Below are positions 1 to 64,000 of a DNA stretch of 64,000 nt, piece after piece. The stretch's first letter is position 1, and every line of letters starts with the position of its first letter. The notes under the pieces were generated by a model. The model was given only the letters and a program-made list of their open reading frames with translations. It was not told the DNA's origin and did not search any database. The stretch lies in the sequence record NC_061450.1, one strand, 5' to 3'. The position numbers were made by a program, and so were the translations under genes.

Positions 1-2
1 AA

Positions 3-224
3 GAAACAAGTCTGTTGAAGTCACCTATGGAGAAGCAGATTCTGGCTTCGTATTATTTTGGTGATGAGTTTATGCAGCTAAACACCAAGCAGTTCTATAA
101 TGACCTATGCACTCTCCATCAGCGTATGCCTTCTCCTAATAGTTTGGTACTTAGTCCTAAGTTGATGTATCATGTGTACTGTCAGCGTATTTCATATCTG
201 CGTCCTATGATTGCAACACTGTAA
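3..224 (+). CDS. 3' end of a hypothetical protein (frame open from window start)
   Basis: Frame has no stop from position 3 to TAA at 222-224; followed by a hairpin. Confidence 0.6.
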   Translation, partial: ETSLLKSPMEKQILASYYFGDEFMQLNTKQFYNDLCTLHQRMPSPNSLVLSPKLMYHVYCQRISYLRPMIATL

Positions 225-230
225 ACAATG

Positions 231-259
231 AGAGCGGCTTCGGTCGCTCTTTTACTTTT
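231..259 (+). terminator. UUCG hairpin plus U-tract
   Basis: AGAGCGGC-TTCG-GTCGCTCT then TTTACTTTT. Confidence 0.7.
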
Positions 260-270
260 AAGGACTAAAC

Positions 271-1323
271 ATGGCTGAAACCAAGTTCTACCAAGAAATC
301 CATCAAGCTACGATAGAGACCAATTTCTCCATCGGCGTCACTCGCAAGCATCTTACGTCTCAGCTTGAAAAACTGATTGAGACTAAGAACGGTAAGCTGC
401 CTCATTATGGTTTTTCTTTTGAGGAATTCGGCAGCTTTGTAGGAGACAAGTATACACCTAATCCTGATATGGACTTACGCCAACAGGCAATGGCAGGCTG
501 CACTCAAGTCATGTGTCACTTCATGTGGTCTTTCTCCAAGGGATCGTTTGAGCCAGAGCAGGAACTCAAAGAACACATCATCAAAAGCGATCCACCAAAA
601 GTTCTGCCTTGTGCCATGTTGCGACAATTGCCTAGCTGGTCTCAATGGATTGACTGCGACGTTGCTGTTGATATAACTGAAAACGGCGTAATAGAACAGA
701 CGCTTAGCCTTACTGGCTTTTGGGCAACTTACTGCAATGTAGGTGGCCGACTAAACTTATGCCTGACTGCTTTAGGTCTGTACTATCCGAAAGGTGATCA
801 CAACAGCGAAGATGATGACGCCCATTCTCAGGTTGCTCGTGTTTCCTGCATGTTTGAAATAGAAGAAGACAGACCTCTGGAAGATACGTGCTTGGTTGAT
901 GCATTCTTCATGAGCGCCAAAGGTAATCATGGCCTTTATGACGATCATCCAGAGTTCGAACCCATCAGCAACATGATCAAGCGCTGGGCCAAGCAGTCCG
1001 TAAACATACTTGTGTTTGTGGCTTCTGAGATTGATAGCTTGCCTGCCGAAAATCGTACAGGCATTGTTCCACGACGTAAGGGCAAACACTATCGTCTTGC
1101 CACTGTTACCAAAGAGCGACGCTGGACAGTTGGACAAGAGTTCCTTACACCTATTCGGGAATACGAAGAAGCCTTGCGCACAATGACTGTAGCACAAAAG
1201 CGTGCTGCCCACATTCGTCGCGGTCACTATCACAGCTTCTGGCGCGGCCCTCGTGATGGACAGCGTGAATTGTTTAGCAAATGGTTGCCTCCGTGTGTTG
1301 TCAGAGGAACTTTGGCAGACTAA
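271..1323 (+). CDS. AcrVA2/FinQ-family protein
   Basis: SD AAGGA. Motifs LPSWSQWID, TGFWATY, WTVGQEF..IREYE and C-terminal AAHIRRGHYHSFWRG..KWLPPCVV match recalled AcrVA2 motifs (LPDWCVYVD, KGFWAIY, YQIGERL..VRRYQ, RPHIRRGHWHGYWQG..RWQPAVFV) in the same order. Confidence 0.7.
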   Translation: MAETKFYQEIHQATIETNFSIGVTRKHLTSQLEKLIETKNGKLPHYGFSFEEFGSFVGDKYTPNPDMDLRQQAMAGCTQVMCHFMWSFSKGSFEPEQELKEHIIKSDPPKVLPCAMLRQLPSWSQWIDCDVAVDITENGVIEQTLSLTGFWATYCNVGGRLNLCLTALGLYYPKGDHNSEDDDAHSQVARVSCMFEIEEDRPLEDTCLVDAFFMSAKGNHGLYDDHPEFEPISNMIKRWAKQSVNILVFVASEIDSLPAENRTGIVPRRKGKHYRLATVTKERRWTVGQEFLTPIREYEEALRTMTVAQKRAAHIRRGHYHSFWRGPRDGQRELFSKWLPPCVVRGTLAD

Positions 1324-1345
1324 GAATATTCTTAGACCTTTTCTC

Positions 1346-1365
1346 TAATTTGTAGTGCAGGCAAG
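1346..1365 (+). promoter_or_regulatory. TGTA-core motif (candidate phage late promoter)
   Basis: TAATTTGTAGTGCAGGCAAG, 18/20 identical to 3503-3522; about 45 nt before ATG 1400. Confidence 0.5.
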
Positions 1366-1399
1366 AAGTGCCGCATACTATCAATTGGGGATCACCTTT

Positions 1400-1669
1400 A
1401 TGTGTCAAAGAACTCTGGTACGTCTGCGTTACCATTCGCGTAACGCAAGTTGGATAAACCGAACGGCCGAACCGCTGTCACTCAAACGAACAGCGGCTCA
1501 GGTAGACTGTGGTGTGTTTACTACAGCAGTCAAAGGATGTCGAACGGTTCAACTCTCACCGAATTTAGTCAACTTTTATCAGGGCCAAGATCTTGTCGGA
1601 CAGAGTGTCTGGCATCAAAGCCCTGAGGGCGATACTGAACTCCAGTTCCGTCTTCTCGCACCACACTAA
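1400..1669 (+). CDS. hypothetical protein
   Basis: GGGGA SD before ATG 1400; terminator-like hairpin follows. Confidence 0.65.
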   Translation: MCQRTLVRLRYHSRNASWINRTAEPLSLKRTAAQVDCGVFTTAVKGCRTVQLSPNLVNFYQGQDLVGQSVWHQSPEGDTELQFRLLAPH

Positions 1670-1695
1670 TAAAAACAATCACACAGCAACCTCCT

Positions 1696-1740
1696 AAGGG
1701 CTGCCAGAGACTTTGTGCTTTGGTAGCCTTTTCTCGTTTT
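1696..1740 (+). terminator. intrinsic terminator
   Basis: AAGGGCTGCCA...TGGTAGCCTTT followed by TCTCGTTTT. Confidence 0.6.
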
Positions 1741-1786
1741 GACGATAATTTTTGCCTACGATAAGACACGATTGTATGGAGCCCCG

Positions 1787-2443
1787 ATGGAAATCATGAT
1801 TTCGCTGTCGTTCAAACAAATAGAGCCGCCCATCGTATCATACGATCCGCAAAAGGCGCCACACGTTAACGACAACAGCAAGCCCGGCCAAGTATTTGAC
1901 CTGCACACTTTGCAGCAAATGAGTTACCTGGACATGAAGAAAGTCAAAGGTGATGCAGGCGCAAAGTATGCCAAGGTCATCGCACAGTGGCTCAACGGAC
2001 AACGTAATATCGAGGTCAAGTTTCGCGTGTCCAAGCGCAGCAAGATCTCGATCGAGGTTAAGAACACCAAGCAGCTTGCAGCACGTTACACTGAAATCTA
2101 TCTCCTGAGTCCTGAGAAGACTAAATCAAAGGATTGGGAACTGATTGGCACAGGCCCTCACGGCAATGAGAACGTTGTGCAGCTTGGTGGACGTATGCAA
2201 CCTGATGTGTTGTATGCAACCGCTCGCAGCATGTTGGGCGCTCACCTGCCTACAGACGAATGGCCTGGTGACAGCACCCGCGAGCAGGTAATCTTCAAAT
2301 TTGATAAGATGCGCAGTGAGCACCGCAAGGTACCTGACCGTGCATACAAATATGTAAACAACAACGAAACCCAATTGATCACCATGATGCAAGATGGCAT
2401 GAGCATCGATGAGATTGTGGCTTGGGTACTAAACCAATACTGA
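1787..2443 (+). CDS. hypothetical protein (possibly virion-associated)
   Basis: GGAG SD; 218 aa ORF starting MEIMISLS. Confidence 0.8.
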   Translation: MEIMISLSFKQIEPPIVSYDPQKAPHVNDNSKPGQVFDLHTLQQMSYLDMKKVKGDAGAKYAKVIAQWLNGQRNIEVKFRVSKRSKISIEVKNTKQLAARYTEIYLLSPEKTKSKDWELIGTGPHGNENVVQLGGRMQPDVLYATARSMLGAHLPTDEWPGDSTREQVIFKFDKMRSEHRKVPDRAYKYVNNNETQLITMMQDGMSIDEIVAWVLNQY

Positions 2444-2451
2444 GGAATCCT

Positions 2452-3285
2452 ATGAGTATCATTTCTATCTCGGCCACAAAAGCCCAAAAAGACGGTGCCA
2501 AGTATTTGTTCGGCACCAAAGGTGAAAGCATTCTGTCCGTGCTTGAGTCTCTGTCGAAAGCCAAAGAACTGCGTAGCTCGCACCTCAACGGTCTGATCCT
2601 TATGCTGAAAGATGCAGAAGACGACGAGTTGATCAAGTTCAAAAACAGTGCTGGTGGCAAGCGTACCGTTGAAGCAGCCAAGCTGTTAGCGACTGCCAAG
2701 ACTCTGGGCACCAGCCTGAAAGGTCTGCGTGGCATTAAAGTGCCTAGCAAATGGATTCAAGATCACGATGACGCTAAAGCTGCTGGTGCTGTCGAAACTA
2801 AAACACATCGCGCTACAGGCAAAGGCACCAAGCCTCAGAAAGCCGAGAAGGTTGCTAACCCTCAGGCTCCTGAATCTGAGACCGTTGGTGCTGTAGTTGA
2901 TCGTCGCTCGAAAAAAGCAAAAGTCGGGCCAGGCAAGACCAACGGTAAGTCTCAAGCCACGCTGGTGGACGAGCTTTCTGAAATGCAGCCTCGCAAGTTC
3001 TCTAAGCTGGGGATTGAGCGAGCTTCCAATTACCTACATGCGGCACAAAGAGTTTTGCTTGACGCTTTACCGTGGAATGCGATCGGCACTTCCCAGGGAG
3101 GCAATGCCGAAGAGCTGAATGTCCTAGGAAATAAAGGGAAACAGTTGCTTAATTTCTATGTTGAAGATGATGCGTGGTACGTTCGTGACCGCATCAAGAA
3201 AACAACGACCAAGTTAGGTGCTTTCGATATTTCCCAAGTTATAGATCTTGCCAAAGCTGCTGCAAAAATCAAAGGACCTGCGTAA
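2452..3285 (+). CDS. hypothetical Lys/Ala-rich protein (possibly virion-associated)
   Basis: GAGGA SD; starts MSIISISA. Confidence 0.8.
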   Translation: MSIISISATKAQKDGAKYLFGTKGESILSVLESLSKAKELRSSHLNGLILMLKDAEDDELIKFKNSAGGKRTVEAAKLLATAKTLGTSLKGLRGIKVPSKWIQDHDDAKAAGAVETKTHRATGKGTKPQKAEKVANPQAPESETVGAVVDRRSKKAKVGPGKTNGKSQATLVDELSEMQPRKFSKLGIERASNYLHAAQRVLLDALPWNAIGTSQGGNAEELNVLGNKGKQLLNFYVEDDAWYVRDRIKKTTTKLGAFDISQVIDLAKAAAKIKGPA

Positions 3286-3300
3286 CCAAGTTACGTCAAG

Positions 3301-3330
3301 AAAGGGTGGCTTTGGCTGCCCTTTTCTCGT
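3301..3330 (+). terminator. intrinsic terminator, possibly bidirectional
   Basis: AAAGGGTGGC-TTTG-GCTGCCCTTT TCT. Confidence 0.7.
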
Positions 3331-3502
3331 TCTGTCATAAAAATTTACACACCAATCATAAATAACCTCATCCTGCCTATCACTACATCCCATCGATTGA
3401 TCACCTGCTGCATGCCTGCTGTTCCGGCCTGGACTAAGACCATTCTTATTAAGCTCTGGTACTGCCTACGATAATTGAATACACGTCTGTTTGATTTCTC
3501 GT

Positions 3503-3530
3503 TAATATGTAGTGCGGGCAAGCTACCCGC
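3503..3530 (+). promoter_or_regulatory. TGTA-core motif plus 5' hairpin
   Basis: TAATATGTAGTG followed by GCGGG-CAAGCTA-CCCGC. Confidence 0.5.
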
Positions 3531-3555
3531 CTTGACTATTAATGAGGAATATTCC

Positions 3556-5400
3556 ATGATCGAAGTAAATAGCTTTGCTGAACTACGCACCACTCCGCCT
3601 ACCAAAGCGGGTGACACTGCGTATCTGAAACGTTACTACGACAAGGACAGCAAGTTCCGTGGCGGTGGTTGGTTTGTTGGGTTCCCACAAAAGAACACAC
3701 CAGCCGATGACGGCGGTATCAATGCTGTAGGTAAAGACGGTAAGGGCAATCCGTTCTTCTGGCAACGTGTTGTTGATGACCCTGCTGCAATCAACATCCT
3801 GCACTTCGGTGCGCGTCTGGACGGCAAGACCGATGACTCAGATGCCTATCGCCGTAACTTCATGTGGGTGTACAACATGAAAGACGGCAGCGACACTCTG
3901 GGCGTAAGCATTCCATCAGGTCCTATTCTGTTAAGCCCGATGGACTTCACCGACCTTGGTGAGATTCCGGTGTTCGCCATGTATGGTGATACGCGCTGTG
4001 AGAAAGGCTGGCGTCCACGCGTTCGCATCGTCAGTGACAAATCCAACAAGCAGGTGATCAAAGTCAATGCCCGCCGTGTTGTGATTCACGGCTTCAACTG
4101 GAACGGTCAGTGTACAGCACAGGTCAATGGCAAGAAGGTTGATCCAGAGACCATCAAAGGCGCTATCATGCCTGAGCAGCGTTCAAACAATCAGATCTTC
4201 TTTGAGAACGTCTGTCCTGCTGGTCAGTTTGTTGGCATTCGCTGCTTCCGTGGTGAGAACGTTGGTGGTTCAGCGTTGAAGTTCCAGGATACCTTGGACA
4301 CCTCAATCACTGAAATCTACGGCAGCAAGATCTTTGGTGCTATGATTGAAGCCAAGTGGTCAAACACCGTTGCTGGTGGCTGGAACCATTCTACGGCTGT
4401 ACGTCTCGAAGACGGTAACTTCCAGTTCGGTTACGGCCCTGCTGTGTTGGACATGCCTCGTATGACTCAGGCTATCATGAAGAACATCTGGATTGAGCAC
4501 ACACGCTTCCCGGGTAACCTGAATGATGGTCAGTGGGTGTTTGAAGCTAACTCAATCGAAAGCTCTGACAACCCTCTGAACCTCGCCAACACTCGCTGCG
4601 TGGTCAATGGCTTCTACTTCCAGGGCCAGGGCACCATGAGCCTTGAACGTAAAGCAAGCACGGACAACTGGCTGAGTGGCTATGAGCGCGGCAACATCCG
4701 CATCGAGACCTACGGTATCTTGATGACTGACGCCTGCTTCCGTCCTGGCTACTACACTGGTTACAAGATCACGAACAATACCGATCAGGACAAGTGGTTC
4801 TACATCGGTAGCTACTCGTTCCCTAAAGTCAACCAGACGTGGCAGATTGAACTGCTGGGCACTGCACCAGGTGTTGTTCCTAACACCAAGCTGCAACAGC
4901 CTACGCAGATGGATGGCATGGGTCGTCGTGTGATCACCATGACACGCTGCATCAAACCGCAGAAGAAAGTATATGCGGACATGCACATGGAAGGTACCGA
5001 CGCCATTGCGGATGTTGTGTATCAGCGTCTGTGGGAAGACTACGGCAAAGTGTGGGTCAAGCTGAAAGCCAACAGTGGTGACACTATCTTCAACATCACC
5101 ACAACTGGTCCAACTCGCTTCGAAGCAGGTCAGTGTACCCTCTTCTCTGATGGTCCGTGTGAATGTACTGATCCAACTCTGGCTGAAATGACTGTCAGCG
5201 TTGAGAAGAATCAGAAAGACTATGCCCGTCCTCAGCAACGTTTCAGCCTGCACAACGGTCTGGCTGGCATCGGTGCAAACGAGCAGGGTATGGTTACCAT
5301 GCAAACGGCAGAAGGAAAGGCGCCTAAAGATCTTTCCAAACCGGCGGGCTTCACCTCGATTAATATCAACGGTGTTGACCGAGTTGTTCCCTACTACTAA
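3556..5400 (+). CDS. amsF: AmsF/WceF-like tailspike-fold glycan-binding/modifying protein (candidate EPS depolymerase)
   Basis: GAGGA SD. N-terminal tailspike-like GGGWFVG..WQRVVDD..NILHFGARLDGKTDDSDA. Motifs FFENVCPAGQ, WNHSTAVRL, MPRMTQA..NIWIEHT, TTGPTRFEAG, RFSLHNGLAGIGANE and ININGVDR..YY recalled from the Erwinia AmsF / Pantoea WceF family. Confidence 0.7.
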   Translation: MIEVNSFAELRTTPPTKAGDTAYLKRYYDKDSKFRGGGWFVGFPQKNTPADDGGINAVGKDGKGNPFFWQRVVDDPAAINILHFGARLDGKTDDSDAYRRNFMWVYNMKDGSDTLGVSIPSGPILLSPMDFTDLGEIPVFAMYGDTRCEKGWRPRVRIVSDKSNKQVIKVNARRVVIHGFNWNGQCTAQVNGKKVDPETIKGAIMPEQRSNNQIFFENVCPAGQFVGIRCFRGENVGGSALKFQDTLDTSITEIYGSKIFGAMIEAKWSNTVAGGWNHSTAVRLEDGNFQFGYGPAVLDMPRMTQAIMKNIWIEHTRFPGNLNDGQWVFEANSIESSDNPLNLANTRCVVNGFYFQGQGTMSLERKASTDNWLSGYERGNIRIETYGILMTDACFRPGYYTGYKITNNTDQDKWFYIGSYSFPKVNQTWQIELLGTAPGVVPNTKLQQPTQMDGMGRRVITMTRCIKPQKKVYADMHMEGTDAIADVVYQRLWEDYGKVWVKLKANSGDTIFNITTTGPTRFEAGQCTLFSDGPCECTDPTLAEMTVSVEKNQKDYARPQQRFSLHNGLAGIGANEQGMVTMQTAEGKAPKDLSKPAGFTSININGVDRVVPYY

Positions 5401-5414
5401 AAGTGAGATCAATC

Positions 5415-5861
5415 ATGTCTTATAAAGTAGAACTCTCTGTTGTAACTTCTGGCGGTAATGAACTTCCTGCTGATCTGAAAGAGTTTGCTGATGCTCATGG
5501 CATCACCTACGAAGTCACTGATGCAGGTTCAGATCGCAGTGTTGTGACCTTTGAGTCACAGGGTCGCGATCAGCTGGAAGATATGATTCGTCAGTCGTAT
5601 GCGCCTTCAAAAGAAACAGAATGGTCGCAGTTCATTTCTCAGATTCACGCAGAAGGCGTTGATGCAGGCCAAGAGTCTTTCCTGACTCAAGGCACTCGCG
5701 AAGTTCCTCCTCACGTCTACAACGAAGACGAAGCTGTTGAACCTGCGGCTGACTCGGATGATGAAGACGAAATCGCCGAGCACGACGGTGAAGAAGATGG
5801 CGAAGAACGTATTAGTTCCCAGACCATCGCTTCTGACGCCGAGAAAGACGATCACAAGTAA
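5415..5861 (+). CDS. hypothetical acidic protein
   Basis: ORF with D/E-rich C-terminus. Confidence 0.8.
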   Translation: MSYKVELSVVTSGGNELPADLKEFADAHGITYEVTDAGSDRSVVTFESQGRDQLEDMIRQSYAPSKETEWSQFISQIHAEGVDAGQESFLTQGTREVPPHVYNEDEAVEPAADSDDEDEIAEHDGEEDGEERISSQTIASDAEKDDHK

Positions 5862-5898
5862 TCTGTAAATAAAATTCGAGGTACAATGACGTGCCTTG
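5860..5898 (+). promoter_or_regulatory. TGTA-core motif plus 5' hairpin
   Basis: AATCTGTAAATA then AGGTAC-AATGAC-GTGCCT. Confidence 0.45.
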
Positions 5899-5916
5899 TT
5901 TAACATGGAGATTAGT

Positions 5917-6183
5917 ATGTCTGTTCAGCTTGAACTATCGAAACAGAATTTGGCGGATATCGAACTGCACACCTATAGTCGCATGACTATGACCGAGCTG
6001 GTAGATAAACTCCGCGCTGATGGTATCGTGGTTCGTTCCATTACTCCGTTCCGCCCTACTGGCACACCGATTCGCATCGATGTTGTCCGCAGTGATTTCG
6101 AGCGGTACATGGAACTCTATCGTGCGCCTGAGCCTATCAATGGTGAGTGGCAACCGTTAGAAGATGCATACGTGCAATACTAA
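5917..6183 (+). CDS. hypothetical protein
   Basis: GGAG SD; terminator follows. Confidence 0.8.
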   Translation: MSVQLELSKQNLADIELHTYSRMTMTELVDKLRADGIVVRSITPFRPTGTPIRIDVVRSDFERYMELYRAPEPINGEWQPLEDAYVQY

Positions 6184-6190
6184 GAAGTTT

Positions 6191-6220
6191 AAAGGGCTGC
6201 CTTCGGGTGGCCCTTTTTCG
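6191..6220 (+). terminator. intrinsic terminator
   Basis: AAAGGGCTGCC-TTCG-GGTGGCCCTTTTT. Confidence 0.8.
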
Positions 6221-6246
6221 TTTCATAATCAGAATAAGCTCAGACC

Positions 6247-6287
6247 AGACTTATCTCAAATCGCTGTAAATAGACTTATCTCAAATC
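6247..6287 (+). repeat. 16-bp direct repeat x2, 25-bp period
   Basis: AGACTTATCTCAAATC at 6247-6262 and 6272-6287. Confidence 0.9.
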
Positions 6288-6289
6288 AG

Positions 6290-6341
6290 CAAAAAGCTGG
6301 TCAAAATACACGTTGAAAATGTGGCGAAAGTTAAGCACTAT
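6290..6341 (+). promoter_or_regulatory. sigma70-type early promoter with upstream CAAAW-N3-TGGTCAAAA element
   Basis: CAAAA-AGC-TGGTCAAAAT; -35 TTGAAA 6313; 17 nt; -10 CACTAT 6336. Confidence 0.7.
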
Positions 6342-6402
6342 ATAGACTCACGACGCAGCTTGTGGGCTGTGTCACTAATCAACATACACGAGGCAGCACA
6401 CA

Positions 6403-6735
6403 ATGACAGAAGAACGCTATGCAGGTCAGATCGACGCAGAACAGGTTGAATCAGTAACCGCCCTGATTGAGCGCATTAACCCCCAACTGCCGAAAGGCGT
6501 TCAGCTTGTTTTGTTCAGCGCCGACGAAACTGGCTTAGGCTTCGGCATGTTGATGGTTGTAAAGTTTGACGACAATGGCGAAGAGACTGGCGACTGGGGC
6601 TGGCACATCGATCTGCCCACCGAGTCTGGACAGTACGCATTCACCTACGCAGGCAACTTCTGCCACGAGAATGAAGGCAAGGTCCCAGCGACCGACGAGG
6701 CCCTTGTTCAGAAAATCCGTTCACTTGAATTTTAA
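6403..6735 (+). CDS. hypothetical acidic early protein
   Basis: GAGG SD; first gene after promoter; leader hairpin GACGCAGC/GCTGTGTC. Confidence 0.8.
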   Translation: MTEERYAGQIDAEQVESVTALIERINPQLPKGVQLVLFSADETGLGFGMLMVVKFDDNGEETGDWGWHIDLPTESGQYAFTYAGNFCHENEGKVPATDEALVQKIRSLEF

Positions 6736-6782
6736 TACGTGTGGCCTTGCGGGGCCACATCATCAACTATCGGAGTTTGACC

Positions 6783-7010
6783 ATGACAAAGAAACTGACC
6801 AAGCAGGACGTGCGTCCTATCATCGTTGCGTATCTCGACAAGATCGAACAGGCGCCTGTGGAGATCAGCGACCGCCAACGTAAGAGCACGCTGTACCATC
6901 ACGTTGTCGATCTGCGTAACAGTATGCTGGCTGATTGGTATTCGCCTGGCCAAGCACTTCGTTATCTCAAGCAAATGCAACGCAAGAATCAAGATCTGGT
7001 TAAAATCTGA
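6783..7010 (+). CDS. hypothetical protein
   Basis: GGAG SD. Confidence 0.75.
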   Translation: MTKKLTKQDVRPIIVAYLDKIEQAPVEISDRQRKSTLYHHVVDLRNSMLADWYSPGQALRYLKQMQRKNQDLVKI

Positions 7011-7019
7011 GGAAACATC

Positions 7020-7739
7020 ATGCCATCTATCAATCAAAGTAAAGTCGCACGTCCCGCTGTCTCCGACGAGCGTGTGTTCGCCATAGAGAGTGTCAGTGAC
7101 CTGTGTCGCGAACTCAAATCAAATCGTGCACCTCGAGGCAAAGCGAAACTACGCAACGAACGCTGGGACGAGGCGAAACAGCTCCAGTCTGTTGTGAGTC
7201 ACTTGATCATTTTGAGCCTCGGTAATCCTGACTCGACATACAACGGTGATTACCCAGACACTGTAGGTAAAGCCCTGCAGGATGCTGAACGCAAGTCTTA
7301 TGAACTGATCGACGACTGTATTGAGGAGGGCCTGTTGCCATTCCCGTACAAGAACGCGATGAAAGACCCGGACGCTGTTGTCGTCAAACCAAACACAGGC
7401 GGATATATAGCTCCACCTCGTAAGTCTTCTGTGGCTCCCATCACACACAAGAAGGGCGATCCCGTTCCTGAGAAGCTCAAGCTAAACAGTGAAACGCGTG
7501 CTGACCTGAAAGCATTCTGCGACGGCCAGATATCAATGCATGAACTCACAGAGAACCTGCAGGAAGAGCATGACTGTGATATTGTGCGTGTGCGCATTGC
7601 TACGCTGGAAGACAAGAAGACAGGCATCAAGATCAAGCCTGACGGTGTTATCGCTTTTGATATTGAACGTACCGTGCGTCATCGCCGCGGTATCAACGGC
7701 AACATGATTGCCACTCACGCTGTTACCGTTATCGTTTAA
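7020..7739 (+). CDS. hypothetical protein
   Basis: GAGGA SD; 239 aa. Confidence 0.85.
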   Translation: MPSINQSKVARPAVSDERVFAIESVSDLCRELKSNRAPRGKAKLRNERWDEAKQLQSVVSHLIILSLGNPDSTYNGDYPDTVGKALQDAERKSYELIDDCIEEGLLPFPYKNAMKDPDAVVVKPNTGGYIAPPRKSSVAPITHKKGDPVPEKLKLNSETRADLKAFCDGQISMHELTENLQEEHDCDIVRVRIATLEDKKTGIKIKPDGVIAFDIERTVRHRRGINGNMIATHAVTVIV

Positions 7740-7748
7740 GGAACTACT

Positions 7749-8351
7749 ATGAAAAAGTTCGGACTGTTTATCGCTGTTATGAATACCGACGTAGCCAACC
7801 CTGTTCGTTTGCGTTTGCATCAAATGGCCATAGAAAGTGTCACCAAAGTGCATTTGCTTGTGGTCTCTGACAATCAGGAACCACGCCTGTGTTTCGTGGA
7901 CCGCACCCATGTTTTGATTGAGTACCTGCCTGACGATATGGCTGATATCACTCTTTCAAACATCGTGTGCCGTGAAGTCGCTCAGCGTCCCAGCGATCAT
8001 CTGATTCGTGAGACTATCGGCCATCGGGGCAACACCTCGATCGAACCCGGCGCATGTTTCTTGCAAAAAGCCCCACCAGCACCACGTTCTATCGATCCTG
8101 ATACGGACTACACCAAGTTCACTATGGAGTGCATTTCTTGGGAAGAGACAACCAACCCAGAAGTGTTGCGCTATATCTTCGGCAGTTTCCCTACCGCACT
8201 GATGGAAGCCGAGCTTGAGCGTCGCCGTGTTGAGAACGAACAGGAAGAGCAGCAGGACCAGCATGATGCAGACACTTGGACGCAAGAGCAGGATGAGTAT
8301 GACGAGCACCAACGTCAGGAACTGGACCGTATACGAGGACGTCATAAATGA
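7749..8351 (+). CDS. hypothetical protein
   Basis: AAGGA SD; acidic coiled C-terminus. Confidence 0.85.
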   Translation: MKKFGLFIAVMNTDVANPVRLRLHQMAIESVTKVHLLVVSDNQEPRLCFVDRTHVLIEYLPDDMADITLSNIVCREVAQRPSDHLIRETIGHRGNTSIEPGACFLQKAPPAPRSIDPDTDYTKFTMECISWEETTNPEVLRYIFGSFPTALMEAELERRRVENEQEEQQDQHDADTWTQEQDEYDEHQRQELDRIRGRHK

Positions 8352-8899
8352 AAGACAACCTCCTTACGGTGCTGGTACATCAAAGCGCGTGTGACAAGCC
8401 CATCACTATTCGTGCATTCTCGCGTGAAATGTTGAACATTCAATTCATGCGAGTGATCCTTGAATCTGATACCAGACCTCCGCGTGCATTCACTGTCAAA
8501 GAGTGCCGCGTAGTTGTTGAGAACTTGCACCCTATTCTTCCAGACACTGCGGAGTACACATTCCATATCACTAAGATGGAGCCCCGCAAGGAACCAGCCA
8601 AATCGACCTTGGCGTTTATGAAGAACAACGGGCGATACCACACAAGGCATATCGCCAACCCGATTATGATGCATGATAAAGTTGAGTTCACCTATGAGTA
8701 TGTATCTGTGAAAGAGAATCCCAACAACTGGGTGCAGCATGAACGCTTTCGAGATTTCACCTGCAAGCAACTCTTGGATGAGATTGAACGCCGTCGATTG
8801 GAGTGTTTGTCGCATCGACCCCTGTACGATAGCAAGTCCACACCCATTACTGACTTGGAATGGGCAGAGTATGACAGGCGCCACACAGAAGAGGAATAA
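8348..8899 (+). CDS. hypothetical protein
   Basis: ATGA overlap with the upstream gene. Confidence 0.8.
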   Translation: MKDNLLTVLVHQSACDKPITIRAFSREMLNIQFMRVILESDTRPPRAFTVKECRVVVENLHPILPDTAEYTFHITKMEPRKEPAKSTLAFMKNNGRYHTRHIANPIMMHDKVEFTYEYVSVKENPNNWVQHERFRDFTCKQLLDEIERRRLECLSHRPLYDSKSTPITDLEWAEYDRRHTEEE

Positions 8900-8902
8900 G
8901 CC

Positions 8903-9238
8903 ATGTCCATCTTATACATTCGCTGTACTGAGAATCAATTGCTCCGCCGCCGTGTTGAGCTAAGTTCCATGTACCACAAAAACATGCACCGTGTTTCCAA
9001 CATTGTGCTGTTGGTAATCGACAACGCAGACAGTGGCGAACTCAAATACGCGGCAGAGGTCAACGCGGCCTCCATCCATGTTGCAGTGCGCAGCAACTCA
9101 ACCAGCCAGCTAACCATTGATGTTAAGCGCTATACCAAGCGTCCGCTGACTGAACACCACAGAGCTTACGCCCGTTCGACGCATAAGCATATTCTTACTC
9201 AATCAGCCCATCGCGCAGAACTGAGCTGGTCAAAGTAG
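8903..9238 (+). CDS. hypothetical protein
   Basis: GAGGA SD. Confidence 0.7.
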   Translation: MSILYIRCTENQLLRRRVELSSMYHKNMHRVSNIVLLVIDNADSGELKYAAEVNAASIHVAVRSNSTSQLTIDVKRYTKRPLTEHHRAYARSTHKHILTQSAHRAELSWSK

Positions 9239-9242
9239 TCTG

Positions 9243-9294
9243 CAAATTGCTGGTCAAAATGTGAGTAGCATCGATCAGAACATTCTGATACACT
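9243..9294 (+). promoter_or_regulatory. sigma70-type early promoter with upstream element and spacer palindrome
   Basis: CAAAT-TGC-TGGTCAAAAT; -35 TAGCAT 9266; TGa-TACACT 9289; TCAGA-ACAT-TCTGA in the spacer. Confidence 0.7.
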
Positions 9295-9353
9295 ATAGAG
9301 GCAGCACAATAACAACTACTCTCATTAACTTTTAAGCACCGGGGAAAATAATC

Positions 9354-9575
9354 ATGGCCGTCTTCGCAACAATCGTTATTGCGTTTGTCGTGTTGATTAC
9401 GTTAATCACAGTTGTCATTTCCATAGGCAACCGGACGATTGTAGCCGAGATGGAATATGATTTACAGGAAGCACTGGCAGCCATTGATGCGGCTCGCCGC
9501 TTTTACGCACGCCAATCTATGTACCACTTATCAGGAAAGGACTATGCAAATCAAAAAATGGGTGTCACAAAATAA
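9354..9575 (+). CDS. small membrane protein
   Basis: N-terminal hydrophobic helix; GGGG SD. Confidence 0.75.
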   Translation: MAVFATIVIAFVVLITLITVVISIGNRTIVAEMEYDLQEALAAIDAARRFYARQSMYHLSGKDYANQKMGVTK

Positions 9576-10080
9576 TCGTATCTCTCAGGCAAGCCGCACA
9601 CGTCTTGAGGAAACGGTCAACACTGAAATCCAACGCGTGATCGATCAGTGTTGTCTGCTGGTGGCCCGAGCTGAGACAGGCGGTGGCTTTGGACACGCTG
9701 CTGAGCACCTGACGCATCTGACCTGTATGCACATCTATGCTCGTGGTCTGGGCGGCATTCAGCGTAACTGGCAAATGCCTACGTTAGTCATTTCATCGAT
9801 TGACGTTATGCCCAGCTTCCAGCGCAAAGGCGTGTTCGCTGCTTTGTGTGATTCGTTAATCGATCACTGTATCCACAACAACTGGGTACTCAAAGTTGAA
9901 AACGTCTTGGTGCCGCATCTACGCAAGCATCTTGAACATCGTGGCTTCCTGCCATGTCCTAATGCTCATGGTACTGAGCTTGAGCACGGCAGTTTATACT
10001 GGCTGCCAAAACCCGAAGTGCGTGATCAACTGCCGCGCCTCGATATGTCGCGCATGAGTCAACTGAGGAATACAGCGTGA
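9544..10080 (+). CDS. GNAT-family acetyltransferase
   Basis: LVISSIDVMPSFQRKGVFAALC (motif A, Q/RxxGxG/A-like) and HLEHRGF. Confidence 0.65.
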   Translation: MQIKKWVSQNNRISQASRTRLEETVNTEIQRVIDQCCLLVARAETGGGFGHAAEHLTHLTCMHIYARGLGGIQRNWQMPTLVISSIDVMPSFQRKGVFAALCDSLIDHCIHNNWVLKVENVLVPHLRKHLEHRGFLPCPNAHGTELEHGSLYWLPKPEVRDQLPRLDMSRMSQLRNTA

Positions 10081-10292
10081 AGGCATTCTATCTCGCAATT
10101 CTCGCAGGCTGGACAAAGCTGCGGGGTTATGAACAGGTAGCAATCACCCTTGTGTTGGTGAACCTGTTAGGCGCCGTGTTAGTCAATATGATTAACCAAA
10201 ACTTATCGCTGTTTCTACCCAGCGTGTTTCTGTTTGCTCTTAGCGGTATGGTCAGTGTTGGCCTCTGCATCAAAGAGCACAAGGTAGACTAA
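10077..10292 (+). CDS. small membrane protein
   Basis: Two hydrophobic segments; GTGA overlap. Confidence 0.7.
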   Translation: MKAFYLAILAGWTKLRGYEQVAITLVLVNLLGAVLVNMINQNLSLFLPSVFLFALSGMVSVGLCIKEHKVD

Positions 10293-10328
10293 TCGCATTA
10301 CCCATTTACTTTAGCTGAGGAGCTAACG

Positions 10329-10646
10329 ATGGCAACTTCATCAACTCAAATCACTTTCATCTTCCCTTTCCTGTCCACCTATGAAGTAACGCTGGGCAGC
10401 GGCAGTCTGGCTAACAAGCTGGGCTGCAATGAAATGCAGGAAAAGACCTACAATGGTCCTCAGGCACTCAACATCATGCTGGGCCTGCATGTGCAGGACG
10501 CGCTGCCTCTGTTTGATCGCAGCATTGTTAACTTGATGGTCGATCATCAGGTGCGTTACGAAGAGGATATCGTCAGCGGCATGTATGATGCCTCAGGCCA
10601 CGAGCCTCATGCTGGACTCATGGTTGTAGTCCACCACTTCCGTTAG
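10329..10646 (+). CDS. hypothetical protein
   Basis: GAGGAG SD inside a short hairpin. Confidence 0.8.
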   Translation: MATSSTQITFIFPFLSTYEVTLGSGSLANKLGCNEMQEKTYNGPQALNIMLGLHVQDALPLFDRSIVNLMVDHQVRYEEDIVSGMYDASGHEPHAGLMVVVHHFR

Positions 10647-10709
10647 TGGGATTGCTGGAACGTCTTTGCGAAGGCGTTCTGTCAATAATCACTGTGCTGA
10701 GGAGCATGT

Positions 10710-11120
10710 ATGAATCGCCCGCAACGCGGCATCGTCTATAGTCTGTCAGAAATTCTGTGTGACCTTGAACTTCTGAAAAGCGCCGTTCTGTGTTTCTATG
10801 TGCAGGACGTGTGCTACCCAGACAACCGTAGCAGCACCGAGCAGATAGTCGATCACGAACACCTGACCGATGATAAATTTCTCAGCCTGCGGGGTTGGTC
10901 TGAGACTCAGTGGACGTTTGCTTACGAGACAAACGAATGGACTCCTGTGTTCCGCGCTGTTGATGATCGCAGTGTCGAGCAACTCTGTCACATTGAGCCG
11001 TATGTTGATCGTGATATGCAAGACATAAACCACATGTGGGTAACACCTCGTGGTGGTGAACTTCCGCAACAGCCTGTTGCATACAATCCTGAAATCCATG
11101 GCACGTTGGAGGCACGATGA
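10710..11120 (+). CDS. hypothetical protein
   Basis: GAGGAG SD; upstream hairpin GAACGTCTT/AAGGCGTTC. Confidence 0.8.
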   Translation: MNRPQRGIVYSLSEILCDLELLKSAVLCFYVQDVCYPDNRSSTEQIVDHEHLTDDKFLSLRGWSETQWTFAYETNEWTPVFRAVDDRSVEQLCHIEPYVDRDMQDINHMWVTPRGGELPQQPVAYNPEIHGTLEAR

Positions 11121-11446
11121 ACAAAGAACAACGCACTCGCATCATTACAGCAATGATGACCAATCTTATCGAGATTCGCAAAGTCACTGACATTGTGGTT
11201 CACGAACAAACCGTTGAGTTCAAGCTCAGGGGTAGTGCTTACATCGCGGAGATCTCTGAAAACCATCCCGATAAAATCAGTGTGCGCTTCCGCGACGACT
11301 ATCAGTGGGCGCCCGACATTGAAAAGCAACTCAACCATCAGCCTCCAGTTAAGCATGTTGCCAATCGCGATCTGTTGCACCGTCCTCCGCAAAAGCCCAA
11401 GACGTTGCATGACGTGATTCAGTCCAAGTCTGTGCGTCGCAGTTAA
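11117..11446 (+). CDS. hypothetical protein
   Basis: GGAGG SD; ATGA overlap. Confidence 0.75.
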   Translation: MNKEQRTRIITAMMTNLIEIRKVTDIVVHEQTVEFKLRGSAYIAEISENHPDKISVRFRDDYQWAPDIEKQLNHQPPVKHVANRDLLHRPPQKPKTLHDVIQSKSVRRS

Positions 11447-11542
11447 TTGTTTGTAGAGGCTATTCCACCAGAGTGGCCTCGTTAAACAACAACCGCGGGG
11501 GATGGACTGTAAATGATAGATAGCACATAGCACCAACACCAG

Positions 11543-11553
11543 AATTTGTAGTG
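11543..11553 (+). promoter_or_regulatory. TGTA-core motif
   Basis: AATTTGTAGTG upstream of the YadA-like gene. Confidence 0.45.
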
Positions 11554-11626
11554 GCAGTAAAGGCAATACAACAATCCACCGGCATAGACCGGTATACAGA
11601 AAATACCTAATCTCTAGGACATAAAA

Positions 11627-14134
11627 ATGAAAACTGCAATCAAAACTTCTATCGTAGCTTCTCTGGTAACTCTGGCTCTGGCACACGTATCAGCGGCCAA
11701 TGCAACAACGCAGTATGACGGCGGCCTGATTAATGTGGGTGGCGGTGATGGTGGTCTGATTAACATCGGCGGTAACGGTGGCTTTATCAATATCGGAGGC
11801 AACACTGGAACTCAGACAGCCCTGAATGGTCTGAACACCAATCTGAATATTCTCGACGGCAAAGTAACCGTGATCGACGGTAAAGTTGTTGACCTGTCGA
11901 ATAACGTTGCTGGTCTCAATACCACAGTATCTGGACTCAGCGGCACTGTGTCGCAGAACACCAAAGACATTGGTACGCTGACCAACAGCCTGAACTCGCA
12001 GAACACCAGCCTGACTAACGCTATCAATGCGGGCGACAAGCTGTTAAACGACAAACTGACCTCAGCTACTACCACGCTGGGCAGCCAGATCAAATCTACC
12101 AACGATCTCGCGGTGCAGGGTAACGCAACTGCAAACAACGCACTGACCACTGTGTACGGTCTGATCCCTCAGGTACTCAACAACGGCAAAGCAATCGCCG
12201 ATGTGAAAACTGACCTGACCAAAGCTGTTGATCAGGGCAAGCAAGTTGCAGGTCAACTCAATACCAAAATCGATGGTGTTGATTCAAAGGTTGATTCGCT
12301 GGCACAACAGGGGCAGGCTGCCTACACCGAACTGAAAGGCGATGTGTCTCAGGTTGATGGACGTGTGACTGACCTCGCTAATCAGGGCAAGCAAGTTGCA
12401 GGCCAGCTCAACGATAAGATTGATGGCGTTTCAACTCAGACCAACGGCCGTATCGATGACCTGACTGCGAAAGCAAATCAGTTTGCATCCGATACAACTG
12501 CCGCTATCAGCAACGTTAACGATAAAGCCGACGCAGGTATTGCGCTGGGTGCTGCCGCTAACGTAAAAGCTGATCTGGTTGGTGCTGGCCTCATCGCTAA
12601 CTCTGTGTGGGATGCGCATCAGCAAAAAGAGATTGATGCCAACACTAAAGGTCTGGCAGCAAACAACGCGCTGGATGCGAAACAGCAAACGCAGATTGAC
12701 GCGAATACTAAGACGGGTACTCAGAACTCCAAAGACATTGGCGGTCTGCAATCCGGTCTCGCGGCAAACACAGCGGTTGATGCGAAACAACAGCATCAGA
12801 TTGACTGGCTGAAAAGTGACTCGGCTGCCAACAAAGCAACTGACGCTAAACAGCAAACGCAGATCGATGCCAATACCAAAACTGGCACGCAGAACGGTAA
12901 AGCAATCGGCGAACTGCAAACTGGTCTGGCTGTTACCGATGCACGTTCAATCGACAACAGCGGCCGCATCACTGATCTGGTTAACGTCACCGATAAAGAT
13001 CGTACTGACATTAACACCCGTGTTGACGGTGTGTCCAATCAAGTCAACAAGAACGGTGAGCGCATTACCGACCTGGTCAATGTGACTGATAAAGACCGCA
13101 CCGACATTAACGTGCGTGTTGATGGCGTGTCTAATCAAGTCAATCAAAACACCAACGACATTAAGAACGTGGGCAACGTTGCAAATGATGCGTACAACAA
13201 CGCATACAACGCGCAGCAAACTGCCAACGCCGGTGTAGCAATCGGGCAGGACGCCAAGAACACTGCAATCAATGCGCAGAACACCGCGGACGTTGCAGTT
13301 GGTATCGGCCAGAAGAACAGCAACGATATCATCAACACCAACAATGTTCTGAACCAGAACGTTAAGCAAACCCAGACCAACACCACCAACATTGTTAATC
13401 TGGATAATCGCACTACGCAGAACACCTCTGATATTCAGACCACGCGCAACGATCTGACCAACACCAACAATGTGCTGACTCAGAACGTCAAGCAAACGCA
13501 GTCGAATACCAATCGTATCACGGTGAATGAAGGCAACATTGCCAACAACACCAAGCAGATCAATGTTAACACCACCAACATTGCTAACCACGAAACGCGC
13601 ATCACCAACAGCGAAACCAACATTGCGAACAACACCACTGAGATCAAAAAGACTCAGACTGTTGTCAACAACCAGGGTAAAGTGTTGCAGAACCATGAGA
13701 CGCGTATCACCAACAACGAAACCAACATCAACAACCTGGCTGGTGATTACTACCAGTTCCAAGATACCTACAACTACAACAATCAGGTCATCAATCAGAA
13801 CATCCAGAGCTACTCTAATCAGGCTGTTCAGAAATCGAAAGCGTACACTGATCAGCAGGTCGGTAACCTGCGCAACGATTGGCAGCGTGGACGCAGCGAA
13901 GACCAGAGCGAATATCGTAGCGGTATCGCGGGTGTTGCTGCAATGTCTAACATCCCTAACGTTCCAGGCACCAAGTGGAACATGGGTGCAGGCGTGGGCC
14001 AGTTCCACGACAAGACAGCGCTGGCCGTTGGTGGTCACCTGAACATCAGCAACAACGTTTCTGTAAAAGCAAGTCTGGGCTTTGCTAATGACAGTGACGC
14101 CGTCGCTGGTATCGGTATGAGCATCGGTAACTAA
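11627..14134 (+). CDS. YadA-type trimeric autotransporter adhesin-like protein
   Basis: Sec signal peptide ending AANA; Asn/Thr-rich coiled-coil stalk (NIANHETRITN); C-terminal anchor SGIAGVAAMSNIP..GAGVGQF..ALAVGG..VKASLGF..AGIGMSIG. Confidence 0.85.
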   Translation: MKTAIKTSIVASLVTLALAHVSAANATTQYDGGLINVGGGDGGLINIGGNGGFINIGGNTGTQTALNGLNTNLNILDGKVTVIDGKVVDLSNNVAGLNTTVSGLSGTVSQNTKDIGTLTNSLNSQNTSLTNAINAGDKLLNDKLTSATTTLGSQIKSTNDLAVQGNATANNALTTVYGLIPQVLNNGKAIADVKTDLTKAVDQGKQVAGQLNTKIDGVDSKVDSLAQQGQAAYTELKGDVSQVDGRVTDLANQGKQVAGQLNDKIDGVSTQTNGRIDDLTAKANQFASDTTAAISNVNDKADAGIALGAAANVKADLVGAGLIANSVWDAHQQKEIDANTKGLAANNALDAKQQTQIDANTKTGTQNSKDIGGLQSGLAANTAVDAKQQHQIDWLKSDSAANKATDAKQQTQIDANTKTGTQNGKAIGELQTGLAVTDARSIDNSGRITDLVNVTDKDRTDINTRVDGVSNQVNKNGERITDLVNVTDKDRTDINVRVDGVSNQVNQNTNDIKNVGNVANDAYNNAYNAQQTANAGVAIGQDAKNTAINAQNTADVAVGIGQKNSNDIINTNNVLNQNVKQTQTNTTNIVNLDNRTTQNTSDIQTTRNDLTNTNNVLTQNVKQTQSNTNRITVNEGNIANNTKQINVNTTNIANHETRITNSETNIANNTTEIKKTQTVVNNQGKVLQNHETRITNNETNINNLAGDYYQFQDTYNYNNQVINQNIQSYSNQAVQKSKAYTDQQVGNLRNDWQRGRSEDQSEYRSGIAGVAAMSNIPNVPGTKWNMGAGVGQFHDKTALAVGGHLNISNNVSVKASLGFANDSDAVAGIGMSIGN
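11720..13740 (+). repeat. internal tandem peptide repeats of the autotransporter (approximate span)
   Basis: GG(L/F)IN(V/I)GG x3; QGKQVAGQLN.KIDGV x2; KQQTQIDANTKTGTQN x2; RITDLVNVTDKDRTDIN.RVDGVSNQVN x2; NTNNVL.QNVKQTQ x2; NHETRITN.ETNI x2. Confidence 0.85.
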
Positions 14135-14145
14135 GTAAAACCTCT

Positions 14146-14167
14146 GGGTGCCTTCGGGCACCCTTTG
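14146..14167 (+). terminator. intrinsic terminator
   Basis: GGGTGCC-TTCG-GGCACCC-TTT. Confidence 0.75.
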
Positions 14168-14189
14168 TTACTTGTCAGGAGATTTCAAT

Positions 14190-14363
14190 ATGGGTTATCC
14201 AACTTGCGCTGATTGCGGTTGTCGAATCCGCAGCGGCTATTGCACCAACTGTCAGGAAGAAGCCTATATCATGGACGTTCAGGCGGCAGAAATGGATATA
14301 GAGTTCAGTCCTGAATTTTCAGAAGTAGCCGCAGAGCAACGTAGACCAATTAAAGGTGAGTAA
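14190..14363 (+). CDS. small zinc-finger protein
   Basis: CADC..CTNC; AGGAG SD. Confidence 0.7.
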   Translation: MGYPTCADCGCRIRSGYCTNCQEEAYIMDVQAAEMDIEFSPEFSEVAAEQRRPIKGE

Positions 14364-14880
14364 AATGAATTTTGCTATCATCAAAGCACTCAAAGCAGTT
14401 GGCGAGGAGATTGATAGTCTGTTCAATGCCAGCCCATTCCATGAAACGTCTATTCGACTGACTTGGTCACAACAAGCAACAAACGACGATTTCCTCGATG
14501 AGTTTACTCGCATTGATTTCCGCGTGTTCACCAAGCAAACTCATCCCAACGAACGTCAGCACAAGAAGATTGAAGACTACACGCTGGGCTTTGAGTTTCG
14601 TTGGGATGCCAGTGTCCCACAACCTGATGCCTATCTCCGTTTCGGATTGTACTCTGCTTCAGGCATGGAAGCAACTGTTCTACCATGGGTGCCTTATATG
14701 GACTTTATTGACCAGTCTGCTTTTGGGGTATGCAACAGACTGCTGGGACAAGTTGCTCATGCGCCTGAGTTTCAGGCTCATTTAAAAACATATACCGATG
14801 CGGCCATTGATTCACGTTGGATTGCAGATGTTTTGAGTGCATTTGCAGATCAGCGCACCATGATCGAGTCATGCCTGTAG
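14356..14880 (+). CDS. hypothetical protein
   Basis: 174 aa ORF in the operon. Confidence 0.8.
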   Translation: MSKMNFAIIKALKAVGEEIDSLFNASPFHETSIRLTWSQQATNDDFLDEFTRIDFRVFTKQTHPNERQHKKIEDYTLGFEFRWDASVPQPDAYLRFGLYSASGMEATVLPWVPYMDFIDQSAFGVCNRLLGQVAHAPEFQAHLKTYTDAAIDSRWIADVLSAFADQRTMIESCL

Positions 14881-15164
14881 CCTATGAGGCTGTTGTCGAA
14901 CTTGTGGAAGAAGACGGCAGCTACGATCTCCCCGAGCTTCCACACATCTACTCCGCGTATGTTCGTGACGTTTGGACCAACAAACGCATCGACGTAAAGA
15001 CACGCGGTAAAACTAAATTGCCTGAGGGCAGAATACGTTGGTCAAAGTCCGAAGAACTCGTTGAGTGGTTTGACGTTGACCCTTCTCGCTATACACTTTT
15101 CATTGTCAGTCCGTGGTCAGAACCCCATGACGACAAACAGGAACAAGGAACTCAAGATGAATAA
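14871..15164 (+). CDS. hypothetical protein
   Basis: Overlaps both neighbours. Confidence 0.7.
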   Translation: MPVAYEAVVELVEEDGSYDLPELPHIYSAYVRDVWTNKRIDVKTRGKTKLPEGRIRWSKSEELVEWFDVDPSRYTLFIVSPWSEPHDDKQEQGTQDE

Positions 15165-16041
15165 CTACAGTGGCAACGTTGACGCAATCAAACCTACAGT
15201 AGGTACCCTTCCAGTTGTCTTAATTGATGGTCTGAGAAGTCCTTCTCTCGGCCGTGTTATGGAAAGTGTGTTGATGTGGCAGAACGGCGAGATTGAACTG
15301 CAACTCGTCTCAGGACAAGATGCACCCCATCGCACAGGTGTGTACCTGTGTACTGACAGTCGCGGTAATGTACGTTACGGTAGCTTAACTGCAACTGCCG
15401 CAGACTGTTTTCGATTCAAAGAAAGCTACGCTAATGGCGGCAGCACTATTTGGTACGACATGGACGCAATGCCGAGTGAGTTCGTTGAGCCAGACGATCT
15501 TGACTTGGCTGATCTCAGCAACTGGATGCTGATCATGCCTCTGGTCAGTGGCAACTACAGCGACCACAGTATGTTCCCCGAAGGCTACAGTCCTCGCGTA
15601 GAAGAAGTTTCAAGTTCAATCTCTCCGACTCCTTGTGACAACCGCACGCCAGACCAGTTGAACTCCATCGAGAAGTCTGGCATGAATGACCCTGAGCACG
15701 TAGAGCATTCTGAGGGTTACTATCAGTTTTATCGCTGGGCACAAAACTTGCGTGGTGAAAACTTGAGAGCATTTCTGCTTTCTCTGTCTGCGTTCTTCAA
15801 ACGTGACGTAGGTACAACTGAGTTGTTGCAGATGCCTTTGTCAGAGTGGCGTCAGTACGCAACTTATCTGGCCACCAGTAACGTTGGTCCTGAATTGCTG
15901 AGTCTCTTCACTATTTCTCACTGCCGAAACATCTATGTGCTGGCACGTAGCAGCTACTATCGCAGAATGGATAAACAGCCTCTGCCTCAGCGTGATTACG
16001 ATGCCATGCGTCTGGAGGTAACAAATGGTAGAACTTGCTAA
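15157..16041 (+). CDS. hypothetical protein
   Basis: AAGGA SD; 294 aa. Confidence 0.85.
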   Translation: MNNYSGNVDAIKPTVGTLPVVLIDGLRSPSLGRVMESVLMWQNGEIELQLVSGQDAPHRTGVYLCTDSRGNVRYGSLTATAADCFRFKESYANGGSTIWYDMDAMPSEFVEPDDLDLADLSNWMLIMPLVSGNYSDHSMFPEGYSPRVEEVSSSISPTPCDNRTPDQLNSIEKSGMNDPEHVEHSEGYYQFYRWAQNLRGENLRAFLLSLSAFFKRDVGTTELLQMPLSEWRQYATYLATSNVGPELLSLFTISHCRNIYVLARSSYYRRMDKQPLPQRDYDAMRLEVTNGRTC

Positions 16042-16234
16042 GGGACCACTCGGACAGTTAGTTTTCGTCTGGCTCTCAGTAATGGGATACTTTGCAGCAC
16101 GCATCTACGGTCTGATTCAGGATGAACCTCTTGGTCTGGCGTTCATGTTTGCTGCTGCTATTGTTATTATGCGCCTCACGCCAATGGCCTGTGAATCGTT
16201 TCGCACCTACTGGTATCAAAGAAGGAAGAACTAA
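16025..16234 (+). CDS. small membrane protein
   Basis: Two TM-like helices; GGAGG SD. Confidence 0.75.
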   Translation: MVELAKGPLGQLVFVWLSVMGYFAARIYGLIQDEPLGLAFMFAAAIVIMRLTPMACESFRTYWYQRRKN

Positions 16235-16563
16235 TGTTTACACGTCTCAAGGAATTTTTAGAGATCTGGCCAACAACGTCAGAGGCTCTGGAGAAGCGTG
16301 CTGCCTGTGTCAAGACCGGACACCACTGTTACGTTGTGAAAAACAAAACAGGGCAGGCAGAAGCGCAGCAACGTGAAACCGCCGTGCTGTGTTCTCGCAT
16401 CAACTCTGAACAACAGCGCGAAGACATTCGCCGTACAGTTGCCCGAGAGCTGGAGCGTGACACAACGCTGTACCCCAAGCTGTTGACCTTTGGCTCTACT
16501 GGTACTCTCATTGTGGCTCCATTGAGCTACGACGTTAACATTGCAGACATGATGGACCTCTAA
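16234..16563 (+). CDS. hypothetical protein
   Basis: TAATG coupling. Confidence 0.75.
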   Translation: MFTRLKEFLEIWPTTSEALEKRAACVKTGHHCYVVKNKTGQAEAQQRETAVLCSRINSEQQREDIRRTVARELERDTTLYPKLLTFGSTGTLIVAPLSYDVNIADMMDL

Positions 16564-16564
16564 C

Positions 16565-17407
16565 ATGCTAAACAAAATCTCATTCGGCGCGGCTCTTCCT
16601 TACATGGAAATACGCCACGACAAAAATCCCAAGCGCAGCCTCGTGCTTACCAACAAGTCGTTTGAGTTCGAGCCTGGTCTGAACATGCTGGTGGGCGCTA
16701 ACGGCAGCGGTAAGTCAACTCTGCTTGAAGCCATCGCAAAGCGCTTCCTGTGCTTTAACTTCGGTACGCCAAACCTCGATAAAGAAACGTTTGGCTATAT
16801 GTCTGAACTGTGGGAAAAAGATGAGGAGTGGTCGTGGCGGGATGAGAAGTTCCTGCCTTATGTCGATGTTGTGGCTGAACCTATCCCGTACACAATGTAC
16901 GCCAGCCCTGAGTTCACCCCGATGGGGCAGCCCAATCGTGCCTATGCTATGTGCTATGGCTTGGGCAAGATCGCCACTGAATACTACGACAAGGTAGATA
17001 GCCATTCGAGCGGTCAGGGCATGAGCAACGTACTTGCCTCCATGTTTGAAATTCTACGTGGTGCTGAACGTCCCATTGGCCGCAGACAGGTAGAAAAGCA
17101 TGAATGGCGTGATGAACGTGACAGTGGTAAAAAGCAAGTCAACTGGCTGGACCAAAACATCTTACCCAAGTCTGATGCGCCAGTCACGTTGTTGCTGGAC
17201 GAGCCTGAACGTGCTCTTGACCTGAATGCGCAACTCAAGTTCTGGGCAGACCTGACAGAGTTTAGCAAACAGCCCAACGTCCAGATCATTATCGCAACCC
17301 ACAGCATCATTCCAATGTTTATGCCTGATATCAAAGTCAACTATGTTGAAATGACCGATGGCTATGCAGACAGCTTGACACAAGGCGTCAGAAAACTCAG
17401 CAAATAG
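16565..17407 (+). CDS. stand-alone ABC-fold ATPase (COG3910-like)
   Basis: Walker A GANGSGKST; signature-like SSGQG; Walker B LLLDEPE; H-loop IIIATHS. Confidence 0.85.
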   Translation: MLNKISFGAALPYMEIRHDKNPKRSLVLTNKSFEFEPGLNMLVGANGSGKSTLLEAIAKRFLCFNFGTPNLDKETFGYMSELWEKDEEWSWRDEKFLPYVDVVAEPIPYTMYASPEFTPMGQPNRAYAMCYGLGKIATEYYDKVDSHSSGQGMSNVLASMFEILRGAERPIGRRQVEKHEWRDERDSGKKQVNWLDQNILPKSDAPVTLLLDEPERALDLNAQLKFWADLTEFSKQPNVQIIIATHSIIPMFMPDIKVNYVEMTDGYADSLTQGVRKLSK

Positions 17408-17452
17408 CTGGTCAAAACAACTGCTGCAAAAAGGAGTCTCGTGTGATATACT
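17401..17452 (+). promoter_or_regulatory. sigma70-type early promoter with upstream element
   Basis: CAAAT-AGC-TGGTCAAAAC; TGa-TATACT at 17447. Confidence 0.7.
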
Positions 17453-17493
17453 TATTCAAGGGCAGTCAATCACAAATCTACAGGGACTTCACA

Positions 17494-17772
17494 ATGAACA
17501 AACATCAAAAGCGCTGCATCTTACGGGCGTTCTGCTTTGCACTAGGTCTATCGTTTTTATCGGGCCTGTGTGTAGGCTATTTCTTCTGGTTCGCCGAGCT
17601 TGATTTTACGATGGTTGCTATCGCCATCGGTTTTGGTGTTGTGGGTGTTGTTGGATTATTGGAGATAGGCACGTCCATCTCCAACTGCCTTGCACATGGA
17701 CGTGTTAACGCTCGTCGGTATATCAACCGTACTGTACGCAAAGCACGTTGTGATTTTGTAAACTATAGATAA
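17494..17772 (+). CDS. membrane protein
   Basis: Two hydrophobic helices. Confidence 0.75.
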   Translation: MNKHQKRCILRAFCFALGLSFLSGLCVGYFFWFAELDFTMVAIAIGFGVVGVVGLLEIGTSISNCLAHGRVNARRYINRTVRKARCDFVNYR

Positions 17773-17784
17773 TGCGAGGGCATT

Positions 17785-18138
17785 ATGATTCCTTATTACC
17801 ACAGTCCGTTTTATTCGTCGTTGTTGATTTGGCGAAAACGTCTGCGTAACTGCGTTGCGTTGCTGATCGCCATCCTGTTGTTTCATGGGCGTGTGCCTCC
17901 TCCAGAATCTGTGCCAGACATGTGGTTCTGGACAGGCTGTGTGTTTGGCGTGGTGTGCTTTGTTTGTTATTGCTACATGGCAATGTATGAGCGCTACATT
18001 CTTGAGGCATGTGACCACCTCAATAAAAACACAATCATCGGCGTGCCTAACTTTGAAGCGTTAGAACATCGTCACGCAAAATGGTTCCGCCGTAAATTCA
18101 AATCGGAACCCCGTGAAACTAATACATGGAAAATTTAA
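17785..18138 (+). CDS. membrane protein
   Basis: Two hydrophobic helices; GAGG SD. Confidence 0.75.
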   Translation: MIPYYHSPFYSSLLIWRKRLRNCVALLIAILLFHGRVPPPESVPDMWFWTGCVFGVVCFVCYCYMAMYERYILEACDHLNKNTIIGVPNFEALEHRHAKWFRRKFKSEPRETNTWKI

Positions 18139-18139
18139 C

Positions 18140-19300
18140 ATGACTATGCTACGCAACTTTACCGCTGTATTGCCTGTTACCTGCAACGCTGATTGTGGCT
18201 TTTGTCCTGAGAAAGAAATGGAAGAGAAAGCCAAGCCAAAAGAATGGCAGGCAGCTCTTATCGATGCAATCACTGACAACGAAGATCGTGTTGACCACGT
18301 ATCAATCTCAGGCGGCGAGCCTACGCTGCGCATGAACTTCCTGTTCGATACCATTGACGAGATCTTGTCGCGTACTGGCATCGGCAATGTCGGTCTGACA
18401 ACAAATGGTCGCTTCCTTGAGTCTGCAAACAGCACGCTCAAATTTCTCGATCTGAATACAGACCGAATGCTCCGCAGCAAGCTGAGCCACCTTAATATCT
18501 CCATGCATTCGTTTGACCGTGCTATGGCAAACAAGATTATGGGCGTTGAGTATTCGTGGACGCTGGACGATCTTGTACGCTTTCGCCGCCAGCTCGGCCG
18601 TGATGTTAGCTTTCACATTAACTTTGTTGTTAACCAGCACAACATTGGTAACATCGAACAGGAATTCATCCTGGCACAACGTTTCATGCACGCCAACCCT
18701 ATGATAGACGTGGTGTTCCGTATTGACTACAACAACGATAAACTCAATCGAGAACTGCGGACCTATGGTCAAAGTGTTGAAGCATGGCGCGAAGCAACTC
18801 GTGGTAGTATCAAGGAAGAGAAAGAGGCACGCAAGCGTATTCGCAAACAGCCAAAGCTGTTGCAAACGTTTGATGAGATCTTTAGCGGCAGTCTGACGGA
18901 CATGCTAAATGACGACTGGCTGCCAAGTTCTGACCGTCCTAATACGTCAGCGTGCCCAAGCTGCTTCACGCATCAAAGTCCTGGGATCAATAACAGTTTC
19001 GCCTGGCTTAAGGCAAGCGCGTATGAACCCAACGAAGATGAACCAGAGTTCACAGAGTTGGTATTCCACATGGACGGCAAGCTGTACTATGACTGGTCAC
19101 GCAACACGCCTGTGCATAAAGACAAGCCACTTTCAGCTAAAGCGGTAAAACGTTATCGTGGCCGCCGTGAGTTTGATCTTGAACCGAAAGATGAGCAGCC
19201 CAAGAAGGCAGCTAAAAAGAAAAAGAAAGACGTAGAAGTTAAAGGCGGGAGTTGTACCTTTCGCCAAACTTCTGGCTCATGTACTTTCCGCGGGAATTAA
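18140..19300 (+). CDS. radical SAM protein
   Basis: CNADCGFC (CxxxCxxC); SISGGEPT; LTTNG; C-terminal duplicated GSCTFR. Confidence 0.9.
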   Translation: MTMLRNFTAVLPVTCNADCGFCPEKEMEEKAKPKEWQAALIDAITDNEDRVDHVSISGGEPTLRMNFLFDTIDEILSRTGIGNVGLTTNGRFLESANSTLKFLDLNTDRMLRSKLSHLNISMHSFDRAMANKIMGVEYSWTLDDLVRFRRQLGRDVSFHINFVVNQHNIGNIEQEFILAQRFMHANPMIDVVFRIDYNNDKLNRELRTYGQSVEAWREATRGSIKEEKEARKRIRKQPKLLQTFDEIFSGSLTDMLNDDWLPSSDRPNTSACPSCFTHQSPGINNSFAWLKASAYEPNEDEPEFTELVFHMDGKLYYDWSRNTPVHKDKPLSAKAVKRYRGRREFDLEPKDEQPKKAAKKKKKDVEVKGGSCTFRQTSGSCTFRGN

Positions 19301-19302
19301 TC

Positions 19303-19560
19303 ATGGCAGTAGGCTTTGCAAAAGATGATGGCGTTAACGATACCATCGAAAGCAATATCAATAACGAGATTGATTTTGCTCGTGCCCAACTCATGGGCGT
19401 AGGCTCCGAGTATTGCTTGAATTGTGATTGTGAGATTCCTCTCCGCCGTCGTCAAGCAATGCCCAACGCCAAGTATTGTGTCGAGTGCCAGTCAGATCAT
19501 GATGGCACAAGCCACAGTTATTATAACCGTCGTGGCTCCAAAGACAGCCAGCTGAGGTAA
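19303..19560 (+). CDS. traR: TraR/DksA C4 zinc-finger protein (YbiI-like)
   Basis: MAVGFAKDD..; CLNCDCEIPLRRRQAMPNAKYCVECQ. Confidence 0.85.
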   Translation: MAVGFAKDDGVNDTIESNINNEIDFARAQLMGVGSEYCLNCDCEIPLRRRQAMPNAKYCVECQSDHDGTSHSYYNRRGSKDSQLR

Positions 19561-19562
19561 CA

Positions 19563-19883
19563 ATGAAACTACTTCATCGAATCAAGACACGCCTGCTAGG
19601 TCAGGCTCTTGATGCTAATCCTCACGCCAAGAAAGTTATGGCGTGTTTGATTAAGGTCGGCCCTGATGTTGAAGCAGCGGTGCAGCAACACTTGAACGTG
19701 AAGCGCCCTTTGTATTTAGTTAGTCGCAGTAAACTGCACCGCTTGATAGAATGTGCAGGCATCAAACTAAATGGCGGGGAACAGTACGCCATAGCTTTTC
19801 TTATGCTGGGTAAAAAGATTGGTGAACCAAGTTGCATCAATTTAACCACAGCCGATCTTTTTGCTCCTAAATGGCTTGTATGA
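19563..19883 (+). CDS. hypothetical protein
   Basis: GAGG SD. Confidence 0.75.
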   Translation: MKLLHRIKTRLLGQALDANPHAKKVMACLIKVGPDVEAAVQQHLNVKRPLYLVSRSKLHRLIECAGIKLNGGEQYAIAFLMLGKKIGEPSCINLTTADLFAPKWLV

Positions 19884-19942
19884 GGGCCCTTACCGTGAAT
19901 ACCAAAACCCCAAAACGCAACAAAACAGTATCGAGGTTTTTC

Positions 19943-20419
19943 ATGCCAGCTAAAACTCCATTCAGTCCTCAGCAATACGCTGATCATCAGGCGGAGCAAC
20001 GAGAGTTACGTGAGGAATGGCTGGCTCGCAAGGTCCAAGACGTAAACGAAATCTTGTATAACATGGCAGGTGGTAAGTCTCAAAAAACCATGCTCAACCA
20101 GCGCAATGAAATGGACCCTGACTACATTGACTATATTGTCAATCGCAGTGACGATCCAGACTATAAGCACATCAACAAAGATACCATTCTGATCTTTATC
20201 GATCTCGGTACGTCCTTGGTGTGTGACGATAACCTGCTGACCGACTTTGCTCAGTTGTTTATCGATGTTGGCTGGGGCCCGAATACCTCAGCACATATCC
20301 GCGCTGGATACGAGTTCGATGTATGGCTGGCATTGGAGCCTGTAGTCGAAGCCGATGACATGGATGATTTTCCTGACCCTGATAATCAGGAAGATGATGA
20401 CGAGGAAGAGGACGAATGA
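19943..20419 (+). CDS. hypothetical protein, acidic tail
   Basis: GAGG SD. Confidence 0.8.
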   Translation: MPAKTPFSPQQYADHQAEQRELREEWLARKVQDVNEILYNMAGGKSQKTMLNQRNEMDPDYIDYIVNRSDDPDYKHINKDTILIFIDLGTSLVCDDNLLTDFAQLFIDVGWGPNTSAHIRAGYEFDVWLALEPVVEADDMDDFPDPDNQEDDDEEEDE

Positions 20420-21024
20420 GAAATATCCCACTTTCAGATTTAACTGTAGCCAAGTCCGGTGACCACACAGTTATTTCCATTGACGACAATTATCGTCACA
20501 TCGGTCCTGAGGTCGGCATCTTCTACGAGAAGGCACTTGACCTCAGTGCTCAGGGTTTTAATCGCAATCAAGTGGCGTGCATCATGAATATTCCGCTTGA
20601 AGAAGTAGCACGTCTTGCCACAGGCAATCGTCCTTATCCTGAGATTCATGCGATGAACTCAACGGACGCTCAAGAACTCCCTGTCGTTGAGCAGAACGTT
20701 ATGGAGTTTGAACGTGAGTTGCGTGAGGTTGATCATCTGATTGGTATCGACACGCCTCGCCCTCGCCGTCGTATGGAAAGTCCAGCAATGCGTCAAGCCG
20801 CCCGAATGTCACAGATCAAACGTCGTGAAGCGGACTCGCCTCGCAACGTTGTATATCAGGCGCAAGATGACACTGCCCTGTTTGTTGCTACAGCCGCCAC
20901 AGTGTACGCAGCATCATCCAGCAGTGACAGTGATACCTGTAGTCGTCCAAGCGACAGCTACTCCTCACCTTCGTATGATTCGCCGAGCAGTAGCGGCAGC
21001 GATAGCAGTAGTAGTTGCGACTAA
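20416..21024 (+). CDS. hypothetical protein with Ser-rich C-terminal tail
   Basis: Ends ..SSSGSDSSSSCD. Confidence 0.8.
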   Translation: MRNIPLSDLTVAKSGDHTVISIDDNYRHIGPEVGIFYEKALDLSAQGFNRNQVACIMNIPLEEVARLATGNRPYPEIHAMNSTDAQELPVVEQNVMEFERELREVDHLIGIDTPRPRRRMESPAMRQAARMSQIKRREADSPRNVVYQAQDDTALFVATAATVYAASSSSDSDTCSRPSDSYSSPSYDSPSSSGSDSSSSCD

Positions 21025-21036
21025 GGAGGTCGTATA

Positions 21037-21183
21037 GTGAAACGCTTAATTGCCTTATTCCGTCGCTGGTGGTACAGCGATGAGATTGAACAACGTGAAC
21101 GTCGTCTGCGCCGTATCGATGAGGAACTGAAACTCAAGGCCGAGAACTTCAAGCAACAACCAGCAAAGCGCGTGAGTTGGTAA
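21037..21183 (+). CDS. 48-aa hypothetical protein (not in the ORF track)
   Basis: AAGGAGG SD; GTG start; MKRLIALFRRWW..KRVSW. Confidence 0.7.
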   Translation: MKRLIALFRRWWYSDEIEQRERRLRRIDEELKLKAENFKQQPAKRVSW

Positions 21184-21302
21184 CTAGCCTAGACCAACAA
21201 TACAAACACGAGGCTACCAAAGACAAGCAGCGGTATGGCAGGATGGTGCGCACACAACCTGTCAGGCTTAATCTCATCCTTGCAAGAAGTGTCGAGGCTG
21301 CC

Positions 21303-21632
21303 ATGAGCATACCCGTAGAAATTGTAAAAGACTTTGTATTCGTTAAACGCTTTTGCTACTGGTTAGCTGCGGAGTTGACTCAGGGCACAATGCTGTTAAC
21401 GAACGAAGCAGATCGTGAAACAGTGATCAGCGCCTGTCGAAGTGTGCTGGAATCTTACAAGCCGCACTATGTGGCGTATGTTGTTAATGAAAAAATCTGG
21501 CCTGCTCTTAATGCGGCCATCGAACTTCGCGCTGTTGAAGTCGTTACCCGTGCGGCAAGCGCTGCCGATTGGTTTACTAACGAAAACGCCGAACTGTTCA
21601 TTACTAGAGGACAATTAGATGCGCCCGAATGA
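21303..21632 (+). CDS. hypothetical protein (start uncertain, 21243 or 21303)
   Basis: GAGG SD before 21303. Confidence 0.65.
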   Translation: MSIPVEIVKDFVFVKRFCYWLAAELTQGTMLLTNEADRETVISACRSVLESYKPHYVAYVVNEKIWPALNAAIELRAVEVVTRAASAADWFTNENAELFITRGQLDAPE

Positions 21633-22491
21633 TAAAGCCCAGTTTGATAATCACGAAGTAAATGCCGATGGCGTAATGTTAGAAATCTTGCGTGTCTTTG
21701 GCGATTGCGCTGAAATGCTGATCGTGTGTGATGAAGAACAGCTCCGCGATCTTCTGGTTCAGTTCGGCACCTCCTACAACAACATCGAAGATTCTAATCG
21801 TCTGGAGCTGTTGTATCTGTTGAGCAAAAAAGTTAACGATCAAGACGATGCTCTGCGCGTTGGTGCCTTCTACACAAAAGAGTTTGGTGCTTGTGAGGAC
21901 GATGAAGTCCTGCTTCACCTGTGTGAAGGCCTGATCGATTACGTCGCGCTCAATGACGACGAAGAGGAATCCGACGAGGAAGAAGATGACCTCGACGAAG
22001 ACGAAGAAGATCAAACAACCTGCGATAGCTGCGGCAACGAGTTCGATTCTGTCGGACGTTGTAGTTGCGCCACCAGCTATGACTTTGAACAAGACCACGA
22101 AGAGGATAGTGCCATGATCAAGCCTAAAGAAACAAGCGAAGTGCTGGCAGTTAATTATACCAACGCGGTAAACGCATTGCGTGATGATGTTGTGCTGCCT
22201 ATGATTCCATACATCATTTCTACCGAAGGCGCTGACATTCACGTTCACACCGCCGAGCAGGTTCGTCTGTGGCTGCAACAGGCAACTCAGCGCGATCTGG
22301 AGCACATGCTGCATCATATTGTGGCGCCCGATGAAGATCTGCGTGAACATGAGGTAATTCCTCAGAACCCAAATATGTTCAGCACCAAGCACATGGTACT
22401 GCTGGAAATTCTTAACGAACTCCATCCACAAGATCCACCAGAGCAACATGATGATGACGCAGACGACGAAGACTTCGCATTCAAGAACTAA
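21619..22491 (+). CDS. acidic protein with Cys cluster
   Basis: D/E tract; CDSC..CSC. Confidence 0.8.
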   Translation: MRPNDKAQFDNHEVNADGVMLEILRVFGDCAEMLIVCDEEQLRDLLVQFGTSYNNIEDSNRLELLYLLSKKVNDQDDALRVGAFYTKEFGACEDDEVLLHLCEGLIDYVALNDDEEESDEEEDDLDEDEEDQTTCDSCGNEFDSVGRCSCATSYDFEQDHEEDSAMIKPKETSEVLAVNYTNAVNALRDDVVLPMIPYIISTEGADIHVHTAEQVRLWLQQATQRDLEHMLHHIVAPDEDLREHEVIPQNPNMFSTKHMVLLEILNELHPQDPPEQHDDDADDEDFAFKN

Positions 22492-22507
22492 CACTGAATT
22501 TCCAGGT

Positions 22508-22831
22508 ATGACCGACACGGAAGTCGAGTCTTTCTTACTTAGCCCAGCTTGTGGCTTTATCAAAGTACGCAAGCTGGAGGAAGGTGAGTGGATTGGACTC
22601 CTACGCCTTGCCTTCACTCTCAGTGTTTGTTGCGGCGTTGGGTCTATCACTTGCTTTAAGTATCGCTGGTGCTTTGAAGACCCAGCAGAAGCCGAGCACA
22701 TGTTTGCAACGCTTGAATCCTACGACGATCCTCCGCAAGAAGATCACAGGCACAGTCTACGTGGTCATCGATATTGGGGACGTAAACCTCTTCTCAAAAT
22801 GAAAGATGAAAACGGAATAGACAGATGGTAG
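22508..22831 (+). CDS. hypothetical protein
   Basis: AGG SD; YRWCFED motif. Confidence 0.75.
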   Translation: MTDTEVESFLLSPACGFIKVRKLEEGEWIGLLRLAFTLSVCCGVGSITCFKYRWCFEDPAEAEHMFATLESYDDPPQEDHRHSLRGHRYWGRKPLLKMKDENGIDRW

Positions 22832-23184
22832 AACAGCATATTCTCGCTCGTATCTATGAGCACTGCGCCTCAGGCAAGTCTGATGAGGCTTTTCTTGTCG
22901 AGCTGGTAACTGAGTTTGACGGTGACGCGAACAGCATTAACGAAAACCCTGAGCCGTTCCTCAAGTACCTGCACGCCAAGTGTGATTTTCTTGATTGGTT
23001 CAGCATCATGCTGGTAATTCAGGAACTATGTGGTCGTCAACTGCCTCGTGCATTTGATGAACGCCTTGAAGCCGCTACAACACTTGAAAAGTTTGACCAG
23101 GTGGTAGGTCCTTATTTGGAGCCGGAGCATGAATACCAAGAACGTGAAGATCACGAACACGGAGACACAGATGATTGTGCCTAA
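22825..23184 (+). CDS. hypothetical protein
   Basis: Overlapping operon gene. Confidence 0.75.
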   Translation: MVEQHILARIYEHCASGKSDEAFLVELVTEFDGDANSINENPEPFLKYLHAKCDFLDWFSIMLVIQELCGRQLPRAFDERLEAATTLEKFDQVVGPYLEPEHEYQEREDHEHGDTDDCA

Positions 23185-23638
23185 TGCCCGAGAGCATACG
23201 GGTATGGAAAACGCTGTGATTCTGGTTCAGTCTGAAATCGATGCGGGCATTAAACGCATCGAACAAACTCTGTCAAACTTTGGCCTGTCCGCTAGTGATA
23301 TCTTTTATGACCCTTGCTTCTTTGATGAACTTGAATCTCAAGGCGGCTGGGGCTGTACACTAAGTGAGGCGTCCAGAGAAAAGCTGCGGAATTGTGCTGC
23401 GGTTGAACTTCGAGCCATCGGTATGATGGGCGGCGATGATATCGAACAAATGCTGGATACCATTCGCGATACAGGTAACCAGATGCGTCGCCGTGCTGTG
23501 GCAGTAAGTGCCAGTCGTAGTGCTAAGCCTGACAAGCGTACTGTCCGTCTGGAGCTTACGCTTGCAGAATATGACAGCTTGAAATCAAAAGCTGGTGGCC
23601 AGTCAATCCAAGATTACATCAAAAGGAAACTCTTGTGA
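23171..23638 (+). CDS. hypothetical protein with C-terminal ribbon-helix-helix-like domain
   Basis: RTVRLELTLAEYDSLKSKAGGQSIQDYIKRKL. Confidence 0.55.
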   Translation: MIVPNAREHTGMENAVILVQSEIDAGIKRIEQTLSNFGLSASDIFYDPCFFDELESQGGWGCTLSEASREKLRNCAAVELRAIGMMGGDDIEQMLDTIRDTGNQMRRRAVAVSASRSAKPDKRTVRLELTLAEYDSLKSKAGGQSIQDYIKRKLL

Positions 23639-23916
23639 AAGAACTAAATCCGATTGCCCTGCGTCCTTTGATTAAAAAGTTTCAGAAAGGCAGTGACCCA
23701 CTGACCAACGACGAAGTTCGCAAGCTGCGTGAGTATTATCGTGTAGCCAGCGATGTGGCAAAAGCAGACCCTGCTTTGGAAGGCGTCAGCGCTTACGTCA
23801 ACCTCAGCTATCAGCAACTGGACCGTTACTTTGAAGCGCGTAAGATGAGCGACGACGTTCCTGGTATTCACGGCGATGCTTGTGAAACAGTAAGTAGCCC
23901 ACCACGCAAACCATAA
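23635..23916 (+). CDS. hypothetical protein
   Basis: AAGGA SD; GTGA overlap. Confidence 0.75.
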   Translation: MKELNPIALRPLIKKFQKGSDPLTNDEVRKLREYYRVASDVAKADPALEGVSAYVNLSYQQLDRYFEARKMSDDVPGIHGDACETVSSPPRKP

Positions 23917-23955
23917 TCTGTAAATAACTCATAGGGAGATCTGAAAAGATTTCCC
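23915..23955 (+). promoter_or_regulatory. TGTA-core motif plus 5' hairpin
   Basis: AATCTGTAAATA then GGGAGATCT-GAAA-AGATTTCCC. Confidence 0.5.
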
Positions 23956-23981
23956 ATTGTGCATTCTGCTGGAGAAAAAGT

Positions 23982-24407
23982 ATGCCACGACCTATGTCTA
24001 GTCCCTACCGTTGTATGGAGATTACGCTGCACAACATTCAGGCTTTCTTAGAAGACCTGCAACAGGACAGCGATGCAAAAGAATGTGTTGAACTCATGCA
24101 GCCTCATGTATGCAATCCTGAGATCACTATTCACGCTGCCTATTTTGAAAGCAGGCCAGTAGCTGTCATCGGTATTTATCGCGGTATGTATTTGGCTTTT
24201 GTAATTGTACGCCAGCCGCATCGTAGAAAAGGCGTTGGTCGTTGTTTGATGGACAAGTATGCAACTCAGGTTCAGTCTATCCTGATACCACATGCTGACC
24301 GTAGTGACAGCCTTGCTCACAAGTTTCTCCGCAACGTTGGATGGCGAGACTATAAGCAGATGGACCTTCAGACTGATTCTATGATACGTGAAGACTTTAA
24401 AGCATAG
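23982..24407 (+). CDS. GNAT-family acetyltransferase
   Basis: AFVIVRQPHRRKGVGRCLM; AHKFLRNVGW. Confidence 0.75.
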   Translation: MPRPMSSPYRCMEITLHNIQAFLEDLQQDSDAKECVELMQPHVCNPEITIHAAYFESRPVAVIGIYRGMYLAFVIVRQPHRRKGVGRCLMDKYATQVQSILIPHADRSDSLAHKFLRNVGWRDYKQMDLQTDSMIREDFKA

Positions 24408-24414
24408 GTAATTT

Positions 24415-25392
24415 ATGAAACTCGGTTTCGCCTGCAAGTATATCGACTACCGTGGCAAGCAGCCATTTGCAAGCCGCTCAGTTAATTTCAGCCAACTGTC
24501 AAAGCTCAGCCCTGAACAGCAAATCGACAAGCTGGTTGAGATTGCAGGCCATAATGTAGCTGCCTTGTTCAGCATGATTGAACACGTAGGCAAGCAGCGT
24601 CCTGACTTGCGCATGTTCCGTATCACAAGCGATTTGTTTCCGTTGTTTACGCATCCCAAGGTGCATCACCTGTATGAGCGACACGTCAACCATCTAGTCA
24701 GCCTAGTACTGGCCATGTGTGGTAAAGTTGCTCGTCGGCATGGTGTGCGTCTTAGCTTTCATCCTGGTCAATTCACGGTGCTGGCCAGCGACAAGCCTCA
24801 TGTTGTAGACAACGCAATCGAGGAGCTTGAGTACCACACATGGTGTGCCGTACAGATGGGTTATGGTCAGAAGTTCCAAGATTTCAAGATCAACATTCAT
24901 CTGTCAGGTGCTGGTGGCGCAACTGAGTTTCGTCGTAATTTTAAACGTCTCAGCCCAGAGTGTCGTCGTATGCTCACGGTTGAGAATGATGAAGTCTCCT
25001 CCAGTGTTGAACAGTGTTTGACGCTGGCGGATATCTGTCCTGTTGTTCTCGACATTCATCATCATTGGGTTATGACCAACGAATACATCATGCCCAGTGA
25101 TGCCCGAGTTCAGCAGGTTATTGACTCATGGCGTGGCGTGCGTCCTACCATGCACTACTCTGTGTCGCGTCCTGAGTTCGTTCCTAGTGACCGTCTTCCT
25201 GATCAGAATAAGCTGTCCGTTGCCCGTGGTAAATTGCGTGCTCACTCTGACTACTATCACAACGATGCAGTCAACGAGTGGGCGTTAACGTTTGACCAGT
25301 TCGATATTATGTGTGAGTCAAAGGCAAAGAATCTAGCCCGTACGCTGCTATTGCTAGACAAGCCTTATTCGACAAATCACTGGTCAAAATAG
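24415..25392 (+). CDS. uvsE: UV damage endonuclease UvsE/UVDE
   Basis: MKLGFACK; RMFRITSDLFP; RLSFHPGQFTVL; INIH; LTVENDE; VLDIHHHW; MHYS; AHSD; DIMCESKAKNLA. Confidence 0.93.
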   Translation: MKLGFACKYIDYRGKQPFASRSVNFSQLSKLSPEQQIDKLVEIAGHNVAALFSMIEHVGKQRPDLRMFRITSDLFPLFTHPKVHHLYERHVNHLVSLVLAMCGKVARRHGVRLSFHPGQFTVLASDKPHVVDNAIEELEYHTWCAVQMGYGQKFQDFKINIHLSGAGGATEFRRNFKRLSPECRRMLTVENDEVSSSVEQCLTLADICPVVLDIHHHWVMTNEYIMPSDARVQQVIDSWRGVRPTMHYSVSRPEFVPSDRLPDQNKLSVARGKLRAHSDYYHNDAVNEWALTFDQFDIMCESKAKNLARTLLLLDKPYSTNHWSK

Positions 25393-25424
25393 CGCTAGAT
25401 GCTGTGGGCGGGACATGCTATAAT
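25373..25424 (+). promoter_or_regulatory. sigma70-type early promoter with upstream element
   Basis: CAAAT-CAC-TGGTCAAAAT embedded in the uvsE 3' end; TGc-TATAAT at 25419. Confidence 0.75.
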
Positions 25425-25472
25425 CTGACTAGGCAGATAGTGTCACATTAAACGCTTTATGAGGTATGTTTA

Positions 25473-25772
25473 ATGTATACTGCACCGTCAGAAAAACCCA
25501 AGTCCCGCATCAACGAACTTGACCTGAGCCAGATTAGACTCAAGGTTGTTCCGCCGAGCCGCCGCATGTATCGTCTGGCACTTAACGTGCTGGAGATTGC
25601 ACCTGAGATTAAGCGTGCTGCTCGTCGTGCTGGGATTGTTATGGGTATCGACAATTTCCGTGAAACGTTTACTGGTGAACGTAACGAGATTGTGAATCTT
25701 ATTCAAAAACACCTAGCGCCCAACAACCCTGCCAAACAAAAGGAGTTGGTGCGCCAAATGACTGAGGCGTAA
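25473..25772 (+). CDS. hypothetical protein
   Basis: GAGG SD. Confidence 0.8.
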   Translation: MYTAPSEKPKSRINELDLSQIRLKVVPPSRRMYRLALNVLEIAPEIKRAARRAGIVMGIDNFRETFTGERNEIVNLIQKHLAPNNPAKQKELVRQMTEA

Positions 25773-25773
25773 A

Positions 25774-25968
25774 ATGAAAGTAAGCCCTATACAGGCGCTG
25801 TTTCGATTTCTTGACCTCCCCAGGAAAACTGAGCAACGCCATAAACAACACCAGCAGCAGGGAAAGCCTGCACAAACTGAGTTTGAACAAAAACTATGTG
25901 CATCGATTGCTAGTCGCGAGGCATCCAATCAGGTGTACACTGCCGAAGGTAAGTTAAAGATTCTTTAA
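25774..25968 (+). CDS. hypothetical protein
   Basis: GAGG SD. Confidence 0.65.
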   Translation: MKVSPIQALFRFLDLPRKTEQRHKQHQQQGKPAQTEFEQKLCASIASREASNQVYTAEGKLKIL

Positions 25969-26036
25969 CCTATGCCATCGAACAATGGAACTGTAGCACC
26001 ACTTAACAAAAATAACACTGTGGTTTATCGGGAGAT

Positions 26037-26423
26037 ATGAAAATGATTGTTATCTGCAATAGCAGCATTGACTTTAGCCGTTCTCGTCTGCATCAAGGTG
26101 ATGCGTTTGTGTTTGGCAAGAACAACATGCTAGTACGGGCAGATTTTATTATCCTGACCGACATGACAGGCATGTTCTATGTGATTAGACATTCTGACAT
26201 TGTTTGGCCAGACCGGTTAGAGGGCGCAACTCATGTTGTCAAGATTCGAGCTTTTGCAACAATCCGAAAAATGGAAGTTGTTGCCGCTTGCCCTCGCTTT
26301 GAGCATCGACGCACTGGTACGCTGGCGTTTCGTAATCTTAGTTTTGAACTACGACTCCAGACGTTACCGTTTACTGTAACGGACTTCGGAGAATCTGAAA
26401 ATGCCCCGCTACTTAGTGCATAA
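26037..26423 (+). CDS. hypothetical protein
   Basis: GGGAG SD. Confidence 0.7.
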   Translation: MKMIVICNSSIDFSRSRLHQGDAFVFGKNNMLVRADFIILTDMTGMFYVIRHSDIVWPDRLEGATHVVKIRAFATIRKMEVVAACPRFEHRRTGTLAFRNLSFELRLQTLPFTVTDFGESENAPLLSA

Positions 26424-26637
26424 CTGTTTAACACCTTTTCAGGGCCTTGCGTATGCTGGGCCCGCCATGCAAGAGGCAGGCTATGAAGAAGATGCCGTTG
26501 CTGATTTTGAAAAGCTAGACCAAGCCATTGAATGCGCGGACAAGTTACATGCCGTTGTTGATAGTGGCTGGTTAGTTGTCCATTCATTTAACGAACGGGT
26601 GCTGTATGATTCTCGCGCCGCCCAGCGCATAGGATAG
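26401..26637 (+). CDS. hypothetical protein
   Basis: GGAG SD. Confidence 0.7.
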   Translation: MPRYLVHNCLTPFQGLAYAGPAMQEAGYEEDAVADFEKLDQAIECADKLHAVVDSGWLVVHSFNERVLYDSRAAQRIG

Positions 26638-26674
26638 TGTAAATATCAATTACTGCATGGCTTGCGGGCCATGC
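26638..26674 (+). promoter_or_regulatory. TGTAAATA motif plus 5' hairpin
   Basis: TGTAAATA then GCATGGC..GCCATGC. Confidence 0.45.
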
Positions 26675-26697
26675 TTCCCTCTTCTCAAGGACTAAAC

Positions 26698-27210
26698 ATG
26701 TTTTCTAAAATCGCTGTTGTATCTGCCTACCTCGCTATTGCTACCGCTGCCTCTCAAATGGCTCTCGCCACCGGCGTTTCAAATCTCACCGACCTTAGTC
26801 GCGAGATTGCGCTGTCTCAGCCCACGTACACAATCACTTCCGAAATGGACAGTGACTGCAAGGCGCACTTCAAGGGCAATGAACAACTCCGTAAAGCTAA
26901 TCTCGTTTTCGCCACCAGCAAGTCAACCATCGACAGTTATCCTGCATGGCCTCTGGTTTGCAGCTACGCAGTTATGTCCGACAAAGTCGCTGTAACTGAT
27001 CTGGGCCGTGGTGATCGTCAAATTGATTTCCAGCGCGTCACAGACAGCAAGCCGTATCTGAGTATCATCCTCCAGCAAGTTACTGATGGTGAGGACGATA
27101 CTGACTATCAAATGGTAATGATGAACAATCAGAGCCTGATGGAATACTCACGCCAGAAGCGTGTTATGACTCTGATGCTGGACCAGTACAAACACGTAGT
27201 TGGCGAATAA
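26698..27210 (+). CDS. secreted/periplasmic hypothetical protein
   Basis: Signal-peptide-like MFSKIAVVSAYLAIATAASQMALA. Confidence 0.75.
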   Translation: MFSKIAVVSAYLAIATAASQMALATGVSNLTDLSREIALSQPTYTITSEMDSDCKAHFKGNEQLRKANLVFATSKSTIDSYPAWPLVCSYAVMSDKVAVTDLGRGDRQIDFQRVTDSKPYLSIILQQVTDGEDDTDYQMVMMNNQSLMEYSRQKRVMTLMLDQYKHVVGE

Positions 27211-27220
27211 GGAGAATATC

Positions 27221-28171
27221 ATGTTCCATAACGTTAACACCAAAACCGTAACTGATTTCCCTGATCGCGTACTGCTTGAGCAACGCATTCGTCCTGTTGT
27301 TGAAGGACTGAATACCGGCCTTGACGTTCACATCAAGATATTCTCATGCGAGTGGCTGGTACCAGTCGATCACAATACAGGTGAGTTTCTTCGCGTAGAA
27401 GACGTGCTGCGTTTACTGCGCCGTAGCGTGGGCAACAAAGAACAAGGTGTTGGCACTGATCAGCACGCACGAAACTTCCTGCATCAGGTTAAAGATAGTC
27501 TCAGCATTGGACGCGCAACGCTGTATTCTCGTTATGCTCGCAGCCTGATGGCCAATTGCCTGCGTCGTCTGAACCCAAGCTATGACCATGTGTCACTGAT
27601 TCAGATGGGTGACTACAACGTTCTGTACTTTGCCAACTCAGACAGTGAAGGCCGGCATGACGCCTCGTATAATGTGATTGGTTTGCTGTGTCCTCATGTA
27701 GAGCCTGACTGGCGTATGGATGACTTCTGCCGTCGCGAAGTTCAGCTTTATCAACATGACCTGTATGGGGATCGGGGTCGTCCTTCACAGGAAGAATATG
27801 TCCGAGAGAAAGGCTTTGATGAAATGTCGGACAGTGAACTGCGTGAACATGCCTATCGTCTAAGCACGTTCGCCTGCCTCAACTCGTATCATCGTCTGAC
27901 ACGACAAGGCACGTATGCATTGCTGTATTCGTATGCGTTTGGTATACGCCCTCGACCAAACTTGTCGATTGAAGATCGCCTGACGATCTTGCCTCAGCGA
28001 ATCCAAGATAAGAAAGTGACGGTTCAAGAGGCATTCTATTGGTTCCGCGTGCTGGGATGTAATCACGCGGTTGCATTACAGGATAGCTGGCGTGATGCCT
28101 ATCGCAGCCTGTTGTTGACCCAAGTTCTTGAGTACGTGGAATATGCAGGCAAAGCTAAAACAACAGATTAA
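27221..28171 (+). CDS. hypothetical protein
   Basis: AAGGAG SD; 316 aa. Confidence 0.85.
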   Translation: MFHNVNTKTVTDFPDRVLLEQRIRPVVEGLNTGLDVHIKIFSCEWLVPVDHNTGEFLRVEDVLRLLRRSVGNKEQGVGTDQHARNFLHQVKDSLSIGRATLYSRYARSLMANCLRRLNPSYDHVSLIQMGDYNVLYFANSDSEGRHDASYNVIGLLCPHVEPDWRMDDFCRREVQLYQHDLYGDRGRPSQEEYVREKGFDEMSDSELREHAYRLSTFACLNSYHRLTRQGTYALLYSYAFGIRPRPNLSIEDRLTILPQRIQDKKVTVQEAFYWFRVLGCNHAVALQDSWRDAYRSLLLTQVLEYVEYAGKAKTTD

Positions 28172-28475
28172 GCACAAGGCTCACGCCGCGTCTGGAACGC
28201 ATGTGGTGTATCAAGATGAGATACACCAGTTCGATAGCTTGATCACAACTCTGCGATTGGCTGTTGAGACCAATCCCAACATCAACAATAAAAAGTTTGC
28301 GCGTGTTGTGCGAGACCTTATTAACAACAATCAGTATGGCACTTCGGAAGAGGTGCTTGCTGTGTTGGTAGTGCTGTATAAAAGCTCCAACCCCCTTCGA
28401 GACTTTGCAAAGCTCAGTGAAGATGCCTTGCTGTCTCGCGACGATGACAAACAGATAATGGTGGACATAGACTGA
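28143..28475 (+). CDS. hypothetical protein
   Basis: Operon position. Confidence 0.7.
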   Translation: MQAKLKQQIKHKAHAASGTHVVYQDEIHQFDSLITTLRLAVETNPNINNKKFARVVRDLINNNQYGTSEEVLAVLVVLYKSSNPLRDFAKLSEDALLSRDDDKQIMVDID

Positions 28476-29815
28476 TGGCTAAAAAACCGAATAACCTGAA
28501 TGAAAAAACAATGCGCGAACGTGAGAATGCCGCGTACAAGACGCTGGTTGACCAAGCGGTTGATTGGGATACCTTGCGTGCCCGTGCTCGTAATCGTCTG
28601 AGTGGCCTGATGCTTAGCCGTGAGGATATCGGTCATGGTCGTGCTGACCACAGCCTGATGCTGCTGGCAGCTTTGTGGCATATCACTCCACGTTCAATGC
28701 GTACATCCAGTTTTCCTGAGACTCGCATTCGTCAGTTTGGCGGCGAAGTCAAAGAGACTGTACCTGTGCATCAACTGTTTCCACCGATTGCAGTGCGTCG
28801 TGCCTGTGTAGTTGCTGCGTCACTGGAGCAGAGCCTGCTGGTTATCAAAGACCACTTGGGAGAACTGCTGACTGGCAACTACTACGACAAAGCCGTGTGG
28901 CGCTACACCAGTCTGCCTATCAGCCAAGCAATTCCCAACTTCTGGCCTCACATCTATGGCATCTTGGGTAACATTGCTATCACACGCCACGCAACACTCA
29001 ACGGCCAGGAGCTGGACTTGAACTGCACTGTTGACCTGTTAGCCAATTCTGTACGTCACTATTTTGCTACACATGGTCTGGCCGACTCGCTCAAGATCGA
29101 CGACATGAATGTTGTGGACGACGTAACTATCTCACTGTTCCTGACAGATGACCTTCGTGGTCTACGTGTTCGCAGCGTGCCTCTGTTCCGCAACATTTAC
29201 GATACTGACAACGATAGCGGTTATGCATCTGCGGCGTTTGATGCGATTGAGTCTCCGTATCGCAATGTAACTCGTCCAGACCAAGTTGATCCAGATGTGG
29301 ACGATGAAGAGGACGATTTTGACGACGTTACCTTCCTCAGTGCTTACCTTACTTCCAAATCTGAAAACGCTCCAGATGTGAATGAGATTCGCGGTGTGTT
29401 TCTTCCACAAGTAGATGGTACACCTGTTGTGCAGACGATTCAGTTCCGTAACACCAGCAAGTCTTCCCTGTTTCAAGACGTTGAAGACTTGGCGAGTATT
29501 GGATTTAGTATTGTGTGGCGTACACAGGAACACTGTGTCCGTAACCTGCTGCCTCGCGAACTGCTGGAACTCAGTGCAGCCCTGTATGAAGTGGCGGAAA
29601 TCGATATCCCATCTGATACGGGATCTATGGGACCTCAGCCTGTTCGTGCTACGCGTGCTCGCAAGACTAAGGCCAGAAAATTGCTTAGCCGTACAGACAT
29701 GGCAAACCAGCTCATTTACGCCGGTGTTAAACATCGCTCAGCATTAAGTCACATGACTGACGATGAGGTGCGTGAACTCTACAATTCGTATAAGAGCCGC
29801 GACTCGGACATCTAA
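28475..29815 (+). CDS. hypothetical protein with C-terminal HeH-like module
   Basis: 446 aa; ends ..AGVKHRSALSHMTDDEVRELY. Confidence 0.85.
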   Translation: MAKKPNNLNEKTMRERENAAYKTLVDQAVDWDTLRARARNRLSGLMLSREDIGHGRADHSLMLLAALWHITPRSMRTSSFPETRIRQFGGEVKETVPVHQLFPPIAVRRACVVAASLEQSLLVIKDHLGELLTGNYYDKAVWRYTSLPISQAIPNFWPHIYGILGNIAITRHATLNGQELDLNCTVDLLANSVRHYFATHGLADSLKIDDMNVVDDVTISLFLTDDLRGLRVRSVPLFRNIYDTDNDSGYASAAFDAIESPYRNVTRPDQVDPDVDDEEDDFDDVTFLSAYLTSKSENAPDVNEIRGVFLPQVDGTPVVQTIQFRNTSKSSLFQDVEDLASIGFSIVWRTQEHCVRNLLPRELLELSAALYEVAEIDIPSDTGSMGPQPVRATRARKTKARKLLSRTDMANQLIYAGVKHRSALSHMTDDEVRELYNSYKSRDSDI

Positions 29816-29819
29816 TCTG

Positions 29820-29871
29820 CAAATCTGTGGACGAAACACAGCTAGTAGCAAACGCCAGTCTGTGATATACT
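29820..29871 (+). promoter_or_regulatory. sigma70-type early promoter with upstream element
   Basis: CAAAT-CTG-TGGACGAAAC; TGa-TATACT at 29866. Confidence 0.7.
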
Positions 29872-29953
29872 AGCTGTGCAGCATCGTCGCTGCATACTAC
29901 ACTATAGCTCTCGAAGCTATCAACGCGAAAGCGTTTTATGAAGGACTATTCAG

Positions 29954-30250
29954 ATGGCAATTTCTCGCAAAAAAGCAGTTGATTCGATGACCAAGGTTTA
30001 CAGCGCAAATCACGGCCGTTACCAAGTAATGTTGATGAAAGAAGACATGGGACCTGAGTCCTTGTTTCCTTTTCGTGAGCATGTAATTGCCGACATTCAG
30101 CGCGGACGTAATCCTCAGGATGTTGTAGACAACATGGTTGAAGCGGCTATTCGTACAACACTGTTGGAACGACGCATGTCCAATGCGTACAACCCTCAGT
30201 TGCGTGACGTTATATCCGACGAAGTCCGTGATCTGTTAAATCAACTGTAA
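29954..30250 (+). CDS. hypothetical protein
   Basis: AAGGA SD. Confidence 0.8.
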   Translation: MAISRKKAVDSMTKVYSANHGRYQVMLMKEDMGPESLFPFREHVIADIQRGRNPQDVVDNMVEAAIRTTLLERRMSNAYNPQLRDVISDEVRDLLNQL

Positions 30251-30262
30251 GGAAATGCTGTA

Positions 30263-30826
30263 ATGAAAAAAGAAACAAAGAAGGCACTGTTAGCTGTGGG
30301 TGCAGGTGCTGCGACTGCCTGCGCTGTTGTGGGTGCAGTTGTGTTTTTAGGTCGCAGTGATTCAACGCATAATGCGTCTGTTATCACACACGGCTTGAAA
30401 GAGCTGGGCAAATTAGTTGGTGGTGATAGCATGTTGGCAGGTGTTGGTGTTGTAGCAACCGTACCTGTCGTTGCTGCCACTGCTGGTTATGGTGCAGGTC
30501 ACTTTGTATTTGATGAAGATACAATCAACAAAGCTGCCGGTACTCCTCCACCCGCTGCAACTAACCCTGATCCAGAACCACGTTTCTCTGAATACAACGA
30601 CATGACAGCCTTTGTCGATGCATTGCGTAAGTGGGAAGCACGCCAGCCTGATGCTGAGGAAGATATTGTTGCTCAGTATGATCGCTGGGAAGAGGCGCAA
30701 CGTGCGCGTCGTGCTTCACAGCCTGTGCATCCGATGTATAAAGGCAAGGTAGTTTCGCTGGACGAAGCCCGTCGCATAAATGTTCTCGATTTTATCGACG
30801 AAGATGATCTGGACGAAGCAATCTAA
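30263..30826 (+). CDS. Gly/Ala-rich membrane-associated protein
   Basis: Two Gly/Ala-rich hydrophobic segments. Confidence 0.75.
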   Translation: MKKETKKALLAVGAGAATACAVVGAVVFLGRSDSTHNASVITHGLKELGKLVGGDSMLAGVGVVATVPVVAATAGYGAGHFVFDEDTINKAAGTPPPAATNPDPEPRFSEYNDMTAFVDALRKWEARQPDAEEDIVAQYDRWEEAQRARRASQPVHPMYKGKVVSLDEARRINVLDFIDEDDLDEAI

Positions 30827-30834
30827 ACATTCTT

Positions 30835-30860
30835 GGGCAGCCTTGCGGGTCTGCCCTTTT
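30835..30860 (+). terminator. intrinsic terminator
   Basis: GGGCAG..CTGCCC-TTTT. Confidence 0.7.
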
Positions 30861-30882
30861 CAACACTAGGGAAAAACAAACT

Positions 30883-31485
30883 GTGAACAATTCAAAGGAA
30901 CTTGTTATGGACTGGATGGCGCTGTACTTATTTACTAATGTGCGTGCGGCACTTAATGTAGGCAAAAAAGCCGGTGCACCGCCAGAAGAGATCTGGAAGG
31001 CTTGCTACTCCTCTCAGATGCGTGCGCGTGATTCCATCGACAATCCAAACAACACGCAGCCTGTATCAGAAGGCACCCGTGCGCTTGTTAGCGGTCTGCA
31101 TCAGGCACTGTTCCCAATGGGAGACTCAATGACTTTCTCCCAGCGCCTGATGATGCTTGAATTGTTCATCGAAGAAGAGATCTCAAAGTGTCTCGGCGGT
31201 AAGTACCTGTGGCCTCACATGTACACGGCTGAACACTTGCAGGCTCTGGGATTTCAAGAAACGGAACTCCCAGGATTCTATCGGGTACCTTATTACTTGA
31301 TCGATAACCTGTCGCGTAATGTTATGTTGTTTGATGCTGGTGGTCAGGTTACAACAACTATTGAAGCTGCTGAACCCAAGTCTGGTTATGTACCGGATGA
31401 TAGCGGTATGCTGCCTTTCGGTATGTGGGCGCTTGGTCAGATGCCTGATCAGCATAAAGAAAATTTCTTTTTGGAGAATCTTTGA
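30883..31485 (+). CDS. hypothetical protein
   Basis: AGGGA SD; GTG start. Confidence 0.8.
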   Translation: MNNSKELVMDWMALYLFTNVRAALNVGKKAGAPPEEIWKACYSSQMRARDSIDNPNNTQPVSEGTRALVSGLHQALFPMGDSMTFSQRLMMLELFIEEEISKCLGGKYLWPHMYTAEHLQALGFQETELPGFYRVPYYLIDNLSRNVMLFDAGGQVTTTIEAAEPKSGYVPDDSGMLPFGMWALGQMPDQHKENFFLENL

Positions 31486-31919
31486 TGGGCGTAGTTAAAG
31501 GTATTGATGCAAACAGCTTTCCTGCTCAGTCGCGTGACGTTGGTGTTAAGTCACTGCTTGAGACGCGGCGTGGTAATTTTCCTGCTGTTGCTGTTCGTCG
31601 TGACCGTGATGACCCAAACGATGTTATCTGGCGTATTGACGGTGAGACTTTGCCTCTGAGTATGAACTTTGGCCCAGACCAGCACGCTTTCATTTCACAG
31701 CGTGTCATGGATGAATATCCAGATGAGCAGTTCATTCGTGAGCGCCCTGAATACTGCAGGGAAGGCAAAACAACTCAAATCGGATTTCACTACGGTGACT
31801 ATGCCTGTGAAGGTGTTTTCGTTTATGATCGAGGTCCGTTCACTGTCTTCCGTATCACGTCGGGTGCGCATGAAGGTCGCTATATCGGCGCACACGAATG
31901 CCAGTATAAACACGTTTGA
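31485..31919 (+). CDS. hypothetical protein
   Basis: GGAG SD; TGATG coupling. Confidence 0.8.
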   Translation: MGVVKGIDANSFPAQSRDVGVKSLLETRRGNFPAVAVRRDRDDPNDVIWRIDGETLPLSMNFGPDQHAFISQRVMDEYPDEQFIRERPEYCREGKTTQIGFHYGDYACEGVFVYDRGPFTVFRITSGAHEGRYIGAHECQYKHV

Positions 31920-31929
31920 GGGCAGTCTA

Positions 31930-32190
31930 ATGGTTATAACCAACCGCGATAAATTCAGAAAGCTGTTTGCCGATGACAACACGCATTACGTTAGTCTTAT
32001 GACAGCCGACGGTCAGGGCCAAGATGTTGGCTACATGAACTCACCACTCGAAGTACAGGCTGCCGTGCTTAACTTTGCCTACTCTCGTGGTGTGAATCGA
32101 GTCACAGCGACTTTTGGTCGCAACGTTATGGCGGACCCAGATGTGATCCTGGTGTTCCATGTTAGCTACGACGTTAAGATTGAGGATTGA
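31930..32190 (+). CDS. hypothetical protein
   Basis: GAGG SD. Confidence 0.7.
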   Translation: MVITNRDKFRKLFADDNTHYVSLMTADGQGQDVGYMNSPLEVQAAVLNFAYSRGVNRVTATFGRNVMADPDVILVFHVSYDVKIED

Positions 32191-32192
32191 TC

Positions 32193-32381
32193 ATGAGTAT
32201 CTATAAAATCCTTATCATTACCAGCCGAGAGAACAACAACGTTGGTGGTGTTGGTGTTAGTCAAATTGTTGTTGACTACCCGAACAAGTCCGCTGCTGAT
32301 GAAGCGGCACGAAACCTTAAATTCGCTCAGGATGAAAACAAAACTGGGCCTCATACTGTCACAATGATCAAACTGTATTAA
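32193..32381 (+). CDS. hypothetical protein
   Basis: GAGGA SD. Confidence 0.7.
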   Translation: MSIYKILIITSRENNNVGGVGVSQIVVDYPNKSAADEAARNLKFAQDENKTGPHTVTMIKLY

Positions 32382-32390
32382 GGAACAAAG

Positions 32391-32894
32391 ATGCAGATTC
32401 AAATCCAACCAACTGGCAACATCGAAAACTTCATCGCACCGAAGCGCGGCTCAGCCCATGCTGCTGGTCTGGATATCTTTGCTCAGGAAGATATGCTTAT
32501 CAGCGAAGAGACCCATCTGTTTGACCTGGGTTTCAAAGCAGCACTGATCTGTCCTGAAGGTACCAACTATGTTGCTGTGCTGGTACCACGCTCAGGCTCA
32601 GGCGCCAAGTACAACGTGCAACTGTCTAACACTCTGGGTGTTATCGACAGCGACTATCGCGGTGAGTGGAAAGCAGCTATCCACCTCGGTGGTAAAGGTA
32701 CAGAGAAAAAATCTCTGGAGCACTGGAACGGCGAACGCTATGTCAACACTCTTGAGTTCAAACGTGGTGAAGCTATCTGCCAGATGATCTTTATCGAAGT
32801 ACCTCTGGTCGATGTGCTGGTCAGCGCAGACGAACTGCCTGAGACTGGCCGTGGTGATGGTGGCTTTGGTTCTACCGACAAGCCACGCGTTTAA
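32391..32894 (+). CDS. dut: trimeric dUTPase
   Basis: AAGLDI; PRSGSG; GVIDSDYRGEW; AICQMIF; TGRGDGGFGST. Confidence 0.95.
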   Translation: MQIQIQPTGNIENFIAPKRGSAHAAGLDIFAQEDMLISEETHLFDLGFKAALICPEGTNYVAVLVPRSGSGAKYNVQLSNTLGVIDSDYRGEWKAAIHLGGKGTEKKSLEHWNGERYVNTLEFKRGEAICQMIFIEVPLVDVLVSADELPETGRGDGGFGSTDKPRV

Positions 32895-32984
32895 GCATTA
32901 TCTGATACCGTGCGTCTTGCGGGGCGCACGTACTCCGTTACTAATTTCACCAATCGGTGTAAATATGAGTATTGAGACGAGACT

Positions 32985-33296
32985 ATGCCAAAAAAGTATT
33001 TACTGCCGAGAGAACGTCCAAGCCCACTTGTGAATCTCAGGGCCTATTTGCTGCATTGTGCCAAGAAGCCCAATGACCACCGTGAGGTGTTTAAGCATTA
33101 CTACCAAAAGAGTCAGCGCCTGCTACACAAACAGCGCTTCTTCCTAGGTAACTTGTTTGGTCACAAGTTAAAGACCAAGAAAGGCGCAGTTCGTTATACA
33201 GTGATTTGGATTGATCCATATAACTTCGACTGCTTAGTATTAGACCACGTGGAGAAGCTGCCCAAATTCAAAAACCTTTACGGCCTGATTCTTTAG
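32985..33296 (+). CDS. hypothetical basic protein
   Basis: 103 aa ORF. Confidence 0.65.
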   Translation: MPKKYLLPRERPSPLVNLRAYLLHCAKKPNDHREVFKHYYQKSQRLLHKQRFFLGNLFGHKLKTKKGAVRYTVIWIDPYNFDCLVLDHVEKLPKFKNLYGLIL

Positions 33297-33336
33297 ACAG
33301 GTCCTAGCGCCGATTTCACTAGGAGACACTTCTTCA

Positions 33337-34008
33337 ATGGTAACTATCATCAACAATCGCACCGACGAGGTAATAAGACGCCTGAACGTCACCATCTGGA
33401 CACTAGCTGCTATGCTGTTCTGTTTCTACAGCGTTGTGGTCAGCTATCAGGCAAACGCAAGTCTTTCGACTGAACCCAACAACAATATCTCCCTACAAGA
33501 CTCGGTATCATTGGACCCTGCCAACCGAGTTGCATTACAGGTGTTAGAAAGACAGGAGCGACAGCGAGAAGCTAAACGCGCCTTAGCCGCATCACCAAGT
33601 CACAAGCGGCTCAATGCTATTTATTCACATTTACCGCGGCCCAAAGACCTTGGCCTTGAATTTGATCGCGCTGCCAAGAAGTACAACGTAAGCGCAAGAT
33701 TGCTGCTGTCAATGTGTGTCGCAGAGTCTCATCTAGGCGTTAGGAAACGCAACAGTAGTGGGGCAACAGGCATTTGTCAGATCATTCCGTCTCAACACGG
33801 AACAACGGCCCGAGCCATGTACGATTATCGCAAGAACATCGACTTGGCAGCCAAAATACTCAGTGACTACTCAAAGCAGTGTGGGGGTCAGTGGTGTGCA
33901 GTGCAAGCCTACAATGTGGGAATCACAGCATACAAGAAAGGCGTAAGAGCAAGAGGCTACTTAGCTACGGTTAAGCAGGAATACAACAAACAAATCAGGT
34001 CCATCTGA
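33337..34008 (+). CDS. soluble lytic transglycosylase (SLT/GH23) with N-terminal membrane segment
   Basis: CVAES (catalytic Glu); GATGICQI; NIDLAAKIL; AVQAYNVG. Confidence 0.85.
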   Translation: MVTIINNRTDEVIRRLNVTIWTLAAMLFCFYSVVVSYQANASLSTEPNNNISLQDSVSLDPANRVALQVLERQERQREAKRALAASPSHKRLNAIYSHLPRPKDLGLEFDRAAKKYNVSARLLLSMCVAESHLGVRKRNSSGATGICQIIPSQHGTTARAMYDYRKNIDLAAKILSDYSKQCGGQWCAVQAYNVGITAYKKGVRARGYLATVKQEYNKQIRSI

Positions 34009-34018
34009 GGAGCAACGA

Positions 34019-34654
34019 ATGAAAATCAATTTAGAACAACTCTATTTGTTACAGTGTGAAGTCCTGCGTCCATTTTCACCAACTCAGGAATTTGCGTTAC
34101 TCAATCTCGTGGTCGATAACGTTAGCGAAGCCGAGCTGGAAGAGTTTGGTGCTGATGTTGTTCAGGCTTTCCCGCACATGCAACGTCTGTACTCAGGCTT
34201 TATCAATGCCAGCCAGAACATCCCTAACATCATGCCTTTCGCCGTGCCTGTCATGGACAGTGAAAGCGCATTGCAAGATGTTCTTGCCGACACCGAGACT
34301 GGACTTAACTTGAGTCCTGCATTGATTGGCATTCTTACTCGGGCCTGTAGTCGTGTTCCTGTTGCCGAGCCTCACGTTGATGAACTCAACTTTCCTGTTG
34401 AGCACGCGCCTGCACTGACACCTGAGATCATTGCTCAGTTGGCATTGTCTGCTATTCGTTATGGCTTGGCACCCATCGTTGTTCGTCCCACCAGAGAGCA
34501 ACGCAACAACCGTGCTAACTGGTCGCTGAATTGCTCTAAGCTGTTTGGCACAAAGTTCGTTGAAGAAAATCCACTATCGCCTACTCAGCGTCTTGAGTAT
34601 CGCGTTTGTGGTCGCAGCACTCTTGAGATTGCGCGTCTGCAATCTGTAAACTAA
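34019..34654 (+). CDS. hypothetical protein
   Basis: GAGGAG SD. Confidence 0.8.
   Translation: MKINLEQLYLLQCEVLRPFSPTQEFALLNLVVDNVSEAELEEFGADVVQAFPHMQRLYSGFINASQNIPNIMPFAVPVMDSESALQDVLADTETGLNLSPALIGILTRACSRVPVAEPHVDELNFPVEHAPALTPEIIAQLALSAIRYGLAPIVVRPTREQRNNRANWSLNCSKLFGTKFVEENPLSPTQRLEYRVCGRSTLEIARLQSVN
34641..34651 (+). promoter_or_regulatory. TGTA-core motif
   Basis: AATCTGTAAAC. Confidence 0.4.
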
Positions 34655-34665
34655 GCATGTCCATT

Positions 34666-34698
34666 GGGAGACTCTTCGGGGTCTCCCTTTTTACTTTT
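34666..34698 (+). terminator. UUCG hairpin plus U-tract
   Basis: GGGAGACTC-TTCG-GGGTCTCCC-TTTTTACTTTT. Confidence 0.7.
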
Positions 34699-34713
34699 CA
34701 CAGGAAAAACGAT

Positions 34714-35481
34714 ATGAATATTCAAGGCATGAACTTCTTCCAGCTCCAGCAAAAGATCGATGAAGTATTCGACCACGCTATCATGCATCTTGGCTTGGAG
34801 GAGATGTGGGAGTACGTTGTCAAGAACAACAAAAGTGGTAGCCACTATAACTATCACTCAACTCGCCACATGAAAGAAATGGCAACCATCGCCTACTGGT
34901 TGTTAAATCGCAGCTACTATCAACAGGCATTCCAAAGTCCCGACGCTATCTGGGCTTACGATCAATGCAAGGCAATGATGGCTGCCTGTCTGATTCACGA
35001 CATGAACCACAGTCTGGGCCGCAAAGACGACGATTACAATATCACTCAGGCAATTGATGCACTGATCGCCATGATGCAACAGCACCCTTACGCCTTGACC
35101 TTCCTCAGCGTGGACAGTGTGCAGATTGCAGAAGTGGAACGCAACATCCGTATCACGCGCTTCCCGTACTCAGACGACATGCAACCAAACACTATCTACC
35201 AGAAGTGCATTCGTGATGCGGACATCCTGTATTCAATGCAGGACTCTGCGGCTAAGGCTGTGGTAGATAACCTGCGCCTTGAAATGGGCATTCGCTTTGA
35301 CAAGTATCGTACCTGCACTCGTCAGGAGTTTATTGCAGACCGTATGCCGTTTATCAAGACCTGCAAGATGTTCACTCAAGCGGCGCAGGACGTTATGCGC
35401 CAGCAGCTTGAGTTCGGTGCGCATGAAGTTCACTTACTCTCGTATGCGGCTGATGCCGACGCTACTGATAACAGCAAATAA
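34714..35481 (+). CDS. HD-domain phosphohydrolase
   Basis: YHSTRH..., ACLIHDMNH, IRDADIL (H..HD..D pattern). Confidence 0.8.
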   Translation: MNIQGMNFFQLQQKIDEVFDHAIMHLGLEEMWEYVVKNNKSGSHYNYHSTRHMKEMATIAYWLLNRSYYQQAFQSPDAIWAYDQCKAMMAACLIHDMNHSLGRKDDDYNITQAIDALIAMMQQHPYALTFLSVDSVQIAEVERNIRITRFPYSDDMQPNTIYQKCIRDADILYSMQDSAAKAVVDNLRLEMGIRFDKYRTCTRQEFIADRMPFIKTCKMFTQAAQDVMRQQLEFGAHEVHLLSYAADADATDNSK

Positions 35482-35526
35482 CTGGCTATAATAGGCGTAG
35501 AATACGAGGTCTGCGCCTGATATAAT
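35475..35526 (+). promoter_or_regulatory. sigma70-type early promoter, variant upstream element
   Basis: CAAAT-AAC-TGGCTATAAT; TGa-TATAAT at 35521. Confidence 0.65.
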
Positions 35527-35555
35527 AAAAGCTCAACACAAAGAGGGCTTGCATA

Positions 35556-35756
35556 GTGGACATTCTTCTCACGTTGAGCAAGATGGGATTCTATGTGCTG
35601 GGCATGATAACGCTTGGTGCTCATCTTCTCACAATCGTTTATCGCACGATCAAGATTCATGATTGGCGTGCTAAACGAAAGGCTAAAAAGCCAAAGTCAC
35701 AACTTGATATTCTTCGCAAGCGTCTGGCTCGCCAGCGCAAATCAATTCTCCGTTAG
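35556..35756 (+). CDS. small membrane protein with basic tail
   Basis: N-terminal TM helix; K/R-rich C-terminus. Confidence 0.7.
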   Translation: MDILLTLSKMGFYVLGMITLGAHLLTIVYRTIKIHDWRAKRKAKKPKSQLDILRKRLARQRKSILR

Positions 35757-35764
35757 AGGTAAGT

Positions 35765-36331
35765 ATGAAAAAAGAACTCCGTGAAAATATGCGTAACGTG
35801 GCAGCCAACTATGAAGGCCGTGAAGAAACGCGCCGTCAAACAACGCTGATCGCCGAGACTATGTTTGGTGCCAGCCTGTTTCATTCTGGTCCAACCAGCC
35901 CCTTGTCCATGCGCAAGGATATCGTTAGCGTCCACGAAATCATCTTGATTCGTACCGAGCCGACCTATGCACGCCTGAATAAAGAACTGAACAAGTTGGG
36001 CTTCCGTACTGATTACTTGTCCGCCGATGTTAAAGGCTATGCGCAGTATGCCACCATGTACCTTCAGGAGATGGAACGTCACGTTCAGTGGGCAGATACA
36101 ATCTCAGCCCTGAACGAGGCAGATGTTCTCGAATGCGCATTCATTCCTGTGTATCTCGATCCACTCGGTGCGCGTGTGCTGGTATACACTCAAACCAGCT
36201 CCGTACACAATGCGGATGAAGTTGCGGAACTGCGTGACCTGTTCTTGGCAAAGAAAATGCCAGCGTATTTCAAATCCCACAATATGATCGTTGAAGCTGT
36301 TAACCCAATCTATGAGCGCAAGGAGAAGTAA
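35765..36331 (+). CDS. hypothetical protein
   Basis: GAGG SD. Confidence 0.8.
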   Translation: MKKELRENMRNVAANYEGREETRRQTTLIAETMFGASLFHSGPTSPLSMRKDIVSVHEIILIRTEPTYARLNKELNKLGFRTDYLSADVKGYAQYATMYLQEMERHVQWADTISALNEADVLECAFIPVYLDPLGARVLVYTQTSSVHNADEVAELRDLFLAKKMPAYFKSHNMIVEAVNPIYERKEK

Positions 36332-36332
36332 C

Positions 36333-36776
36333 ATGAGCAAGCAATTAAAGTTTGATGAACGGCGTAAGGCAGTTGTTCAACTCAGTGCATGGTTCACGAT
36401 GACTGAGGAAAATCTCAAGGCGTTTGGTGATTGCGCTCACGAACACAGATACAGTAATGCCCGTGAGCATCAGGCACATCTGGGCATGTTGCAAATGAAT
36501 GTCCACCGTACAATGCACAGTGAAGGCATGACGGACGAAAGTGGCCTGTGCGCTTGTCTAACTTTTACCGAAATCACCAGCACAGGCACCCGTGCAGAAA
36601 TCCTGCTGTTCTCTGATATGACGGATATGGGTGGCTTCCGCGCTGACTACTGCCACATGCAGGACTTGCTGCGCCGTGTTGCTGATGAGAACGGATTTAA
36701 ATACTCCTCACTCTGGACATTCGTCGCTCCTGAGTACCGTAAAGACACAGAGTTCATGGAGTTGCTAGATGCCTAA
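36333..36776 (+). CDS. hypothetical protein
   Basis: AAGGAG SD. Confidence 0.8.
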   Translation: MSKQLKFDERRKAVVQLSAWFTMTEENLKAFGDCAHEHRYSNAREHQAHLGMLQMNVHRTMHSEGMTDESGLCACLTFTEITSTGTRAEILLFSDMTDMGGFRADYCHMQDLLRRVADENGFKYSSLWTFVAPEYRKDTEFMELLDA

Positions 36777-37107
36777 AGTATTGCACATTGGTCAGTTCGG
36801 TATTCATCTAACGCAGCCTGAGCCAACCGCTGATCGCGTTAACGATATGCGCCTGAACAGCAAGCGTGTTGGTGAGCTGGTGGGATTTCTCAATGAGCGT
36901 ATTGTGGAGAAGACGTTTGGAGGAACATCCTCTCCAACTGTCACATGGCGGGAAGTCATTGGCGTACAGAGTTTTATCTACGGTGAACTCTATGTTTACG
37001 CCGAAGGCTTGCCTGAAAATGCCTGTGCTGCTGCTATCTCCGCAGTCCAAAGCGTGTGCAATCAATTCCAGTGCACCATGAAGTTCGAGCAGTTACACAA
37101 GTTTTAA
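36769..37107 (+). CDS. hypothetical protein
   Basis: GGAG SD. Confidence 0.75.
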   Translation: MPKVLHIGQFGIHLTQPEPTADRVNDMRLNSKRVGELVGFLNERIVEKTFGGTSSPTVTWREVIGVQSFIYGELYVYAEGLPENACAAAISAVQSVCNQFQCTMKFEQLHKF

Positions 37108-37133
37108 TCTTTTCTTCTCAGACAGGAGGTTGT

Positions 37134-37577
37134 ATGAATGACCAGATGGCTAGTGCTGTTGTGGAGATACGTGCGGTTACCCGCGAACCGGAATCAATCG
37201 ACAGTGTGACGGACATGCACCACGTTGTTATCTCTATGCATGAACGCATCGTTGAAAGCTCTTACGTGGTTCGCTGTACTTTGTCTGGCGTGTCCAGCAA
37301 GGGTCACCAGATAGCTTGCATCGTTAACGTCCGACCAATCGGCATCAAGCCTGAGGCTGAATTGCAGTATATGTTGCGTCGTGTTTGTCGTCATTTGAAA
37401 CGCATGGCCAATGAAAGAAATCTCGGCTTCACCGTCAGTCATTCAACTTATGATCTCTTTGTCGCACAGGAACACAAAAATGTCAAAGAAAGAAAATCGC
37501 CAAAAGCTCCACGCGCTAATCGTCGCGAACATTCCACTCACACAACATTTGCTGCGGGAGTCCTTGCAGGAATCTGA
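37134..37577 (+). CDS. hypothetical protein
   Basis: AGGAGG SD. Confidence 0.75.
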   Translation: MNDQMASAVVEIRAVTREPESIDSVTDMHHVVISMHERIVESSYVVRCTLSGVSSKGHQIACIVNVRPIGIKPEAELQYMLRRVCRHLKRMANERNLGFTVSHSTYDLFVAQEHKNVKERKSPKAPRANRREHSTHTTFAAGVLAGI

Positions 37578-37929
37578 GCAGGATGATGTAGCCGACATTG
37601 CACTCACCTTAGATCAGGGCCGTGCAGTGTTTCGCTTGACTGGTGAGCCAGGCATGATCGCTAACTCGTTTGAAGTCAAACTCTCCTGGAGCGAGAAGCA
37701 GGCCTATCGAATGAAGGTCAAGCCTCACAAGTACCTGCGTGAGAAAGTCAAAGAGACCGTCAAGCTGGCCAGTGACCGCACGTGGGGTGAGCATGATGAC
37801 TCGTATGGCTTTAAGCAGGACAAGAAGCTGTATAGTCGCGTCAGGGAAGAGCTGGTGGACAGTATGCTGCGTGCTTTTGTTAGTGACCGTGTCCGTACAT
37901 TGTTTAAGGAGTTTAATGATGGAATTTAA
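37480..37929 (+). CDS. hypothetical protein
   Basis: AGGA SD; 98-nt overlap with the upstream ORF. Confidence 0.7.
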   Translation: MSKKENRQKLHALIVANIPLTQHLLRESLQESEQDDVADIALTLDQGRAVFRLTGEPGMIANSFEVKLSWSEKQAYRMKVKPHKYLREKVKETVKLASDRTWGEHDDSYGFKQDKKLYSRVREELVDSMLRAFVSDRVRTLFKEFNDGI

Positions 37930-38197
37930 AGACCTGCCGTTGAAAGTTCAAGTCATTGTCATGATGATGCACAGCATCGGTGTTTTGGAATCACTGTGTG
38001 AGTCGCAGAATCTGACTCAAAAGGATTTTGAAAACGTGGTTGCCGAAACTTACGCCGCCATAGGTGTTGAGGCCGACTATATGAAGCAACTCATTGATGG
38101 CCTGACTGCGGAAGAAGAACGGCTGATGAATGACTACCTCGATGATCACAACATGGAAGTTGAAGAAGACAACAGCAACGAACCAAAGGTACATTAA
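37919..38197 (+). CDS. hypothetical acidic protein
   Basis: AAGGAG SD. Confidence 0.75.
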   Translation: MEFKDLPLKVQVIVMMMHSIGVLESLCESQNLTQKDFENVVAETYAAIGVEADYMKQLIDGLTAEEERLMNDYLDDHNMEVEEDNSNEPKVH

Positions 38198-39180
38198 TGA
38201 AACATGTTTCTCTTCCCAAGCACGACGATACCACACGCGCTCTGTTGATTGATGGCCCAGTTTACGAAGGCTGGCTGATCTACGTTCCTTGCCGTTTGTC
38301 CAATGACAGAGAGCTGCAAATTCCCGTTGCATCCCGTGAGGGGTATGGTATTCACACTCGCAAGCAACCTATTCTCTTAATACCCGCACACGCCAAACCA
38401 GAACTAGCCATTGCTACTTTGCAGATACGTCGCATAGTGCATACCAAGAACTTGATGGAAGATACACCTCACTGCCATATCGATGATGCCGTTGCGATTG
38501 ACCTGACAAGCTACCGCGCAGGCTTGGGAGAAGCAAGCACGCGCACAGGACGATTCGCATATGTCTGGCCTCATGGGCGTGAGAAAAGTTTAGCGACAGG
38601 ACGCGCTATTCATGAACTGCGAATCGGAGCAGAATCCATTCACCATCCTGAGCTTGATGCAATTGAGCAGGCAGATATGGACGCTGCCCAGGCGGAACTT
38701 GATTTGCACAAGAGCTGGAAGAAGTTGTATTGTGACCACATCACAGGGCGCCTGACTATCGTGCTGCCTGGGATCGACACTGTTACAACCTATGCAGGCC
38801 AAGACTTGGATGAAATGCCCTTGGTATACTGCAAGTATATGCACACCGGTGCGGGTCGTGGACTAAACTCCGATGCCTTTAGTACCGACTATGCCGCCAA
38901 GCTGGCTCCAGTACGCCACGAGCTTATTCAGTTTATTGAAATGCTGAGTGGCATGTCCGCGATGGTAAGCAATGATATCGAGTTTACCTATGACGGCGCC
39001 ACTCCTTCGATCACGTTCAAGCACAAGGACAAACGTCTTGACCTGCGCGTTAACGATCTGCCTATGATTGGCCGCTTCCTTGTAGTTGACCCAAGCAAGG
39101 AAGATTTCGATAGCATGTTGACGACGTATGAAACCCTGACTCTGGCTATTAACTCAATCACCACGAGGTTGACACAATGA
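38197..39180 (+). CDS. hypothetical protein
   Basis: 327 aa; TAATG coupling. Confidence 0.85.
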   Translation: MKHVSLPKHDDTTRALLIDGPVYEGWLIYVPCRLSNDRELQIPVASREGYGIHTRKQPILLIPAHAKPELAIATLQIRRIVHTKNLMEDTPHCHIDDAVAIDLTSYRAGLGEASTRTGRFAYVWPHGREKSLATGRAIHELRIGAESIHHPELDAIEQADMDAAQAELDLHKSWKKLYCDHITGRLTIVLPGIDTVTTYAGQDLDEMPLVYCKYMHTGAGRGLNSDAFSTDYAAKLAPVRHELIQFIEMLSGMSAMVSNDIEFTYDGATPSITFKHKDKRLDLRVNDLPMIGRFLVVDPSKEDFDSMLTTYETLTLAINSITTRLTQ

Positions 39181-39563
39181 AAACTTATGACCCACGTTCA
39201 AAGCTGATTCGTACCAATAAGTCTGGACAAGCGCTGGTGGACGTTGCAGTGGGTGAAGACACCCAGACGGTTGCTTTTACCGTACCCAACGTTGTTATCG
39301 TTGCTGCTGTTGGTGAGTCGAGTAGTTGGTCCGGTCAGAAGTTCGATGGCTATGCTTACCTGCCAAATGCCGAAGCACTTAACGCATTTCGTGCGCATCT
39401 TGAAAAGACCAAGACGTATGAGGAGTATTCGTTTATCGTTGACGTAAGCCTCAAAGCTATCACGTCAGAGGGGATTGAGGTCATGCGTAGCAAGCTCACA
39501 GAATGCCCAGATCGTCCATGGCTGTGGGTAAACACTGATTTCTCATGCAAGCTGTGGGACTAA
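39177..39563 (+). CDS. hypothetical protein
   Basis: GAGG SD. Confidence 0.8.
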   Translation: MKTYDPRSKLIRTNKSGQALVDVAVGEDTQTVAFTVPNVVIVAAVGESSSWSGQKFDGYAYLPNAEALNAFRAHLEKTKTYEEYSFIVDVSLKAITSEGIEVMRSKLTECPDRPWLWVNTDFSCKLWD

Positions 39564-39569
39564 AAGCTG

Positions 39570-39621
39570 CAAATTGCTGGTCAAAATAGCTGTTGAACAA
39601 AAAGCTGTGTTTTGATAGAAT
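39570..39621 (+). promoter_or_regulatory. sigma70-type early promoter with upstream element
   Basis: CAAAT-TGC-TGGTCAAAAT; -35 TTGAAC 39593; 17 nt; TGa-TAGAAT 39616. Confidence 0.8.
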
Positions 39622-39652
39622 AGTAGTGGGAGGGCATTCAGCCTTCTCACTA

Positions 39653-40161
39653 TACAACGTCTGAGGAGACGCACAGTGACTCGAATGAATGAACGCCAGA
39701 AACACGAAGCACGTAATTCAGACCCATACGATTGGCACAACCTGGAAATTGATATCACCAAGCTGTTGTTGCTTGCCGAAGATAAAAGAAAGTCTGTGGT
39801 ATTTGCACCGATGAACTTATTTCCCAAGTTCACCGAGTACAACAATCTAGGCTACGTGTTGCACCAGCTCAATGATTTTCGTCTGAGTTCTTTAATGACT
39901 GAAAATGAGCGAATCAAAGGTCACTGGATTGCGACTGACGGTGATCATCTGGACTACGTTATTTTTCTGCGTCTGCCAGATGCAAACACCGAAGTAGATG
40001 TGTTTGACCCGCGTGACAGAGAGTTGGTCAAGGGGCGTATGCTTTCTCCTACCTTCCTGTGTATGCCTGAGAACTTCGATCTGTTTAAAACAGAAAGCCG
40101 CTAAACATCCGATGCCTGCTTATGCGGGCATTATCAAGTACAACGTCTGAGGAGACGCACA
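39653..40161 (+). repeat. 23-bp identical translation-initiation leader x2
   Basis: TACAACGTCTGAGGAGACGCACA at 39653-39675 and 40139-40161. Confidence 0.9.
39676..40104 (+). CDS. hypothetical early protein
   Basis: GAGGAG SD; GTG start. Confidence 0.8.
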   Translation: MTRMNERQKHEARNSDPYDWHNLEIDITKLLLLAEDKRKSVVFAPMNLFPKFTEYNNLGYVLHQLNDFRLSSLMTENERIKGHWIATDGDHLDYVIFLRLPDANTEVDVFDPRDRELVKGRMLSPTFLCMPENFDLFKTESR

Positions 40162-40671
40162 ATGAGTGAGACTATGAACCACCAGTTTGATGACGAGTCG
40201 CAAGTTGCAATCAACACCGCTGTTCAGGAGGTGCGCAACATTCTTGCCGAGACACCTGTGGCTCCAATTGATATCGCAATTGCAGGTGCTCGTGTTTATC
40301 TGACAGTTGCCGAGCATCTTGGTGGTCACCCGCTTGATGTGCGTTTCGTACATGACAACAAAATTGTTAGCATGGCAATGCGTGTTACTACCGTGCCTAG
40401 TGACCAAGAGTTCGAAGCCAACGGCATTAACATCGAACATCAAAAGATGTTGACGATGGCTATCATGGATGGATTCGACAAGGCTGTTGAACTGGAAGTC
40501 ATCAGCGGTTATGAGCAGGGCGCGATGTTTGTTGCTGCCTTGCGTGTGTTGTATATGGGATTGGTTGAAGACCCAAGTGTTAAGGAACTTAGATTCCGAC
40601 ACAGCCAGAAAAACAACGTGATCAACATTTTAAATCCTGCCAGAGGAAACTCCGAAAATGAGAACGGTTAA
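40162..40671 (+). CDS. hypothetical early protein
   Basis: GAGGAG SD. Confidence 0.8.
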   Translation: MSETMNHQFDDESQVAINTAVQEVRNILAETPVAPIDIAIAGARVYLTVAEHLGGHPLDVRFVHDNKIVSMAMRVTTVPSDQEFEANGINIEHQKMLTMAIMDGFDKAVELEVISGYEQGAMFVAALRVLYMGLVEDPSVKELRFRHSQKNNVINILNPARGNSENENG

Positions 40672-40846
40672 CGATATTATCAAGGTGCTGAAAGAGCAGC
40701 GAGTAGTTACCATCCCACAGAGTCAGAGCAGCATTGTTCCTGACCTGTGCTTCACACTTGACGTGTGGTGCATTCCTCACCGTCGTCGTGATGTAGACAG
40801 CTTACAACATGGCCGTCAGGTGCGTATTGAACTGCGGAATAGTTAA
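40658..40846 (+). CDS. hypothetical protein
   Basis: GAGGA SD. Confidence 0.65.
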   Translation: MRTVNDIIKVLKEQRVVTIPQSQSSIVPDLCFTLDVWCIPHRRRDVDSLQHGRQVRIELRNS

Positions 40847-40854
40847 GCAGCGTT

Positions 40855-40881
40855 TGGCCCAGCAATTTGGGCCATTCTTTT
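40855..40881 (+). terminator. intrinsic terminator
   Basis: TGGCCCA-GCAATT-TGGGCCA-TTCTTTT. Confidence 0.65.
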
Positions 40882-40934
40882 AAGTGTTGTTCAAGACAGC
40901 ATTTAGACGAATATTAACCTGCTATCAGAATCTA

Positions 40935-40986
40935 CAAATACGTGGACAAAAGACGCGTTGTATCACGTTACTGATTGTGAGATAAT
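40935..40986 (+). promoter_or_regulatory. sigma70-type early promoter with upstream element, not followed by an ORF
   Basis: CAAAT-ACG-TGGACAAAAG; -35 TTGTAT 40958; 17 nt; TGa-GATAAT 40981. Confidence 0.75.
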
Positions 40987-40991
40987 AGACG

Positions 40992-41089
40992 TGCAGTATG
41001 AGACGTGAGGAATCGTACTGTAATTGACTGACAACTCTTTGGGCGTACAATCGGCCATCAACATTCCTGTGATTGTACGCTCCTTTTTC
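40992..41089 (+). ncRNA. candidate ~97-nt small RNA
   Basis: Own promoter; 10-bp stem TGCAGTATGA/TCGTACTGTA with 2 G.U pairs; 12-bp terminator stem GGGCGTACAATC/GATTGTACGCTC plus CTTTTT. Confidence 0.55.
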
Positions 41090-41200
41090 AAGTGGCTTTG
41101 AAGTTTAAGGCTACTTGCGAAAGGGTTCGATACCCTTTGAGCGCTGCCGGATTTACGCGGTTTTCACCGACAGTGCTCTCATGCTAAACCGCAAAGGAAA
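41089..41200 (+). ncRNA. structured leader or ncRNA with T-loop hairpin
   Basis: CAAGTGGCTTT/AAGGCTACTTG (2 G.U); AAAGGG-TTCGATA-CCCTTT; GAGCGCTG/CAGTGCTC; alternative GCGGTTT/AAACCGC next to the SD. Confidence 0.5.
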
Positions 41201-41205
41201 TAACC

Positions 41206-41778
41206 ATGCCAGAATTACGCAAGCCTCGTCCAGCAGATAAATTCTCTCAGGCACGCGCTGCAAAGAACTCTCCTGAAAGGCAAGAAGCCGCTGCGCAAAA
41301 GAAAATCTCACGCGGGCCTAAAGCATCTGGTCCTCGTCGCAATGCTATGCAGTTAGAATCGCCGACTAAGATTCGCGATGAAGAACGTGTGTTGAATCTT
41401 GTGCTGTTTATTCTACGCGGCTGGAAACAAGCAAAGGCTGATAGTGAAGCCAGCGCCTCACAGGGCATTATCAAAGTGAGTCGCAAGGAAATTGAAATCG
41501 CATTGCGTGATCTTAAAAACACGCGCTTCACTAAAATCCCGACGTTGATTAATGACGTGCTGGTCTATAACGAAATCGTTGCCGAGTTCGGACAGTGGGT
41601 GTATGTCGAGCACGACCATCCAGACTGGATGTTCATCTTAACGCCTCCGAGTGAGACGTTGGTAACGCGCTGCCGCATTCGTCGCAACAAAGAGACAGGC
41701 GACCTGACGCAACTTATTGCAAGTGAAGCGTTGCTGCCTGTAGAGGACGAATATGAAGAAGACGAGGAGAAAGAATAA
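41206..41778 (+). CDS. hypothetical protein with Arg/Lys-rich N-terminal arm and acidic tail
   Basis: AAAGGA SD; MPELRKPRPADK..KKISRGPKASGPRRN. Confidence 0.85.
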   Translation: MPELRKPRPADKFSQARAAKNSPERQEAAAQKKISRGPKASGPRRNAMQLESPTKIRDEERVLNLVLFILRGWKQAKADSEASASQGIIKVSRKEIEIALRDLKNTRFTKIPTLINDVLVYNEIVAEFGQWVYVEHDHPDWMFILTPPSETLVTRCRIRRNKETGDLTQLIASEALLPVEDEYEEDEEKE

Positions 41779-42068
41779 TGACTATTCAAACTCCTGCTGT
41801 TGTTGCTGAGTCGCTGGTGCATAACGCCCAAAATTATTTTGGGATCAAAGGTAAGTCCTGTACGCGATTTTCAACGACAGAGAAAAACATTCTGTTGCTG
41901 AGTGGTCATAATCGCTATCTTCCTGACGACTATGTTGACCAGCTCAAGCGTTCTTTTCACGATATTGATTGGCTGATGTTTAAAGTTGGCACTGACGACT
42001 ATGCTTTTTTAAGTCTCAGTCAAACCAAAAACTGGTCGCGTCTGTCAATGAAATATCTCGATAAATAA
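41778..42068 (+). CDS. hypothetical protein
   Basis: GAGGAG SD; TAATG coupling. Confidence 0.8.
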   Translation: MTIQTPAVVAESLVHNAQNYFGIKGKSCTRFSTTEKNILLLSGHNRYLPDDYVDQLKRSFHDIDWLMFKVGTDDYAFLSLSQTKNWSRLSMKYLDK

Positions 42069-42080
42069 TTCCTGACAAAT

Positions 42081-42305
42081 AAGAGGGCATCGCATCAGGT
42101 GCCACGATTATAAACTGCAAGCGATTTGCTGGCCCCTGTGCTTACCCACATCCCCCAAGATACAGAGTTGCATTGGGTGCCGGCTCTTTTTTGAAGTGTT
42201 CTGCGAGAGAGCGCTTCACAAAGGTATAGTCCATGATTGTTTCACTTAGACTGCTTATCGTCTCTATGTCCGATGATACGCGTGGCGATAAGCAGTCACT
42301 TTTTT
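42081..42305 (+). ncRNA. candidate structured ncRNA with C-rich loop
   Basis: Nested AAGAG/CTCTT, GGCATC/GGTGCC, TGCAA/TTGCA, CTGTG/TACAG around loop CTTACCCACATCCCCCAAGA; then an 11-bp GCGA-capped hairpin (2 G.U) and a 12-bp perfect terminator stem plus T-run. Confidence 0.5.
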
Positions 42306-42334
42306 ACAGAGCATCAACCAGTCTGTGTTCTGTG

Positions 42335-42386
42335 CAAAAGCGTGGTCAAAATAGCTGTTGTGTTTGACCAGTCTTTATCGTACCAT
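42335..42386 (+). promoter_or_regulatory. sigma70-type early promoter with upstream element
   Basis: CAAAA-GCG-TGGTCAAAAT; -35 TTGTGT 42358; 17 nt; TACCAT 42381. Confidence 0.7.
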
Positions 42387-42446
42387 ATAAACAGTTGAGC
42401 AATAGTGCTCAACACATTGCATATACTAATACTGAGGAGTATTAAC

Positions 42447-43955
42447 ATGGCTCGTATCGAAACTTCTACTAACCTGATTGGCAAAACTATCACTCTGCTG
42501 GACGGCACCAAAGCTAAAATCACTGGCGCCATCGCTAGTGGTTATCAGCACGACAAAGGCACCAAGCGCATCCCAACCCGTTGCGTCGTTAAGAAAGGCA
42601 GTGGTTTTGCTGAAATCGAAAAGCTGCCTATGTCGCAACTGACTGACACTGGCGAAGGTTATGTTGAGCGTAAAGCAACCGCTGCCAAGCCTGCTGCTAA
42701 AACTTCGAAAGCAGCCAAGACCACTAAGGTGGCCGCTAAAACTCCGCGTGCTGCTAAAACTGAAAAAGCCGTCAAGCCTTCTCGCAAGGCAAAAGCTGCC
42801 GAAGAGCCTGCCGAGCCACGCACTCGCGTTCGTCGTAAAAAATCAGCCGCTGCTGAGCCTGTAATGATTCAGGCAGTCGATGAAGATTTTGCTACCTCTC
42901 TGGCGCAGCGCCTGTTTGAGCACCTGAAAGATAACGAACTGTTGCGCCTCAACACTGACAACGCAACGCCTGTAGCTAACGACTACGATCTGAAATACGG
43001 CGTAGAGTTCGCTGAGCCGAACATGATTCACGTCACGCTGGGCATCGAATACGCCATGCCGCAGCCTGAGCCAGAAGCTGGCACTGACGTAGAGCTGGAC
43101 GATGCAGTTGTTGCGCGTGCTGCTAAGAAAGTCGGCAAGACTGTTGGCAAGAAACTTGCCGCAGCGATCAAGAAAGCGTATGGCATCCCTGCTGCTGAGT
43201 TCCTGCCGGGCACCGTGCTGTCACTCAACGAAGCCCAGTTCATCTACTGCGGCCCGTCGAAAGATGATGCAGACACTGCGTATCTGTACAGCGCCGAAAC
43301 TGATAAGTTCCGTCCTGTGACTTCTGTCAATCTGTCCAAGTATGAGCTGGTCATGGACGATGAAGAGGCAGAAGAGGAAGAGGAAGAGGAAGAAGAGGAC
43401 GAAGAAGAAGAGGACGTCGCTGATGATTCTTCCGATGAATATACCTACGTCTCTGTGACTAAGCAGCATCTGGCAGACGTTAGCAAAAGCGTGACCGCCA
43501 AGTATCACCAGAAGATGGCTGATATGTGGGGCATCGATGCAGACGTGCTGGTCCCTGGTCTGGTACTGTCAGATGGCGAAACAACATTCGCATACGTCGG
43601 CTTCAACAGCAAAGGCGCGTTAATCGTTATCGACCCAGAAGATGGCGAACTGATGATCTACAAGAAAGCCGACGTTGACACGCTGACCGACTTCGCTGCT
43701 GTTATCGGCGATGAGGGCGAAGAAGAAGCAGAAGACGACGCCGAAGAAGAAGAAGATGGCGACGACGAAGAAGAGGAAGAGGAAGAAGAGGAAGGCGAAG
43801 ACGACGACTTTGATTTCTCTGATGACGACAACGAAGACTTCTCTGACCTGAACCACGACGAGCTGGTGGACAAAGTGACTGAGCTGGGTCTGGCCAAGCC
43901 ACGCGCTGCTGCTAAAATGTCAGAAGAAGACCTGCGCGAACTTCTGTCTAACTAA
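42447..43955 (+). CDS. multidomain protein with K/A-rich linker, two poly-acidic tracts and HeH-like C-terminus
   Basis: GAGGAG SD; composition; paralogous to 44018. Confidence 0.85.
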   Translation: MARIETSTNLIGKTITLLDGTKAKITGAIASGYQHDKGTKRIPTRCVVKKGSGFAEIEKLPMSQLTDTGEGYVERKATAAKPAAKTSKAAKTTKVAAKTPRAAKTEKAVKPSRKAKAAEEPAEPRTRVRRKKSAAAEPVMIQAVDEDFATSLAQRLFEHLKDNELLRLNTDNATPVANDYDLKYGVEFAEPNMIHVTLGIEYAMPQPEPEAGTDVELDDAVVARAAKKVGKTVGKKLAAAIKKAYGIPAAEFLPGTVLSLNEAQFIYCGPSKDDADTAYLYSAETDKFRPVTSVNLSKYELVMDDEEAEEEEEEEEEDEEEEDVADDSSDEYTYVSVTKQHLADVSKSVTAKYHQKMADMWGIDADVLVPGLVLSDGETTFAYVGFNSKGALIVIDPEDGELMIYKKADVDTLTDFAAVIGDEGEEEAEDDAEEEEDGDDEEEEEEEEEGEDDDFDFSDDDNEDFSDLNHDELVDKVTELGLAKPRAAAKMSEEDLRELLSN

Positions 43956-44017
43956 TCGAACAACCGGGCGCCCGCCGCAGGGCGCTTAACTCATTTCATA
44001 TTCTGGAGACTTACGAT

Positions 44018-45151
44018 ATGGCGAAGGCTAAATCAATCCAAACGACCAACACCAATCTGCTGTATGCTCGTGTTGTTCGTGCTGACGGTACTAAAACGTT
44101 CATCAACAAAATCAACGCCAACGGTTACGGCACTGACGCGAAAGGTGGTCAGATTCACAAAACGCGTATCGTCCAGGCAGGCAAAACTTTGCGTGAACTG
44201 CCAGAAGCTATGGCGAAAGGTGAGTTTGTTCTTGTCGGTGGTATCGCGCACAAGCTCAACAAAAAACAACAGCGTGGCCTTGCGTCTGGTGACGATGCGT
44301 TTCTCGATGATATCAATGTTGACCTCGATCGTCTGCAATTCGTTGAGCCTGAGACTGCGACAACCGGCCGTCGTGCTACTCTGCATACGCCAGAGACTAT
44401 CGCAAAGCGTGTGTCCAAGCGTGCTCTGAAATCAGCAACAGAAAAAGCTGAGAAACAGCCCAGCGCCAAGCGTTCACGCAAAGCAGCAAAAGCTGAGGGC
44501 ATTGAGGTTGATATGCTCGACAAGAAATCACAGACAGCCACACGCAAGCGTGATCGTAAAGCCGCATCCGATACATCTGTGATTAAGCAGATGCCACGCG
44601 AGTTAAAGCGGCTTATCAGTGACGGCCAGATCAAGCTCAACAGCAAGCAAGCTGAACAGGTGCTGACAAGTCTGGGGCTTGACGCTGAGTTTTACGCTAT
44701 GTCCATTGAGAAACATTTCGGTGGTCTGAGTCTTGTACTGCCTCAACGTGAAGCGCCTGTAGAGAAGAAAGGCAAACGTGCTTCTACCAAAGAGCCGACG
44801 TATGTTGCTGCCAAGCAGGTCAAGCAGTTGGTCAAGAATCTCAAAACCCGTCTGGTACCGCCTACAGCAAAGTTCGCCGCTCAGCACAAAAAGAAACTTA
44901 AGGAAGTGCGTGAGTTCTGGAGCAAGGCTCTGGGCATGAGTTCTCACAAGGACGTCAAGCCCGGCCTGACAGTTATCGACGACTACGGTAACAAGTTAGT
45001 GCTGGTAGCGATTGACGCTGTATCAACAGTGTTCGCTCCAGCCAAGAAAGACGGCGATGAGCGTTTGTTTGCTCATGCCCTTCTCAATCAGAACGGCAGC
45101 CCACGTCACTTTAAGCTGGCACCTGCTGATGAACTGGATGCGTCCGTATGA
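44018..45151 (+). CDS. basic K/A-rich protein, paralog of 42447
   Basis: GGAG SD; shared TNL..DGTK..I...GY..D N-domain. Confidence 0.85.
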   Translation: MAKAKSIQTTNTNLLYARVVRADGTKTFINKINANGYGTDAKGGQIHKTRIVQAGKTLRELPEAMAKGEFVLVGGIAHKLNKKQQRGLASGDDAFLDDINVDLDRLQFVEPETATTGRRATLHTPETIAKRVSKRALKSATEKAEKQPSAKRSRKAAKAEGIEVDMLDKKSQTATRKRDRKAASDTSVIKQMPRELKRLISDGQIKLNSKQAEQVLTSLGLDAEFYAMSIEKHFGGLSLVLPQREAPVEKKGKRASTKEPTYVAAKQVKQLVKNLKTRLVPPTAKFAAQHKKKLKEVREFWSKALGMSSHKDVKPGLTVIDDYGNKLVLVAIDAVSTVFAPAKKDGDERLFAHALLNQNGSPRHFKLAPADELDASV

Positions 45152-45546
45152 AGATAAAACACAACGACGTTCTGGTAAATGGCATTTTTGCTCAACTGTA
45201 TAGCCGCATGACACTCGCGGCTTGTCAGGGTCTGTATGTTTATTGGGGCGACCTTAGCCCAGTATTGTTTGGTATGCAGTTTGATAAAGTAGACGACGAT
45301 CAAGCAGAAGCCCTGTGGGCCATTCTTGATGAGTCAATCAAGATGGACGCCAAAGCTGGACGTCTGCCACTTGCAGCATTGTTTGTATCTCGCAAAGGCG
45401 GAGCGCGTACACCACGCGACCAGTTCTATGTGTCCTATAAACACCACTACGGTAAAAGCATCACCGAGCAGGACTGGTCAGATATTGTAAAAAGTATCTG
45501 GCAGACCTACCAACTGCGCGGTAAATCGCTGGAGCATTCAAAATGA
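45148..45546 (+). CDS. putative winged-helix protein
   Basis: YWGDLS..ALWAILDESI..AGRLPLAALFVSRKGG..PRDQFY resembles small wH domains often fused to HNH nucleases. Confidence 0.45.
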   Translation: MKIKHNDVLVNGIFAQLYSRMTLAACQGLYVYWGDLSPVLFGMQFDKVDDDQAEALWAILDESIKMDAKAGRLPLAALFVSRKGGARTPRDQFYVSYKHHYGKSITEQDWSDIVKSIWQTYQLRGKSLEHSK

Positions 45547-46013
45547 AGCCGAGCAAAGTTAAGATCAGCCGTAGCCCGATGCGTCCCGAAGAAGTCAACC
45601 ACAAGCTGGCAAACATTGCCAACATGATTCTCGGCACCATCGGAACGCAAGTGACGTTGATGAGTCAGACCATGACTCTCAACATGGCAAACTATCACTG
45701 GCTTACCAACGTAACAGACACAGAGCAAGATACTCCTGCCAACAAGCAGCTCTTGCATAAAACTGTAAAAGACGTAAACGAGTATTGTAGAACCAACAAG
45801 ATTCGTCTGGGATTACTAATTATCCCGCACACGTCTGCTTCTGATTACGCCTCAGATGAAGTGTGTGCCATTCCGTGGGCGCATGTCTGTACGGACGCAA
45901 GACTACGCCAGACGGTTAAGAGCCTGTTTGAAAGGGTTGAAGCTGACAACGAAGACGGACACAAGTTTGTGCGTGACGCCAAAACCGATGCAGAGGGTGG
46001 CAATGTTTTATAA
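45543..46013 (+). CDS. hypothetical protein
   Basis: GGAG SD. Confidence 0.75.
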   Translation: MKPSKVKISRSPMRPEEVNHKLANIANMILGTIGTQVTLMSQTMTLNMANYHWLTNVTDTEQDTPANKQLLHKTVKDVNEYCRTNKIRLGLLIIPHTSASDYASDEVCAIPWAHVCTDARLRQTVKSLFERVEADNEDGHKFVRDAKTDAEGGNVL

Positions 46014-47253
46014 AGAACTGTTTTCGCCAGAGGAACATCAAACGTTTTTGAATTTGGTGGGCTGGCGATTAATTGATAGCGCGGTACCCAAGTATCTTGA
46101 AAGCTCCCAGCACGCGCTTAAGGTGCGACACAGTGTGATCAAGTACAACCGCCCGTCACAGATTACTACGCCTATCTTGCCGCGTATTCGTACCACAACT
46201 GTTATGCGTTTGTTTCGTGCCATTCGTGATGGCAACTTGGGATTGCCTTGTGCGCAGCTTGCTGCATTGTTTGACCTGGGTATGGGCGTTCCCAAGCAAC
46301 GTGACATTGCGCAGTACATCAGGGACTACAATCCTGAACATGACCCAAACGGCGAAGCACTTAAAAGCATTCGCACTATGGTGGTACAGTATCAGCGCAA
46401 GGTTCGTCGCAGTCTGAACAACTGGCAGTATCTGCCACCAGCAGAGTATGTGGCTCAGTTGTTGAAGATGCAGCGGTTCATCGGTCTCAAAGAAAACGGT
46501 TACAAAAAGCGTCTTGCAGTACCGGACGGGATACCTGTTGTGTTGATCTACGCGAACAGCAACGTGGCTGAAAAAGAGTTCACGCTGGTAGATGCGTTTA
46601 TGATCAGCGCTCTTGGGTATCCCGTTCCATTTGCTCAGACGGCATTGCGTAAAGAGTTCAAAGCGCCAAAGACATTCAAGTCTAAAGCGTTGGCAGGACG
46701 CAGTATGTACGCGATGGTTATGGGTATTGTCTACTGGCCTGGAGAAAAGGCTTTCAAGATGATGCGCATGTGCCGTAGTCTGGACATTGATGACTACACT
46801 GTGTTGCTTGACCAGTTCGAAGACCTGCAAAGTAAAGAGCTACGTCAGGCGTCAAAGCATCGCATGATAGATCGTGAGCACCACGAAGTTATGCGGACCA
46901 CTGTTACCAAGTATGAGCATCGTGATGACCTCACAGCCAAGCAAGCTAAACGTTTGGCAGAAGCTCAAGAGTATTTCCAGCAACGGCGTGATGCATTGAG
47001 CCAGCTGGATAAACTCGAAAAGCAGGCAGCGCGTGAACTTGAACGCACAGGCCCTGTAGCCTCCGCGCACTTCTGTGCGGTAGATGCAGGTACCATTGTA
47101 AACCGCGACCAGTATCTTGGAGTCAAGAATACTCTGGAGCGTACTGAAACCATTCTCGGCGGTTGGGGATTCGAAACGTTATCGAATGCAGCCGTGCGTG
47201 ATTCTGAAATGACTTACATCGATGGTCCGAAAGGACGTTGCTGGTCACTTTAA
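46003..47253 (+). CDS. hypothetical protein
   Basis: GAGGG SD; 416 aa; C-terminal coiled coil. Confidence 0.85.
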   Translation: MFYKELFSPEEHQTFLNLVGWRLIDSAVPKYLESSQHALKVRHSVIKYNRPSQITTPILPRIRTTTVMRLFRAIRDGNLGLPCAQLAALFDLGMGVPKQRDIAQYIRDYNPEHDPNGEALKSIRTMVVQYQRKVRRSLNNWQYLPPAEYVAQLLKMQRFIGLKENGYKKRLAVPDGIPVVLIYANSNVAEKEFTLVDAFMISALGYPVPFAQTALRKEFKAPKTFKSKALAGRSMYAMVMGIVYWPGEKAFKMMRMCRSLDIDDYTVLLDQFEDLQSKELRQASKHRMIDREHHEVMRTTVTKYEHRDDLTAKQAKRLAEAQEYFQQRRDALSQLDKLEKQAARELERTGPVASAHFCAVDAGTIVNRDQYLGVKNTLERTETILGGWGFETLSNAAVRDSEMTYIDGPKGRCWSL

Positions 47254-47275
47254 CTGTTTATCTGAGGAGATACAA

Positions 47276-50200
47276 ATGACCGATACTAACAACAGCGGAG
47301 CACAGCGCTTTGGTGCTGAGGAACAACAGCGCAGCGCAGACGCTCAACGCTTGGCAAATGCTGGTGGCGAGAAGTGCGATATCATCGTAGTTCTTTCACC
47401 GACCAGCAACACTGATGATGTTCAGTCGCTGGACCGTGACGGTAACCTGCAGGCATATAACTTTACTGGCGTCAAATCTCATGACCGCCTGGTGCAGTTG
47501 TTAGAGCACGTGGGTCCTGAAAACAAAAAGCCACATTCTGCCTGGCACATCTTTCAGCCATCAAGTGGCGTGCCTGCTGAAATCAGTGTGGTGGAATCGT
47601 TTGATAATAAGTATACCGCGCGGGTTGTTCGCTATTCTGTAAATCTAACTGTCAACGAAATGCGCAGCTTGCTGAGCCGTGCATTGTTCGACGTTACCGG
47701 CGAAGGCGATCTCAACGATACCGTGTCTAAAGCAGGTATTTTCGCAATCTTCCTCATCGAAAACAAACAAGCTGTAAATGTAGTTCGTGAGATTGAGAAC
47801 CAGTTCGAAATTCTGCGTAGTCAACATGCAACTGTAAGTGTTGCCGATATCAGCGACGAAGAACTGGAGCAGCCTGTAATCAACTGGCGTAATCTGCCTG
47901 GCGCAAATAACTTTGTGCTGGTCGAAGGCGTGAAGCGTGCCTTCGTTATTCAGAACATGCAGGGACAGTTAGTAACCTTTTCAAATTCCGTTATTGGAGA
48001 ACAAACCGTGGCACCACAAAATAAAGCACCAGTAGTTGATGCAGTTGATCTTGATGATGACCAGTTCGACGCGCCAGAAATTAAAGGCCGTGACTTCCTG
48101 GGCTATCAAGCTGATCAGCTGACCATCGAAAACAAAACCGAAGCGCTGCTGGCGCTGAACTACGATCTGACCGACTGGGAAGATGAAGCCATCGAAGAGA
48201 CGTTCCTGGCTGAGCAAGAGAAGTTTCTCGAAAGCAGCGAAGACGAAGACAGCGAAGAAGCTGCCGACGATGCTGATTCAGAAGATGAAGAAGACGGCGA
48301 AGAAGAAGCTGCCGACGAAGATGAAGATGGCGAAGAAGCTGAGTTCAGCGCCGTTGACACCTTTGCCGATCTGCTTGACGAAGCGCAGTATGACCGTGCC
48401 AACCTGAAACGCATTATCTTTATTCTGGGCGGCACCTGCCTTCGCGCTGATACCGAAGAAACGCTGACTGCCAAAATTCTGGCTAACATCGCCGAGCGTG
48501 AACTCGACGAAGCTGAGTTTGTCGAAATGCTGTCCGACGTTATCGTTAGCGGCATGGCTCAACGCGGTGCTGATGCGCAGGTATTCTCTGACTGGCTGGA
48601 CGCGTCCGATGAAGACGCAGAAGAAGACAGCGAAGAAGCTGACGATGCGGACGATGCGGACGATGCTGATACCGACGAAGATGAAGACGAAGATGAGGAA
48701 GAAGACGAAGCCCTTTCGTTTGAAGATCCTCTCGATGCCTTTGACTACGACGGTGCACAGCTTGACGCGCAACAGCGTATCGATGCTCTGACCGCGCTGG
48801 GCGTTTCTACCGAAGGTCTGAACACCATTCAGATCATGAAGCTGTTCCGTGCCAAGCAGGAAGAGAACGGCCTGAATACTCATGAGCCAGAAGACATTGC
48901 TGATGAAGAAGAATCAGAAATCGCTGTCCTGCTGGCAACTGCCGAAGAAGAAGATCTGTGCACCATCCTTGATCTGATTGGCGTACCGTACGATGCAGGC
49001 TCAGATCGTAGTGACCTGATCGAACTGATTGAAACCTCTGGTGGCGAACCTGAGCACGGTACCAACCTCTACAACGCAGCGCTGAGCTACGGCCTGAACG
49101 CAAGCGAAGTAAACGACGTTACCTATAGTGATGTGCTGGCGGCATTCCTGCTGGCGTACTTCTCTGTAGACAGCGGCGAAGACCTGGACGGCGATGATGC
49201 TGATTTTGCCGAAGACGATGATGCAGAAGACTCAACTGATTTTGAACGTTCAGTTGGTGAGCAAATCGTGCAGGCTGCGGGCGAAGCAAATCACGGCGCA
49301 AACCCTCTGGGCATTACGCTGGACGACGGCGCTAAGTTCCTGACTCCAGGTGAAAACACTCCTGCTGGTCGTCTTATGTCAATCGACATGCCTCAGTCGC
49401 TGATCATCAACTTCACGCTGACTGACCGCAACACGTTTGAAGACAGCGATGAGCTGGCAGATGTTGACGGTCTGAACTATCGCTTCCCGTTCAACAATCC
49501 GAAGCTGGAAGAGAAAGCACGCGGCAGCATGTATCAGCCGGCGGCAACTCTGATTGAAATCATGGAGCGCGGTGCAACTCCACGTTTCCTGGTAGACCAG
49601 AGCCAGTTCGACGTTGAAGCGTACAGTTCAAAACTCAATGACCTGTTCGGCGCTGAAATCGAAGGCAGCCTGTATCAAGGCCTGCTTGAAGACGGTGAAG
49701 ACCCTCGCGAAGTTGGTCTGAAAGTCGGTGACTTCATCGATGATGAAATGCTTGAAGATGACGACATTGATCCGAGCTACTGGAAAGACTTTGTCGGCCA
49801 CGACATGGCGATTCACTCTCTGATCAACGGCCACATCGGTGTGCGCCCTGTAACCATCGAAGAGCGTAACTCAGTCCTGTGTCTGGGCGTGCTCAACGTT
49901 GCTCTGCCTGGCGTTTGGTCAATCAGCGATAAGCAACTGCCTAAGATGCTGGACACAGCTATCAACGCAGTCAAATCGCTGCTGGCTGAAAACACCAAGA
50001 TCAACACCTACGTTGCGTTCACCATGAGCAGCGGCAGCCTGGTTGCTGATCGTACTCTGTTCAACGTTGTTGACCATCTGCGTGACAACTACGAAGAAGT
50101 GTTTAGCTATTCTTCTGCTGATTGCGCCGTGTTCGAAGACAACGAAGACATTCTGGAAATCGCATCCAGCCTCGACAACAACGAGCGCCTGCCGCTTGAA

Positions 50201-50323
50201 GTTCTGTCCTCGGGCTATGCAGCCAAAACGTTTGAGAACGGCGGTGACCTGACCCTTCTGATTCCGTGCTTTGAGTCTGACGATGCAGACGACGAAGACG
50301 AAGACGAAGGCGACGACGAATAA
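47276..50323 (+). CDS. very large acidic multidomain protein
   Basis: GAGGAG SD; about 1015 aa; several D/E tracts separating short helical modules. Confidence 0.9.
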   Translation: MTDTNNSGAQRFGAEEQQRSADAQRLANAGGEKCDIIVVLSPTSNTDDVQSLDRDGNLQAYNFTGVKSHDRLVQLLEHVGPENKKPHSAWHIFQPSSGVPAEISVVESFDNKYTARVVRYSVNLTVNEMRSLLSRALFDVTGEGDLNDTVSKAGIFAIFLIENKQAVNVVREIENQFEILRSQHATVSVADISDEELEQPVINWRNLPGANNFVLVEGVKRAFVIQNMQGQLVTFSNSVIGEQTVAPQNKAPVVDAVDLDDDQFDAPEIKGRDFLGYQADQLTIENKTEALLALNYDLTDWEDEAIEETFLAEQEKFLESSEDEDSEEAADDADSEDEEDGEEEAADEDEDGEEAEFSAVDTFADLLDEAQYDRANLKRIIFILGGTCLRADTEETLTAKILANIAERELDEAEFVEMLSDVIVSGMAQRGADAQVFSDWLDASDEDAEEDSEEADDADDADDADTDEDEDEDEEEDEALSFEDPLDAFDYDGAQLDAQQRIDALTALGVSTEGLNTIQIMKLFRAKQEENGLNTHEPEDIADEEESEIAVLLATAEEEDLCTILDLIGVPYDAGSDRSDLIELIETSGGEPEHGTNLYNAALSYGLNASEVNDVTYSDVLAAFLLAYFSVDSGEDLDGDDADFAEDDDAEDSTDFERSVGEQIVQAAGEANHGANPLGITLDDGAKFLTPGENTPAGRLMSIDMPQSLIINFTLTDRNTFEDSDELADVDGLNYRFPFNNPKLEEKARGSMYQPAATLIEIMERGATPRFLVDQSQFDVEAYSSKLNDLFGAEIEGSLYQGLLEDGEDPREVGLKVGDFIDDEMLEDDDIDPSYWKDFVGHDMAIHSLINGHIGVRPVTIEERNSVLCLGVLNVALPGVWSISDKQLPKMLDTAINAVKSLLAENTKINTYVAFTMSSGSLVADRTLFNVVDHLRDNYEEVFSYSSADCAVFEDNEDILEIASSLDNNERLPLEVLSSGYAAKTFENGGDLTLLIPCFESDDADDEDEDEGDDE

Positions 50324-50377
50324 ATCTGTTAATGTAGGGCGTAGCGCATGTTGCGCCCTCATCTTTCGGAGAACACC

Positions 50378-51253
50378 ATGTCAGACAAGATTGATGCGAG
50401 TGAGGCTATAGCCAATCATATTGCAGGCTTGGAGTCTCAACTTCGCGGCGAAAAGATTGTTAGCTCCAGTCTTCAGGAAGAGCTTAACGACCGTGTTGTG
50501 GAGCTGGCTGCTGTTGGTGCACAACATCGTGCCAAGCAGAAACTAAATGACCAGCTGGTTGAGACGGTCAATGCCGTTCGTGCTGAGCTTGAATCTCAGC
50601 GAACCATGTTCAGAGAAACAACGTTGGAGCTGCAACGCCAGCACAACGAAACGCGCACCAGTCTGGAGCGCAGTGAGCGTGAACTTGAAGCTGAACGCAA
50701 CCGCCCTCTGGGCAGCACAGACTTCATCATGCACATGATGGTCACGCAAGCTGCATCGTGGTTAAATCAGCGTGTTCTTCTGACCTTTACGCACAAGGCA
50801 TTCACGCACAAGGGCTTGACTCGTTTGCAGGGTCTTGTGCTCAACGCTCAAACCACCAGCGCAGATCTGATTGACTTGCCTCAAGGCTTGCAGGAAATTG
50901 TAAAGACGTATTGCACAACATCGCGTACAGCATTTGATTCCGATCAGTTGCTGGCAGATATTAGTAATTATGTTGATAGCAATGCATCAACAATCCTGGA
51001 ACTGCCCGCCGTTCAGGACCTGTTTGAGTTTCGTCAGTCTCTGCGTGAGAATGCGAAGACCGAGAAACTTGCCCGAGCGCACCTAAAACACATCGCATGT
51101 CCAGACGTGTTGGTGGGCTTCTTTGTAATGACGACTGATAACCCAGTTGTTTATCGTGAGCAGCACGAACACGCGCTGCTTGAATCTGTAAAAGAAATTG
51201 CAGTGAGTTTCATTGAAGATATTTCTTTTGAAATTCCTATCAGTCTCGAATAA
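50378..51253 (+). CDS. coiled-coil protein
   Basis: GGAG SD; heptad-rich N-terminal half. Confidence 0.85.
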   Translation: MSDKIDASEAIANHIAGLESQLRGEKIVSSSLQEELNDRVVELAAVGAQHRAKQKLNDQLVETVNAVRAELESQRTMFRETTLELQRQHNETRTSLERSERELEAERNRPLGSTDFIMHMMVTQAASWLNQRVLLTFTHKAFTHKGLTRLQGLVLNAQTTSADLIDLPQGLQEIVKTYCTTSRTAFDSDQLLADISNYVDSNASTILELPAVQDLFEFRQSLRENAKTEKLARAHLKHIACPDVLVGFFVMTTDNPVVYREQHEHALLESVKEIAVSFIEDISFEIPISLE

Positions 51254-51261
51254 CACACAGT

Positions 51262-51273
51262 AATTCTGTAAAC
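51262..51273 (+). promoter_or_regulatory. TGTA-core motif
   Basis: AATTCTGTAAAC about 50 nt before ATG 51324. Confidence 0.45.
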
Positions 51274-51323
51274 GTTATTAGAACAAACCGGCACACGCCA
51301 TCGATTATTAATCTGGAGTTTTC

Positions 51324-51878
51324 ATGTCAAAGTCCACCGCTGTTTCTGCACCAACTCGTACCGACCGTCTGAGCAAAAAGCTGGGCAGCATTGCTACCTC
51401 ACTGGCAAAATCAAGCGCGATGCCGCACGACATTATCATCACCGCAACGCAGGTTCATGAAGTGCCTGGCTTTATCACCGAGCTGACTTCTGATAGCGTT
51501 ACCATTCGTCACAAAAAAGGCCACGGCAGTTCCTCGCAGGTGCTGTCTACTTTCCCACTATCTCAGGTTATCGAGCGTGTCGGTGAAGCTGGTGGTCACG
51601 GTTCACTGACTGTTATCGGCAACGTGCCTGTTCGCATTCTGAAAGGTCAAGCCGTTCAAGTCAAAGGCGGTCAGATTCTGGCTACTGACTTCGAAAGCAA
51701 AGAAGTTACCGTGATCAACACTGCGATTCCTGGCGTGTCTGTTTCAATGTCTGTTAACGAAAGCGCGGCTGCCAAGAAATACAACATCGCGGCACCGACC
51801 AAAGCGAAGAAATCAGACAAGCCGGCCAAAGCAGTTAAAGGCGCTAAGCCTGCCAAGGCAGCAAAATCAAAAAAGTAG
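51324..51878 (+). CDS. beta-rich protein with AKP-rich basic tail
   Basis: GGAG SD; ends KPAKAVKGAKPAKAAKSKK. Confidence 0.85.
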   Translation: MSKSTAVSAPTRTDRLSKKLGSIATSLAKSSAMPHDIIITATQVHEVPGFITELTSDSVTIRHKKGHGSSSQVLSTFPLSQVIERVGEAGGHGSLTVIGNVPVRILKGQAVQVKGGQILATDFESKEVTVINTAIPGVSVSMSVNESAAAKKYNIAAPTKAKKSDKPAKAVKGAKPAKAAKSKK

Positions 51879-51914
51879 TTTCTGACGAAGATTTTTAATC
51901 TCAGTCAGTAAATA

Positions 51915-51987
51915 CTGTAAACTGTATTCGTCAAGAGCGCTGAATTGTTTGGCGCTCTAGTTAAACCTAATCTGTAAACTTTATTCG
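51915..51987 (+). promoter_or_regulatory. tandem TGTA-core motifs
   Basis: CTGTAAACTGTATTCG (51915-51930) and CTGTAAACTTTATTCG (51972-51987), 15/16 identical, each followed by a hairpin. Confidence 0.55.
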
Positions 51988-52023
51988 AATCACGTCGATT
52001 CTAATCCATAGGAAAAAGTAATC

Positions 52024-52791
52024 ATGGCAAAAGCTAAAGCAAATACCGCAACTATCGTTCTGGCTAAAATCCTGGGTGTGTTTGTTGAGAACGCAAGCGA
52101 TAAAGAAATCGCTGCTGCCCTGGCCGAAGCCGGTCTGACAGTATCTGGTGGCAAAGTCGTTAAGGCTGATAAAGCTGCCAAAGGCGGTAAAGGCAAGAAA
52201 GCTAAAGTCGCAACTGTTGAGCAGATCGTTGCTGCGGTCAAGGCCGAAGAAGAAATCGACCTGGCCGGCGTAAGCGAAGATGACCTGCGTGCCGCTGTAG
52301 TCAAAGCCAAGCTGTCTACCGCCAAGAAAGCTAAGGCGCTGGACGCAGAGGAGTTGACTGAACTCCTGAACGATGCAATGGGCGTTGAGTCTGACGAAGA
52401 AGAAGACGAGGACGAGGACGAAGACGACTCGGACGAAGAAGACGAAGACGAAGATGAAGACGACGCCGATGAAGATGAAGACGGCGACGACGAAGACGAA
52501 GACGAAGATGAAGATGAGGACGAAGACGAGGATGAAGATGAGGACGAAGATGAAGTCGACCTCGACAACCTCGACGAAGATGAGCTGTTAGCTCTGGTCC
52601 TCGAACACAAGCTGGCGCCAGCCAAGAAAGCTAAAAAGATGGACGAAGACGAACTTCGCGAACTGTGTGAAGCCCACTTCGGCGGCGATGACGAAGAAGA
52701 AGAGGACGAAGACGAAGACGAAGACGAAGATGAGGACGAAGATGAAGACGAAGACTTCGACGACGAAGATGAAGACGAAGACGACGAATAA
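52024..52791 (+). CDS. polyampholyte protein with two HeH-like repeats and long D/E tracts
   Basis: AGGA SD; repeats 300 nt apart; about 55-residue D/E tract. Confidence 0.85.
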   Translation: MAKAKANTATIVLAKILGVFVENASDKEIAAALAEAGLTVSGGKVVKADKAAKGGKGKKAKVATVEQIVAAVKAEEEIDLAGVSEDDLRAAVVKAKLSTAKKAKALDAEELTELLNDAMGVESDEEEDEDEDEDDSDEEDEDEDEDDADEDEDGDDEDEDEDEDEDEDEDEDEDEDEVDLDNLDEDELLALVLEHKLAPAKKAKKMDEDELRELCEAHFGGDDEEEEDEDEDEDEDEDEDEDEDFDDEDEDEDDE

Positions 52792-52844
52792 GTCCTGATC
52801 TGCCGCGCCGCTAGTATGTCACGATGTGAGTAACTAGCACAGCG

Positions 52845-52900
52845 AAAAAACTTCGAAAAAAGTTGGAAAAATCTTGTAGGCGTGCATTGCAGATGATAAT
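52845..52900 (+). promoter_or_regulatory. phased A-tracts upstream of a -10-like GATAAT
   Basis: A-tracts start at 52845, 52856 and 52867 (11-bp period); GATAAT 52895-52900. Confidence 0.5.
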
Positions 52901-52981
52901 GTACGTCTACAGGAAATGAAAACCTGAACACTTTTGTTTTTAACTCGCGCAAGAGCGCACACCAAAATTCTGGAGAAGAAT

Positions 52982-53488
52982 ATGTCTAAGAAAGTTATTG
53001 CCAGCCTGAACAAAAACCTGAAAGCTATCGCTAAGTCTGAAAACGCTCTGACCAAAACCGTCTCTGCAACTACCAAAGAGATCGAAAACCTGGCTTCACA
53101 GCGCGCTGGTATCGAAGCGCAGATCGCTGAACTGTCTGGTGCTGCTGCTCCGGCCAAAGCTGCTAAAGCAGAGAAAGCGCCTAAGAAAGAAAAGGCTGCT
53201 AAAGCTGAAAAGCCTGCTAAAGCCGGTAAGAAAGAAAAAGCTGCCAAGCCTGCTAAAGCAGAGAAAGCCGCTAAGCCTGCCAAAGCTGAAAAAGCTGGCA
53301 AGAAAGCCAAAGCTGAAAAAGCTGAAAAGCCTGCTAAAGCCGGTAAGAAAGACAAAGCAGCTAAAGCTGAAAAATCTGCCAAGCCTGCTAAAGCTGAAAA
53401 AGCTGGCAAAAAAGTGAAAGCTGAAAAGCCTGCCAAAGCTGGTAAAAAAGCAAAAGCTAAAGAAGACGATTTCGACTTCGAAGTTTAA
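52982..53488 (+). CDS. histone H1/AlgP-like AKP-repeat protein
   Basis: GGAG SD; N-terminal coiled coil; KAEKPAKAGKK repeats; acidic tip EDDFDFEV. Confidence 0.8.
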   Translation: MSKKVIASLNKNLKAIAKSENALTKTVSATTKEIENLASQRAGIEAQIAELSGAAAPAKAAKAEKAPKKEKAAKAEKPAKAGKKEKAAKPAKAEKAAKPAKAEKAGKKAKAEKAEKPAKAGKKDKAAKAEKSAKPAKAEKAGKKVKAEKPAKAGKKAKAKEDDFDFEV

Positions 53489-53541
53489 GTCCTGATCGGC
53501 TGATGCATCGCGGTGCATAAGCAAACACAGAATGGGTTGAC

Positions 53542-53583
53542 GCCAAACGCGTTGACCCATTTTGCATTCTGTCAGAATTTTTT
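53542..53583 (+). terminator. hairpin/terminator
   Basis: AATGGGTTGACG/CGTTGACCCATT (2 G.U) followed by a T-rich tract. Confidence 0.55.
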
Positions 53584-53602
53584 ACCGAATAGGATTCATC
53601 GT

Positions 53603-54070
53603 ATGTCTGACAATTTTCGTAGTGTTGTTTCTCTGCAATTCTCCCACGCTGCCTCTCTGGCACGCGCTCTCAAAACGTTGAAGAATCATTGTGTGTTTGG
53701 TGGCCTTGAGGTTACTGAATCAAACGCTCGTGATATCGGCACGTCCTTCCTCAGTGAAATACTTGAAGGCAAATGTCCTATAGTGGACGCATCAATAACA
53801 TCCATCGACGGCCTTGCCCATCGTCGCGATAAAGTAACCTTTGATGAAGGCGAAAGCGCCTGTATCGAAGCCTTCAATACTATCATTATGGAGCACAGTG
53901 CCCGCGTTACGCTGCGTCGTGAACTCTCCAAGTTCCGTCTTGAGACAAACAAAGACGTTAACGACCTTCTGTGGAAGGACGATGCAGGTACCAAACAGGC
54001 AATCGAACTCTCTCCACATCATGGACTAAGTTGTGACTGTGAGACCTGCGAGGATATGAAAGATGACTAA
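53603..54070 (+). CDS. hypothetical protein
   Basis: AGGA SD; C-terminal CDCETC. Confidence 0.75.
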   Translation: MSDNFRSVVSLQFSHAASLARALKTLKNHCVFGGLEVTESNARDIGTSFLSEILEGKCPIVDASITSIDGLAHRRDKVTFDEGESACIEAFNTIIMEHSARVTLRRELSKFRLETNKDVNDLLWKDDAGTKQAIELSPHHGLSCDCETCEDMKDD

Positions 54071-54752
54071 GCGCACAGCAATCGAACATGATGCCACTCG
54101 CCTGAGTCGCAACGGCTGTCCTCACTGTAAGAATCAGCCTGTGATGTTCCGCATTGATTACGAAGATGGCGTTACTCGTTATCTGACTCATCACCACAGC
54201 CTGACTACATCGGCTCGTCAATGTCCAAACATATCTCGCTTTGGTCTTGGCATTGACCCAGATGCAGCTTTGGAGAACTGGCTGTCTACCTGTCGCGATA
54301 AACTGGCTCAACGTGTTAGTCGCTCTCACAGTGATCGCCTGTTCGATAAGGCTCAAGAGGAAATTGAGCTGGCAATTATTCCTCAGACAGAGCAGACTAT
54401 AGGTCAGATGTTTTCTGCGTATGGTAATTTGCAGAACAGTCTCCAACAGGCGATGCATAGGACTGTAAATATCAGTGATACTCTTTATTGCATTGTTTAC
54501 TTTGATGTGGCTCAGGACGGTGTTGAGACCAAGTTGCTCAACAAACAATCCAACATTGAAGTCAACATGCTGGCAACGCTTGAGCCTGATGCGCTTATCG
54601 CTTACGGTAAGTTGCAGCAACGCATCCAGCAGTGGGTAGCTGACGGCATGTCCAGTCCGTTCCCTATCTCAAATGACGAAGACGCCCACCAGATTTATTT
54701 GAAGTCTGCGAATCAGCAAATCTCTGGTCAAAACCGAGATAGCTCTGAATAG
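54063..54752 (+). CDS. hypothetical protein with N-terminal zinc-finger (Lar-like)
   Basis: CPHC...QCPN..AALENW. Confidence 0.6.
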   Translation: MTKRTAIEHDATRLSRNGCPHCKNQPVMFRIDYEDGVTRYLTHHHSLTTSARQCPNISRFGLGIDPDAALENWLSTCRDKLAQRVSRSHSDRLFDKAQEEIELAIIPQTEQTIGQMFSAYGNLQNSLQQAMHRTVNISDTLYCIVYFDVAQDGVETKLLNKQSNIEVNMLATLEPDALIAYGKLQQRIQQWVADGMSSPFPISNDEDAHQIYLKSANQQISGQNRDSSE

Positions 54753-54784
54753 CTGTTTATGTTAGAATGATCAGATAAATCTGA
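54717..54784 (+). promoter_or_regulatory. sigma70-type early promoter with upstream element and operator-like palindrome over the TSS
   Basis: CAAAT-CTC-TGGTCAAAAC; TGt-TAGAAT 54763; TCAGA-TAAA-TCTGA 54771-54784. Confidence 0.7.
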
Positions 54785-54821
54785 GTAAGCAGTTCTTCAC
54801 TAATAACTGAGGGTTACTATC

Positions 54822-55181
54822 ATGTCTAGCGCATCAACGCAGATTCAGCACGTCACGCCAGAAGAAGTCGAACGCCGACGCCGTCTTGTGTACTACGCAG
54901 TTCCAGTCAGCGACAGGCCCGACTTGATCGAGGGTGCAAAACGTTTTATGTCCCAGCGCCTTGAAATTCCCGTGGCTGATGTGCGTGAAGGCTTGGTGTG
55001 CCATCGCAAGAACGGCCAGAACTATGTCTTGTGTGTTTTCACTCGCACGGGTCCATTGTTCCTGACCGAAGACGGCGAGCCTTATGTATCGACATACGCT
55101 AACTTCCCTTACACCTTCGACTTAACAGTTGGAGAATATCGCTTCTCAGGCAGATCTAATTCGGAGCATCAACATGGCTAA
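54822..55181 (+). CDS. hypothetical protein
   Basis: GAGGG SD. Confidence 0.75.
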   Translation: MSSASTQIQHVTPEEVERRRRLVYYAVPVSDRPDLIEGAKRFMSQRLEIPVADVREGLVCHRKNGQNYVLCVFTRTGPLFLTEDGEPYVSTYANFPYTFDLTVGEYRFSGRSNSEHQHG

Positions 55182-57210
55182 AGCAGCAAAGCCAACTAAA
55201 AAGAAAGACAACGGTGGCAGCCAAGAAGGCTTTGTCATCGCAGAAGGGCTTGATGGTATTCGTCTTAACCCAGGCATGTACATGGGTGAGCAGGGTGCTG
55301 ACATGGCGTATCGCGCCGTGAAAGAGCCTGTGGACAACGTGTACGATGAATTGATGGCGGGCCGCTGTCGAGTGATGGAAGTTGTTATCGACTATGACAA
55401 CGACATTAACATCGTGGCAGACCAAGCTGGTGGTATTCCTACCGACTTCAAAGTGTTGAAAGACGGCACCAAAGAAACGGTAATGACCGCAGCGTTTAGT
55501 CGTGTTCACGCAGGCGGCAAGTTCAACGATAAAGCCTACAAAACATCTGCCGGTACTCATGGCGTTGGTGTTGCAGCGCTTAACGCAATCTCAAGTCAGT
55601 TGCGTGTGTGGTCGATGTATAAAGGCGGTTGTGCCTATCAGATGTGGCAGAAGGGTGAAGCCAAAAGTGGCAAAGACCCAAAGAAAGTCAAGTCCATCGA
55701 TAAAGATGTGATGAGCCTGCTGCGTGAAAAGAAACACAGCAAGTACGGTACTGTGGTGGCTTGGTCACTTGATCAAGATATCGTGAGTGCTGATGCCAAG
55801 CGTGGTAAAAAGCTGGCTAAAGGTTATCGTCATGCTGCGCCAGACCCAGCTCGTATCGGTCAGTGGCTGCGCAACATGTCCATGCTCAACCCAGGGTTTG
55901 AGATTCACCTGACGCTGATCAAGAAAGGCAAGCGCAAAGAGTTCACGTTCCATAACAAGAAAGACCTGACGTATGTGGTCAAGACCATGTGTGCAGAACG
56001 TGAAATCGGTATGGTCGGTAAGCCGCTTGTGTTCAAAAACGATTACGTCACAGTTGCCTTAGCGTGGACCGACCACGTTGATGCAGATAACTTCCTCAGC
56101 TTTGTTAACGCCAGCCCAACAGTTGATGGTGGGTGGCACGTTGTTGGCTTCCGTGATGCTTTGTTTGAAGCAATCAAGCCGCACATGAAAGAAGCGAAAG
56201 GCAAGAGCAAGAAAAAGCAGGGCTTCAAGCAGGAAGACTTGCTGATTGGCCTGACCGGTATGTTTGACTGGCGTATGCATGGAGCAAGCTACACGTCACA
56301 GGTCAAAGACAAGCTGGCAACTCGCGTAGAGAAAGAAGTCTACGAAATGCTGAAAGACCAGTTGATGCAATACTTCAAGGACAACAAAAAGGTCGCATCA
56401 ACAATCATCAAACGCGCCGAGGCCATGAACAAAGGCCGCGAAGAATTATCTGCCGTTGTTAAGTCTATGGCAGACACCAAGAAGAAGCTGAAAGGCAACG
56501 CCTTGCCTGCTGACCTGATTGCTGCTAACAACTGCAAACCTCATGAGCGTGAACTTATCGTGGTGGAAGGGGATTCTGCTGGTGGTACAGCAACTGATGC
56601 CCGCAACCCTGATTATCAGGAAGTAATGCTGGCAGGTGGTAAGCCACTCAACGGTCTGAAAGCAAGTCTGGCAGATGTGCTCAAACACAAAGAAGTGCAG
56701 GGCATGTTGATCAGCATCGGTGCTGACCTCAAGACGCTGGACCCGAAAGCTGAGAACCCAGTGTTGAGCGTTGACAAGCTGCGCATCGGCAACTTGTTGT
56801 TCTTGATGGATGCCGACCCTGATGGCTTCCACATCGCAACGTTGTTCCTCGGTGTTGTGTATCGCCTGCTGCCGGATATGTTCCGTGAAGGCCGCGTGTG
56901 GATTATCGATAGTCCACTGTACAACGTGGTACACAAAGGCATTCACTATGGCGGCATGACTTTCGAAGAGTGTCGAGCTAAAGCGCCAAGTGCTGTAAAA
57001 GATCGTGACATTGTTCGCGCTAAAGGTTGGGGTGAAGTCGAGCCTGACGTACTTGAAGCCATCGCGTTCAATCCCAAGACTCGTCGCCTGATTCGAGTCA
57101 ACCCATTCGAAAACAAAGAGCAAGAACGTTTCTTCCGTGGCATTCTCGCAGAGGACGCCGTGCATCGCCGTCGCCTGCTGGGCTTAGAAGAAGCTGTGGC
57201 TCTGGTATAA
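55174..57210 (+). CDS. gyrB: type IIA topoisomerase, GyrB/ParE-like subunit
   Basis: GIRLNPGMYMG; EPVDNVYDE; DQAGGIP; HAGGKF; SAGTHGVGV; TOPRIM VEGDSAGG; MDADPDGFHI; KGWGE. Confidence 0.93.
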   Translation: MAKAAKPTKKKDNGGSQEGFVIAEGLDGIRLNPGMYMGEQGADMAYRAVKEPVDNVYDELMAGRCRVMEVVIDYDNDINIVADQAGGIPTDFKVLKDGTKETVMTAAFSRVHAGGKFNDKAYKTSAGTHGVGVAALNAISSQLRVWSMYKGGCAYQMWQKGEAKSGKDPKKVKSIDKDVMSLLREKKHSKYGTVVAWSLDQDIVSADAKRGKKLAKGYRHAAPDPARIGQWLRNMSMLNPGFEIHLTLIKKGKRKEFTFHNKKDLTYVVKTMCAEREIGMVGKPLVFKNDYVTVALAWTDHVDADNFLSFVNASPTVDGGWHVVGFRDALFEAIKPHMKEAKGKSKKKQGFKQEDLLIGLTGMFDWRMHGASYTSQVKDKLATRVEKEVYEMLKDQLMQYFKDNKKVASTIIKRAEAMNKGREELSAVVKSMADTKKKLKGNALPADLIAANNCKPHERELIVVEGDSAGGTATDARNPDYQEVMLAGGKPLNGLKASLADVLKHKEVQGMLISIGADLKTLDPKAENPVLSVDKLRIGNLLFLMDADPDGFHIATLFLGVVYRLLPDMFREGRVWIIDSPLYNVVHKGIHYGGMTFEECRAKAPSAVKDRDIVRAKGWGEVEPDVLEAIAFNPKTRRLIRVNPFENKEQERFFRGILAEDAVHRRRLLGLEEAVALV

Positions 57211-57221
57211 GGAATTCTATA

Positions 57222-57506
57222 GTGAAAGCACAACAACGCAAAATCAACTTAGGCTTAACAGGCAAGCGCGTTAATCAACCTCTTGACGCGCTGCGTGGTA
57301 CTATGAGCCACATCTTTCCTGTGGTTCGTGGTACAGAGGGATTGCCAATCCCATTACTGGACATGCCTCAGATCATGTTGTTCCGGACAGACAAAAGCAA
57401 GTCTGACCTTGATGTGGTATATGCCAAGATGCGCCAGCGTCAAAAGCATGTAGCTTACGCTTTTAACTACAATCCTGATAACCTTAACCATAAGGAGATC
57501 AAGTAA
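57222..57506 (+). CDS. hypothetical protein
   Basis: AAGGA SD; GTG start. Confidence 0.7.
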   Translation: MKAQQRKINLGLTGKRVNQPLDALRGTMSHIFPVVRGTEGLPIPLLDMPQIMLFRTDKSKSDLDVVYAKMRQRQKHVAYAFNYNPDNLNHKEIK

Positions 57507-57700
57507 TGAGTCTTGATACTGAAACAACGTTCACTGCCGAGCAGGTTAAGCAGATGCGTGAAGGTCTGCGCAAGCACGGCATCACCAAAGAAGAAGGCCA
57601 GCGCATGGTTGCTAATCTGCGTCGTGCCATGATGCGTCGTGGTGTGCTTGAGACTCAGGTAGTTACAATCGATAGCTTGGGGGCATTTGCTCATGAATAA
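57506..57700 (+). CDS. hypothetical protein
   Basis: AAGGAG SD. Confidence 0.75.
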   Translation: MSLDTETTFTAEQVKQMREGLRKHGITKEEGQRMVANLRRAMMRRGVLETQVVTIDSLGAFAHE

Positions 57701-57929
57701 ATTCCAACGGCACTTCAAGTCACTGCCTGAGACTGAGGCAAGTTTCAGTCGTGTCCCGCCTCTGGGTGTCACTGTGATCACTCAGGGTGATGGCTGGGTA
57801 CGTGGTGTGACACGTATGCCTAATCCCGGCGTCTCGCAGATTCCAAAGGGCGTCTCCCTTGATACACTCAAAGGGTTGAACATCCGACACATGGATATCA
57901 ATCTTGATCCTATTGAACCTAATTCGTAA
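57693..57929 (+). CDS. hypothetical protein
   Basis: GGGGG SD. Confidence 0.65.
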
Positions 57930-57940
57930 GAGACTATCTA

Positions 57941-59572
57941 ATGGCCAAAGCAGCAAAGCCAATCAAAATCAAAAAGTCCAAGTCGAAGGAAGTTACGACT
58001 GGAAAAGCTGTTGAACTCTCTTCCCTCAAAAAGAAAAAGAAGTCAAAAGCTGTTGCGGTATCTGACGGAGAATATGGCTCCAAGTATCCGCTGATGGGTC
58101 AGAACCTTGACAACGTTGTTGATGAAACGCTGGCGTCTTATGGCGGGCGTGCTCTGCGTCAGTACGGGTCATACGTTGTTGAAGACCGTGCGATTGCTGA
58201 CTATCGTGATGGACTCAAGCCTGTGCACCGAGCCATCCTGTGGTCACTCAGTGATCTTAACCTGCGTCCTGGTGGTGGCTTTAAAAAGTCTGCACGTACC
58301 GTAGGTGATGCGCTTGGTAAGTATCACCCTCATGGTGACAGTGCTTGTTACGGTGCGATGGTAACGATTGCAAACACAGTACCACCAGCAGTAGCCGGTC
58401 AGGGTAACTGGGGCAAGCCTGACAAGCCAGCAGCAGCCATGCGTTATACAGAAGCCAAGATGAGCAAGTTCACAGGACTGTTCCTGCTGGACAATGACTA
58501 TCTTGAAGTCACGCCGATGGTGGATAACTTCTCTAACGATATGAAGCTGCCTCTGTACTTGCCTGCGTTGCTGCCGTACATGCTGTTCAATGGTTCAGTT
58601 CCACCACCAGCATACGGCGTTAAGTGCGGTAACCCAAGTTTCAGCTTTACCTCCGTTAGCAAGATCGTTATTGATATGCTGAACGGTGTTGACTACGACG
58701 CCAAGAAGATGGCCAAGGTTCTTGAAGTACGCCACGAGTTTGGTTGTACTGACGTTAGCCCTGACTCGGACTTCTTGCAGCTTGTGACTACAGGTCGTGG
58801 TAAGGTAACTTATCAACCCCTGATGCACATCGAAGAAAAGACCAGAACTATCACAGTTCAGACGTATGTGCCTGGTGGATTCTCAAACACTAAAGGCATT
58901 ACAGCCAAGCTGGAGAAGCTGGCAAACATTACTGGCGTGACCTCAGCGTCAAACAACAGCGGCAAGAAGAACAAGCTGGCTGGACCTCACGGTGCTGCGT
59001 TCATTATCAAGTGTCGTTGCAGCGAAGACGCCTTGTACGACATTGCCAAGCAGGTTGAGCGCGAAGTCACAAGCGGCGTGAACTACATGCTGGGTGTGAC
59101 CATTCGTAATGCTGACAAGGCCAACACGTTCAAGTACCTGAACTATGTCCAGTACTTCAAAGCGTGGGTAGCGTACCGCATCAAACTTGAAGTGCGTATG
59201 CTGAAAAACAAAATTGAGAAGGCAGAGAAGTTGCTGCACCTCAATGAGCTTTACCTGTGGGCTGTTGACAACATGAAACAGTTGTTGGCTGCCTTGCCTA
59301 AGATTCTGTCTGCCGAAGACCCGGACAAGCAGATGGCCAAGATGTTCAAGATTCCTGTTGAAGACGCCAAGACCATCCTTGATCGTCAGGTGCGTAAACT
59401 GGCTAAACTTGAACGTGCTGGTCTCTTGGCCAAGATTAAAGAAATCAAAGCCGAGATTGCTGACTACCGTCGTGGCTTGAAAGAGCCTGGCCAGTATGCT
59501 GCCGTTGATACAGAGCGCCGTGTTAAGCAGTACCTGAAAAGCCCTGACGACAAGATGGAAGTGAGTTTGTGA
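57941..59572 (+). CDS. gyrA: type IIA topoisomerase, GyrA/ParC-like subunit (no CTD pinwheel)
   Basis: DGLKPVHR; KSARTVGD; [10 protein letters not shown]; GQGNWG; AAMRYTEAK (catalytic Tyr); only 543 aa. Confidence 0.93.
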
Positions 59573-59610
59573 TGCGCGTCACACTGTCTTGTTATCGGTG
59601 GTGCTAAGTC

Positions 59611-59687
59611 TCAGATAAATCTGTAAATATAGAAAACAAATCTGTGGTCGAAACGCGGTTGAAAAATACCGCTGTTTCTGCTATACT
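59611..59687 (+). promoter_or_regulatory. palindrome, TGTA motif and sigma70-type early promoter
   Basis: TCAGATAAATCTGT; AATCTGTAAATA; CAAAT-CTG-TGGTCGAAAC; TTGAAA 59659, 17 nt, TGc-TATACT 59682. Confidence 0.7.
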
Positions 59688-59851
59688 GAGATTTCTCTTA
59701 TAGAAAAAGGAGTACATTATCAGTCAGTCATAATCAGGAAATAACAGAGCCCTTGTTGTATTTGCACTATATTCGATCTGCGTATGGTAATTTATATCTG
59801 CGTAGTCGCTAGGGTTAATAGCCCTCACTTTAAAGAGTATTAGGACCAAGA

Positions 59852-61033
59852 ATGAAACAACCAATTTCTGATTTAAAGGAAATGCTCGACGTTGTTCTTA
59901 GTGATGTAGCGAAATTGCGTGCTGGTAAAGAAACCAAGCGCAATCGGTTTATCGAAGCCCTCACGGCTCCACGTGATAAACTCAATCCTGTGTTGGTCAA
60001 TATAAAAAGTAATGTATACAAGTCCTATCCCCACATACTGGAGCTACGCGATTCGGTCAAGAAAAGCGTGACAGTATGCCTTTCCCTTTCTGAACTTATT
60101 GCCAGTGGAAAAATCAAAGTACGTCCGGCACTGGAACGTATCGCAGAAGTTGAAGCAAGTCTGCGTGCTGACCTGAGCCTTTGTGGCGACATGCTTGGCT
60201 ATCTCCAGGAGAACCCTGAAGAGGTAAGTGAAGCTGACATGCGTAGTGTTCGTCGGGACCAACGTGAGACGGCAGCTACTGCCAAGACTGCGAAAGTCCT
60301 GGACCGCATGAAGTCGCGCTACAAAGACAAGGTGCCTAAAGTCTTTGATGCCCAACTCAAGTTCATTCAACTCCCTGTAATGGCCCGTTTCGGCACAATG
60401 TCTATGAACCCAGAATCGCTGTCGCGTATGGGTTTCCAGATTGAGACTGCCGGTTTGCATTCTACTCCTTCAAGCGACTTAGGTATCATCTTTGAAAATC
60501 AAACCCTGTTATTCTTCCGTTTGTCTGATGCCCGTCAGATTGCCGAAGAGCAGGTAGAGATTCAAAAGAGTACCGACGGTGCGTTGATTCGTCGCACGGC
60601 ACTGATGAAACGCCGCAGTGCTGAAAAGCGTGCGATCAAAAAGCTGGAGCAACAGGCACAAGGACTTAGTCCACGTCGCCGCCTGCCGTTTGAAAAGCAG
60701 ATTGCAAAACACAACACCAACATCGACGAAGTAAACACAGCTCTGGACAAGATGATTGATAGCGTCAAGCAATCTAAATCTGTTGGCCGTGTACTGCGTC
60801 AGATGAAAGTGTCAAACGACCATTCTATCCTGAATTATCTCAACCCGATTATCGATGCCGTTAATCAAAAATCAAGCACTGAGTATGCCTTGTTCACCAC
60901 CATGCCTGCACGTGGCGTGATGGCGGACAGTGACGTTGTAGCAGCATGGTTAATGCCTAAGAGTGCCGTGAATCTTATCTTGCGTCACACTGGTGGTGAA
61001 ATCAAGTTGCAGAACTGGATGTTGCCGTGGTAA
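59852..61033 (+). CDS. hypothetical protein (helical/coiled-coil)
   Basis: AGGA SD; 393 aa. Confidence 0.85.
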   Translation: MKQPISDLKEMLDVVLSDVAKLRAGKETKRNRFIEALTAPRDKLNPVLVNIKSNVYKSYPHILELRDSVKKSVTVCLSLSELIASGKIKVRPALERIAEVEASLRADLSLCGDMLGYLQENPEEVSEADMRSVRRDQRETAATAKTAKVLDRMKSRYKDKVPKVFDAQLKFIQLPVMARFGTMSMNPESLSRMGFQIETAGLHSTPSSDLGIIFENQTLLFFRLSDARQIAEEQVEIQKSTDGALIRRTALMKRRSAEKRAIKKLEQQAQGLSPRRRLPFEKQIAKHNTNIDEVNTALDKMIDSVKQSKSVGRVLRQMKVSNDHSILNYLNPIIDAVNQKSSTEYALFTTMPARGVMADSDVVAAWLMPKSAVNLILRHTGGEIKLQNWMLPW

Positions 61034-61569
61034 TGTCTGTTGATAACAGACTTCCTGCTGAGAAGCGTGGTGATCTTGTGCGTTGTGTTATCTGTGGCCA
61101 ATTCAGCCGTGCGATACACTACCATCACACCGTTCCTCGGAGTCTGGGTGGTGAGCATTCGCTCCAAATCCCAATAGACGGCAATTGCCATACAACGTTG
61201 CACGCCAAAGCAGAAGCTACAGTGAGCCGTTTGAATGGCAAGCGCCGTGAGCCTGTAGGTCAGTTCTGGGACGACCCGCAGGCAGAGCAAAACGCTGAAA
61301 CATGGCTGCGCATTCTCGTTGATGCAATGCTGAACCCTCCTGTCGCAGCAGGTCAGAAAGAAATTCTGTTGCCCATGATAAAGGTTCCTGCAGAAACAAG
61401 ATTCGCGCTTGATCTTTTGAAAAGGGATCTACCTGGCATTACTAATATGACTCAGGTGCTCCTCTACTGTATCGAATTTACTTTAAAATCTAAAGGGTTG
61501 AGAAATGAAAAAGACAATGAGCACGGACGAAATAAAGGCACTGGTAAAAAGCGAACTCGCTTGTGGTGA
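61033..61569 (+). CDS. HNH endonuclease-domain protein
   Basis: CVIC..HYHHTVPRSLGG..IPIDGNCHTTLH. Confidence 0.75.
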   Translation: MSVDNRLPAEKRGDLVRCVICGQFSRAIHYHHTVPRSLGGEHSLQIPIDGNCHTTLHAKAEATVSRLNGKRREPVGQFWDDPQAEQNAETWLRILVDAMLNPPVAAGQKEILLPMIKVPAETRFALDLLKRDLPGITNMTQVLLYCIEFTLKSKGLRNEKDNEHGRNKGTGKKRTRLW

Positions 61570-62362
61570 TTGTCGTGGTCTGACGCGTGATGCATTAATT
61601 CCCGCAGCAGACAAGCCATGTGCGACGCAAGGAATCCAAGAAGGCTCAAAAATCTGCAAACATTTCCGTACTGATATTCATGGCCTTCGTGGCATGATGG
61701 AAAAGAACGGTGACATTCTGGTTGGGCTGTTTGAACTGTTTGCCAAACTTGAAGACCGTGACCTGCGTTTAATAGCAGGCCAGCTTCTCGGTGAAGCACG
61801 TACCCGTCGTCATGGACTCAAGATGGGTCAGCCTGTATTTGTTCGTTATCGTGGACGTGAGAAGCGCAACTACCTCAACAACTTTATGGCGGCGCGTGTG
61901 CTTGACGTTGATGATACCAACGTGCGACTGATCAGTGAAGACGGTCAGATGGTACTCACGTATCCCAACACGGGCTTTGATGGTCCGTCGATGTACAGCA
62001 AGCAGACCTTTAAACGTCTGCGTAAAGAAATGATTCAACAGGGTCGTCTGATTGACCCAGAGAAAGAAATCAAAACCAGCAAGCGTTACCTGCCAGAGGA
62101 GGCTGATGTTAAATTCTCTGCACCATCTGATCTTGACGGCATGACAATCCCACGTATGGGAGACGTAGTTAAGGGCAAGAAGGCCAAGAAGAAAGGCAAG
62201 ACCAATACTTTGGTTGATATGGTAAATATGGTTGAGAACGGCTTTGATATGGGGGCCGAAGTAGATGAGAGTGGTCAGATGGAATTAGGCGACAACAGCT
62301 ACCGTGAAAAACGTCGTGGTAAGCTCGGCAAGCGCGGTGCAGTAGACCTGGCAGATCTGTAA
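61505..62362 (+). CDS. hypothetical Cys-containing protein
   Basis: CGDC..C..C N-terminal cluster. Confidence 0.8.
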   Translation: MKKTMSTDEIKALVKSELACGDCRGLTRDALIPAADKPCATQGIQEGSKICKHFRTDIHGLRGMMEKNGDILVGLFELFAKLEDRDLRLIAGQLLGEARTRRHGLKMGQPVFVRYRGREKRNYLNNFMAARVLDVDDTNVRLISEDGQMVLTYPNTGFDGPSMYSKQTFKRLRKEMIQQGRLIDPEKEIKTSKRYLPEEADVKFSAPSDLDGMTIPRMGDVVKGKKAKKKGKTNTLVDMVNMVENGFDMGAEVDESGQMELGDNSYREKRRGKLGKRGAVDLADL

Positions 62363-62407
62363 GCAACAACCTACTATTAATCATAACTACTAATTGGGCG
62401 GATAATA

Positions 62408-63547
62408 ATGTTTGAACAAAACCCTGAGCAAACCCTCGAATCTTACATCGTGGATAACTTGTCTCTTGAGCCCGCTAGCGATAGTTTTCGCAGCGTGTAC
62501 GCGTCCACAATCCGATACCTAGCATCGGGTTATTCTTCAATCTCTGACTACCATCGGGCATTACAGGAGCATGTTGACTTCCGTGAACTGGAGTTTACTG
62601 CCGCCGATTTCCGTATTCAGATTAGCAGCGTGTGTAACTTTATTCTCAAGCTGCGTTTTTATTCGTTATCGTTGTGCTTGGCTCGTGAGCCTCGTGATAT
62701 AATCCACAGCTATGCAAAGTTTGGTGTTGCTAAACGCGATGCCATCTGGGCATGGAATACCTGCCTCAAAGATAGAATTGTGCGCAAGCAGATTGCAGCA
62801 ACAGCAAAGCTCAAGCACAAAGAACTGTGCGCCGACCTAGTAAGTCCTGGTGAACTGCGCCACAGACTAGGCCAGACAAGTGTGTTGTTTGATGAGGTGC
62901 ATCGCAATGCAACTCGTCTATGCCGTAAAAAGCTGCGCTGGGTAGCAACGGCACACAACATCCAGATGGAAGATCTGACCTGTGATATCATGTGTCAGGT
63001 GCTGACCTCTTACTATCAGTGCTTGCCGAACAACTTTACTCTCAGCCACCAGCTCAACTATTTAAGAGCTACGCTGACCAACCGTATCAACAACATGAAC
63101 AACTACTACGGTGCGGAAAAGCGCCGTCGTATGGAAAAGGTAGGCGAAGACAAGTATGAGATTGTTGTGATGAGCAACAACCAACTCCAGAAAGCGTTTG
63201 GCTCGGATGAAGATACCGTTGATTATGAAACGATGCTGGGCGAAGATGCCCGTCTTCATACTGAGCAAATGGAGAATGGCCTGACCATCAATCGCCTGTT
63301 AGAAGACAGCCAAGGCACCAAGCGCGGTAAGTTGTACATGACCGTCTTGGGTCGAGATTGTGCTGACTTCACCGATTACCTGCGTAACAACGGAATGCTC
63401 AAAGACACCATGACCTGCGCATCTGAATGGCTCATGGCTAAACCTACAACCTTCATCAGAAAGACTTTGGCCAAGTGGCTGGACGTTAACGTATGTTCTG
63501 TAAATACAGGACTAGATACTTTACGCAACGCTTTGCAGAATGCCTGA
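62408..63547 (+). CDS. probable sigma70-family RNA polymerase sigma factor
   Basis: Region-2-like EDLTCDIMCQVL..NYLRATLTNRINNMNNYY..KRR; region-4-like HTH FIRKTLAKWLDVNVCSVNTGLDTLRNAL. Confidence 0.55.
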   Translation: MFEQNPEQTLESYIVDNLSLEPASDSFRSVYASTIRYLASGYSSISDYHRALQEHVDFRELEFTAADFRIQISSVCNFILKLRFYSLSLCLAREPRDIIHSYAKFGVAKRDAIWAWNTCLKDRIVRKQIAATAKLKHKELCADLVSPGELRHRLGQTSVLFDEVHRNATRLCRKKLRWVATAHNIQMEDLTCDIMCQVLTSYYQCLPNNFTLSHQLNYLRATLTNRINNMNNYYGAEKRRRMEKVGEDKYEIVVMSNNQLQKAFGSDEDTVDYETMLGEDARLHTEQMENGLTINRLLEDSQGTKRGKLYMTVLGRDCADFTDYLRNNGMLKDTMTCASEWLMAKPTTFIRKTLAKWLDVNVCSVNTGLDTLRNALQNA

Positions 63548-63555
63548 GGTAACCC

Positions 63556-63909
63556 TTGAGTATTAAAGAACTTGAAAGAGGTGCGTTTGCTCTGTTCAGC
63601 CGTGAGGGTCTGTCAGAGGAATACAAGCGCCTGCTGTGTTACATAGTGTATAAGACCCTGAGCAGTAGTGGGCGTGCAATGCAGATGAACCGACTGATTC
63701 ATGAGATCAGCCAGCAACATGCCGTATCGCGAGAAGACGTTAAGGGTGCCTTGAGTGCCCTGCGTAGTTCAATGGCATTCAGTGCCGTGTGCATCTTTAC
63801 GGCGAGTGACCAGAACAAGCTGTGTCGTGTGTGTCCGTCAGAAAAAATAAATGCGTGGCTTCAACATGTAGAGAAGGAGCATCCGCATTTGAGTCGCGCG
63901 ATTCAGTGA
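63556..63909 (+). CDS. hypothetical protein, winged-helix-like
   Basis: GAGG SD; TTG start; helix-turn-helix-like QMNRLIHEISQQHAVSREDVKGAL. Confidence 0.65.
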   Translation: MSIKELERGAFALFSREGLSEEYKRLLCYIVYKTLSSSGRAMQMNRLIHEISQQHAVSREDVKGALSALRSSMAFSAVCIFTASDQNKLCRVCPSEKINAWLQHVEKEHPHLSRAIQ

Positions 63910-63916
63910 GGTCGTA

Positions 63917-64000
63917 ATGGAACTTTCGTCAATTGGCCTGGAGCTTCGGGCCATCAAGACTGTCACAAGCAGGTCGTTCAAAGATGCGCATAGAACGTCC
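63917..64000 (+). CDS. 5' end of a gene truncated by the window edge
   Basis: GAGG SD; MELSSIGLELRAIK... Confidence 0.65.
   Translation, partial: MELSSIGLELRAIKTVTSRSFKDAHRTS

Follow-up and report, generated by a model that had tools for sequence, protein, structure and literature searches.

The segment 42081-42305 of the Erwinia amylovora jumbo phage pEa_SNUABM_5 (hereafter SNU5; genus Rivsvirus; MW366843) is probably a cis-acting transcription boundary, that is, a terminator/insulator array in which an RNA cassette specific to the clade occurs twice in tandem. In each copy, an intrinsic terminator of unusual length, with a large loop that is pyrimidine- or C-rich and conserved in sequence, would be followed by a hairpin capturing the U-tract of that terminator, in the order T1-H2 and then T2-H3. 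The window analysed here covers the last 64 kb of the phage genome; an 801-nt query taken around the segment matched MW366843 at 100%. The segment is located in the 378-nt spacer between gp329 and gp330. The features of this spacer and of the genes on both sides are as follows.

41778-42068, + strand: gp329, 96 aa, annotated as hypothetical, final gene of the upstream early unit
42042-42069, + strand: weak sigma-70-like match (CTGTCA-16-AATAAT) overlapping the gp329 stop, predicted RNA start near 42076
42073-42114, + strand: P1, degenerate copy of the early promoter (TGACAAAT ... TATAAA), transcription start near 42120 if active
42085-42105, + strand: hairpin 0, loop GCAUCA, within the P1 spacer / gp329 3' UTR
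42128-42192, + strand: T1, intrinsic terminator whose long stem carries a C-rich loop of 28 nt, U-tract at 42185-42192
42186-42224, + strand: H2, "U-tract clamp" hairpin, 16 bp in all
42225-42248, + strand: spacer between the cassettes, containing the start of a non-conserved 44-aa ORF
42249-42305, + strand: T2, terminator (stem of 14 bp, loop of 21 nt, tail ACUUUUUU)
42306-42340, + strand: H3, looser second hairpin with the T2 U-tract on one side and CAAAAG on the other, evidenced by two sequences only
42344-42391, + strand: P2, predicted gp330 promoter, GGTCAAAATAGC followed by TTGTGT-17-TACCAT or TTGACC-16-TATAAA
42394-42446, + strand: gp330 leader, with a 5' hairpin (42394-42413) and a hairpin presenting GAGGAG in its loop (42428-42443)
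42447-43955, + strand: gp330, annotated as hypothetical

Structure of the gp329-gp330 spacer

The segment 42081-42305 is a genuine RNA structure, specific to the + strand. Its + strand folded at -82 kcal/mol (z -5.02, 0 of 200 shuffles as good) versus -60.8 kcal/mol for the - strand (z -0.61, 51 of 200 shuffles as good), and the whole gp329-gp330 spacer gave the same contrast between strands. The wobbles fall on the + strand as G.U pairs, as had been stated in a sequence-only reading of this DNA, which had also proposed a structured non-coding RNA. Both the folding and the reading frames agree with that proposal. Two frames were tried as a small protein gene and rejected, the 44-aa ORF at 42233-42367 and the ATGTCCGATGA frame (MSD...), neither being kept in Yoloswag, the closest sequenced relative of SNU5. 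An Rfam scan of 40000-44000 with E values up to 10 gave chance-level matches only, none of them in 42069-42448, and ARAGORN called no tRNA in 38000-45000.

The T1 stem is formed by 42128-42141 and 42170-42184 (13 pairs with two small interruptions, -21.5 kcal/mol). It encloses the 28-nt loop 42142-42169, which contains CUUACCCACAUCCCCCAAG, and is followed by UCUUUUUU at 42185-42192, so that the C-rich loop and the U-tract ending noticed earlier are both in place. The "~110-nt nested stem" described with them was correct in its elements, but it is actually a 57-nt terminator hairpin and the separate hairpin 0, with weak outer pairs. Hairpin 0 comes directly after the gp329 stop and is a candidate 3'-UTR element or promoter-spacer dyad. 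The T2 stem (42249-42262 with 42284-42297, -23.3 kcal/mol) is the perfect 12-bp terminator of the first reading, extended to 14 bp when a U.G and a C-G pair are counted, and its loop carries AUGUCCGAUGA at 42266-42276, invariant between SNU5 and Yoloswag. Between the two terminators, the inner hairpin of H2 (42192-42218) has 11 bp and a GCGAG loop or, alternatively, a GCGA tetraloop closed by U.G, which corresponds to the GCGA-capped 11-bp hairpin already recognized. The H2 core stem AAGUG...YGCUU is lengthened because the U-tract of T1 pairs with an AAAGG further downstream, and helices in the H2 family reach 16-19 bp in this way. H3 has the layout of H2 with a different sequence.

T1 and T2 display the anatomy of intrinsic terminators, i.e., a G+C-rich hairpin with a U-tract immediately 3', with loops of 28 and 21 nt, respectively, which are not short. 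In a whole-genome scan, the ordinary terminators of the phage had 7-9-bp G+C stems and UUCG tetraloops; the three terminators of this region (41084, 42187, and 42300) had 13-18 pairs and 13-25 unpaired bases. Efficient terminators do not typically have loops as large as 21-28 nt, so the conserved loops suggest a function beyond stopping the polymerase. The C-rich, G-poor T1 loop (42142-42169) recalls the style of Rho-loading (rut) sites such as rutA of lambda tR1, possibly by coincidence. Compact terminators of one and the same sequence, in which a UUCG loop caps a G+C stem of 8 bp, recur on both strands, at genome positions 209383(+), which is window position 6214, and 156715(-), outside the window; they represent the standard type of the phage. 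A multisubunit-type RNA polymerase (Rpb2-type domain) was searched for in the phage and not found, so host RNA polymerase and intrinsic termination should apply.

Conservation, repetition and shuffling of the cassettes

The stems are maintained by compensatory changes. In an alignment of H2 (A2, nine sequences from five lineages), 92.9% of the cells pair and 5 pairs are changed on both sides, and in an alignment of T2-family stems (A4, ten sequences) 100% of the cells pair and 10 of 10 pairs are changed on both sides, these alignments being hand-picked from model matches and representing few independent lineages. The covariation score of H2 was 0.384, versus 0.195 in shuffled alignments (0 of 500 as high) and at most 0.142 with the partners slid. 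Both T2 and H2 are kept in Yoloswag, where the T2 stem differs by four double compensatory changes and H2 by one double and one single change. Conservation of loop and stems was the point on which the earlier proposal could have failed; the stems were found to covary, and the C-run loop recurs in Yoloswag, phB78, and AD1.

Every H2 copy begins at the U-tract of a terminator. A covariance model (R1) built on this hairpin found three copies in SNU5 (40874, 41082, and 42186), all within 1.4 kb. The copy at 42186 scored 52 bits on the + strand and 28.9 on the - strand. The + strand was higher in every case, by about 20 bits, an excess to be expected from the many G.U pairs. The two other copies are the following.

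40874-40912, + strand: H2 paralogue u0, behind the gp327 terminator, 35.5 bits
41082-41124, + strand: H2 paralogue u1, in the gp328 leader behind the terminator belonging to the 40944 promoter unit, 49.6 bits

Yoloswag has 4 copies, phB78 2, and SNUABM_13/45 2, and at least one copy each is present in Y3, Alexandra, SNUABM_2/17, AD1, and Yen9-02. The matches are confined to the same neighbourhood in each relative searched and occur essentially nowhere else. A short blastn search of 42115-42345 against phages returned the query itself only, exact-pattern scans of viral contigs gave Yoloswag plus chance matches, and a search with the gp330 protein for further relatives among viral and metagenome contigs gave none that was confirmed.

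Since H2 is formed only after read-through and buries the U-tract, we favour for it a role in the fate of read-through RNAs. In the proposed model, transcripts that pass a terminator fold H2 or H3 and probably meet a different fate, by protection from RNase E/Hfq or by cleavage by RNase III. A narrower reading holds the 16-19-bp H2 helix, completed only once the terminator has been passed, to be a processing site specific to read-through in the manner of lambda sib, where RNase III would cut H2, or H2 would keep RNase E/Hfq away from the U-tract, so that RNAs would differ in stability according to whether they were terminated or read through. Covariation keeps the extended helix, including the U-tract, and the pair at the core/clamp junction occurs as AU, CG, GC, and UA. 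Also, in phB78, Y3, and AD1, H2 stands about 20 nt before an A/C-rich leader with a strong Shine-Dalgarno sequence. However, the helix is at the low end of length for RNase III, and we regard this reading, which refines the transcription boundary rather than being a true alternative to it, as rather improbable in its own right.

The loops of the big-loop terminators are rich in pyrimidines, and part of their sequence is shared between lineages; the C-rich loop is therefore no accident of one genome.

UUUUCCCGG: terminator loop of Alexandra, SNUABM_2, SNUABM_17, AD1, and phB78
CUUUUCCCCCG: terminator loop of Y3
AUUCCCCAAG and CACCCCCAAUG: terminator loops of those cassettes in phB78 and AD1 that align, in their H2, with the H2 at 42186-42224
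AUCCCCCAAG: terminator loop of the cassette under study in pEa_SNUABM_5

C-run motifs are thus present in several lineages, namely in SNU5 T1, in the Yoloswag cassette "a", in the phB78_x and AD1_b cassettes, whose loops contain YCCCCAA, and in Y3. T1 itself is absent from the syntenic Yoloswag spacer, which implies that two terminators are not required. Its Yoloswag homologue is the cassette "a", located 1.6 kb upstream with its own H2 behind it; the stem sequence is different and the loop motif CAUCCC(C/U)CC...ACAGAG is common to both.

The position of the cassettes relative to genes differs between lineages, as does the gene content between H2 copies. For example, SNU5 42176-42223 aligns to a phB78 cassette placed before two other genes, the counterpart of the T1-H2 cassette in phB78, AD1, and Y3 precedes other small genes, and the phB78 cassette adjoining gp330 corresponds to the SNU5 gp328 leader without gp328. 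Yoloswag, SNUABM_13, and Alexandra all keep gp328, whereas for gp329 the sole relative is a weak one, Yoloswag gp313 (29% identity). The public sequencing runs recovered were all on record as DNA, and four of them contained metagenomic relatives 95-99% identical to SNU5, compared over 901 letters of DNA contigs through difference tables and 30-nt ends. In two of these contigs, homology breaks inside the spacer, at 42070 (X7) and at 42105 (X8), so that in these few examples junctions of the mosaic seem to coincide with the cassette array. In the 30 nt of X8 seen at the position of hairpin 0, stem bases are changed and the hairpin is retained, with a GCAACA loop.

The array could also be a non-functional remnant, a scar of regulatory cassettes left by gene turnover. 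P1 is degenerate, and the T1-H2-T2-H3 arrangement of SNU5 looks as if two cassettes, between which phB78 has genes, had been fused. However, all the stems are intact and show compensatory changes across lineages, and four near relatives had 0 substitutions in 42086-42247, a result of little weight, as just about 2-3 were expected. We hold such a decayed origin to be very improbable.

Two annotations in relatives overlap these elements. The SNUABM_13 record carries a 95-nt "tRNA-Glu(ttc)" exactly over the terminator-H2 cassette and the GGGUUCGAUACCC hairpin of a gp328-type leader; this is probably a false tRNA call, doubted because ARAGORN calls none at the homologous place in the window. Yoloswag gp311 is annotated with 65 aa, but its frame runs into a terminator-H2 cassette and into the gp312 leader, which is conserved; gp311 is likely not a gene.

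Predicted promoters and termination, and possible short RNAs

A promoter motif accompanies the cassettes. The consensus of 18 sites in the relatives, CTGGACAAAAT-N3-GGTTGT-N19-TATACT, has the form of a sigma-70 promoter preceded by an A-rich element. On the + strand of the window, members of this early-promoter family occur at 9252, 25382, 39579, 40944, and 42344, with GG(A/T)CAAAA(T/G), a TTG-type -35, and a TAnAnT -10; GGTCAAAATAGC has exactly three occurrences, all in the last quarter of the genome, and many copies have a hairpin-forming dyad spanning the -35 and the spacer. The P2 motif precedes the gp330 homologue in all the relatives and comes directly after T2-H3 in SNU5. In the gp330 leader, the Shine-Dalgarno sequence GAGGAG is the loop of a 6-bp hairpin, AAUACU/AGUAUU (42428-42443), found near letter-for-letter in 51 phage records (Erwinia, Dickeya, and Yersinia hosts).

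Upstream of T1, a good copy of P1 is found in Yoloswag, Y3, SNUABM_13/45, and phB78, just after the upstream gene and 50-125 nt before the terminator, whereas P1 of SNU5 lacks both the -35 and the key final T of the -10. The match at 42042 agrees at 9 of 12 positions, is no more frequent than in shuffles, and is not kept in Yoloswag. An RNA that ends at T1 could thus have a start of its own, but this is doubtful. There is no terminator between the gp329 stop codon and T1, and therefore transcription of gp328-329 must reach T1.

We hypothesize that T1 and T2 stop host RNA polymerase arriving from the gp328-329 early unit and, should the weak P1 be active, from there as well, and that this unit would thereby be insulated from the separately promoted gp330. 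RNAs ended at T1 or T2 would bear a big-loop hairpin at their 3' end. The cassettes and the common sigma-70-type promoter motif, repeated around the small variable genes of the region, may serve as linkers for the gain, loss, and exchange of gene cassettes. Membership of the element in a repeated family of terminator cassettes points to a role in transcription, in cis.

The sequence-only reading had instead proposed a 3'-derived sRNA that blocks host translation initiation or sponges a G-rich RNA. In this reading, a trans-acting RNA of about 70-125 nt ending at T1, or of about 185-230 nt ending at T2, would come from P1, from the 42042 promoter, or from processing of the gp329 3' UTR, and its C-run or UYCC loop would pair with G-rich sites (Shine-Dalgarno) or titrate a host factor. 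The large loops are indeed conserved in sequence while the stems covary, with C-run motifs recurring in several lineages, and the promoter of Yoloswag, Y3, SNUABM_13, and phB78 is well placed for such RNAs. Most terminator hairpins of the family also have a U-rich stretch 5' and a poly-U tail 3', which is the layout of Hfq-type sRNAs. The segment is at the 3' end of the gp328-329 unit, where a 3'-UTR RNA ending at T1 would be expected. However, T1 is missing at the syntenic Yoloswag site and the SNU5 promoter is degenerate. Also, 9- and 10-mer complements of the T1 and T2 loops in the phage genome were at or below shuffle expectation, none of them at a start site, so that no complementary target stands out there for pairing or sponging. 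We consider this reading unlikely, and an sRNA that is discrete, processed, or acting in trans is unsupported; what survives of the idea appears to be the conserved C-rich loop. It is likewise rather doubtful that the UYCC and C-run loops are conserved because short early RNAs act in trans, as anti-Shine-Dalgarno or G-rich-RNA binders or as host-factor decoys, with the H2 clamp as a fate switch for read-through.

T1 and T2 could also be regulated attenuators holding the units off until a phage or host antitermination factor acts, as for lambda PR'-tR' with Q or HK022 put, with H2 or the conserved loops as the recognition element. The layout of promoter, short RNA, terminator, and gene is found in all lineages, no second promoter was seen for the gp328 homologues, and the 5'-UTR terminators of phiKZ display two strict read-through modes (PMC10914365). 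Nevertheless, gp330 has its own promoter P2 downstream of T2, H2 comes after the terminator, which is the wrong order for nut/put-type elements, and no antiterminator gene was identified. Attenuation of this kind seems quite improbable to us.

Likeness to known systems and significance

The closest parallel to the proposed boundary may be the PeSL cassettes of T4-type phages, composed of a strong sigma-70 promoter and a stem-loop terminator, which mediate modular shuffling (PMC2839356; PMC4122927). Both systems combine a sigma-70-like early promoter, an A-rich upstream element, and a stem-loop terminator or attenuator (PMC2839356; PMC4122927). Both occur in many copies around ORFans of a hyperplastic region, as with the three H2 copies in 1.4 kb. 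In T4-type phages, junctions of insertion, deletion, or replacement fall in the cassettes; the two contigs and the absence of gp328 beside its leader cassette in phB78 may be a few examples of the like here. However, SNU5 belongs to another phage clade without sequence similarity, and the link is one of analogy. The SNU5 terminators are long ones in which big loops are conserved, a further conserved hairpin, H2, acts as a clamp on the U-tract, and most cassette copies of this clade transcribe 50-125 nt between promoter and terminator.

The phiKZ 5'-UTR RNAs of 71 and 141 nt, which arise by premature termination, were revealed by long-read RNA-seq and Northern blot, and abundant short RNAs of such a layout, which also speak for the sRNA reading, are proven in phiKZ and other phages (PMC10914365). 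As in these virulent Pseudomonas phages, a promoter, a terminator within 250 nt, and a gene follow one another, with conservation within the genus, and an abundant short structured RNA, predicted here, would accompany a read-through mRNA (PMC10914365). The Pseudomonas phage RNAs are proven transcripts (PMC10914365), whereas those of SNU5 are predicted; also, the SNU5 unit has a degenerate promoter and two terminators in tandem. An sRNA with a C-rich loop is not documented in the phiKZ dRNA-seq paper (PMC8244752).

The arrangement of H2 can be set beside another, well-known case. In the retroregulation of lambda by tI/sib, a helix is completed only on read-through of the terminator, which separates terminated from read-through RNAs. 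The H2 helix is likewise completed only upon read-through, but sib extends the terminator stem itself, whereas here a separate hairpin recruits the U-tract. RNAIII of S. aureus and the 3'-UTR-derived sRNAs of enterobacteria have a C-run in a hairpin loop, a location at the 3' end of an operon, and a terminator end. The C-run of SNU5 differs in being in the terminator loop itself, and in having been read from DNA only.

Short terminated RNAs before phage genes are common, and we know of none with a function. The cassette described here combines features that evolution has maintained and that are easily mutated, a loop that is conserved although its stem covaries and a U-tract-capturing hairpin, and thus offers a convenient model for asking what purpose short terminated RNAs serve, and by what means jumbo phages exchange small early genes while the expression of neighbouring genes stays undisturbed. 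Even if the array is a terminator/insulator only, its description is of use for annotation, as a tRNA and small ORFs recorded in relatives prove spurious, and it establishes which early promoters and terminators belong to a group of phages used in the biocontrol of fire blight. If the trans-acting loops and the H2 switch were true, they would constitute a previously undescribed phage system joining termination, RNA fate, and host take-over.

Follow-up and report, generated by a model that had tools for sequence, protein, structure and literature searches.

Some phages make acidic proteins early in infection that imitate DNA, T7 Ocr and T4 Arn among them, and a DNA-mimic role has also been discussed for D/E-rich repeats. 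SSB and T7 gp2.5 have protein-docking tips similar to the acidic FxF tips described below, and some scaffolding proteins have coat-binding ends that charged helix-loop-helix modules resemble. In phage SPO1, phage-driven condensates that organize transcription have been reported (PMC13401047). Here we describe a block of about ten genes (g330–g339) in Erwinia phage pEa_SNUABM_5, a 267-kb jumbo phage with a 352-gene genome, that encodes extremely acidic and strongly basic disordered stretches and sits amid DNA-replication genes. The block lies within a 64-kb window, the whole stretch of DNA analysed here, which is the 3′ terminal part of the genome (MW366843.1; window position = record position − 203169); coordinates are window positions, and the genes and promoter-like motifs given with them are on the plus strand. 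The phage is not nucleus-forming: its genome annotation lists no chimallin or PhuZ, concurring with the original prediction, and no multisubunit RNA polymerase; a sigma-70-type factor is present.

All seven genes that had been named in the original prediction are present at the starts it gave and agree with the deposited annotation of MW366843.1. Its long D/E tracts in g330, g335 and g338 are real (acidic tracts being defined by at least 60% D/E in 20-aa windows), and those of g338 exceed the predicted length of about 55 residues. In g338 (52024–52791; 255 aa, 45.5% D/E, net −91), a 40-aa helix-loop-helix motif whose loop is K-rich occurs twice (aa 83–122, 52270–52389; aa 183–222, 52570–52689), each copy being followed by a poly-D/E tract (aa 113–191, 52360–52596; aa 212–255, 52657–52788), and a conserved EDFDD motif is found close to the C-terminus. 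Across the whole genome, an HMM of this motif found both copies in g338 (E 1e-19 and 1e-22) and one at the C-terminus of g330 (E 6e-15), with no match elsewhere; these copies share an AKKAKK-type loop. Scanned against Pfam, even in isolation, the motif gave no SAP, HeH or Rho_N match.

g330 (42447–43955; 502 aa, net −58) is a block polyampholyte, because it has its own 58-aa K/A/P/T tract (aa 75–132, 42669–42842) besides two D/E tracts (aa 296–335, 43332–43451; aa 417–468, 43695–43850), the second containing a DDDFDF motif. The K/A/P/T tract had been overlooked in the original prediction. An N-terminal beta domain (aa 1–78) is accompanied in the AlphaFold2 model (25 homologues, mean pLDDT 70) by an alpha/beta domain, a duplicated ‘helix + small beta barrel’ domain, called a barrel from Foldseek hits that were not significant (best E 0.097), and the C-terminal helix-loop-helix (aa 468–502, 43848–43952; pLDDT about 90); the disordered segments coincide with the charged tracts. 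The largest member, g335 (47276–50323; 1,015 aa, net −182; AlphaFold2 model with mean pLDDT 72), has N-terminal (aa 32–235) and C-terminal (aa 685–1000) alpha/beta domains. Its D/E tracts (aa 318–361, 48227–48358; aa 438–490, 48587–48745; aa 632–657, 49169–49246) alternate with five short helical modules, some of which are internal repeats (M1 and M3, E 4e-6; M3 and M5, E 3e-4), and the protein ends in an acidic tail (aa 995–1015, 50258–50320). A Foldseek search of the PDB with g335 gave no match under E 0.2; a BFVD search returned a 356-aa protein of Pseudomonas phage PaBG (E 2.3e-5).

K/A/P tracts, proposed as histone H1-like in three basic proteins, were borne out for g339 and g337. The third, g331 (44018–45151; 377 aa, net +28), is K/R-rich (18.8%) and not K/A/P-like, so that ‘H1-like’ is only partly right for it. 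Its N-terminal beta domain is paralogous to that of g330 (hhalign probability 77%, E 2e-5), and its C-terminal ‘helix + beta’ domain, judged by eye to be of the same kind as in g330, also matches g342 (E 2.8e-9). g337 (51324–51878; 184 aa, net +15) joins a beta-rich domain to a K/A/P tail of 29–35 aa (aa 150–184, 51771–51875). g339 (52982–53488; 168 aa, net +27) consists of an N-terminal amphipathic helix (aa 1–53), a K/A/E/P 9-aa repeat region (aa 49–162, 53126–53467) and a conserved acidic-aromatic tip, (E/D)(D/E)F(D/E)F(D/E)(V/M) (aa 161–168, 53462–53485); a 114-aa stretch built from the 27-bp tandem repeat is at least 75% K/A/P/R. The GenBank name of g339, ‘putative valyl-tRNA synthase’, received no support from family or sequence searches. 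The acidic-aromatic FxF motif is conserved in g339, g330, g338 and their distant counterparts.

Among the remaining block genes, g332 (45148–45546) and g333 (45543–46013) are small and uncharged and overlap their neighbours by a few bases; small genes also occupy this position in PaBG and metagenomic loci. g334 (46003–47253; 416 aa, folded, mildly basic at +14) is the best-conserved non-repetitive member, forming 16 clusters among 5.8 billion proteins; a profile search against 1.84 billion representatives yielded just 22 matches, the distant ones standing in the same gene order, and Pfam and PDB searches gave nothing. g336 (50378–51253; 291 aa) evolves fast, with orthologues sharing just 14–28% identity, and its helical N-terminal half includes a heptad-like stretch of ~115 aa, a putative coiled coil; a coiled-coil-like gene also follows the g335-like gene in metagenomic locus L012. 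Three uncharged linker genes, g340 (53603–54070), g341 (54063–54752; PaBG homologue gp122, E 1.5e-5) and g342 (54822–55181; unannotated in phages Yoloswag and Y3), connect the block to the annotated type II topoisomerase genes, which lie just downstream as originally described. The GyrB-like large-subunit gene (55174–57210) overlaps g342 by 8 nt and is separated by three small genes from the ParC/GyrA-like gene (57941–59572); by tblastn, the topoisomerase family spans many phages.

Comparison with relatives indicates that g330–g339 is a coherent, co-inherited cassette. Five genera share the gene order and the net charges, and phages with the same-order block infect Erwinia, Dickeya, Yersinia and Pseudomonas. 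The order is kept in Yoloswag, Y3, Alexandra, Yersinia fHe-Yen9-02, Dickeya phages, PaBG and four distant metagenomic lineages, with core members found in PaBG and distant metagenomic phages. Net charge per protein stays narrow across the five genera (g338, −89 to −100; g331, +22 to +31; g337, +13 to +16; g339, +26 to +30) and across families of 21–25 members at 32–48% identity (g335, 21 members, −157 to −199); the g330 family, with 31 clusters, spans −53 to −78. The tract sequences themselves are unconserved (KAAKT-type in pEa_SNUABM_5, KPQPKAEP in L012, KKEPKVQPKAD in L014). Because net charge is held while tract sequence drifts, selection acts on charge.

In PaBG, g337, g338 and g339 correspond to gp126 (E 1.4e-22), gp125 (a positional counterpart, 66.7% D/E) and gp124 (E 8.5e-12; C-terminal end DDDFEDFDDLD), the acidic and basic members being adjacent and kept as a set; the PaBG cassette has topo II on one side and the genes for the sigma factor, SSB and UvsX on the other. 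Metagenomic locus L017 likewise has a g337 homologue at the equivalent position, and the gene in the place of g338 bears the same helix-loop-helix motif. The 14 virion proteins identified in PaBG (PMC7412058 Table 1), a set limited to Coomassie-visible bands in which poly-D/E proteins would stain and digest poorly, do not include the orthologues gp122–gp131; this disfavours the purely structural role that had been named as refuting the original prediction.

Promoter-like motifs probably define expression classes and would place the cassette among early/middle-expressed genes. A TTGACC element, a 16–17-nt spacer and TATAAA upstream of g330 read as a sigma-70-like promoter followed by a 5′-UTR hairpin (42364..42412); a consensus scan did not report it because the last −10 base is not T, and in five genera the g330 orthologues are likewise preceded by −35/−10-like elements and the hairpin. 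A terminator-like hairpin (50337–50358) precedes g336. Upstream of g337 lies a promoter-like motif, AATTCTGTAAAC (51266..51273), conserved 58–69 nt upstream of orthologues in five genera, and upstream of g338 two tandem CTGTAAAC motifs (51915–51922 and 51972–51979) flank a hairpin (51934–51958), the proximal copy being kept in all five genera, the distal one in most of them. This motif class, CTGTAAA(C/T), also precedes DNA polymerase, ligase, primase, clamp loader, SSB and sigma genes. The structural-class motif GCTAATTT, which precedes the sheath gene and other structural genes, is absent before every block gene. g339 has a sigma-70-like promoter (52873..52913) with A-tracts upstream, whose −10 element (GATAAT, 52895–52900) lies between the arms (52873–52886 and 52900–52913) of an imperfect palindrome, a putative operator that is conserved in five genera, taking the form of a perfect 11-bp repeat in Yoloswag.

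Searches of Pfam, NCBIfam, PADLOC, PDB sequences and Foldseek returned nothing significant for the cassette proteins, including no homology to DNA-binding, histone, histone-chaperone or nucleoid proteins; we therefore find no H1 globular domain, nucleoplasmin or NAP. The proposal of a phage chromatin or condensate system thus stands as regards a co-inherited unit among replication genes, but not as regards kinship to H1, nucleoplasmin/NAP or chromatin proteins, and nothing supports the DNA-packaging function offered with it.

We tentatively favour a reading in which g330–g339, with g340–g342 as linkers, form an early/middle-expressed polyelectrolyte module that, together with the phage type II topoisomerase, remodels the electrostatics between DNA and proteins. 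The cassette would be expressed ahead of late genes, and within infected cells its products would act on DNA and on the proteins that bind it, chiefly through bulk electrostatics. Non-specific coating or bridging of DNA would fall to the K-rich proteins: g339, whose repeat array sits on a helical stalk, g331, the tail of g337 and the basic stretch of g330. Polyacidic g338, g335 and the acidic blocks of g330 would serve as DNA-like counter-ions that load, strip or buffer polycations, probably including host nucleoid proteins. Specificity and multivalency may come from the helix-loop-helix units with their K-rich loops, SH3/Tudor-like barrels and acidic-aromatic FxF tips, and the module would act on DNA during its replication, in concert with the topoisomerase and replication proteins. 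That the proteins bind DNA, bind each other and might phase-separate is what we infer from these sequences; their blocky, multivalent charges lead us to expect dense polyelectrolyte complexes that may resemble condensates, and make condensate or coacervate formation plausible but no more. Charge patterning is marked (kappa 0.40 for g330, 0.29 for g335 and 0.59 for g338, versus 0.17–0.24 ± 0.02 for shuffles, with 0.17 for those of g330). Summed over the block, negative charge (about −345) far exceeds positive (about +84), so the acidic proteins cannot simply be counter-ions of the cassette’s own polycations.

That same excess, together with very high charge density, suits the main rival, which fits the data nearly as well and which we hold to be somewhat doubtful: g338, g335 and g330 would be decoys that imitate the DNA backbone and sequester host DNA-binding proteins (nucleoid proteins, nucleases, defence sensors or RNA polymerase factors), making the cassette an anti-host or counter-defence module. 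Separately, the basic proteins would serve, for instance, in host-DNA shut-off, and phage DNA would not be organized. The sigma-70-like promoter of g330 is consistent with early transcription by host polymerase, and the annotation holds no protective nucleus-like shell. However, known phage mimics are small, folded and charge-patterned, whereas the tracts here are 50–80-residue poly-D/E, and decoys leave unexplained the co-inheritance of K-rich neighbours, the shared FxF tips and the constant link to topoisomerase, SSB and sigma genes. Counter-defence genes usually vary between relatives, whereas this cassette is among the most syntenic parts of these genomes. There was also no PADLOC or anti-defence family match, in libraries not expected to hold such proteins.

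It is unlikely that there is no system at all, only unrelated replication-region proteins with charged low-complexity linker inserts that cluster incidentally in a lineage where slippage on GAA/GAC and AAA/GCT repeats generates them or where they are tolerated. Charged tracts of this kind are also common outside the block (the likely scaffold g148, SSB, SbcD, a helicase, g156, g34 and g237) and so are not specific to it; the tracts are imperfect codon repeats, and their lengths differ between relatives. Six of the 11 extreme-charge-tract proteins in the 352-gene genome fall within one 10-gene window, a clustering reached in 0 of 20,000 permutations for a protein set chosen post hoc, and clustering of acid tracts alone is weak (p about 0.06). 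Incidental inserts, however, fit poorly with tightly conserved net charge despite sequence drift, with the same charge architecture built from different repeat units in distant lineages, with an order kept from Erwinia to Pseudomonas phages and with FxF and helix-loop-helix motifs embedded in the tracts. g338 and PaBG gp125 comprise little beyond acidic tract; in these, the tract is the protein.

We consider it decidedly improbable that the proteins are instead scaffolds of a transcription or replisome hub, which would concentrate RNA polymerase and phage sigma, or replisome parts, through acidic-aromatic tips, on the model of SSB C-terminal tips and SPO1 Gp27 and with no role in DNA compaction. 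The PaBG cassette does lie near sigma, SSB and UvsX genes, and the tips of g339 and gp124 recall docking tips; yet there is no sequence link to any transcription factor, and arrays of K/A/P repeats are a commoner feature of proteins that bind DNA non-specifically. A hub also overlaps the polyelectrolyte reading, and sequence alone cannot separate the two. Least probable of all is a virion-internal or assembly role, in which basic members would neutralize packaged DNA and acidic members would be scaffold, core or ejection proteins, after T4-type head internal proteins and acidic core peptides: the helix-loop-helix modules may recall coat-binding ends, and the plus-strand block also holds the terminase and portal genes, but the head module has candidates of its own in g148 (700 aa, net −136, with the major capsid gene on one side and the prohead protease gene on the other) and g192 (net +65, structural-type motif upstream), the cassette has the replication-class and not the structural-class motif, and gp122–gp131 are missing from the PaBG virion list (PMC7412058).

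Our best guess is that the cassette organizes or imitates DNA inside the infected cell. Condensate-forming Gp27 of SPO1 has no sequence link to the cassette proteins. g339 also contains 13% D/E evenly interspersed with K (kappa 0.13); this K/E mixing differs from a true histone H1 tail and, as g339 is no pure polycation, counts against the polyelectrolyte reading. For the pairing of acidic with basic members, the model would be prothymosin-alpha or nucleoplasmin with linker or core histones.

Ten consecutive plus-strand genes of Erwinia phage pEa_SNUABM_5, g330-g339 (window 42447-53488), encode proteins, six of them strongly charged, whose most economical reading, held tentatively, is a pre-late, replication-linked polyelectrolyte module. 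By megablast, window 42000-54000 is 100% identical to the pEa_SNUABM_5 genome (MW366843.1, 267,169 bp, genus Rivsvirus); the window is the final 64 kb of that record, so that a window position is the record position minus 203169. The phage belongs to a group of 'hairy' jumbo myoviruses with Y3, Yoloswag, Alexandra, the Dickeya JA/AD1 phages, PaBG and Lu11 (PMC7412058, PMC6143709), and Rivsvirus has been placed in the PaBG/Lu11 group (PMC7412058). All ten genes are deposited as 'hypothetical protein' except g339, labelled 'putative valyl-tRNA synthase', a name that we found unsupported and a low-complexity artefact. No gene in the region is broken.

An ORF list and a composition script confirmed the three polyacidic proteins of the original prediction: g330 (42447-43955, plus strand; 23.5% D/E, net charge -58), g335 (47276-50323, plus strand; 24% D/E, net -182) and g338 (52024-52791, plus strand; 45.5% D/E, net -91), values that give them the dense negative surface charge expected of DNA mimics. 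Their D/E tracts are long as predicted, although the figure of about 55 residues did not hold, those of g338 reaching about 79 aa. K/A/P tracts, predicted as histone H1-like in three genes, occur in two. The plus-strand gene g337 (net +15) has a K/A/P tail, with aa 156-184 at least 75% K/A/P/R, and g339 (52982-53488, plus strand; net +27) is at least 75% K/A/P/R over aa 49-162 (114 residues), its repeat being a 27-bp tandem unit; the third, g331 (plus strand; K-rich, net +28), is K/R-rich and not K/A/P-like. Glu is mixed evenly with Lys in g339 (13% D/E over the whole protein; kappa, a measure of charge segregation, 0.13). Because a 58-residue basic tract also lies beside its acidic tracts, g330 is a block polyampholyte. 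Kappa is 0.40 in g330, 0.29 in g335 and 0.59 in g338, compared with 0.17-0.24 in shuffles, FCR ranges from 0.30 to 0.55 and modules are repeated within the proteins; the high charged fraction, blocky patterning and multivalency of condensate-forming polyampholytes and coacervates are thus all found. Blocky charges of this kind would be likely to give dense complexes.

Six of the 11 extreme-charge proteins fall within one ten-gene window, a clustering equalled in 0 of 20000 permutations for a set that was chosen post hoc; for the acidic proteins alone it is marginal (p about 0.06). Charged tracts also occur elsewhere in the genome, in g148, g192, g156, g34, g237 and SSB. The SSBs of pEa_SNUABM_5 (L009:48278-49561, plus strand, a locus outside the window) and of PaBG (L019:948-2159, minus strand) have long acidic and basic tracts and about 24% D/E and 23-25% K/R, the pEa_SNUABM_5 protein having 24% and 23%. 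Other acidic proteins of the window are encoded at 21619-22491 (290 aa, net -57; without a match in a Pfam search), 5415-5861 (148 aa, -29) and 19871-20419 (182 aa, -21). Long minus-strand ORFs rich in Ser, Leu or Phe run opposite the repeat-coding regions (51990-52952, 52834-53436 and 43658-43897); these are by-products of GAA/GAC and AAA/GCT repeats, not genes. An 835-aa protein encoded at 11627-14134 (plus strand) resembles a trimeric autotransporter adhesin, here phage-encoded. It starts like a signal peptide, continues as a long repetitive stalk rich in N, T and Q, and has a YadA-like membrane anchor at its C terminus (Pfam PF03895, E 6.6e-9, exceeding the curated cut-off); the protein accounts for the AT-skew peak at 12-14 kb of the window.

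The ten-gene order is kept directly upstream of a GyrB-like gene in Yoloswag, Y3, Alexandra and Yersinia phage fHe-Yen9-02, and tblastn found homologues of g330 and g335 in 57-58 phage records, with Erwinia, Dickeya and Yersinia as hosts. Net charge is nearly constant among orthologues from five genera: -56 to -70 for g330, +22 to +31 for g331, -174 to -201 for g335, +13 to +16 for g337, -89 to -100 for g338 and +26 to +30 for g339. The same near-constancy extends to the wider g330 and g335 families (25 and 21 members, respectively), down to 32-40% identity. The coiled-coil-like g336 (50378-51253) is the divergent member and evolves much faster than the genes around it, with orthologues at 14-28% identity versus 33-90% for the other cassette genes. 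Read from sequence, g330-g339 is a cassette and not a coincidence.

More distant relatives are rare: among 1.84 billion representative proteins, a g334 profile retrieved only 22 relatives. On the contigs of the distant ones a block polyampholyte resembling g330 comes with one or two small genes, the g334-like gene and an acidic gene of g335 type; to this set one metagenomic locus (L012) adds a coiled-coil gene, and another (L017) a g337 homologue and a g338-like protein with a helix-loop-helix motif of the type shared by g338 and g330. Since the basic and acidic tracts of these distant proteins are built from different repeat units, charge and layout are conserved, not sequence. The cassette of Pseudomonas phage PaBG has the topoisomerase II genes on one side and the sigma factor, SSB and UvsX genes on the other, and includes gp131 (g330-like, E 6.6e-7), gp126 (g337-like, E 1.4e-22), gp125 (150 aa, 66.7% D/E, net -93), gp124 (g339-like, E 8.5e-12) and gp122 (E 1.5e-5), which is like g341, one of the genes linking the cassette to the topoisomerase genes. 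PaBG gp128 and gp127, considered as homologues of g334 and g335, gave no significant hhalign match and are positional counterparts only. The g335 model matches a 356-aa PaBG protein, which may be gp127, at E 2.3e-5 (Foldseek, BFVD).

If the acidic proteins were DNA-mimic decoys, the excess of negative charge and a possible early expression would be explained, but the co-inherited polycations and the unusual conservation would not, and we consider this reading rather unlikely. That the genes form no system at all is unlikely, being weakened by the conservation of charge across deep divergence.

AlphaFold2 models of g330 (25 sequences, pLDDT 70) and g335 (21 sequences, pLDDT 72) show folded modules with stretches of low confidence between them, at the positions of the charged tracts. 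From the N terminus, g330 comprises a beta domain, a basic tract, an alpha/beta domain, two 'helix + small barrel' units, each with an acidic tract behind it, and a C-terminal helix-loop-helix. The beta domain is common to g331 (hhalign, E 2e-5), where the barrel unit, judged by eye, apparently recurs as well; the C-terminal 'helix + small barrel' domain of g331 matches g342 (HMM, E 2.8e-9). The latter gene (54822-55181) overlaps the start of the GyrB-like gene by 8 nt and is absent from the Yoloswag and Y3 annotations. The helix-loop-helix, a 40-residue element with an AKKAKK-type loop, has two copies in g338 and one in g330, and no other in the genome; its pattern spans about 35 aa, L..L....GL-(K-rich loop)-..L..LL. 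In g330 AlphaFold2 places helices at 470-479, 485-490 and 493-501 (pLDDT 87-91), for which no solved-structure match was obtained.

The g335 protein has an alpha/beta domain at either end and five helical modules, M1-M5. Profile comparison rejected these modules as copies of the g338 motif; they are a repeat family of their own, in which M1, M3 and M5 are related. Domain sharing between g337 and g330 was likewise tested and not found. In g339 (168 aa) an N-terminal amphipathic helix precedes a K/A/E/P repeat array, and the C terminus carries an acidic-aromatic FxF motif in all genera. The motif is also present inside g330 in 13 of the 25 family members, near the end of g338, in PaBG gp124 and gp125, and in the metagenomic counterparts.

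Searches of Pfam, PHROGs, NCBIfam and PADLOC with all ten proteins returned only 'unknown function' PHROGs and sub-threshold noise. PDB sequence profiles of g330, g331, g334, g335, g337, g338 and g339 gave only compositional matches, for the basic proteins to a Mycoplasma L23 extension and eS6. Foldseek comparison of the g330 and g335 models with the PDB yielded no E below 0.09; the best, non-significant matches were tandem Agenet, Kin17 SH3-like, Tudor and UvrD Tudor domains for g330 (E 0.097 or worse) and generic alpha/beta sandwiches for g335. A linker histone winged-helix domain (Pfam Linker_histone) had no Pfam or NCBIfam match in g331, g337 or g339. For a nucleoplasmin or NAP core fold there was no Pfam match, and the PDB profiles of g330, g335 and g338 returned nothing or acidic-tract matches such as QCR6. 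A SAP/HeH/Rho_N identity for the g338/g330 helix-loop-helix found no Pfam match, whether with full proteins or with isolated 41-48-aa segments of g338, g330, g335 and PaBG gp131 at E up to 10. The g335 model has weak BFVD matches to actinophage proteins named 'Rho termination factor N-terminal domain-containing' (E 5.8e-3 and 0.47); predicted helices and these matches to Rho_N-named phage proteins are the remaining points in favour of such an assignment. The literature searched for the cassette, for charged disordered jumbo-phage proteins and for comparable phage systems contained no description. The cassette is not a member of any known polycation/polyanion family, and at best works like such pairs.

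Two cassette genes share a promoter-like motif with replication genes. The motif (A/T)(A/T)(A/T)CTGTAAA(T/C) has 56 copies in the genome (51266, 51915, 51972, 59621 and 63498 in the window, and 51 more genome-wide), whose strand almost always agrees with local gene direction. At a distance of 40-70 nt it precedes the genes for DNA polymerase, ligase, primase, clamp loader, SSB, sigma factor and methylase, and it is also found upstream of g337 (one copy) and g338 (two copies), where it is conserved in all five genera. Another motif, GCTAATTT, stands before structural genes (the two sheath genes, g163 and g156); of its 15 genome copies almost every one is on the structural block of the minus strand, and the cassette has none. 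We take the CTGTAAA(T/C) motif before replication and nucleotide-metabolism genes and GCTAATTT before structural genes as two candidate promoter classes. Upstream of g330 are a sigma-70-like promoter and a conserved 5' hairpin. A sigma-70-like promoter also precedes g339 (52873-52913), with its -10 inside a palindrome conserved in five genera (in Yoloswag, TGTAGACGTA...TACGTCTACA), which suggests separate control; the palindrome looks like an operator. A transcription or replisome hub, a reading that overlaps with the polyelectrolyte module, is very unlikely.

The cassette is outside the head module, 140 kb away from the head genes, and neither late-class regulation nor presence in particles was found for it. 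A survey of the PaBG virion identified 14 proteins, none of them from gp122-131 (PMC7412058 Table 1), which supports a non-virion role without being decisive, as the survey was of limited depth and poly-D/E proteins easily escape detection; mass-spectrometry results are not flagged in the Y3 GenBank record. That these are virion proteins is highly improbable, given the promoter classes and the PaBG proteome. The head module offers charged candidates of its own at two loci outside the window: g148 (L008:3834-5936, minus strand; 700 aa, net -136), flanked by the genes for the major capsid protein and the prohead protease, is likely a scaffold or core protein, and g192 (L009:6774-7484, minus strand; 236 aa, 29% K/R, 1.7% D/E, net +65), with a structural-type motif upstream, is a candidate DNA-neutralising head protein.

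As a polyelectrolyte module, the cassette would work beside the phage topoisomerase. Its K-rich proteins would bind DNA non-specifically, the polyacidic proteins would serve these, and probably host nucleoid proteins too, as DNA-like counter-ions or chaperones, and the small folded modules and FxF tips might provide specific, multivalent contacts. The 352-gene record is annotated with a sigma-70-type factor and with no chimallin, PhuZ or multisubunit RNA polymerase, from which cytoplasmic replication without a protein shell is expected. A further-reaching proposal is that the shell-less PaBG/Lu11/Y3/Yoloswag phages organise and shield the replicating genome by a dedicated polyelectrolyte system, in which block-charged acidic proteins and K-rich binders form a dense DNA-protein phase around the replisome and topoisomerase as an independent electrostatic counterpart of the chimallin nucleus; we regard this as quite unlikely. 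The literature searched contains no report of demixing or a compartment in this group.

The principle of pairing disordered polycations with polyanions has so far been seen mainly in the chromatin of eukaryotes (H1 with prothymosin-alpha, histone chaperones) and in the factories of their viruses. If the cassette organises or mimics DNA, it would be the first phage multi-gene polycation/polyanion system of intrinsically disordered proteins, and would help to explain how large phages without a nucleus-like shell replicate a 260-kb genome and handle host nucleoid proteins. It is a tractable, well-delimited protein set, kept in some 60 sequenced phages whose hosts are plant pathogens, enteric bacteria or Pseudomonas. 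Even if our reading is wrong, a conserved ten-gene unit of 'hypothetical proteins' is defined, the misannotation of g339 is corrected and two candidate promoter classes are available for the phage group.

Among known systems, the nucleus of Chimalliviridae and the condensates of SPO1 Gp27 share with the proposed module the spatial organisation of replication or transcription in large phages, and phase separation in phage development was recently reported for Gp27 (PMC13401047). The cassette has no similarity to Gp27, however, and differs from Chimalliviridae in the annotated gene content of its phage, with a sigma-70-type factor in place and chimallin, PhuZ and a phage multisubunit RNA polymerase absent. 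DNA mimics (T7 Ocr, T4 Arn, ArdA, DMP12 and D/E-rich repeats) have a similarly high density of negative charge, and here, too, early expression (likely for g330, from its upstream sequence) and competition with DNA for DNA-binding proteins are plausible; DMP12 reportedly competes in this way for HU. Whereas the folds of known mimics are compact and arrange carboxylates in the manner of phosphates, the acidic parts of the cassette are long, disordered and co-inherited with polycations. The short aromatic-ended acidic tips on the basic proteins g339 and PaBG gp124, and the DDDFDF motif in g330, recall the SSB tip and the acidic tails of T7 gp2.5 and HMGB1, but the cassette proteins lack an OB fold or HMG box. 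The g338/g330 unit may resemble SAP/HeH/Rho_N in its K-rich loop and its two modelled helices (pLDDT about 90), and differs in having no Pfam match and no profile relationship to the g335 modules.

Another comparison is with the bacterial H1-like K/A/P repeat proteins, namely Pseudomonas AlgP, the PhaF C-terminal domain, the mycobacterial HupB/MDP1 tail and chlamydial Hc1/Hc2. PhaF reportedly has the layout of g339, an N-terminal amphipathic helix followed by tandem 9-aa K/A/P-type repeats, and its repeat length is variable as in g339. Unlike AlgP/PhaF/HupB/Hc1-type proteins, g339 has no Pfam or NCBIfam match, regular Glu within its repeats and an acidic-aromatic C-terminal tip, and it is phage-encoded with a polyacidic partner adjoining. 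From H1, prothymosin-alpha and nucleoplasmin-type chaperones the cassette is set apart by the absence of homology, of the H1 winged-helix domain and of a nucleoplasmin or NAP core. It also differs in the mixing of Glu with Lys in g339, in a negative charge about four-fold over the positive, and in the helix-loop-helix modules and folded end domains of its acidic proteins. What it shares with them is the pairing of oppositely charged, largely disordered partners and, with H1 and prothymosin-alpha, a K/A/P-rich tail protein set against one of about 45-65% D/E, in which charge and not sequence is conserved and multivalent electrostatic binding would be expected.
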